Source of the DNA: a virus
Lineage: Duplodnaviria > Heunggongvirae > Uroviricota > Caudoviricetes
Reading direction: 5' to 3' (one strand)
Virus record (IMG/VR): IMGVR_UViG_3300011772_000022
Span: 1-16,258 of that record
DNA length: 16,258 bases
Made by a program: the position numbers and the translations under genes. Every line of letters begins with the position of its first letter. Within the stretch, counting starts at the first letter, position 1. The notes under the pieces are model-generated. The model was given only the letters and a program-made list of their open reading frames with translations, was not told the DNA's origin and ran no database searches. This document shows, one piece after another, positions 1-16,258 of this stretch.

Positions 1-223
1 AATTGTCCTCTTCCCATCGTCCTAAGGAAAGTGTGGAGTCCAGAATGACATGTTTATCGTCCATAAATTCCGTTGTACGGTGGATTGCATCAATTTCTTG
101 CTGCTGATATCGATGTCCAAGGCTTGCATAAACAAGTTTTGGGTTACAGTCGAATGTATCTCGTAAGTAGAAGTAAGCAATATATGAATCTAGTCCACCT
201 GAGTAAAGTAAAACATCAACCAT
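1..223 (-). CDS. queC: 7-cyano-7-deazaguanine (preQ0) synthase QueC-like PP-loop ATPase, 5' part only (runs off the left edge; not in ORF track)
   Basis: Manual translation from ATG at 223: MVDVLLYSGGLDSYIAYFYLRDTFDCNPKLVYASLGHRYQQQEIDAIHRTTEFMDDKHVILDSTLSLGRWEEDN..., open to position 1. PP-loop SGGLDS at the N-terminus; RBS-like GTAGGTGA upstream; overlaps the stop of 216..881; same cluster as queD and queE. Confidence 0.8.
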   Translation of the reverse strand, partial: MVDVLLYSGGLDSYIAYFYLRDTFDCNPKLVYASLGHRYQQQEIDAIHRTTEFMDDKHVILDSTLSLGRWEEDN

Positions 224-881
224 TCTGTTCACCTACCCAAGTATCCGGAACATCTGCTAAAATCTCTCGCACGTCTTCAATTCCACTCGGGAATCTAACT
301 GGATTGTTTGATGATAATGCTTCCCGTGACAGTTGACGAACCGCTTCTGTCAGGACACGTTTTTCATTATGTTGCTCATTAATCGTATCTTGATAAGATT
401 TGATATCATCTTCCGCTACCGCCCATCGACGTTTTAGATACGTAAGAGTCTCCTGCATTCCAGAAACAACGTCAACTGCTTCCTTATATTTGGATTCATA
501 ATGGTCTTTTAGATTCGACATCTTCGTTAGGTCCATATCTAGCTTACCCTTAGCCGTTTCAAGCGCAACCGCTTTGGCTTCTAAGTCCATGAAATGACCA
601 TGTAGCTTCTGGTATTCTGATTGAGCCTCTTCCTTTTCTCGTTTCTCCTTGTTCGTACTGCGTATAAATTCATCTACATCAGCATATAGCTTCTGATATT
701 CTGCTTGAGACGCCTCTTTTTCTTTCTTTTCCTTATTGTAGTCAGCTTCCCACTCATCGATATGTTGGTGTGCTTCCTCTAATGATGCCATAAGTTGAAC
801 ACATAACTGTTCAGGTGTCATATTCGAATACGCCAATCGTTTACGCATTTCCTGATAATATTTATTTTCGCTATTACTCAT
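216..881 (-). CDS. Hypothetical long coiled-coil protein (221 aa)
   Basis: E/K/Q-rich heptad pattern. Start reassigned from 914 to ATG 881, which has AAGGAGGAG at 888-896. Confidence 0.8.
   Translation of the reverse strand: MSNSENKYYQEMRKRLAYSNMTPEQLCVQLMASLEEAHQHIDEWEADYNKEKKEKEASQAEYQKLYADVDEFIRSTNKEKREKEEAQSEYQKLHGHFMDLEAKAVALETAKGKLDMDLTKMSNLKDHYESKYKEAVDVVSGMQETLTYLKRRWAVAEDDIKSYQDTINEQHNEKRVLTEAVRQLSREALSSNNPVRFPSGIEDVREILADVPDTWVGEQNG
603..737 (-). repeat. Imperfect internal duplication, 84-nt (28-aa) period
   Basis: 603-653 versus 687-737 on the plus strand (tagcttctgRtattctg.ttgag...), encoding NKEKREKEEAQSEYQKLH and NKEKKEKEASQAEYQKLY. Confidence 0.8.
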
Positions 882-905
882 CTTTGTCTCCTCCTTTGTT
901 ATAGG

Positions 906-932
906 AAAAGGCAACCGAATCGATTGCCTTTT
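906..932 (-). terminator. Probable intrinsic terminator (short U-tract, possibly leaky)
   Basis: Minus strand reads AAAAGGCAATCG-ATT-CGGTTGCCTTTT directly after the stop at 939. Confidence 0.65.
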
Positions 933-938
933 AGAATA

Positions 939-1172
939 TTATTTTAAGTCGCCTACATGTGATTCAGTGCCTACGATACCTTTTAAAGCATCTTTGGTAA
1001 TCTTCAGGTTCTTTTCAAGCAATTCACGTTGTTCTGCCATACCTTCTAATTCCATTTCAATTCGTTTTACACGTTCTTCTAATTGTGCACGGTCTACTGT
1101 TTCCTCTAAAACACGAGTTACCGTGAAGTGTGTTTTCTCTTTGTTTGGGCGAATGCTTACGTTGTCTCTCAT
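939..1172 (-). CDS. Hypothetical small coiled-coil protein (77 aa)
   Basis: AAGGAGGA RBS at about 1181-1188; TAATG stop/start overlap with the upstream gene. Confidence 0.8.
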   Translation of the reverse strand: MRDNVSIRPNKEKTHFTVTRVLEETVDRAQLEERVKRIEMELEGMAEQRELLEKNLKITKDALKGIVGTESHVGDLK

Positions 1173-1507
1173 TATTGTTGTCCTCCTTGTAATTGACTCA
1201 TCATTTTTTGTGCCATTGCAGCCTGAACTTCTTTTACGATTTCTTCACGCTCAAAGCGTTTACCAGTGTCTTGCATTAATTTTGACATTGCAGCAGCGTT
1301 TAACTCTTGCGCCACTTTCTCTGGGAATACTTCTTTTGCATCAATTACCTTGATGTCTTGTCCATTCAGACCGACTAATACAAATGCACCTAGTAATGCT
1401 TCGTATTGCGGTTCTCCTTCTTGTGGAGCATCATTTGCAGGTTCGTTTGGTCCTGTTGGGTCTTGCACCTTTGTTTCCTCTTGTTTTAAATCTTTTTCTT
1501 CTGCCAT
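1172..1507 (-). CDS. Hypothetical protein with acidic, Pro-rich N-terminus (111 aa)
   Basis: Start reassigned from 1675 to ATG 1507; AAGGAGGA overlaps the queE stop codon. Confidence 0.8.
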   Translation of the reverse strand: MAEEKDLKQEETKVQDPTGPNEPANDAPQEGEPQYEALLGAFVLVGLNGQDIKVIDAKEVFPEKVAQELNAAAMSKLMQDTGKRFEREEIVKEVQAAMAQKMMSQLQGGQQ

Positions 1508-1520
1508 TGTTGTTTCCTCC

Positions 1521-2264
1521 TTAACGAATTCCGTATAATTTGTGTACCTGTGGGATGAATCGAATGTCGTAATGACGTTCATCCATATAATGATGAGCAA
1601 AAGCCGTTCTGATAATGTCCGGCAGCTCTGTATAATTGTTAGCTGATTCTTCAGGTTGGAAGATGATTGGAACATACCTTGCTCCTTCTCCCGCCTTTTT
1701 GATTAATCCCGCAACCTCAACTGCATCCTCGATATGAGAGATGACAAATTTTAGTTGTAGAACACCTATTGGCATTCGATTAATCCATTTCGTCAGCATG
1801 TTCGGATTATAAGCAGGATTTCCTGAGCTTTTTAGTTTAGGAGATACCGAGAATAGCTTCACTTCGTTTTTAAGCTCTCGTCTAGGTATGATAGTACCAT
1901 TCGTTTCAAAGGTCACACCGTCGATTACCGTTCTGCGACGAAGCCTATCAAGTAATACTGCTAAGTCGGTATGATTATGCAACAGTGGTTCCCCACCAGT
2001 GATAACCAAGTCTTTAATCCGATGCTCTTCCGCTAATAACTTAATTTTTGCTTCTAGTAAGGCTAATGACATCGATGTATAAATCCCTTCGTGATACAGG
2101 TTTTCATCCCAAGAATGAGCCGTATCACACCAGACACAAGCAAGATTGCATCCGTATAAGCGAAGGAAGATTGTTTTACGTCCTATATCAGAGCCTTCTC
2201 CCTGAATTGTAGGAAATAGCTCCATGACTCTAAAAGGTTCGCCTGATTTATGTGGTTGTTTCAT
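1521..2264 (-). CDS. queE: 7-carboxy-7-deazaguanine synthase QueE (radical SAM)
   Basis: ELFPTIQGEG, CNLACVWC (CxxxCxxC), ITGGEP, ETNGT, SVSPK and C-terminal PQVHK motifs. Start reassigned to ATG 2264 (ATGA overlap, GAAGGTG RBS). Confidence 0.92.
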   Translation of the reverse strand: MKQPHKSGEPFRVMELFPTIQGEGSDIGRKTIFLRLYGCNLACVWCDTAHSWDENLYHEGIYTSMSLALLEAKIKLLAEEHRIKDLVITGGEPLLHNHTDLAVLLDRLRRRTVIDGVTFETNGTIIPRRELKNEVKLFSVSPKLKSSGNPAYNPNMLTKWINRMPIGVLQLKFVISHIEDAVEVAGLIKKAGEGARYVPIIFQPEESANNYTELPDIIRTAFAHHYMDERHYDIRFIPQVHKLYGIR

Positions 2265-2443
2265 CTTTTGCACCTTCTTTTTCTTTCTTCCCATGAGTAA
2301 ATGATTACGATTATGAAGAAGAAAATCATTGTTGGTAACCAGAGTATGTGCATAATAACTTTCATTGGTAACCCCCAAGAGTCAGGTTGGGAAAAGAAGA
2401 ACCCGACTCCAAGGTATACAAGAGCTATTATGACCCACATCAT
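2261..2443 (-). CDS. Small two-transmembrane-helix protein with basic C-terminus
   Basis: Two hydrophobic stretches followed by ERKRRCKR; ATGA-coupled to both neighbours. Confidence 0.7.
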   Translation of the reverse strand: MMWVIIALVYLGVGFFFSQPDSWGLPMKVIMHILWLPTMIFFFIIVIIYSWEERKRRCKR

Positions 2444-2859
2444 TTCTCTTCTTGCTCTTCCTTAATGGCATTTACTTCAGCCATTGGTGGGACTGTGCAA
2501 TGTACTTCATCTACTTCCAGTAGGTTAATTGGCTTTCTCACAATCTCATTTGCAGCAATATCCTCTGCTAACAAGATTGCTAGGAAGGCAAGTTCATTGA
2601 TTTGGTCCATAGCCTGCTCGAACATTTCAAATTTGTCGCCCGCTTCGTCGAGAGAACGAAGTCGTTTAGCTTTTACAAGATTACGGTCTACGAATGTAGA
2701 GTAACGGTAATCTCTCCAAGCATCCTTGTATTTACCATTACGGTCGAGAAAAATACTTTCCGCAGCAGCTAATACGATGTCCCGCTTTGTTTTTGTGTCT
2801 TCACCATTTGCGATTGATACTCCTAGTGTTGCCACCTGATTTTTCGTAAATGAATCCAT
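2440..2859 (-). CDS. DUF1599 / nucleotide-modification-associated domain 1 (Nmad1)-like all-alpha protein
   Basis: IFLDRNGKYKDAWR...STFVDRNLVKAKRLRSL...DQINELAFLAI resembles my recollection of the DUF1599 pattern (F.KK..DYG.AWR...S..D.I.IKA.R.R.L...E...IINY..MALI). RBS AAGGAGG. Not HMM-verified. Confidence 0.6.
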   Translation of the reverse strand: MDSFTKNQVATLGVSIANGEDTKTKRDIVLAAAESIFLDRNGKYKDAWRDYRYSTFVDRNLVKAKRLRSLDEAGDKFEMFEQAMDQINELAFLAILLAEDIAANEIVRKPINLLEVDEVHCTVPPMAEVNAIKEEQEEK

Positions 2860-2875
2860 TGTCTAATTCCTCCTT

Positions 2876-3502
2876 CTAATCTATGTTTACAAGAATTACT
2901 GCCGACCCTTTAACCTGAAAATCTCTTCCATCAACGGAAACCCATGCATGTTTTTCATTAGGAACCCAATATGTAGAAATTCCTTCTCGACGTTTTAGTT
3001 CCTCTGTTAAGTCAGCCGTTGAGTAAAGTGATAAAGGGTTGTCCACCTTTGCAGCAGGAAGACTCTTTTGATGAATCTCCGCATAACAAGTCGGAGTTTC
3101 ATAGAGTCTAACGAATTCAAGTAGGACGTTTTTCGGAAGATGTTTTTCCATCTCCTTATAAATCCAGTATACCAAGTTCTCAGCACTGGTGTTCATGTTA
3201 GGTAAACTTTCGTTTAAGTATCTGTGGTCCAATCTTGGCTCTAAATGTTCTTTCCATATCTTCTTAATGTCCCCGAAGTCAATTACGATTCCAATTGGGT
3301 TCGGGATACCCACCACACCGAATTGTACTCTGTAAAGGTGTCCATGCATGTTCTTACATTTACCCTCGTATGCATGAAGATGGTGGGCTGCATCGAATGT
3401 GAATTCTTTTACTACTAATGTAGGAACCACATGATATCGTAGTTCGTCTGGTTGAATATCCTCTCCATAAACCTGTGCTTTGTCTGGTACTTTGTAATCC
3501 AT
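2876..3502 (-). CDS. queD: 6-carboxy-5,6,7,8-tetrahydropterin synthase QueD with extra ~50-aa C-terminal domain
   Basis: KEFTFDAAHHL, CKNMHGH, IDFGDIK, LDHRYLN, SAENL and ETPTCYAE motifs; the ORF continues about 64 aa beyond the normal QueD end. Confidence 0.92.
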   Translation of the reverse strand: MDYKVPDKAQVYGEDIQPDELRYHVVPTLVVKEFTFDAAHHLHAYEGKCKNMHGHLYRVQFGVVGIPNPIGIVIDFGDIKKIWKEHLEPRLDHRYLNESLPNMNTSAENLVYWIYKEMEKHLPKNVLLEFVRLYETPTCYAEIHQKSLPAAKVDNPLSLYSTADLTEELKRREGISTYWVPNEKHAWVSVDGRDFQVKGSAVILVNID

Positions 3503-3521
3503 TCTCTTCAGCCCCTTTTAA

Positions 3522-3791
3522 TTAGTTCACACGGATTTTAAATAAAATGCTTGTGCGGTCTTCCCCACTAATCTTTGTATCTTCAAAGCCCGGTACTAAC
3601 ACAAGGTCTTTTCCGGCAGGTGCCACAAATCCTCGTGCGATTGCAGTTGCTTTAACAGTCTGGTTAACTGCGCCTGCTCCAATAGCAGTCAGCTCAACTG
3701 TGTAACCTTCTTCGATGTTCTTCGCAATAGCTCCCGCTACAGAAGATGGATTGCTTGTAGATTTTACTTTTAGACGTTTGATTTCGCTCAT
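3522..3791 (-). CDS. spoVS: Stage V sporulation protein S homologue
   Basis: SNPSSVAGAIA, AIGAGAVNQTVKATAIARGFVAPAG and GEDRT closely match SpoVS along its full ~89 aa. Confidence 0.95.
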   Translation of the reverse strand: MSEIKRLKVKSTSNPSSVAGAIAKNIEEGYTVELTAIGAGAVNQTVKATAIARGFVAPAGKDLVLVPGFEDTKISGEDRTSILFKIRVN

Positions 3792-4393
3792 TTTGATTTC
3801 CCCTTTTTCTTTGGTTTTTTAAGTTTTATTTTCAATACCGTTGCCACCGCTTCTTTTTGGTGGTCTGGTAGAGATTCAATATCGAGTTCCCCTTGCTTTA
3901 CTTTCCAGACAGTCTCACAAAGGAGAGCCATACAGAAAGCATCACATTGGTCATTCTGTGCTAAAATGAAGTTCGTTCCATATCGGGCATTTACTTCTTC
4001 AACAACCCAAACCTTTTTCCATGATGTTTTTGCTCTACCTTCTGGTACAGGTGGTGTGTCTCCACGTCCACAAGCAAATTTCTTTACTGTCTTAGGTGAT
4101 GGTTTGAAGTATGGAATACCTAGTTGGTGTAGCTTATAAAGCACTACGCCGTGAATTTCTGCAAGGGTTTCTCTTCCAAAAGGGGAATCATAAGCATAAT
4201 GTTCGATAGCCACGTATTGTACCTTGTTATCTTCGATAGCCGCCAGTATTGTCTCCACAATCTTGCGTACACTTACAATCCATTCATCTTCTTTAGAGGT
4301 AGTAATGGTTCCAATGGATATTGGTTTGTAGTTTTTATTGACTGATACCCCGCTTTTTCTTAGTGAAATATCAATACCCATATATGTTGCCAT
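3788..4393 (-). CDS. RuvC-like Holliday junction resolvase
   Basis: MGIDIS (catalytic Asp), VAIE, LAEIHGVV, SPKTVKKFACGRG and NDQCDA match the RuvC acidic-residue arrangement. Confidence 0.8.
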   Translation of the reverse strand: MATYMGIDISLRKSGVSVNKNYKPISIGTITTSKEDEWIVSVRKIVETILAAIEDNKVQYVAIEHYAYDSPFGRETLAEIHGVVLYKLHQLGIPYFKPSPKTVKKFACGRGDTPPVPEGRAKTSWKKVWVVEEVNARYGTNFILAQNDQCDAFCMALLCETVWKVKQGELDIESLPDHQKEAVATVLKIKLKKPKKKGKSK

Positions 4394-4406
4394 CTAATCT
4401 CTCCTA

Positions 4407-4751
4407 TTAGCCCTGAGGCTGAAGTAACTCCTCCGGATATACATTACCGGACTCCCATAGATGAATCGGGAGTACCAGTTGTATATCATGCGGTGGATGG
4501 TGGATTTCTCTCGAATAATCATTGAATCGGCGCCCAGTACAGTGATAAAACGTATTGTCATCCGTATCCTTGATTACAACGAATTTCAATCCTTTATGGA
4601 GAAGACCTTCAATTACTTTCCTTTCAATCCCCCAACCGTTTTCGTTTACAAAGAAATGTTTATTACTGCTTCTTTCAGAGTAGAAAATTCCTTCTTTGAA
4701 AGTACCAATCTGACGAAGTTTGTCGTGGTCTTTAACATATACCTTGCTCAT
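4407..4751 (-). CDS. Hypothetical phage protein (114 aa)
   Basis: ATGA-coupled, full-length ORF; KHFF..NGWGI..QLVLP pattern, function unknown. Confidence 0.8.
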   Translation of the reverse strand: MSKVYVKDHDKLRQIGTFKEGIFYSERSSNKHFFVNENGWGIERKVIEGLLHKGLKFVVIKDTDDNTFYHCTGRRFNDYSREIHHPPHDIQLVLPIHLWESGNVYPEELLQPQG

Positions 4752-5317
4752 CGTAAGTTGGTCCCACGATTTTCGAATTGTTGGAAGTTCGAACGTCTTG
4801 TAATCTCTCGTGATACGAGATTCAGGTTCTTCTCATACCCCTTTTGTAATGCTTCAGCTAAAACAAACGTCGCATGACATTGTGCATACCAGTTTTCCGC
4901 CTGAATGCATCGAGGGTCTTGTGTGACATATGCTTCTTGGAATTCTCGGTTTGGATATCGTTTCTTCGTTTCTGGGTCTGTTAGGTCGAGTTCAAGTGAG
5001 ACCTGAGCCAACGTGAAATCTCTTACCCTTTCAGCCGTGATACGGTCGATATCCATTTTAGCAACCAAGGTCCCATAGTATACTGCTAATCCAGTAACCA
5101 ATGAGTATAGTTGACCAAGTTCCTGTGGATGTAACATTGTAATATCAGCAGGCATTACGAATGCTCCGTCTCCATCCTGATTCCATAATGGGATTGGAGG
5201 CATTGCCGGGAAGCGCATCCCCTGTTGTATTAATTCTGCTTTCGCCTTTTCGGATTCGTGATATTCACCAATCTTTAGGTTTGTTTCCTCTTGTGTCTGT
5301 GCTTTAACTTCATCCAT
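4748..5317 (-). CDS. Hypothetical helical protein (189 aa); possibly a UvsY-like recombination mediator
   Basis: GAGGTG RBS; long amphipathic helices. The UvsY idea rests only on helical pattern and context. Confidence 0.75.
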   Translation of the reverse strand: MDEVKAQTQEETNLKIGEYHESEKAKAELIQQGMRFPAMPPIPLWNQDGDGAFVMPADITMLHPQELGQLYSLVTGLAVYYGTLVAKMDIDRITAERVRDFTLAQVSLELDLTDPETKKRYPNREFQEAYVTQDPRCIQAENWYAQCHATFVLAEALQKGYEKNLNLVSREITRRSNFQQFENRGTNLR

Positions 5318-5318
5318 G

Positions 5319-6254
5319 TCATTTCACCTCGTCTAAGTTTTGTCTACCATCTACTTCAGCAAGCGTTAAATTATCTTTCGAGTAACATAGTGTTCTCCAA
5401 GGACAGTATTTACACTCAGCAGATTTCTTGTCATTAACAATACGTTCTGGTAGATTACCTGAATCGACAATTGCTTCCGTCGTATCCAGTTTAATGAATT
5501 GTTTATCTAAAAACGGTTGGAATAATGAGATGTTATAGTTTTTCATTTCCTGATTGTTCTTGTTTCCATAATGGAAGATACCACCGGGAATTTGTAAACC
5601 ATACATATAAATATTCGCCTGATACAGATGCTTGTCGAGAGGTTGATTCAATTTCTCGAAGTAATCTCTCGTCGCTTTCATCTCTTCAGTCCAGTTAGGT
5701 TCAGCCGCTTTAATTGTTTTGATTTCTATTACTCTCATTCCAGTAGGTGCAGTGTTATCCACTACAACACCATCGGCGTGACCTGCAATTGGTTTTCGGT
5801 CTCCTCGTAAGATTCGGACCGGAACCTCTTCATATTTGAGATTTTCCCAGATATAAAGTTTCACGTCACAATTTGGGCATCGTCTCGGTGAAGCGTTAAC
5901 CATGTCGAACCATTTATGTTCACATCGTTGACATTTCCATTTCCCGAGCAGCTTTCCCATATCCCAATAGTACCCTTGAATTTGATAACCGAAGTGATGT
6001 CCTACATCGAACAATCTACGAAGTTGCGCTCGTATCTTTTCATCGTTCGACTTTGGAGTTTTGACATGACTAAAAGCCAATCTTCGAAGACAATCCGTGG
6101 TGGATATCTCAGATGGGTGCCACACATTCTTCTCCCTATCATTCTCTTGGTCTAGGAATGGTTTCCCCTGCAATTTTAGTAGGTACCTATCCATTTCATG
6201 CCCTAGATTCTGATTGGGACTTTTTAACGTTTTCAGTAAGTCTCCTAACGCCAT
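5319..6254 (-). CDS. Solo Cas4-like PD-(D/E)XK exonuclease with Fe-S cysteines and an inserted CxxC-CxxC motif
   Basis: HPSE..C55, GHAD161G, E177IK, QANIY and C-terminal CKYCPWRTLC (1+3 Cys of the Cas4/AddB type). Confidence 0.85.
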   Translation of the reverse strand: MALGDLLKTLKSPNQNLGHEMDRYLLKLQGKPFLDQENDREKNVWHPSEISTTDCLRRLAFSHVKTPKSNDEKIRAQLRRLFDVGHHFGYQIQGYYWDMGKLLGKWKCQRCEHKWFDMVNASPRRCPNCDVKLYIWENLKYEEVPVRILRGDRKPIAGHADGVVVDNTAPTGMRVIEIKTIKAAEPNWTEEMKATRDYFEKLNQPLDKHLYQANIYMYGLQIPGGIFHYGNKNNQEMKNYNISLFQPFLDKQFIKLDTTEAIVDSGNLPERIVNDKKSAECKYCPWRTLCYSKDNLTLAEVDGRQNLDEVK

Positions 6255-6291
6255 TTTTCTCCCGCCCTTTCTGCTATGTCTATTTAATAAG

Positions 6292-6349
6292 AGTGGGGGT
6301 CGGTGGAACCCCCGGTAGAGGACGTTATATAGGCAGTATAACTCCCACT
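6292..6349 (-). other. Structured, GC-rich 5' leader element (candidate cis-regulatory RNA)
   Basis: Pairings AGTGGG/CCCACT, GTTATA/TATAAC and CGG/CCG, plus a competing GGGGGT/ACCCCC hairpin, between the promoter and the ATG at 6254. Confidence 0.5.
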
Positions 6350-6358
6350 GATATACCT

Positions 6359-6388
6359 ATTATAACAGATATAATACCATCGTGACAA
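6359..6388 (-). promoter_or_regulatory. SigmaA-type promoter for the Cas4-like...que operon
   Basis: TTGTCA (6388-6383), 18-nt spacer, extended -10 TG-T-TATAAT (6364-6359). Confidence 0.75.
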
Positions 6389-6415
6389 TTTGTTTCTCAC
6401 TATTCAGGTAATTAT

Positions 6416-6907
6416 TTATAGCTTCGTCATCTCAAGGAAAACAAGGTCATATGGATGTTTCTCATCCTTAGGTTGCATCCCGATTGTTCTACTTGCAAAT
6501 AACCTTTCTGGCTCTTCAAAGAATGTATCCCCTTCAAATTCACCATCGATAACGGTTACATAATACGTATCAATGAAAGGTTCGAATTGCTTATAGATTT
6601 CGGCTCCACCTATAACCCACATTTCTTCTAGGTACATTCGGTGTGTAGATAAGATTTCATCTACGGAATGCATTACCATAGCATCTCCTGCATCGTAATT
6701 CTCATCCCGAGTCAGAACTATATTCAATCTATCCTTCAGTGGTCCATTTGGTAACGATTCGAATGTCTTTCTCCCCATTACCACAATCCCAGTATCTTGT
6801 GTCGTCATCTTGTTGAAATGTTTCATATCGGCAGGAAGATGACCCCAAGGCATCTTCCCATCCTTCCCAATAACACCATTAACGGACATCGCTACAATCG
6901 CTCTCAT
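6416..6907 (-). CDS. folA: Dihydrofolate reductase
   Basis: IGKDGKMPW, DMKHF, VMGRKTFESL, PLKDRLNIVLTR and VIGGAEIY; TAATG-coupled to thyA. Confidence 0.95.
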   Translation of the reverse strand: MRAIVAMSVNGVIGKDGKMPWGHLPADMKHFNKMTTQDTGIVVMGRKTFESLPNGPLKDRLNIVLTRDENYDAGDAMVMHSVDEILSTHRMYLEEMWVIGGAEIYKQFEPFIDTYYVTVIDGEFEGDTFFEEPERLFASRTIGMQPKDEKHPYDLVFLEMTKL

Positions 6908-7755
6908 TACTCTGCCACCGGAATGACTATTTTACCCATTGGATTGTACTCCACCACTTTGAAATGCTCTACTCTAAAATCGTAGAAGTTTTTCACGTCT
7001 GGGTCGATTATCAATTGCGGTAATGATTGGTGTTGGAAGCCTACGTAACGACGTTTCATTTCTGCTGCTGCATCTAGGTGACGGTCATAAATGTGTAGGT
7101 CACCGATGTCATGAATCAGTTTTCCGACTCGTAAACCATTTACCTGCGCCACCATTGCCTGTAATACTGCATATTGAGCAACATTCCAGTTATTCGCAGT
7201 AATCAAATCAGAAGAGCGTTGCATTAATTTTAGATGTAATTCCCCACCTAATACTCTCCAATGAGTACCAAAAGCACAAGGTCGTAAGTTCATGTGTGGA
7301 ATATCTTCTGGTATAAAGATATTTGTCATGATTCCTCTATCCCAAGGCTTCTTACTGATATCGTACAGTACCTTATCAAACTGGTCCATCGTTCCTTCAG
7401 CGTAGTCAATTGGCTTTGCAATCTGGTAACCGTAGGCTCTTCCGATTGAACCTCTTTCATCCGCCCATTGATTCCATATCTTACTGTTTAAATCATTTAC
7501 GTTATTAGATTTTCGTTGGAAAATCCATAGAATCTCATCCACAAGTGCTTCGAAGTTCATGTCACGTAATTCAGTAAGAGGGAAAGCCTGTGATGGTCGG
7601 TATTCATTCTGATATCCGAAAATGCTCTTATAATGAGCGTCCTCTCCGTCTTTCCATTTCGTACGGACCTTCATCGTAGGCTCATTATAACTCCATATAC
7701 CATCTTTCAGTACCTTATCAATCATCTGTATTTGTATTAGGTCTGTATATGCCAT
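6907..7755 (-). CDS. thyA: Thymidylate synthase (ThyA type)
   Basis: IGRAYGYQ, catalytic RPC, QRSSD, NVAQY (dUMP-specifying Asn) and DLHIY. Confidence 0.95.
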   Translation of the reverse strand: MAYTDLIQIQMIDKVLKDGIWSYNEPTMKVRTKWKDGEDAHYKSIFGYQNEYRPSQAFPLTELRDMNFEALVDEILWIFQRKSNNVNDLNSKIWNQWADERGSIGRAYGYQIAKPIDYAEGTMDQFDKVLYDISKKPWDRGIMTNIFIPEDIPHMNLRPCAFGTHWRVLGGELHLKLMQRSSDLITANNWNVAQYAVLQAMVAQVNGLRVGKLIHDIGDLHIYDRHLDAAAEMKRRYVGFQHQSLPQLIIDPDVKNFYDFRVEHFKVVEYNPMGKIVIPVAE

Positions 7756-8015
7756 TACTCAGCTTCCTCCTCTAATTCTTCAACTTTTGATTCTAATATT
7801 TCTACCTGACCAGTCAATTCATCTATATAATTACCTAAAGATAATTTATCAGCCAGTAGTTGTTGTACCTGTGTGTCAACCTCTCCGGCTAACCCTTCAA
7901 GGGCATTAATCATAGTTAGGCTTAAATCCTCTTTATGCTCATCGATGAATGATTCAATCAGGGATGCGACCTCAGTTTCTCTTCCAATAGAAACACCTAT
8001 CAGACTAATCGCCAC
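7755..8015 (-). CDS. Hypothetical acidic coiled-coil protein (86 aa)
   Basis: GTG start with AGGGGGAG RBS; fills the gap between the Nudix gene and thyA. Confidence 0.75.
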   Translation of the reverse strand: MAISLIGVSIGRETEVASLIESFIDEHKEDLSLTMINALEGLAGEVDTQVQQLLADKLSLGNYIDELTGQVEILESKVEELEEEAE

Positions 8016-8016
8016 T

Positions 8017-8694
8017 CTAGTTCTCCCCCTTCAGTTCTTCTTCAGTAAGTTCGTCTAATACTTCCGCCGCATATTGTGACCATGATTCTAGACGGTCGAA
8101 TATTTTACCTTGCTGCAATTCGATTACATCCATCCATACGCCTTCTAGTGTATCCGTTTCACGAACCTTAATTTCCGCTTCTTCTGGGAAGTACAGTTCA
8201 ATTAAGATACCGATGTGGACCTGACCAACCTCTGTTTCATCGTTGATAATCCCTTTTAGATTTACTTCAGGTGGAGCCGGAGTTGTAATTTCTAGCTCCT
8301 CTGTTAGTTCTCTCATATAGTTATGGATAAGTAAGTGTGAAAATTGAGGTTTCGTTTCCCCACCTTTAATCTCTAATGGGTTCATATGACCGCCAACACC
8401 AATGGATATTTTACCGTGCAGCTTTTCTTCTCCGCCGCCTTCTAATCGTTTATAAGCAAACACCTTGTTTCCTTTACGTACCACAAGGTAAGGGATTGGT
8501 TGTTTGTAATCCGTATTCTCTTCTGCATCTCCACGGCGCATCGATGTATAGTTAAGGGCAATGTTTCCTAAAATCTGTGATACTTTCCCTTGGTGAATTT
8601 CAGTTCCTACAAAGTGCAGGCTTTCTGTATGTGTTGCTCCTGCAAAAATCTTTTCTGTCTCTGCTACCACAATAATTTCATCATATTTACTCAT
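8017..8694 (-). CDS. YmaB-like (COG4112-type) Nudix hydrolase
   Basis: RRGDAEEN..YKQPIPY, KLHGKISIGVGGHMN, RELTEEL (Nudix box), GIIND..VGQVHIG and LESWSQ. Confidence 0.85.
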   Translation of the reverse strand: MSKYDEIIVVAETEKIFAGATHTESLHFVGTEIHQGKVSQILGNIALNYTSMRRGDAEENTDYKQPIPYLVVRKGNKVFAYKRLEGGGEEKLHGKISIGVGGHMNPLEIKGGETKPQFSHLLIHNYMRELTEELEITTPAPPEVNLKGIINDETEVGQVHIGILIELYFPEEAEIKVRETDTLEGVWMDVIELQQGKIFDRLESWSQYAAEVLDELTEEELKGEN

Positions 8695-8726
8695 TAGAAT
8701 CGCTCCTCGTTTATCTTTTATTTTGA

Positions 8727-8746
8727 GAGCCGCCCGAAGGCGCCCC
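8727..8746 (-). other. Intercistronic cUUCGg hairpin without a U-tract
   Basis: Minus strand GGGGCGCC-TTCG-GGCGGCTC just after the stop at 8749, followed by A-rich sequence. Confidence 0.6.
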
Positions 8747-8748
8747 GG

Positions 8749-8958
8749 TTATGCTTTTGGATTTAATAATGCATCTAGTGCCTCAGCATCTAATCCTAGA
8801 CGACTTACTAATTCAGCAGCAAGCACTTCTTCCTCTTTTAGTGTTCGTTTCGTAACCCCACGACTTGAATTCGTTTCTTTAGTTGAATTAATCGCATTCC
8901 AGTAAAAGGCTCCTAATAGTTCTTCCATCGTTGCTTTCTTTGCTTCTGTCTTATTCAT
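8749..8958 (-). CDS. Hypothetical protein (about 69 aa)
   Basis: AAGGGAG RBS is best spaced to ATG 8958 (8964 is the alternative); overlaps the upstream stop. Confidence 0.7.
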   Translation of the reverse strand: MNKTEAKKATMEELLGAFYWNAINSTKETNSSRGVTKRTLKEEEVLAAELVSRLGLDAEALDALLNPKA

Positions 8959-9199
8959 TGTCATCTTCTCCCTTCTTATAACGACCATCGAATGTTTCCC
9001 CATCTAGATAGCCGTCTTTGTCATAAGAAGTTACTCGAATCCAACCGTTTTTCTGGAAGGTTCTTACTTCCATTCCTACACCTTGTTGAAGTGCAACCGC
9101 AATCGTTTCACCTGCTGTGTTTTTCCCACCGTAAAGGTTAGATTCCGTCGTGTGGATAAAATTCTTAATGTCTTCTGTCTTTTCCAATGAAAGTATCAT
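8951..9199 (-). CDS. Hypothetical phage protein (82 aa)
   Basis: AGGAGGAG RBS before ATG 9199; NGWIRV...DG.LDGETF pattern, function unknown. Confidence 0.75.
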   Translation of the reverse strand: MILSLEKTEDIKNFIHTTESNLYGGKNTAGETIAVALQQGVGMEVRTFQKNGWIRVTSYDKDGYLDGETFDGRYKKGEDDNE

Positions 9200-9223
9200 G
9201 TGTATCTCCTCCTGTATCAAAAG

Positions 9224-9262
9224 TATAAGGTTAAAGGATATGTGTCATCCTCTAACCTTATA
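9224..9262 (-). terminator. 16-bp hairpin downstream of nrdF (terminator or processing site)
   Basis: TATAAGGTTAGAGGAT-GACACAT-ATCCTTTAACCTTATA pairs fully on the minus strand (one G-U), followed by CTTTT. Confidence 0.55.
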
Positions 9263-9288
9263 GTATCTTACCCTATGCAACTAGTGAA

Positions 9289-10269
9289 TTAGAATTGGAA
9301 ACCTTCGAAAGCGGCATCGTCTAGCTTTTCAACCTTACCTGCTTTTACATACCCATTTCCCTTTTGAGAAAAGAAGTCATGGTTATCTGTTTCCGTGCTC
9401 AGTCCTTGTTTTACAATCGGATTGATTTCGACTCCTTCATACATCTCTTCAAACCCAAGGTTCATCAAGGCTTTATTTGCGTTATACTTCAGGAAATTGT
9501 TAACTGGTTCTACAAGCCCAATTTCCCCGTAGATTTCATCTGTATAGCGCATCTCGTTTCGCATAAGGTCCTGAATCAGTGCTTGAACCCACATCTTCAT
9601 CTTCTTCTGCACATCAGGAGAGAATGAATTGTAAAGTTCTTGCGCTCGTAACCCGACAAAAATACCGTGGATGCTTTCGTCACGAATTATCAACTTGATA
9701 ATCTCACCACTATTTGTCATGCGACCTTGCCCTTTTAGGTATAAAGGATAGAAGAAACCGCTATAGAAAAGGTATGTCTCTAAACAAACGGAGGCAACCA
9801 TTGCTTTGTATCGTTGTTCCGGCGTTACAGTTGGTTGGAACAAGTTATAATACAATCCACCAATTCGCTTCGCTTTATAATCTAGATATTCGTTACTTTC
9901 GACCCAATTAAATGTTTCGTCGATAGTTTCCAAGTCATCTAGTGAAGTAAAGATATACGAATAGGATTTAGCGTGTACTTCCTCCATTGCTCCCATGAAT
10001 GCGAATACGGCTTTTGCCTGTAAGTTCGGCTCATGTAACAAGATTAGTGGCATACCTTCACCACCCTGTTTCGTATCTAAGAATGTTAAGCCCCCAAGCA
10101 CACGTCTGTATGCCTTTTTCTCTGCGGGTGACATCTTCTCAGCCCATGTGATTTTGTCACCTTCTAATGAAATCTCTTCTTCTGTCCAGAACTGTTGTTG
10201 GTTCTGTTTCCAGAACATTAACGAGTAGTCGTCTTCTGGTTTGTTCCAGTTTACCGCCTTAACACCCAT
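9289..10269 (-). CDS. nrdF: Class Ib ribonucleotide reductase beta subunit
   Basis: WNKPED, FW..EEI, LTFLDTKQG, EEVHAKSY (radical Tyr), LETYLFYSGF, RDESIHG and HDFFSQKGNGY. Confidence 0.96.
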   Translation of the reverse strand: MGVKAVNWNKPEDDYSLMFWKQNQQQFWTEEEISLEGDKITWAEKMSPAEKKAYRRVLGGLTFLDTKQGGEGMPLILLHEPNLQAKAVFAFMGAMEEVHAKSYSYIFTSLDDLETIDETFNWVESNEYLDYKAKRIGGLYYNLFQPTVTPEQRYKAMVASVCLETYLFYSGFFYPLYLKGQGRMTNSGEIIKLIIRDESIHGIFVGLRAQELYNSFSPDVQKKMKMWVQALIQDLMRNEMRYTDEIYGEIGLVEPVNNFLKYNANKALMNLGFEEMYEGVEINPIVKQGLSTETDNHDFFSQKGNGYVKAGKVEKLDDAAFEGFQF

Positions 10270-10290
10270 ATTGTATCTTCCTCTCTGTCT

Positions 10291-12378
10291 CTAAATGCTG
10301 CAAGCGATGCAGTCTTCGATGCCTTGCTTTCTAGTTCGTGTATAATACAAGGATTTCAACCCTTTACCTGCCGCATAAATGTAATGACTCGCAAGTTCTT
10401 TTGTAGAAATGTCACTGTTTACGAATAGAATCGTAGAAATACCTTGGTCAACATGCTCCTGAATCTCCGCCACAAGGTCTAGCCATTTGCGTTGGTCCAT
10501 ATCATATGCCGTCTTCATGTAGTACATGTAAGTGTCACGGTTTAAGAATGGCATCGGGAAGTACGTTGTTGCATTTGCGTACGTTCTTGTTTCGATTTGG
10601 CTTACAATCGGTTGTATTGAAGCCGTAGCATTTTGTAGATAGCTAATGCTTTGCGTAGGAGCAATTGCCAAACGATAAGCATTAAACAATCCATATTGTT
10701 TTACTTGACCACGTAACCATTTCCACGCCTGCTTTGTTGGAACCTCGATTCCTTCAAATAGATTTTGTACCTTTTCCGTTTGCGGTCGGTAATCAGTAGC
10801 CACATATTTATCGAAGTATTCACCTGTTGCATAATCCGATAATTCGAATCCTTTATACGTCTCTTCTTTCTCTCGAGCAATCTCCATACTCTTTTGTAGA
10901 GAATAGAAGTTCATCATCATGAAGAATGTACGAACAAAGTCTTTCGCTTCTTCTGATTCAAATGCAATGTAGTTTTTAGCTAAAAAGCCATGTAAGTTCA
11001 TAGCGCCTAGTCCTACAGAGTGTAATTCATCATTTGCTTTCTTCACACCCGGAGCATTTGCAACCTTTGTTTGTGTCGATACAGAAGTTAATGCTTCCAT
11101 ACCTGCAAATACCGCCTCTTTGATTTGTTTATTCTCCATTACATTCACGATGTTTAGGGAACCAAGGTTACATGAAATGTCACGACGGATTTCATCTTCG
11201 ATACCATAATCGTTAATTGTCGAAGTTTCTTGCAGTTGCATTATCTCGGTACATAAATTAGACATTTTTACTGTCCCAAGGCGATGATTTGCATGTTTAC
11301 GGTTTGTATTCGTTTTGTTGAATAGGTATGGATATCCGGATTCTAATTGAATAGCAGCAACCTTCACCAACATATCACGAGCCGTCACATCCAATTTCTT
11401 TTTCTTCACCATTGGATTTTGTACCAGTTCATCATACATAAGGTCTAGGTCCATATCATCAAGGTGTACGCCATAAGCCTGATATACAGTTAATGGAGCG
11501 AATACATAATAATCTTCGTTCTCCGCACATAACTTGTAAAATCGATTCGGGATAACAAGACCAATTGAAAGTGATTGGATACGAGACTTCTCATCGGCAT
11601 TTATTTTCTTTGTATCGAGGTATTCGATAATATCCCAGTGGAAGATGTTAAGGTAAGTAGCCCCGGCACCTTTTCGTTGACCAAGTTGATTAGCATATGC
11701 GAATGAATCTTCTAAAAGTTTCATAACCGGAACAACGCCTGAAGCAGCATTCTCGATTCCTTTAATCGATTCACCACGACCACGTAATTTTCCTAGATTA
11801 AGAGCCACGCCTCCGCCAATTTTAGATAGCTGCATTGCAGTACCGATGTTGTAATTGATTGAGTTTAATGAGTCATCCATCTCTGTTAAGAAACACGAAA
11901 CCATTTCTCCGCGTCTAGCTCTTCCCGCATTTAAGAATGTTGGTGTTGCAGGTTGGTAGTTTTGTGTTACGATTTGCTCAATTAGAGTTTTCGCTTTCTT
12001 ATGGACTCCCTCTGATAAGTATAGTGCCACGATGAGCGCTCGGTCTTCGAAATCTTCAATAATAAATTTCTTGTCATTCGTACGTAATGCATAATCGTTA
12101 TAGAATTTCTGTGCCGCCATGAAGGATTGGAATTCAAATCCGAATGAGTGAGCGAATTCATATAATCCTACGATTTGGTCTTCCGTAAATTGCTCAAATA
12201 CATCATAGTAGAAGTCATTAGCTACTAAGAAGCGGAAGCGCTCTATGACTGACGAAAACTTCATGCGTTGTTTCGAAATCTCCTCCATATATAACGCTAA
12301 GGCTTCTTTATCCTTTTCTAGGTCAAAGAAACCATCCTTCATATCCTTTATCTCTGCATTCTTCTCAATATATTTCAC
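10291..12378 (-). CDS. nrdE: Class Ib ribonucleotide reductase alpha subunit
   Basis: QPATPTFLNAG, SCFL, SNLCTE, SCNLGSLN, AIAPT, KSLYYTRT and C-terminal CIAC. Start is most likely GTG 12378 (GTGA overlap with nrdI); the track's 12390 is the alternative. Confidence 0.96.
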   Translation of the reverse strand: MKYIEKNAEIKDMKDGFFDLEKDKEALALYMEEISKQRMKFSSVIERFRFLVANDFYYDVFEQFTEDQIVGLYEFAHSFGFEFQSFMAAQKFYNDYALRTNDKKFIIEDFEDRALIVALYLSEGVHKKAKTLIEQIVTQNYQPATPTFLNAGRARRGEMVSCFLTEMDDSLNSINYNIGTAMQLSKIGGGVALNLGKLRGRGESIKGIENAASGVVPVMKLLEDSFAYANQLGQRKGAGATYLNIFHWDIIEYLDTKKINADEKSRIQSLSIGLVIPNRFYKLCAENEDYYVFAPLTVYQAYGVHLDDMDLDLMYDELVQNPMVKKKKLDVTARDMLVKVAAIQLESGYPYLFNKTNTNRKHANHRLGTVKMSNLCTEIMQLQETSTINDYGIEDEIRRDISCNLGSLNIVNVMENKQIKEAVFAGMEALTSVSTQTKVANAPGVKKANDELHSVGLGAMNLHGFLAKNYIAFESEEAKDFVRTFFMMMNFYSLQKSMEIAREKEETYKGFELSDYATGEYFDKYVATDYRPQTEKVQNLFEGIEVPTKQAWKWLRGQVKQYGLFNAYRLAIAPTQSISYLQNATASIQPIVSQIETRTYANATTYFPMPFLNRDTYMYYMKTAYDMDQRKWLDLVAEIQEHVDQGISTILFVNSDISTKELASHYIYAAGKGLKSLYYTRTRKQGIEDCIACSI

Positions 12379-12728
12379 CTTTCCCCACACCTCTCCACGA
12401 ATATCTCCACATCCATCGATGTCCCCGATAATTCAAATTTTGATATTACATCCACACTATAAAGAGCAGCTATTTTATCCGCTGCTACACCAAAGTTATC
12501 GCCCCAATTGCGATTTCCACTCGAAGCGACCCCTTGTAAATACTTGTTGTTAGATTCTAAAAATTCTAATGTTGTTTCAGGTACCTGCCCAAACCCTGTC
12601 GTATATGTTACGAGAATGAATGGTTCCGTCACCAAGAGACCATCGGAAACCTTTACCAGTGGAATACCTTGCAGCTTATCTATAAATCTCTGAACGTTAC
12701 CCGTCCGAGAATCATATGCGACAAGCAT
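12375..12728 (-). CDS. nrdI: Flavodoxin-like NrdI
   Basis: YDSRTGNVQRF, TYTTGFGQVP, GVASSGNRNWG and KFELSGT. Confidence 0.96.
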   Translation of the reverse strand: MLVAYDSRTGNVQRFIDKLQGIPLVKVSDGLLVTEPFILVTYTTGFGQVPETTLEFLESNNKYLQGVASSGNRNWGDNFGVAADKIAALYSVDVISKFELSGTSMDVEIFVERCGER

Positions 12729-12774
12729 ACGCCCTCACTTCCTCCCCCTTATATTCAGTTTTGCCTAGACTTTA

Positions 12775-12783
12775 ATTATACCA
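12775..12783 (-). promoter_or_regulatory. Extended -10 promoter element upstream of nrdI
   Basis: TGGTATAAT in the only sizeable gap before nrdI; no good -35 element. Confidence 0.6.
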
Positions 12784-12820
12784 TTTCTTGGACAGGTGTA
12801 ACTATTTTAAATACGAAAAT

Positions 12821-13219
12821 TTAGACATCTCTCTTTAGCATATCTAGTATTTCGAGCCAAGTGTCTTCTTGGACTACTACAAGATGTAGGTCCTCCCCAT
12901 CGATGTCTAGTTCGATTTGCATTGCAGGTTGCTTATTCTCTGTCTTGATAGCCTTCTGCTTTATCTCTGCCCATAAGTCAGTTGTTAGTCGAAATCCCTT
13001 GTTGGTAGTCTGTTTCTGCTCATATAGGAAAGCGGTTAGGTCATCAACCAATGACCCGCCCGCCTTTACGTCACCTTTACTACTCCATACGGCTCCACTA
13101 CCTGCTTGAGTTCGACCGCCAACTTTGCCTGCCCAACGTTCTTCCTGCTTTTGTGACCTTTTTCTTCTCGTTTTCGCAGTTGGTTCATCATCAGCAAAGT
13201 TAAACACTCTTCGTGCCAT
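12821..13219 (-). CDS. PD-(D/E)XK nuclease, phage Holliday-junction-resolvase-like (132 aa)
   Basis: QEERWA..VGG...GSGA...KGDV...EQKQT; AGGAGGA RBS before ATG 13219. Confidence 0.7.
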   Translation of the reverse strand: MARRVFNFADDEPTAKTRRKRSQKQEERWAGKVGGRTQAGSGAVWSSKGDVKAGGSLVDDLTAFLYEQKQTTNKGFRLTTDLWAEIKQKAIKTENKQPAMQIELDIDGEDLHLVVVQEDTWLEILDMLKRDV

Positions 13220-13229
13220 AGTAGTCCTC

Positions 13230-13622
13230 CTAGTATTCAGTCGATGCAAGCATACCCGGAAGTTCTCCGATATACTCCATAAACTCTGCATAGTTTGTTT
13301 TTGTTTTAGTTATGTCATGGTCTCCTGCCTTTTCTCGTTTGAACATACGACATACCTCTAACATAGGTTCAGGTAACCCTTCTGTTGTAGTCCAGAAAGT
13401 TTCGTGTAGTGGACATTCTCTAAAATGGTCAGGGTCGATTGCTTCCTCTCGGCTCAGACCTGTTTGCTCCATATACCACTTCAGACCTTCTTCTAAGTCG
13501 TTTGCAGCAATCCAATCGTATTCATTCAGTTTCCATGCCCTTGCCGTCGTAATATCTACTCCATAATGGTTTACTCGCTTCATACTGCTAATATCCTGCC
13601 CTTGAATTGGCATCCTCATCAT
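13230..13622 (-). CDS. Hypothetical phage protein
   Basis: KLNEYDWIAA...KWY pattern; start uncertain (ATG at 13622, 13619 or 13613). Confidence 0.7.
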   Translation of the reverse strand: MMRMPIQGQDISSMKRVNHYGVDITTARAWKLNEYDWIAANDLEEGLKWYMEQTGLSREEAIDPDHFRECPLHETFWTTTEGLPEPMLEVCRMFKREKAGDHDITKTKTNYAEFMEYIGELPGMLASTEY

Positions 13623-13966
13623 CTCCAATCAGTTAATGTGTGTAACGCTACAGGCATCCCTACAATATAAGTGGCGAAATCTGCCTTTACCAACCAGTCG
13701 TGAACCTCGTTATATAAGTCAATAAGTTCTACAATCTCAGCGACTTTGTGAGGCATCCCTTCTGAATCAGAACCTCTGTTGAGTGGAATACCGATGATGT
13801 GATAATTACTATCCGGTCCATCGTATACCAGAGTAAATTGTGGATTCTTCTCCTTTAGAAGTTCCACCTTCTTCTCTAATTCATCAAACCATTCGTCTTG
13901 GTCTTCTGCCACCTTATATGCAGGTGTTACATCTAATCCCATAATTGCGTAGTGTGTCAATATCAT
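13619..13966 (-). CDS. Hypothetical protein (115 aa)
   Basis: ATGA-coupled ORF in the operon. Confidence 0.75.
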   Translation of the reverse strand: MILTHYAIMGLDVTPAYKVAEDQDEWFDELEKKVELLKEKNPQFTLVYDGPDSNYHIIGIPLNRGSDSEGMPHKVAEIVELIDLYNEVHDWLVKADFATYIVGMPVALHTLTDWR

Positions 13967-14196
13967 GTTACGTTCCCCGCTCTCGTAAAGAATTTAAGCA
14001 TTGTCGTATAAATGTCCTGCACGTCTTCCATCTCTTGACCATTTGCCATGAATTTACCGTCAGCCGTAATCCGCATAACGACTTTACCTTGTACTTCAAA
14101 CGTGATATCACTCGTTCTTTCCAATCGTTCTGATAATTTAACGGTAGTAGAATTAGTTAAGGTCAGTTTGTTTTTCAAAGTCCTTCCACTCCCCAT
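13963..14196 (-). CDS. Hypothetical protein (about 71-77 aa)
   Basis: Overlaps the 3' end of the abrB-like gene; alternative TTG start at 14178. Confidence 0.6.
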   Translation of the reverse strand: MGSGRTLKNKLTLTNSTTVKLSERLERTSDITFEVQGKVVMRITADGKFMANGQEMEDVQDIYTTMLKFFTRAGNVT

Positions 14197-14452
14197 TTAC
14201 TAAGTTTACGATGTCTTTAACCGCCTGTTTAGAAATACGGCGCCCTTTATATTCAATGTATTGACCTTCATTAATACCAGTAAAGATACAATGCTCTACA
14301 TAAGGGCGAATTGTGATTGATTCACCGTTACATGTGATTTCCATTGGTTCTGGTTTCTCAGCACTAAATCCGATGGATTTTAGCATATCCTGCGGTACGT
14401 TGATACGTCCGATTCTGTCTGGTGTTCTTACGATTCCTGTTGTATGTTTCAT
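14153..14452 (-). CDS. abrB: AbrB-family transition-state regulator homologue
   Basis: TGIVRTPDRIGRINVP aligns with AbrB TGIVRKVDELGRVVIP; C-terminal CIFTG...YKGRRISK resembles the AbrB C-terminal domain. Confidence 0.8.
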   Translation of the reverse strand: MKHTTGIVRTPDRIGRINVPQDMLKSIGFSAEKPEPMEITCNGESITIRPYVEHCIFTGINEGQYIEYKGRRISKQAVKDIVNLVNGEWKDFEKQTDLN

Positions 14453-14835
14453 TCTGCTAGTTCCTCCGCATTCTTAAATTTGTCTACTAAATATTCAACT
14501 ACTTCGCTATATTGACCTTCACCGAAGATTGTTTTTGTCTCCCACATTTCAGTAGAAACCGCCTGATTCGGAAGGTATGTTCCTTCATATATGACGATAC
14601 TATCTGAAGTTCTATACTGAGCAAACAAGAAACCGTGAGTGTAGTTCTTTCCAGTTTCCGATTCGAAGTATTCATGTACGATACCATAACCTTGTTCTCG
14701 CCCATTTTGGTAGCATTCTAATCTGAATTCGTGATTAGTTTCTTTTGAGTTAAGTTGTTGGAAATCATAGTCCGCTTCTAACATTGCTACAATAACTTCT
14801 GCTACTGCTAGTGAATAATGCCTTCTAATACCCAT
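14449..14835 (-). CDS. Hypothetical phage protein (128 aa)
   Basis: ATGA-coupled; CYQNGREQGY and FAQYRTSDSIVIY patterns, function unknown. Confidence 0.75.
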   Translation of the reverse strand: MGIRRHYSLAVAEVIVAMLEADYDFQQLNSKETNHEFRLECYQNGREQGYGIVHEYFESETGKNYTHGFLFAQYRTSDSIVIYEGTYLPNQAVSTEMWETKTIFGEGQYSEVVEYLVDKFKNAEELAE

Positions 14836-14837
14836 CT

Positions 14838-15119
14838 TTATCTTCCTCTCTTTGTCAGCATTTTGTGTAATTGTTTATTGTTTTCTTCTCTGTCTTTTTG
14901 TAAATCCGCCCATGATTTGTCTCTTGGCATCATTATAGGCGCCCGGAGAAAGTCATATATCAACGATTGTGCTTCAGTTACAGGCTTACCCAACAAAGCA
15001 GCATACCAGTAACTCATGTCAACCATTGGTGTAATGTTGAAAGAATCGCTTGGAGAGGAGATGTAGAATTCTCTCCAAGCCCTTTCAATTTCTTCTGGTT
15101 TAATCGTTTTAATCTTCAT
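14838..15119 (-). CDS. Hypothetical protein (93 aa)
   Basis: In-operon ORF overlapping the upstream stop. Confidence 0.7.
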   Translation of the reverse strand: MKIKTIKPEEIERAWREFYISSPSDSFNITPMVDMSYWYAALLGKPVTEAQSLIYDFLRAPIMMPRDKSWADLQKDREENNKQLHKMLTKRGR

Positions 15120-15315
15120 CGTTCACGTCATCCACTGAAGATATGATTGTGTTATATAAATGAGCATTGTGTAGGTGGTCATCATATGATTCCTCTAAAA
15201 GCTCATCGACTGCTTCACGATTATCTTTAATCTCTTCCCACTTTTCCTTTGGCACATCTACTTCCACCGGGATACTTAATATTACAGTTGCGAACACTCT
15301 CTTCATCTTTGTCAT
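15109..15315 (-). CDS. Hypothetical acidic protein (68 aa)
   Basis: TAATG overlap with the recA stop. Confidence 0.7.
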   Translation of the reverse strand: MTKMKRVFATVILSIPVEVDVPKEKWEEIKDNREAVDELLEESYDDHLHNAHLYNTIISSVDDVNDED

Positions 15316-16258
15316 TATGCTTCGTTCCCTTCACTTAGAATTTCCCCAGTTTCAGGGTCTACCTCTTCACCATTTTCTGTAACCAGTGTTAATTCTTCTT
15401 TCTCTTTCTTCTTGCCCGCAGGTGGCGCTCCTTCTAGGGCAGCTTTCAATGTTTTCTCCTCCACCACTTTGCGAATTTCTGGATTCAGTTCTAAGAAGTC
15501 CAATACCTTATCGATACCTTGTAAATTCCAGTCATCATTACCTAATACCTTGTAGTACGAACCGTTCTGCTGAATGATGCCGTAGTATTTAGCGTAAGCA
15601 GCAATCTCTTTTAGATGGTCGATTTCCCCTGCCTTGAATCCTTTTCTTGATTCCATTACGTAGATATCAAATATCCCTGAGCGCATTGGAGCAAACGTTT
15701 TGTTCTTTTCCGTCTTGAATTTCAATTGGTGACCAACGTAAACCTCTTTACCACCTGCATCCTTCTCCATGTACTTATCGCCACGGCGAACCTTGATGAT
15801 AATAGATGTGAAGAACTCTTGCCCCATTCCTCCCGGTAATACTTCAGGATTGTATTTATCCATTCCGGCACGTAATTGGTTAATGATAATAATTGCAGGT
15901 TGCTCTTTCTCTTCCTCGATAGAACCCATATTGAGTATCCCCTGTGACTTACGGAAGAATTTGTTGTTCATTTTAGCGTTACCACCCATTGCTTCTGTAT
16001 CACTCATTGAGTTTTCTAGTTCTTTTGCTGAAGCCATTGCAGCTAAAGAATCAACAACAACCATCGATACATCTGGTAATTGCATCATTGCTAGAGCAAT
16101 ATCCAGTGCATCTTCTGCTACTTCTGGACGTACGACCTGTAATCGGTCAAGGTCAATTCCAAAGTTCTCTGCCCATTCAGCATCGAATGTACCCTCTTGG
16201 TCAATCCATACCGCTTCTTTGTCTGCATATTTCTTTTGTGCTTCTGCCACGCCTTTGT
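15315..16258 (-). CDS. recA: Phage RecA-family recombinase, 5'-truncated by the window edge
   Basis: AEAQK, VWIDQEG, GIDLDRL, Walker B VVVDS, IIINQLR, PGG and KNK motifs. The frame is open to position 16258, so the track's GTG 16250 is not the start; Walker A lies outside the window. Confidence 0.9.
   Translation of the reverse strand, partial: KGVAEAQKKYADKEAVWIDQEGTFDAEWAENFGIDLDRLQVVRPEVAEDALDIALAMMQLPDVSMVVVDSLAAMASAKELENSMSDTEAMGGNAKMNNKFFRKSQGILNMGSIEEEKEQPAIIIINQLRAGMDKYNPEVLPGGMGQEFFTSIIIKVRRGDKYMEKDAGGKEVYVGHQLKFKTEKNKTFAPMRSGIFDIYVMESRKGFKAGEIDHLKEIAAYAKYYGIIQQNGSYYKVLGNDDWNLQGIDKVLDFLELNPEIRKVVEEKTLKAALEGAPPAGKKKEKEELTLVTENGEEVDPETGEILSEGNEA

Follow-up and report, generated by a model that had tools for sequence, protein, structure and literature searches.

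A probable 7-deazaguanine DNA-modification operon with an intron-split dpdA gene in a Bacillus-type phage

Does a phage that carries queD, queE and a truncated PP-loop gene at the very edge of its sequence record replace guanine in its own DNA by a 7-deazaguanine base, and do the five genes interleaved with them take part in that pathway? Both had been proposed in a sequence-only reading of the window, i.e. the whole stretch of 16,258 nucleotides analysed here, which belongs to the 106,765-bp (~107-kb) genome record of a Bacillus-type phage. All eight genes placed at 1-3502 by that reading were found, co-oriented on the minus strand, and the window indeed contains neither folE nor dpdA; dpdA lies in the same genome, immediately downstream of queC. 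An end-to-end comparison showed that the contig ends share 98 exact bases, and thus queC carries on at the far end of the record. On the minus strand and across the circular assembly junction the order is queD (with a BC1881 domain), DUF1599, 2-TM, queE, orfA, orfB, orfC, queC, dpdA. The features are:

6359-6388, minus strand: best candidate promoter, by consensus match only, of a long transcription unit in which the que genes lie
3788-4393, minus strand: RuvC-like resolvase (Pfam RuvC 1e-5; PHROG 159 3e-21), co-oriented upstream neighbour
3522-3791, minus strand: SpoVS gene (Pfam SpoVS 1e-31), co-oriented upstream neighbour of queD
2876-3502, minus strand: queD, 6-carboxytetrahydropterin synthase with a C-terminal BC1881-family domain (Pfam PTPS 7e-34; PHROG 5765)
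2440-2859, minus strand: single-domain DUF1599 (Nmad1) protein, 139 aa (Pfam PF07659 2e-5, 25.3 bits, cut-off 25)
2261-2443, minus strand: 2-TM protein with basic tail, 60 aa, ATGA start/stop overlaps on both sides
1521-2264, minus strand: queE, 7-carboxy-7-deazaguanine synthase (radical SAM), 247 aa (PHROG 2076 QueE-like 1e-43; Pfam Radical_SAM 7e-13)
1172-1507, minus strand: orfA, conserved small protein, 111 aa, with its start at M57 of the ORF listed with 167 aa
939-1172, minus strand: orfB, conserved small protein, 77 aa, a short strand region and then a coiled-coil helix
216-881, minus strand: orfC, coiled-coil protein, 221 aa, in the folE slot of the relatives
2-223, minus strand: 5' part of queC, 74 codons, starting MVDVLLYSGGLDS, with the PP-loop SGGLDS at residue 8
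G000:106178-106765: remainder of queC, giving 236 aa in total when joined across the contig junction

The candidate promoter reads TTGTCA-18-TATAAT with 11/12 consensus matches and an extended -10 TG, and from there to position 1 no terminator-like site was found on the minus strand except a leader hairpin at 6295-6313. Comparisons were made among six related genomes, i.e. this phage, its sister L012 and four more distant relatives (L005, L007, L010 and L011), in all of which the order RuvC-SpoVS-queD is kept.

QueD scores 92.6 bits on NCBIfam TIGR03367 (cut-off 89.25) and keeps its CxxxHGH motif. Its C-terminal domain (about nt 2876-3025, residues 160-208) matches NF033495 BC1881 at 39 bits (cut-off 27), a fusion that is also present in the sister (208 aa), whereas QueD of the other relatives comprises 156-158 aa. 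The true start of queE is M39 of the listed ORF, resulting in ATGA overlaps with the adjoining genes; QueE retains the CxxxCxxC radical-SAM motif and is 57% identical to QueE of the relatives. Its best NCBIfam matches are all QueE models, with 85.6 bits on TIGR03365 (cut-off 206), and the QueC-like protein reaches 37-53 bits on the QueC equivalog TIGR00364 (cut-off 150), i.e. both enzymes are divergent and lie far under the equivalog cut-offs.

Nevertheless, the assignment of the edge ORF to the QueC family was borne out by Pfam QueC, which matches at both contig ends (positions 3-61 at the start, 87-206 at the end; 9e-14 for the C-terminal part). The joined protein is identical to the uninterrupted QueC of the sister at 205/236 positions (87%), and all signature motifs are kept, namely the PP-loop, PxRN (as PLRN) and the four-Cys site Cx9Cx2Cx2C. 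Membership in another PP-loop family was rejected, as matches to QueC, Cap9 and QatC lie far above argininosuccinate synthase. Among PDB entries, the clade profile matches Cap9 (3e-13) and QueC 3bl5 (7e-13); being as near to CBASS Cap9 as to QueC, the enzyme could make a product other than preQ0.

An 876-nt group I intron carrying a LAGLIDADG gene interrupts dpdA, the gene downstream of queC. The two adjacent dpdA pieces both match PHROG 887 (7e-25 and 2e-11) and align collinearly to uninterrupted homologues of 304-320 aa, and the predicted spliced product of 302 aa is 97% identical (292/302) to that of the intronless gene of the sister. The last nucleotide of the 5' exon is U, and that of the intron is G. 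In four genomes co-variation is seen between the P1 guide sequence and a Gly codon, helices P3, P5, P6, P7, P8, P9 and P9.1 show compensatory changes, and Rfam RF00028 gives 88 bits for an intron copy at this site that has no ORF. Judged from its sequence, the intron shows all the hallmarks of group I self-splicing, and its predicted removal restores the conserved frame. A literature search found no paper reporting an intron in dpdA.

No match to the DpdA family was found among Pfam (including Pfam TGT) and NCBIfam models or PDB sequences, and the 302 aa contain no recognisable zinc site and neither a PUA nor a tRNA-binding domain. However, the AF2 model (pLDDT 80) of a homologue that lacks the intron retrieved TGT structures in Foldseek (E 2.7e-5, TM 0.57; all top 16 PDB hits), its structural neighbours in BFVD are phage 'queuine tRNA-ribosyltransferases', including nt-1 DpdA2, and hhalign aligns the family to DpdA of Bacillus phage BCD7 with 99.9% probability (E 2e-31). 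The dpdA product is thus predicted to be a TGT-fold DNA transglycosylase homologous to BCD7 DpdA. Three genes downstream, a 204-aa Cys-motif protein (G000:102959-103573) aligns to residues 598-730 of BCD7 DpdA (96.5% probability, E 9e-10).

The five interleaved genes had been regarded as candidate pathway components, a proposal that fared less well, as its sole link to the pathway is the conserved position of DUF1599, orfA and orfB in all six genomes. DUF1599 sits between queD and queE in 6/6 genomes and is predicted to form a four-helix bundle (AF2, pLDDT 87); a search with its clade profile yielded 259 representatives, and the ones inspected proved to be strong DUF1599 proteins with two domains. 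Yet no acidic motif of catalytic appearance is conserved in it, two other deazaguanine phages (BCD7 and Cellulophaga phi3ST:2) lack it, and its nearest homologue outside the clade resides in a que-less replication module. For orfA, the start at M57 was chosen because the N-terminal 54-56 codons are an out-of-frame overlap with the 3' end of queE; the protein is 75% identical to the sister ORF, and positional homologues of 81-108 aa exist in all relatives (alignment A7). Homologues of orfB (77-80 aa; alignment A6) keep its position in 6/6 genomes, and none were found outside this phage clade. Among the relatives, orfC and the 2-TM gene occur only in the sister, the latter being absent from the four more distant ones. 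OrfC matches no Pfam or PHROG family and retrieves only generic coiled coils in the Atlas; it is a coiled coil that evolves fast: the 222-aa ORF in the corresponding position of the sister shares 55% identity with it and differs by indels. The interleaved genes tested are all under purifying selection: pN/pS ranges from 0.08 to 0.15 for queD, queE, the 2-TM gene and orfB, with 0.15 for orfB against the sister and 0.08 for the 2-TM protein, which is identical at 58/60 residues at 88% nucleotide identity. Taken together, the five genes are real and most likely passengers or accessory factors specific to this clade rather than core enzymes.

Genome searches for FolE, FolE2, QueF, ArcS and canonical TGT families gave no match. 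The folE slot is occupied by a PF01227 FolE in the four more distant relatives and by coiled-coil orfC in this phage and its sister, i.e. the phage has lost folE, which makes the pathway host-dependent; control searches found both FolE types in B. subtilis. As neither QueF nor an amidotransferase is encoded, preQ0 is the expected end product. The gene set is of an already known kind for replacing guanine with a 7-deazaguanine base in phage DNA, and the window probably holds most of an operon for such modification, leading from host H2NTP via preQ0 to dPreQ0. The transglycosylase next to queC, predicted to be spliceable here and intact in the sister, strengthens the earlier suggestion that this phage modifies its DNA. 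We propose that, folE being lost, the host provides 7,8-dihydroneopterin triphosphate (H2NTP) through its GTP cyclohydrolase I, and that phage QueD would turn it into CPH4; QueE would then yield CDG and the divergent QueC-family enzyme preQ0. Once the intron has spliced itself from the dpdA pre-mRNA, DpdA would swap guanine for preQ0 in double-stranded phage DNA after replication, and the resulting dPreQ0 may block restriction enzymes. The Cys-motif protein probably works with DpdA, since the two are fused in BCD7.

The pathway may also act on DNA with a base other than preQ0, i.e. ADG, CDG or an undescribed derivative, if the reaction of the divergent QueC halts at or leads to a different product, or if DUF1599, orfA or orfB adds a step. 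This would agree with the low TIGR00364 score, the equal distance to Cap9 and QueC and the conservation of three interleaved genes within the cluster in six genomes, and a QueC homologue has been proposed as ADG synthase and shifts in DpdA substrate preference have been shown (Cui et al. 2023, PMC10516641). However, the QueC signature motifs are all retained, the homologous BCD7 cluster lacks these three genes, DUF1599 has no catalytic-looking motif, orfA and orfB encode small helical proteins, and known tailoring enzymes such as QueF and ArcS are absent, so we regard another base as rather unlikely. GATC, GGCC, CCWGG and CGCG are nearly absent from the genome (GATC 0 versus 385 expected, GGCC 0 versus 115), and thus site avoidance, not modification, may be the main anti-restriction strategy. 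Together with the loss of folE to another gene and the 876 nt interrupting dpdA, this extreme avoidance could indicate a decaying relic that makes no modification; this is improbable given the strong purifying selection on queD, queE and the small genes, the intactness of every ORF, the features of the intron, the stable folE-less arrangement with intact dpdA in the sister and the FolE encoded by Bacillota hosts. More improbable still is a supply of 7-deazaguanine to RNA or to the queuosine pool of the host, for tRNA modification or metabolic takeover, instead of to phage DNA. QueD, QueE and QueC do also make the tRNA queuosine precursor, and que genes occur in some phages in which no DpdA is recognised (Hutinet 2019, PMC6884629), but the transglycosylase belongs with the phage DpdA proteins and not with the canonical TGTs, has no tRNA-binding domain, and a DpdA is found in every deazaguanine-modified phage (Cui 2023, PMC10516641).

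The reading we favour, dPreQ0 in phage DNA, has its closest counterpart in Bacillus phage BCD7 (NC_019515), for which DpdA, FolE and QueD/E/C are listed as a predicted preQ0/DpdA cluster (Hutinet 2019, PMC6884629, Supplementary Data 1). Both are Bacillus-group phages of similar size with SpoVS upstream, queD (56% identical), queE, queC, a DpdA of the same family and the same predicted product, dPreQ0. In contrast, BCD7 retains folE, lacks all five interleaved genes, and encodes DpdA as a single chain of 757 aa whose C-terminus carries the fused Cys-motif domain, which is a separate gene here, where dpdA is intron-split. In the experimentally validated dPreQ0 system of Escherichia phage CAjan and Seuratvirus (DpdA1 with FolE, QueD, QueE and QueC; Hutinet 2019, PMC6884629; PMC7544227), DpdA puts preQ0 in the place of G once the DNA has been replicated and protects it from restriction. 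The combination of a phage-encoded preQ0 pathway with DpdA is shared, predicted here from genes, whereas CAjan has folE, infects another host phylum and lacks both the intron and DUF1599, and BLAST detected no sequence similarity between the two DpdA proteins.

With bacterial and eukaryal TGT (e.g. Z. mobilis, T. maritima 2ash) DpdA shares a modelled TIM-barrel fold, and its DSGAF motif appears to resemble the DSGGFQ active-site loop, but identity is ~11%, the C-terminal zinc subdomain is missing from the 302 aa, and DNA is the predicted substrate.

Mobile group I introns with homing-endonuclease genes occur in phage genes such as td, nrdB and nrdD of T4 and in Bacillus phages SPO1 and SPbeta. 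Like these, the dpdA intron has a self-splicing group I architecture, carries a free-standing endonuclease ORF looped out from a peripheral helix (P8), lies next to active-site residues that are invariant, following H-G in the HGF motif, and is patchy among close relatives; unlike these, it resides in dpdA.

7-Deazaguanine DNA modification is an established phage anti-restriction strategy, and the run of genes for this pathway that the sequence-only reading had described at 1-3502 was recovered in full. queD, queE, an edge-truncated PP-loop ORF and the genes interleaved with them are all present on the minus strand, which carries every long ORF of the 16,258-base window. The features of this run and of the start of the presumed operon are:

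6359-6388, minus strand: strong promoter-like site
6295-6313, minus strand: GC-rich leader hairpin with a weak T tail, in the leader between the candidate promoter and the first gene
5319-6254, minus strand: Cas4-like / PD-(D/E)XK exonuclease, first gene of the presumed operon (PHROG 1706, 4e-30; PHROG 2506, 4e-26)
2876-3502, minus strand: queD (Pfam PTPS 7e-34, 116.8 bits vs a cut-off of 22.4; CxxxHGH)
2440-2859, minus strand: DUF1599 gene (Pfam PF07659, 25.3 bits vs a cut-off of 25)
2261-2443, minus strand: gene of a 60-aa 2-TM protein, with ATGA start/stop overlaps at both ends
1521-2264, minus strand: queE (PHROG 2076 QueE-like, 1e-43; radical-SAM CxxxCxxC)
1172-1507, minus strand: orfA, without any family match
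939-1172, minus strand: orfB, without any family match
216-881, minus strand: orfC, without any family match
ATG at 223, leaving the window edge, minus strand: 5' part of the QueC-family ORF, beginning MVDVLLYSGGLDS

QueD exceeds the NCBIfam equivalog cut-off (TIGR03367, 92.6 bits vs 89.25), and its translation contains ...GKCKNMHGHLY..., i.e. the CxxxHGH signature, at the position of which DpdL carries LxxxHRHxF (Cui 2023, PMC10516641). Its C-terminal ~50 residues (2876-3025) form a BC1881-family / PHROG 5765 domain (39 bits vs a cut-off of 27), a fusion common to this phage and its sister genome L012 (208 aa); the QueD proteins of the other relatives are unfused and comprise 156-158 aa. QueE contains the radical-SAM cluster GCNLACVWC (Radical_SAM, 49.6 bits) and all five of its best NCBIfam matches are QueE models, but it stays below the NCBIfam QueE equivalog cut-offs, the best being TIGR03365 with 85.6 bits vs 206, and is thus a divergent member.

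The third gene is cut by the edge of the contig. The window makes up the first 16 kb of one IMG/VR record of 106,765 bp, the two ends of which (window 1-100 and 106666-106765 of the whole record, G000) have 98 identical bases in common, with one mismatch at each extreme; therefore the assembly is circular or permuted, and the label 'linear, 70% complete' probably understates the completeness of the record. The sister contig (107,890 bp) is permuted differently. The Pfam QueC model matches the record start with its positions 3-61 and the record end with positions 87-206, and the joined gene encodes 236 aa with 87% identity to the uninterrupted QueC of the sister genome. It contains the PP-loop SGGLDS at residue 8, PLRN (PxRN) at 78 and a Cx9Cx2Cx2C zinc site at 164, and scores 51.9-52.5 bits on Pfam QueC PF06508 (cut-off 22). 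The assignment of the ORF to the QueC family rather than to another PP-loop family holds, as the clade profile matches Cap9 (9nto, 3e-13), B. subtilis QueC (3bl5, 7e-13), QueC 2pg3 (3e-12) and QatC (4.5e-5) far ahead of argininosuccinate synthases (0.01 or worse). Cap9 thereby matches as well as QueC does, and on the TIGR00364 equivalog model (cut-off 150) the C-terminal 194 aa reach 37 bits and full-length relatives 50-53 bits; judged by these profiles the protein is divergent and has no score assigning preQ0 synthase function. Gat-QueC, the enzyme of the dG+ pathway, is ruled out because the ORF has no N-terminal glutamine amidotransferase domain: only 7 residues precede the PP-loop, the upstream gene is orfC, and PHROG 1550 matches the protein only over its QueC half. 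In the relative L010 QueC (L010:9059-9997) is longer, at 312 aa, as its C-terminus is extended by ~65 residues that the other members lack.

The window itself had shown no dpdA, but in the rest of the genome the gene is present, directly downstream of queC. PHROG 887 ("queuine tRNA-ribosyltransferase") matches two ORFs there (7e-25 and 2e-11) with a LAGLIDADG ORF between them, and uninterrupted metagenomic homologues of 304-320 aa correspond to both pieces in one chain, the first running into the second at ...KYGTRVHG/FAIT.... An AlphaFold (AF2) model of one intronless homologue, P0003, which is 73% identical (pLDDT 80, pTM 0.79), has TGTs as top PDB matches (E 2.7e-5) and phage TGT-like proteins as BFVD matches. 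As modelled on this relative, not on the spliced protein, DpdA has a TGT-like TIM-barrel fold. Moreover, the alignment of the DpdA clade matches the N-terminal 265 residues of YP_007005872 from Bacillus phage BCD7 (NC_019515) with an hhalign probability of 99.9% (E 2e-31), and this protein is listed in the DpdA column beside FolE, QueD, QueE and QueC (Hutinet 2019 Supplementary Data, PMC6884629). The Pfam TGT model PF01702 matched nothing in the genome at E<=1, while control genomes matched in 14/14 cases, and a DpdA sequence-profile search of the PDB and NCBIfam returned nothing significant; the DpdA of this clade escapes Pfam and NCBIfam models. Exon 1 had no match by tblastn in GenBank phages or by a pattern scan of IMG/VR.

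The interruption of dpdA is a group I intron, which lies outside the window together with two further elements of the dpdA region (L001 being the stretch of the record that holds it):

G000:104753-105628: group I intron in dpdA, 876 nt
L001:13484-13513 = G000:105483-105512, minus strand: sigma-70-type consensus TTGACA-18-TATAAT, 12/12, within the intron of dpdA, with the LAGLIDADG ORF starting 32 nt downstream
G000:102959-103573 = L001:10960-11574: 204-aa Cys-motif protein, three genes after dpdA, with a CxxC...C...C motif (CDQCYLIDKCPHY...C)

The 5' exon ends in U, which pairs with G in P1, and the last base of the intron is G. In four genomes the internal guide sequence and the third base of the Gly codon vary together, and compensatory changes are seen in helices P3, P5, P6, P7, P8, P9 and P9.1. 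Conceptual splicing (predicted junction ...CACGGTT/TTGCCATC...) restores the reading frame exactly, yielding 302 aa of which 292 are identical to the intronless DpdA of the sister genome. Rfam RF00028 did not match the phage's own ORF-containing intron, whole or 5' part alone, even at E<=10, which is due to the 627-nt ORF in P8 and not to the absence of an intron: at the identical insertion site L010 contains a 326-nt ORF-less intron (L010:10545-10870) that scores 88 bits on the same model (cut-off 50), and both copies have common 5' and 3' core sequences. Thus, intronless alleles, alleles with an ORF-less intron and alleles with an endonuclease-bearing intron of dpdA exist in the clade. The LAGLIDADG endonuclease ORF occupies the P8 loop, and its final codons extend into the core of the ribozyme, over P8', J8/7 and P7'. 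The perfect consensus in front of it suggests that the endonuclease has its own promoter. In the literature we found no paper that ties dpdA or queuine tRNA-ribosyltransferase to an intron; a mobile intron can reside in this gene, and ORF-based annotation then gives two fragments. In L007, L008 and L009 (at 136-1603) an insert with an I-TevI-like ORF (NUMOD3 / I-TevI DNA-binding) interrupts the gene for thymidylate synthase; the insert looks like a td-type intron, but Rfam gave no match for it at the gathering threshold. The ThyA gene of the window (6907-7755) is uninterrupted.

PHROG 887 matches a third piece, G000:102959-103573, but this is not a third dpdA exon, as uninterrupted homologues stop at piece 2 and all relatives have it as a gene of its own. 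It encodes the Cys-motif protein, which is better conserved than any other protein of this neighbourhood (97.5% identity to the copy of the sister genome) and aligns to residues 598-730 of the 757-aa BCD7 DpdA, i.e. to its C-terminal domain. As the two parts are fused in BCD7 and encoded by separate genes here, we infer that the Cys-motif protein may work with DpdA. A complex prediction with DpdA and the Cys-motif protein of the sister genome had a score of 0.00 with the partner poorly folded and is no evidence either way. The Cys-motif C-terminal domain of BCD7-type DpdA can be encoded apart from the rest of the protein, which provides a testable lead on DpdA architecture.

In agreement with the sequence-only reading, which had seen no folE, a search of the whole genome found no match for FolE PF01227 or FolE2 PF02649 at E<=1, and QueF and ArcS had no match either. 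The four more distant relatives, L005, L007, L010 and L011, carry FolE PF01227 between orfB and queC and have the common gene order RuvC-SpoVS-queD-DUF1599-queE-orfA-orfB-folE-queC-dpdA. In this phage and its sister (GCA_002049665.1, 107,890 bp, 84-88% nucleotide identity) the coiled-coil orfC fills the folE slot, and the loss of folE is therefore real and stable. It would render the phage reliant on the GTP cyclohydrolase I of its host, an enzyme that Bacillus has according to control searches. Since neither QueF nor an amidotransferase is encoded, preQ0 would be the expected product, inserted as dPreQ0.

The five interleaved genes had been put forward as candidate components of the pathway, but apart from position no link between them and the pathway was found, and comparative evidence does not support them as hidden components. 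The positions of DUF1599, orfA and orfB are kept in 6/6 genomes (alignments A4, A6 and A7); the 2-TM gene and orfC are common only to the sister (58/60 residues identical and 55% identity, respectively). A crude pN/pS of 0.08-0.15 against the sister indicates that the 2-TM gene, orfB, queD and queE are real genes. A profile search with orfB found homologues solely within the clade, and the Atlas look-alikes of orfC are generic coiled coils only. Between queE and orfA the sister has an extra 72-aa ORF (L012:8855-9073), where this phage has 28 nt.

The DUF1599 protein has a marginal Pfam score of its own, and by profile comparison it is a member of the DUF1599 / Nmad1 family (PF07659): the clade profile retrieves 259 representative proteins, most of them DUF1599 proteins with two domains, with fusions to IspD or HIT in some, and 10/10 checked matches reach 120-197 bits on PF07659. 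We rejected the idea that DUF1599 generally accompanies deazaguanine clusters, as two phages listed with such clusters (Hutinet 2019, PMC6884629), BCD7 and Cellulophaga phage phi3ST:2, lack it, and as the nearest homologue outside the clade adjoins primase-helicase, RusA and ThyX on a 4.5-kb contig without que genes; two further contexts were too short for this comparison. A place in the all-alpha NTP pyrophosphatase (MazG/HisE-like) superfamily and a role as MazG-type pyrophosphatase are not supported, since the fold search does not discriminate and a conserved acidic motif is lacking. The model is a four-helix bundle with AF_0060 2p06 as best structural match (Foldseek E 0.1; VIA Z 7.0), and MazG and HisE reach Z 5.5-6.3; Z values of this size (5.5-7.0) do not stand out from the noise among helical bundles, and the Atlas look-alikes contain only a weak MazG lead (TM 0.41). 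The residues conserved family-wide (Y44, W48, K63, R66, R68 and N88) are aromatic and basic, with no invariant acidic pair. By tblastn DUF1599 had no match in GenBank phages, and our search of the literature on DUF1599 / Nmad1 found only unrelated papers.

A bolder reading, which we consider rather improbable, is that DUF1599, orfA, orfB and the stand-alone Cys-motif protein are dedicated parts of the modification machinery and that the divergent QueC-family enzyme may make a product other than preQ0. The four proteins might, for instance, bind the base or a nucleotide and, as chaperone or scaffold, pass the free base on to a DpdA devoid of zinc, or they might carry out a tailoring step; the clade of Bacillota phages would then have a 7-deazaguanine derivative not described so far, or a DpdA made of several subunits. 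We favour the plain preQ0 route.

Downstream of the promoter-like site at 6359-6388 there is no minus-strand terminator to position 1 except the leader hairpin, and the que genes are thus probably transcribed in one long unit with the Cas4-like exonuclease, RuvC and SpoVS. The corresponding module of BCD7 has a gene annotated as 'CRISPR/Cas system associated'. In the leader (6230-6420) no Rfam riboswitch family was found at E<=10, a chance snoRNA match aside. SpoVS and the BC1881 domain, together with BCD7 as nearest isolate, suggest a host among the spore-forming Bacillota. GATC and GGCC are absent from the entire 106.8-kb genome (385 and 115 copies expected, respectively), CGCG has a single copy against 90 expected, and CCWGG, CTGCAG and AAGCTT have zero copies; this restriction-site avoidance is a second, independent anti-restriction trait.

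To our knowledge, characterised examples of 7-deazaguanine modification are almost all from Proteobacteria, Actinobacteria and marine phages, and the locus adds an uncultured clade of ~107-kb Bacillota phages with at least 8 metagenomic contigs. The pathway seems incomplete only through a contig edge and an intron. Moreover, a phage pathway can lose folE and be complete in all other respects, so that predictions that need a "complete FolE-QueDEC set" would miss such phages. Taken together, the comparisons made here show a real gene cluster for the predicted modification of DNA with a 7-deazaguanine, related to the BCD7-type system but divergent from it. It is notable in that folE has been lost, an intron splits dpdA and the Cys-motif domain is encoded separately.

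What the first reader, a model, noticed from the sequence alone, without database searches (positions are those of the whole stretch)
2440..2859. DUF1599/Nmad1-like protein placed between queD and queE
Seen: an all-alpha-type sequence with K-Y-x-D-A-W-R and D...K..R motifs. Established: DUF1599 was named for its association with nucleotide-modification loci and belongs with predicted all-alpha NTP pyrophosphatase-like proteins. Inference: it may trim dGTP or deaza-(d)GTP pools. If it removes dGTP, that would hint at pre-replicative (polymerase-level) incorporation instead of the known post-replicative DpdA exchange, which would be a new route.
Basis: inference. Interest (0 to 1): 0.7.

Follow-up and report, generated by a model that had tools for sequence, protein, structure and literature searches.

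The report
DUF1599 helper gene in phage deazaguanine operon
A small helical protein of unknown function sits between two genes that make the modified base 7-deazaguanine in this phage and its close relatives. The phage also has the usual enzyme that swaps that base into finished DNA, so nothing here points to a new route of incorporation.

Summary
Window 2440-2859(-) is a real 139-aa gene under purifying selection. It has a strong ribosome-binding site and the K-Y-K-D-A-W-R and D..K..R motifs, and it belongs to DUF1599/Nmad1 (PF07659, barely above cut-off).

- **Fold:** AlphaFold models of this protein and of a bacterial tandem homologue give all-alpha NTP-pyrophosphatase folds as top PDB matches (AF_0060, MazG, HisE, dimeric dUTPases). 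Z is only 6-7.
- **Active site:** The metal-binding carboxylate quartet of those enzymes is missing. The family signature is mostly basic and aromatic.
- **Assembly:** A homodimer is predicted, which mirrors the tandem bacterial form.
- **Context:** QueD-DUF1599-QueE is conserved in three related phage lineages. It is not a family-wide link: only 1 of 22 other DUF1599-bearing viral records has QueD.
- **DpdA:** The contig is circular, and the operon continues into queC and an intron-split dpdA. Bacillus phage BCD7 has the same module without DUF1599.

I read it as an accessory nucleotide- or pterin-phosphate-binding protein. I do not read it as evidence for polymerase-level incorporation. The scan had noted DUF1599 near que genes on other DNA before.

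The parts
2440..2859 (-). DUF1599/Nmad1 gene. It encodes 139 aa: a helical core (residues 1-105) and a low-confidence acidic tail (106-139).
2869..2875 (-). Shine-Dalgarno sequence AAGGAGG for the DUF1599 gene. It abuts the QueD stop codon, and the intergenic gap is 16 nt.
   Evidence: Read directly from the sequence.
2713..2733 (-). Codons for K43-Y44-K45-D46-A47-W48-R49. Y44 is invariant and W48 is 99% conserved across 104 DUF1599 domains.
2662..2688 (-). Codons for D58...K63...R66 on helix 2. Conservation is D58 98%, K63 99% basic, R66 invariant. Canonical MazG-type enzymes carry E-E-x-x-E at this position.
   Evidence: The helix mapping comes from the aligned ranges.
2876..3502 (-). QueD (6-carboxytetrahydropterin synthase, PTPS family), with an extra C-terminal segment that matches phrog_5765.
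2261..2443 (-). A 60-codon hydrophobic small ORF. Its start overlaps the DUF1599 stop (ATGA) and its stop overlaps the likely QueE start (ATGA).
   Evidence: It is 58/60 identical in L002, with dN/dS 0.07.
1521..2264 (-). QueE (radical-SAM 7-carboxy-7-deazaguanine synthase). The likely start is the ATG at 2264, giving 247 aa as called in the relatives.
2..232 (-). N-terminal 77 codons of QueC. The gene continues across the circular junction at the far end of the contig.

Best explanation
The gene encodes a divergent, single-domain DUF1599/Nmad1 protein.

It probably forms a symmetric homodimer that reproduces the two-repeat architecture of the Bacteroidota homologues. Its fold resembles the all-alpha NTP pyrophosphatases. 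Its conserved pocket is built from Lys/Arg, Tyr, Trp, Asp and Asn instead of a metal-binding acid cluster.

It is co-transcribed with QueD, a 60-codon membrane ORF and QueE, and is probably translationally coupled to them.

Inferred: it is an accessory factor that binds, and perhaps hydrolyses, a phosphorylated guanine-type or pterin-type metabolite. GTP/dGTP and the QueD substrate dihydroneopterin triphosphate are the obvious candidates. In this way it would tune precursor supply for preQ0 synthesis.

It is not a core pathway enzyme. The base still enters DNA after replication through the phage's DpdA1-like transglycosylase.
For: - **Family membership:** all 104 domain sequences in alignment A1 hit PF07659, with 89 library hits.
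- **Fold, single domain:** Foldseek ranks AF_0060 (2p06, probability 1.0, E 0.06), a MazG-related protein (2yxh) and HisE at the top. VIA-align gives 2p06 Z 6.7, MazG 3cra Z 6.2, 2yxh Z 6.1 and HisE 1yvw Z 6.0.
- **Fold, tandem homologue:** an independent model gives dimeric dUTPases 5myd (Z 7.2, 135 residues aligned), 1w2y (Z 6.9) and 2yay (Z 6.2), plus 2p06 (Z 6.4), at ranks 1, 2, 3 and 5 of 48,161 chains.
- **Homodimer:** predicted score 0.77 against a best control of 0.00. That mark was reached by 20 of 30 proteins solved as pairs and 1 of 23 solved as single chains. The three runs agree in at least 96% of contacts, and partner pLDDT is at least 80. Most homologues are tandem repeats.
- **Conserved residues:** K40, Y44, W48, R49, R52, D58, K63, R66, R68 and N88.
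- **Operon:** QueD-DUF1599-QueE is conserved in L002, L003 and L008-L010, with tight spacing and overlaps and dN/dS 0.17.
- **Accessory role:** Bacillus phage BCD7 has SpoVS...QueD-QueE-QueC-FolE-DpdA with no DUF1599 anywhere in the genome.
- **DpdA present:** for this genome. Its near-identical orthologue in L002 is about 28% identical to the DpdA of the CAjan/Seurat phages.
- **Nucleotide or pterin theme elsewhere:** folP lies divergently next to DUF1599 in 57 of 74 Bacteroidota loci. Rare fusions join it to HIT and IspD domains. Asgard viruses carry a dUTPase-ThyX-DUF1599 block (10.1101/2021.07.29.453957).
Against: - No ligand or activity has been shown.
- All fold matches have Z below 8, a range that is common for helical bundles (notes).
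- hhalign against MazG gives probability below 1%, and there are no PDB sequence hits.
- This clade has replaced three family-signature positions (D43 to K, E/D77 to F, Y89 to E), so conclusions drawn from the wider family may not transfer.
- The folP adjacency is divergent, not operonic, and could reflect inherited synteny within one phylum.
- A basic helical dimer could bind nucleic acid or another protein instead of a small molecule.
Confidence: 0.5

Rival explanations
1. The protein is a dGTP (or deaza-dGTP) pyrophosphatase that depletes dGTP, so that a 7-deazaguanine nucleotide is incorporated by the polymerase. This would be a pre-replicative route that replaces or supplements DpdA.
For: The fold resembles all-alpha NTP pyrophosphatases. 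Pool-trimming enzymes of this fold exist in other hypermodifying phages, such as MazZ and dCTPase (own knowledge). A MazG/dUTPase-like gene lies next to the deazaguanine cluster of phage phiST (PMC10516641).
Against: - dpdA is present in this genome and in every relative examined, directly after queC.
- Published work concludes that all known deazaguanine phages encode a DpdA and modify DNA after replication (PMC10516641).
- The metal-binding carboxylate quartet needed for MazG-type hydrolysis is absent.
- No kinase or other enzyme that would make a deaza-dGTP was seen among the window genes I scanned.
Confidence: 0.07
2. It is a general nucleotide-metabolism or replication accessory of the phage's DNA-synthesis module (RNR, ThyA, DHFR, RuvC, RecA). 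It happens to sit between queD and queE in this lineage and has no specific role in deazaguanine synthesis.
For: - In other viruses DUF1599 lies beside the Pol III alpha subunit, 5-hmdU DNA kinase plus PolA, a VapE-type primase, a class II RNR, a clamp loader, or primase-helicase/RusA/ThyX.
- Only 1 of 22 other DUF1599-bearing viral records has QueD, and there it is 14 kb away.
- The window carries ThyA, DHFR and RNR within 10 kb.
Against: The exact position between QueD and QueE, with gene overlaps or 16-nt spacing, is kept across lineages whose DUF1599 proteins are only 53-77% identical. Other parts of the module vary among them, such as the presence of FolE and the RNR class. This clade also has its own substitutions at signature positions, which suggests specialisation.
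Confidence: 0.23
3. It is a non-catalytic helical dimer that binds protein or nucleic acid. For example, it could be a scaffold or chaperone linking QueD to the oxygen-sensitive QueE step, or a DNA-binding helper for DpdA.
For: The conserved surface is rich in Lys/Arg with no acid cluster. A large symmetric dimer interface is predicted. The gene is tightly coupled to QueD and QueE.
Against: The invariant Tyr, Trp, Asp and Asn pattern, and the fusions to nucleotide-handling HIT and IspD domains, fit a small-molecule pocket better. The Bacteroidota homologues are widespread chromosomal genes with no QueE partner nearby.
Confidence: 0.2

Closest known systems
Pfam PF07659 DUF1599 / Nmad1 (nucleotide modification associated domain 1); typical members are the two-repeat proteins of Bacteroidota
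   Same: It shares the signature Y44, W48, D58, K63, R66 and N88 and the three-helix core, and it scores above the Pfam cut-off.
   Different: It has a single domain plus an N-terminal helix and an acidic tail. Three signature positions are changed (D43K, E/D77F, Y89E). It is embedded in a que operon, whereas the bacterial genes lie beside folP. The Pfam score is marginal (25.3 against 25).
All-alpha NTP pyrophosphatase superfamily (MazG, HisE/PRA-PH, dimeric dUTPases, AF_0060; PDB 2p06, 3cra, 2yxh, 1yvw, 5myd, 1w2y)
   Same: Helical-bundle topology and dimeric or pseudo-dimeric organisation. Members are the top structural matches in two independent searches.
   Different: There is no E-x-x-E / E-x-x-D metal-binding quartet, and basic residues occupy helix 2 instead. 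Profile-level sequence similarity is absent. Z scores are only 6-7.
Phage 7-deazaguanine DNA-modification clusters with DpdA1 (Escherichia phages CAjan, Seurat and 9g; Bacillus phage BCD7)
   Same: QueD, QueE, QueC and a DpdA about 28-30% identical to those of these phages, measured on the near-identical L002 orthologue.
   Different: This clade inserts DUF1599, and in this phage also a 60-codon membrane ORF, between QueD and QueE. BCD7 lacks it. This genome has no FolE, and its dpdA carries a LAGLIDADG intron.
MazZ/DatZ-type dNTP pool trimming in 2-aminoadenine (Z-genome) phages
   Same: MazZ is a MazG-fold enzyme (own knowledge).
   Different: Those systems lack a post-replicative base-exchange enzyme and use metal-dependent hydrolases. 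Here DpdA is present and the catalytic acids are missing.

Membership tests
DUF1599 / Nmad1 (PF07659) | Scores above the Pfam gathering threshold | tested here: met
   25.3 bits against a cut-off of 25, and 26.5 bits in the six-frame search. The margin is small.
DUF1599 / Nmad1 (PF07659) | Family-wide signature residues (Y, W, D, K, R, N on helices 1-3) | tested here: met
   Y44, W48, D58, K63, R66 and N88 are all present. D43, E/D77 and Y89 are replaced in this clade.
DUF1599 / Nmad1 (PF07659) | Homologues found by sequence search are DUF1599 proteins | tested here: met
   89 library hits, and 104 of 104 aligned domains hit PF07659.
All-alpha NTP pyrophosphatases (MazG/HisE/dimeric dUTPase) | Shared helical-bundle fold | tested here: inconclusive
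   Superfamily members top both searches, but with Z 6.0-7.2 and Foldseek E of 0.06 or worse. This is below the level that is decisive for helical proteins.
All-alpha NTP pyrophosphatases (MazG/HisE/dimeric dUTPase) | E-x-x-E and E-x-x-D carboxylates that bind Mg2+ | tested here: not met
   Only D58 is a near-invariant acid. The helix 2 positions are K63, R66 and R68. The residue mapping is by helix register, not from coordinates.
All-alpha NTP pyrophosphatases (MazG/HisE/dimeric dUTPase) | Profile-level sequence similarity | tested here: inconclusive
   hhalign gives probability below 1%, but the MazG profiles were thin, built from five genomes. No PDB profile hit.
All-alpha NTP pyrophosphatases (MazG/HisE/dimeric dUTPase) | Pyrophosphohydrolase activity | not testable with these tools
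   Needs an enzyme assay.
Phage DpdA-dependent 7-deazaguanine DNA modification system | preQ0 synthesis genes QueD, QueE and QueC | tested here: met
   QueC spans the circular junction.
Phage DpdA-dependent 7-deazaguanine DNA modification system | DpdA transglycosylase encoded by the phage | tested here: met
   phrog_887 pieces at G000 105594-106163, 104349-104768 and 102959-103573. The two N-terminal exons are collinear with the unbroken 302-aa orthologue, meeting at residues 169|170.
Phage DpdA-dependent 7-deazaguanine DNA modification system | FolE (GTP cyclohydrolase I) | tested here: not met
   No PF01227 match in the 106.8-kb genome. It is present in relatives L003 and L008, so here it is presumably supplied by the host.
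Pre-replicative (polymerase-level) base replacement system | No post-replicative base-exchange enzyme | tested here: not met
   DpdA is present in this genome and in its relatives.

The most novel reading that the evidence does not exclude
This que-linked DUF1599 clade may be an unrecognised fifth component of phage preQ0 synthesis. It would be a metal-independent, basic-pocket dimer that binds or cleaves the triphosphate-bearing precursor (GTP or dihydroneopterin triphosphate) or the triphosphate by-product of QueD. It would thereby set the split of flux between folate and 7-deazaguanine synthesis. The folP-adjacent Bacteroidota proteins would do the equivalent job in folate synthesis. If so, a family present in at least 599 bacterial species would gain its first function.
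Probability: 0.15. Interest if true: 0.65.

Novelty: new variant of a known kind. Interest (0 to 1): 0.38.

Why it matters
DUF1599 is a widespread family with no tested function. It was found in at least 599 bacterial species, nearly all Bacteroidota, and in scattered viruses.

A fixed position between QueD and QueE in one phage clade, together with a conserved folP neighbourhood in Bacteroidota, gives concrete and cheap hypotheses about its ligand.

For phage DNA modification, the result is mainly a correction. This locus does not challenge the DpdA post-replicative model. The papers I could search do not mention this gene as a companion of the pathway.

Tried and rejected
- **No matches for P0001:** phmmer and profile searches of PDB sequences, PHROGs, NCBIfam, and tblastn against GenBank phages (also P0012).
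- **MazG comparison:** hhalign of the DUF1599 profile against MazG profiles built from five Bacteroidota genomes gave probability below 1%.
- **PTPS-III idea:** I considered that DUF1599 tracks bacteria that replace FolB with PTPS-III. Bacteroides thetaiotaomicron, the only control genome with DUF1599, still has a FolB match, so I dropped the idea.
- **Family-wide que linkage:** phmmer with que, thy and fol seeds found nothing within 8 kb in 48 loci from viral contigs, 23 of them single-domain (positive control). PF01242 was found in 1 of 22 records.
- **BCD7:** its gp029 and gp030 are not cryptic DUF1599 proteins (hhalign probability 2.4% and 0.3%).
- **Other own-genome searches:** no Pfam TGT, FolE or MazG-like match. 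The TGT miss reflects divergence, because phrog_887 does find DpdA.
- **Rfam:** nothing in the window or in the dpdA insertion.
- **Literature:** I could not retrieve Iyer et al. 2013, which named Nmad1. What I say about that paper is from memory.
- **Wasted or failed calls:** searches used wrong references, and one search used an alignment too diverse for pattern search.

Full report
**The gene.** Window 2440-2859 on the minus strand is an uninterrupted 139-codon ORF. An AAGGAGG Shine-Dalgarno sequence lies 9 nt upstream of its ATG and directly after the QueD stop codon. Pfam assigns it to DUF1599/Nmad1 (PF07659) at 25.3 bits, just above the cut-off of 25; the six-frame search gives 26.5 bits. 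Its neighbours are QueD (2876-3502, PTPS, E 7e-34) and QueE (1521-2378, phrog_2076, E 1e-43). Against its orthologue on an NCBI metagenomic contig (L002), dN/dS is 0.17, similar to QueD (0.23) and QueE (0.12). The gene is real and under purifying selection.

**Genome context.** The window is the first 16 kb of a 106,765-bp IMG/VR virus record.
- The two contig ends repeat 98 bp (positions 2-99 equal 106667-106764), so the assembly is circular.
- QueC, which looks truncated at the window edge, continues at the far end of the contig.
- Directly after QueC come three pieces that match the phage DpdA family phrog_887.
- The first two pieces are collinear with an unbroken 302-aa orthologue in L002 (97% and 95% identity, meeting exactly at residues 169|170). 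They are separated by 876 nt that contain a LAGLIDADG endonuclease ORF (Pfam E 1.9e-12). This is an intron-type insertion, although Rfam finds no intron model. A relative, L008, has a LAGLIDADG ORF at the corresponding place.
- The L002 orthologue, which is 95-97% identical to the own DpdA, is about 28% identical to the DpdA of Escherichia phages CAjan and Seurat and about 30% to that of Bacillus phage BCD7.
- No FolE is encoded in this genome.

The phage therefore has the standard QueD-QueE-QueC-DpdA set. Published work holds that all deazaguanine phages encode a DpdA and modify DNA after replication (PMC10516641).

**Relatives and conservation of the arrangement.** Close homologues (53-77% identity over the core) are few. 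Every one with enough flanking DNA shows SpoVS-QueD-DUF1599-QueE-...-QueC-DpdA:
- L002.
- L003, which has FolE and a class II RNR.
- L008 to L010, three contigs carrying one identical protein.

In L003 and L008 the DUF1599 start overlaps the QueD end. In this phage and in L002, a 60-codon hydrophobic ORF fills the 183 nt between DUF1599 and QueE, with ATGA overlaps at both ends (58/60 identical, dN/dS 0.07).

Bacillus phage BCD7 has the same module (SpoVS, QueD, QueE, QueC, FolE, DpdA), but its QueD and QueE abut and the genome has no DUF1599. DUF1599 is therefore an accessory of the pathway and not a core step.

**The wider family.**
- A search of 1.84 billion representative proteins gave 89 hits. 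Most are 170-220 aa long with two DUF1599 repeats.
- The tandem form matched at least 599 stretches in the one-genome-per-species collection, and the 80 best loci are nearly all Bacteroidota.
- In 74 of those loci where I could place the gene, folP lies divergently at position -1 in 57. A MauE/DoxX-like membrane protein follows at +1 in 59. cdaA and tpiA are also frequent neighbours.
- Among 14 control genomes, only Bacteroides thetaiotaomicron has the family above the cut-off.
- In other viruses, single-domain DUF1599 lies beside the Pol III alpha subunit, a 5-hmdU DNA kinase plus PolA-UDG, a VapE-type primase, a class II RNR, primase-helicase/RusA/ThyX, or a clamp loader.
- Asgard viruses have a dUTPase-ThyX-DUF1599 block (10.1101/2021.07.29.453957).
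- Only 1 of 22 other DUF1599-bearing viral records contains a QueD homologue, and there it is 14 kb away. My seed searches found no que genes within 8 kb in any of them (control).

The que linkage is therefore specific to this clade. The family as a whole associates with DNA replication and nucleotide or folate metabolism. Rare fusions to HIT and IspD domains point to nucleotide-phosphate chemistry.

**Structure.**
- An AlphaFold model built on 104 domain sequences is confident (pLDDT 87.8). It has helices at 6-18, 22-44, 53-73 and 76-105 and a poorly defined acidic tail.
- Foldseek ranks AF_0060 (2p06; E 0.06, probability 1.0), a MazG-related protein (2yxh) and HisE entries at the top.
- VIA-align against 48,161 chains gives 2p06 Z 6.7, E. 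coli MazG Z 6.2, 2yxh Z 6.1 and HisE Z 6.0, interleaved with unrelated helical proteins.
- An independent model of a tandem homologue (pLDDT 92, pTM 0.90) gives dimeric dUTPases 5myd (Z 7.2, 135 residues), 1w2y (Z 6.9) and 2yay (Z 6.2), plus 2p06 (Z 6.4), at ranks 1, 2, 3 and 5.
- These scores are individually weak for helical bundles. The repeated appearance of one superfamily at the top of two independent searches makes an all-alpha NTP-pyrophosphatase-like fold the best available assignment.
- A homodimer of residues 1-110 scored 0.77 against a best control of 0.00. That mark was reached by 20 of 30 proteins solved as pairs and 1 of 23 solved as single chains. The runs agree in at least 96% of contacts, and pLDDT is at least 80. 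This fits the tandem architecture of the bacterial proteins.

**Active-site logic.** Across the 104 domains, the conserved positions are K/R40, Y44 (100%), W48 (99%), R49, R52, D58 (98%), K63 (99%), R66 (100%), R/K68 and N88 (100%). D43, E/D77 and Y89 are less strict. Judging by helix register in the structural alignments, helix 2 carries D58, K63 and R66 where MazG-type enzymes have E-E-x-x-E. The four-carboxylate metal site that defines those pyrophosphatases is not present. hhalign against thin MazG profiles shows no similarity.

A pocket of stacked aromatics, one Asp, one Asn and six basic residues suits direct binding of a base plus a polyphosphate. It does not look like a classical Mg-dependent hydrolase site. 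The que-linked clade has also changed three signature positions (D43K, E/D77F, Y89E). This explains the marginal Pfam score and suggests altered specificity.

- The fold assignment is plausible but not proven.
- The pyrophosphatase inference is weakened by the missing catalytic acids.
- The suggestion of a DpdA-independent, pre-replicative route is not supported, because dpdA sits in the same operon.
- The refutation criterion "no enrichment near que genes" is met for the family at large but not for this clade.

**Best reading (confidence about 0.5).** It is a homodimeric accessory protein that binds, and perhaps cleaves, a phosphorylated guanine-type or pterin-type metabolite and supports preQ0 synthesis.

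**Rivals.**
- A general replication or nucleotide accessory with no role in the que pathway (0.23).
- A non-catalytic scaffold or nucleic-acid binder (0.20).
- The dGTP-trimming, pre-replicative idea (0.07).

I tested and dropped one sub-hypothesis that tied DUF1599 to the PTPS-III replacement of FolB.

**Earlier notes of this scan.** Notes on the same genome had independently flagged the dpdA intron and the queC/dpdA pair, and I re-derived both here. Notes on other genomes had mentioned DUF1599 near que genes.

Noticed in passing
window 2261-2443 (-): A 60-codon ORF with two hydrophobic segments sits between DUF1599 and QueE. ATGA start/stop overlaps occur on both sides. It is 58/60 identical in L002 with dN/dS 0.07, and matches no family. 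It implies that the true QueE start is the ATG at 2264, not the TTG at 2378.
   Followed up: partly
window 2-99 and G000 106667-106764: The contig ends repeat 98 bp, so the record is a circular assembly of about 106.67 kb. CheckV's 70% 'linear' estimate may understate completeness. QueC spans the junction.
   Followed up: yes
G000 104751-105626 (outside the window; L004 625-1500): dpdA is interrupted exactly between residues 169 and 170 of the intact orthologue by 876 nt carrying a LAGLIDADG endonuclease ORF. No Rfam intron model matches. Relative L008 also has a LAGLIDADG ORF after its first dpdA piece.
   Followed up: yes
window 2876-3502 (-), residues 161-208: QueD has a C-terminal extension of about 50 residues that matches phrog_5765 (unknown function). 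The 157-158-aa QueD proteins of L003 and L008 lack it.
   Followed up: no
window 3522-3791 (-): A SpoVS homologue (Pfam E 1e-31) lies directly upstream of QueD in this phage, in L002, L003 and L008, and near QueD in Bacillus phage BCD7. This points to a spore-forming Bacillota host.
   Followed up: no
window 5319-6254 (-): A 311-aa protein has a weak Cas4-like nuclease match (TIGR00372, E 4e-4, below cut-off) and zinc-ribbon-like hits. BCD7 annotates a 'CRISPR/Cas system associated' protein at a similar place in its module.
   Followed up: no
L015-L094 (Bacteroidota genomes): Conserved neighbourhood: cdaA and folP on one strand, with tandem DUF1599, a MauE/DoxX-like membrane protein and often tpiA on the other. 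folP is at -1 in 57 of 74 loci.
   Followed up: partly
P0058, P0083, P0052: Rare DUF1599 fusions to a HIT domain, to IspD (a cytidylyltransferase) and to an ABM monooxygenase domain.
   Followed up: no
L008 3787-5254: In a relative, thyA is split by an I-TevI-like (NUMOD3) endonuclease ORF and the RNR gene is also in pieces. Homing elements seem to riddle the nucleotide-metabolism genes of this phage group.
   Followed up: no
L128 288-4269: In an unrelated complete viral contig, DUF1599 lies between a 5-hmdU DNA kinase and a UDG-PolA fusion. That is a thymidine-hypermodification context.
   Followed up: no

Follow-up and report, generated by a model that had tools for sequence, protein, structure and literature searches.

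A phage QueD enzyme carrying a C-terminal BC1881-family module, a predicted self-pairing domain found mainly on HTH regulators

Introduction

According to PMC6884629, QueD, QueE and QueC together with DpdA, without an amidotransferase, are the minimal set of proteins that gives dPreQ0 in the DNA of the phages tested. Phage QueD would carry out the second step of preQ0 synthesis in this pathway, in which dihydroneopterin triphosphate is converted to CPH4, and thereby feed DpdA-type 7-deazaguanine DNA modification. The signature of the enzyme is CxxxHGH, in which the Cys is needed for activity and the two His residues bind zinc; by the motif definition in PMC10516641, it sets QueD apart from DpdL and other T-fold paralogues. 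Fusions of phage 7-deazaguanine enzymes are known, namely Gat-QueC and the long DpdA fusions, and the consulted portions of PMC6884629 and PMC10516641 report none that involves QueD. The queD::BC1881 gene described here resembles those fusions in that a phage enzyme of the preQ0/DpdA pathway has acquired a further domain; however, the domain gained in Gat-QueC and in the long DpdA fusions is catalytic and alters the product, whereas the BC1881 tail is without a catalytic signature.

The nearest cultured phage is BCD7 (Becedseptimavirus), whose QueD (YP_007005879.1) is 56% identical to the fusion protein over residues 1-146; chromosomal QueD proteins of the Bacillales are 60-64% identical to it over the same residues. 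The BCD7 and bacterial proteins share the N-terminal extension and the CxxxHGH motif with the fusion, and BCD7 has a similar gene order (SpoVS, then QueD, QueE, QueC and DpdA). However, these proteins are 153-169 amino acids (aa) long, end in ...YAEARREWMxx and lack the BC1881 module that the fusion has. The BCD7 QueD (162 aa, no tail) is followed directly by QueE, whereas DUF1599 intervenes in the fusion phage, and BCD7 encodes FolE, for which a PF01227 search of the fusion phage genome gave no match.

The BC1881 family (NF033495, PHROG 5765) is represented by a "hypothetical equivalog" model of ~45-aa proteins, and our literature search on it found only unrelated papers. The model describes stand-alone proteins of ~45-90 aa, whereas the module of the fusion forms the tail of an enzyme of 150 aa. 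The tail shares with the family its terminal position and its final Asp, as seen in PBC4, 250, phiFN37 and 43 IMG/VR loci, and it belongs to a longer BC1881 subtype with an extra hairpin of ~9 residues.

In SinR/SinI of Bacillus subtilis, a small multimerization domain is common to an HTH repressor and its stand-alone antagonist. BC1881 is comparable as a small, predicted self-associating module that occurs both on HTH regulators and as a mini-protein; however, this is a functional analogy only, with no sequence or fold relationship found, the SinI domain being helical and BC1881 consisting of a helix and four strands.

Here we analyzed a stretch of 16,258 nucleotides (the window; positions 1 to 16,258 of the 106,765-bp IMG/VR record IMGVR_UViG_3300011772_000022, Caudoviricetes), in which an earlier note, made from the sequence alone, had reported a QueD fused to a small extra domain.

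Results

A BC1881-family module follows QueD in the same frame

The earlier note placed the end of QueD near residue 144 and had the frame run on. This was correct: the PTPS domain covers residues 30-144, and no stop occurs through residue 208. The span given for the extra domain, 2876-3034, was exact, since base 3034 belongs to residue 157 (the L of LSLYST) and the stop codon lies at 2876-2878. The QueD part and the tail, ...NPLSLYSTADLTEELKRREG...VKGSAVILVNID, share one frame with no stop between them, and the reading order is HQKSLPAAKVDNP, then LSLYSTADLTEELKRREGISTYWVPNEKHAWVSVDGRDFQVKGSAVILVNID, then the stop (Table 1).

The resemblance of the tail to BC1881 proteins, which the earlier note had proposed, was confirmed by a family search. 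NF033495 (phage_BC1881; cut-off, 27 bits) matched residues 160-208 over all 45 model positions, with 39.1 bits (E value, 4e-10) for the full protein and 43 bits (E value, 3e-11) for the tail alone. The same residues were matched by phrog_5765 (function unknown), and no Pfam model covers the tail. When the entire 106,765-bp record was searched in six frames, a single BC1881 match came up, at 2879-3025 on the minus strand (42 bits), without an internal stop. All eight family invariants (T162, E168, L169, R172, G174, G199, A201 and D208) are kept in the fusion protein, and the module ends at residue 208 of 208. Because the module forms the tail of a 208-aa enzyme, and is not the small stand-alone protein to which NF033495 refers, the gene is filed as a QueD carrying a BC1881-type domain and not as a BC1881 family protein.

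Table 1. Features of the fusion gene and of the neighboring cluster, in window coordinates unless stated otherwise
Feature	Coordinates	Strand	Basis or remark
queD::BC1881 fusion gene	2876..3502	-	208 codons + stop; stop codon 2876-2878; ATG start
QueD/PTPS T-fold core, residues 30-144	3071..3415	-	PF01242, TIGR03367, alignment to solved QueD chains
QueD signature C49-x3-H53-G54-H55 (catalytic Cys, two zinc-binding His)	3338..3358	-	Read from sequence
Linker, residues 145-156, HQKSLPAAKVDNP	3035..3070	-	Alignments; stands where relatives have RREWMxx
RBS-like AAAGGTGG within linker	3043..3050	-	Judged a chance occurrence
BC1881-family C-terminal module, residues 157-208	2879..3034	-	NF033495, phrog_5765, AF2; terminal invariant Asp208
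Diverged patch versus sister phage, codons 181-208	2879..2962	-	Codon-by-codon comparison
DUF1599 (nucleotide-modification-associated domain 1), 139 aa	2440..2859	-	PF07659, 25.3 bits vs cut-off 25
QueE-like radical-SAM enzyme, ORF as listed	1521..2378	-	PF04055, PF13353; phrog_2076 QueE-like, E 1e-43
queC N-terminal 77 codons	2..232	-	phrog_1550 QueC-like
queC C-terminal part	106328-106678 of 106,765-bp record	-	PF06508

A sister phage carries the same fusion

A search with the full protein returned 1971 QueD relatives, and among the best 120 only one (P0002; 208 aa, 84% identical) covers the whole length; the remaining relatives among these 120 are 153-179 aa long and match the QueD part only. 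P0002 is encoded identically on the GenBank metagenome contigs MTEU01003794.1 (107,890 bp) and MTEV01010111.1, on both of which the gene order is as in the window, and its source is referred to here as the sister phage. The relative thus shows one open reading frame and not two, which establishes a true in-frame fusion, and the uninterrupted frame of 208 codons is present in three assemblies, those of the IMG/VR record and the two contigs.

The two fusion genes show ~10% nucleotide divergence over codons 1-180. Over codons 181-208, 44 of the 84 nucleotides differ, and of the codon changes there 20 are nonsynonymous and 3 synonymous. The genes align without indels, and near-identity is regained past the stop. 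Despite this 52%-diverged patch, the frame and all eight family invariants are kept in both proteins. A 60-nucleotide sliding comparison showed about four mosaic patches across 8 kb of the cluster, this one included, and the patch at codons 181-208 covers the beta-strands of the dimer interface predicted below. Taken together, the three assemblies, the kept frame and the kept invariants make a missed stop codon very unlikely and indicate that the tail is under selection. The survey for other QueD fusions that had been proposed yielded this one sister phage protein and nothing more: junction-specific patterns run against IMG/VR and the JGI metagenomes returned the known sister contig alone. Within the collections searched, the fusion is genuine, rare and lineage specific, being found in two sister phages only.

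Stand-alone relatives end in ...FVRLYETPTSYAEARREWMxx, with R145 and W147 nearly invariant, and stop 3-5 residues past RREWM. In the alignments, both fusion proteins read ...FVRLYETPTCYAEIHQKSLPAAKVDNP... where the relatives have the RREW ending, which indicates that the event swapped out the last ~8 residues of QueD and was not a simple loss of the stop codon.

The earlier note also drew attention to an RBS-like AAAGGTGG just before the domain, with no start codon at proper spacing, and suggested a fusion scar. The motif is present as described, and no in-frame start codon follows it in either phage; 7 nucleotides downstream, the window has the codon TTA and the sister phage CTA. The scar itself was not supported: the coding strand of the window contains AAGGTGG 4 times, 3 of these copies being elsewhere and inside open reading frames, and 15 of 200 shuffles reach 4 matches. 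With a count at chance level and TTA or CTA at RBS spacing, we take the motif as neither a fusion scar nor an internal start.

The QueD core is predicted to be active and lies in a dPreQ0-type cluster

PF01242 (PTPS) matched residues 30-144 with an E value of 7e-34 (116.8 bits against a cut-off of 22.4), and the TIGR03367 QueD equivalog model scored 92.6 bits against a cut-off of 89.25. The CxxxHGH motif is present as C49, H53, G54 and H55, columns that are invariant in 39 relatives, and the fusion protein keeps all 44 of the 44 columns that are invariant among them. The core aligns to the solved QueD chains 2OBA, 3QN0 and 4NTM, and the solved relatives (2OBA, 3QN0 and 4NTK/4NTM) have at least six chains per deposited entry; the pLDDT of the core in the full-length AF2 model is ~80-94. 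From the intact CxxxHGH motif and the 44 kept columns, we read the core as a QueD (6-carboxytetrahydropterin synthase) that is predicted to be active and catalytically intact.

In the direction of transcription, and all on the minus strand, the fusion gene is preceded by genes for RecA-like, NrdI/E/F, ThyA, DHFR, Cas4-like exonuclease, RuvC-like and SpoVS proteins, and is followed by DUF1599, QueE, small open reading frames, a 232-aa orphan and the start of QueC. QueE, QueC and DpdA are co-oriented in one run with the fusion queD. A DpdA homologue was found in the record by phmmer with the protein of the sister phage; a PF01702 (TGT) search of the genome gave no match. In the sister phage, QueC is followed by DpdA (phrog_887; E value, 2e-41) and then by DUF1653. 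In the IMG/VR record, queC spans the junction of the record ends, and the DpdA-like gene is likewise at the far end. The ends repeat each other over ~96 nucleotides (window 1-100 versus record 106669-106765), only the outermost 1-3 bases differing; these overlapping ends suggest that the 106,765-bp record is probably a complete, circularly assembled genome, though it is classed as linear and 70% complete. The fusion gene sits in a phage 7-deazaguanine DNA-modification cluster of the dPreQ0 type.

Several neighboring genes have features of their own. The DUF1599 gene, whose AGGAGG RBS comes directly after the stop of the fusion gene, is inserted between queD and queE and is missing from the BCD7 cluster; owing to an indel-rich patch at ~2472-2571, its product is 165 aa long in the sister phage and 139 aa here. 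The listed QueE open reading frame (285 aa, TTG start) overlaps a listed 167-aa open reading frame downstream of it (1172-1675, minus strand) by ~150 nucleotides. The sister phage has a 247-aa QueE followed by a 72-aa and a 104-aa gene, and these calls suggest that the true starts in 1172-1675 and 1521-2378 (minus strand) are probably internal and that re-annotation is needed. The 232-aa open reading frame before queC (216-914, minus strand) had no match in Pfam or PHROG and is the gene most diverged from the sister phage, with an identity of 0.2-0.55 and indels at ~530-880; a role in the modification cluster, as an accessory or specificity factor, is conceivable. A SpoVS homologue (3522-3791, minus strand; PF04232; E value, 1e-31) lies directly upstream of queD, and Bacillus phage BCD7 has a "sporulation protein" in the matching position, which together point to a spore-forming host of the Bacillota.

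BC1881 is a C-terminal module of many proteins, mainly HTH regulators

A single-sequence search with the 59-aa tail against 1.84 billion representatives gave only 3 other matches and was too insensitive, and a word-indexed search at near lengths gave no match. More sensitive routes were a tblastn search of phage records, an alignment-based scan and a profile search, in that order. With tblastn, BC1881 was located in two Bacillus phages (PBC4 and 250), in Fusobacterium phage phiFN37, where it is annotated as "BC1881 family protein", in Flavonifractor phage Chenonceau and in a phage of Acetoanaerobium, always among small early genes. The alignment-based scan of IMG/VR gave 43 loci with open reading frames of 46-93 aa and variable short N-terminal extensions; in all 43, the module comes last and the protein ends in Asp. 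Stand-alone BC1881 proteins of 46-60 aa exist.

The profile search for longer BC1881-domain proteins (at least 105 aa) gave at least 201 hits, of which 120 were listed and 109 were scanned for domains. All but one of the 120 listed proteins (119) stop exactly where the module does. Its commonest partner is an XRE/Cro-type HTH: ~19-25 of the 109 scanned proteins carry HTH DNA-binding domains, with HTH_3 in 19 and similar numbers for the related HTH_31, HTH_19 and HTH_26 models. Single cases among the 109 were LexA_DNA_bind, a CI-repressor HTH, a cell wall hydrolase domain and a sub-threshold HAD domain. BC1881 is a promiscuous, strictly C-terminal module, mainly on HTH regulators.

The HTH-BC1881 prophage proteins (e.g., P0131 and P0175) share with the fusion the module and its terminal position; however, their N-terminal partner binds DNA and belongs to the lysis-lysogeny switch, whereas that of the fusion is an enzyme of a nucleotide-modification cluster. 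The two HTH-BC1881 genes that were seen in context lie just past the integrase, CI-like repressor and Cro-like switch of prophages. No second BC1881 open reading frame, and hence no cognate pair of the SinI/SinR kind, was present at any locus examined.

The earlier note had proposed that the fusion links an orphan family to pterin or deazapurine synthesis. The survey speaks against such a link: among the 120 listed longer proteins, a PTPS partner occurs in 2 only, which are the two phage fusions (P0001 and P0002), and none of ~50 other BC1881 loci has queD, queE, queC, dpdA or DUF1599 within 4 kb. The absence of que neighbors at ~50 loci indicates that the BC1881 family as a whole has no link to deazapurine genes.

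Two further observations concern Chenonceau and its relatives. The C-terminal half of the 91-aa Chenonceau protein WAK79775.1 (locus L005, 3863-4138) is a BC1881 module, and the annotation "Lar-like restriction alleviation protein" is probably wrong for that half. In the IMG/VR loci of Chenonceau-type gut phages (L010-L037), near-identical modules are preceded by N-terminal extensions 20-45 residues long and of at least six unrelated kinds, including MTREEAVEIL..., MDLKDLIADV... and MTWEEAIKFL..., which looks like a cassette-like swap of the N-terminal part before a constant C-terminal module.

Models of the tail support self-pairing

An AF2 model of the tail, built on an 18-row alignment, consists of one helix at tail residues 13-24 and, after it, four strands; its mean pLDDT is 80.8. 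Searches with this model gave best values of E 0.27 (Foldseek, PDB), Z 2.6 (VIA-align wide) and E 0.35 (BFVD), a PDB sequence search with the tail gave no informative match, and the fold searches show neither a new fold nor a known one. When the short tails were co-aligned with QueD, MAFFT put them inside the QueD core, and the full-length fold was therefore built from QueD relatives only; its core is confident and its tail, with two sequences behind it, is poor. Because the tail is of low confidence there, the full-length model says nothing on where the tail lies on the QueD oligomer.

Prediction of two copies of the tail, from our own 18-row alignment, gave a symmetric homodimer with an ipSAE of 0.59 (best control, 0.00). 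Of 30 proteins solved as one-chain pairs, 20 attain this mark, against 1 of 23 that were solved as single chains, a calibration that is only rough here because the alignment was our own. Contact agreement across the two-copy runs was at least 96%, and partner pLDDT was at least 79. The predicted interface has ~125 contacts over 42 of the 59 residues; in it, the last strand pairs with the same strand of the partner (55:55 and 54:54), and strand 37-40 does likewise. Self-pairing of the last strand would account for the absence of any residue past the terminal Asp. The eight invariant residues all fall inside the interface (~0.07 by chance), which is weak support because the interface covers so much of the tail. 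Overall, modeling supports homodimerization of the BC1881 module.

Discussion

We have found that in two sister phages a QueD from a DNA-modification cluster bears a domain that is met elsewhere mostly at the C terminus of XRE/Cro-type HTH regulators, which would be those of temperate Bacillota phages, or alternatively stand-alone behind short variable N-terminal peptides. The reading that we favor, and to which we give an even chance, is that an active QueD gained a C-terminal self-pairing module, its own ending being replaced in the process, and that the module is a self-association clamp on QueD oligomers. In this phage lineage, a short linker and the BC1881 module stand in place of the QueD ending; the module, a C-terminus-only unit of ~50 residues made up of a helix and a beta-sheet, would form an intertwined symmetric homodimer. 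On QueD, the tail would most likely pair the C termini of subunits, as staples within the T-fold oligomer or as bridges between oligomers, and the paired tails might also compensate for the lost RREW ending. The consequence for the enzyme, as we infer it, is probably a changed oligomer assembly. The scaffold put forward in the earlier note survives in this narrower form, in that the tail is predicted to pair with itself; the general tie to the pathway that went with it does not.

Since the QueD of BCD7 has no tail, QueD enzymes in general can clearly function without one, and the fused tail may be no more than tolerated. It is possible, though to our minds doubtful, that recombination joined queD to a small BC1881 gene by accident, and that the two halves are simply co-expressed, with no benefit to QueD and with a tail that keeps its usual BC1881 activity or does nothing. 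The restriction of the fusion to two close relatives in all collections searched would fit such an accident, as would the lack of a tail in BCD7 and all bacterial relatives, the generally mosaic cluster and the distance of BC1881 genes from que genes at ~50 loci (4 kb); moreover, as the genome has no other BC1881 copy, the fused one may be the sole supply of its function. However, the frame and the invariants have been kept through a patch in which 44 of 84 nucleotides changed, which means that selection acts on the tail at least, and the loss of RREW at the junction suggests that the new tail took over from that ending or made up for it. The tail may help the enzyme or may merely be tolerated. 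That the fusion arose in assembly or sequencing, by a missed stop or a frameshift that merged two genes, is close to refuted and would be very surprising: nothing speaks for it except the prior that metagenomic contigs contain errors, and it is countered by the uninterrupted 208-codon frame in three independent assemblies and by an RBS-like motif that lacks an in-frame start codon in both phages.

Pairing might also be with other proteins. The tail could associate with other BC1881 proteins, for example the HTH-BC1881 proteins of prophages, so that QueD would have a second role as their antagonist, much as SinI acts on SinR, or would be recruited to them; we consider this unlikely. It would accord with the presence of the module on early-operon HTH regulators of prophages and in stand-alone proteins of 46-60 aa, and with the peak of tail divergence in the predicted interface strands, as diversifying pressure on pairing specificity would give. 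However, that patch is only one of several in the region, no examined locus has two BC1881 genes and hence no cognate pair was seen, and the SinI/SinR likeness is no more than an analogy. Slightly less probable still is a bolder proposal, in which the tail is a specificity-bearing pairing module that either builds a higher-order QueD body channeling preQ0 at the site of modification or captures the HTH-BC1881 regulators of prophages. If such capture were true, a metabolic enzyme would double as an anti-regulator, and if pairing were specific, the fast-diverging interface strands would reflect an arms race.

Annotation pipelines would call the gene a plain QueD and miss the tail, and those who express phage QueD for deazapurine work should note that this lineage carries an extra domain that is predicted to self-pair. 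A single fusion is also no ground for assigning BC1881 to pterin or deazapurine chemistry through guilt by association.

For the family itself, the partner met most often binds DNA and is of a type that requires a dimerization domain, and BC1881 looks like a general pairing module. From the survey presented here, it appears to be a C-terminal-only module of ~45-50 residues with an invariant final Asp, a predicted homodimer that mainly pairs HTH regulators of phages of the Bacillota and Fusobacteria. BC1881 (NF033495, PHROG 5765) thereby gets its first testable description based on architecture and modeling, which is a useful re-annotation and not a new kind of system.
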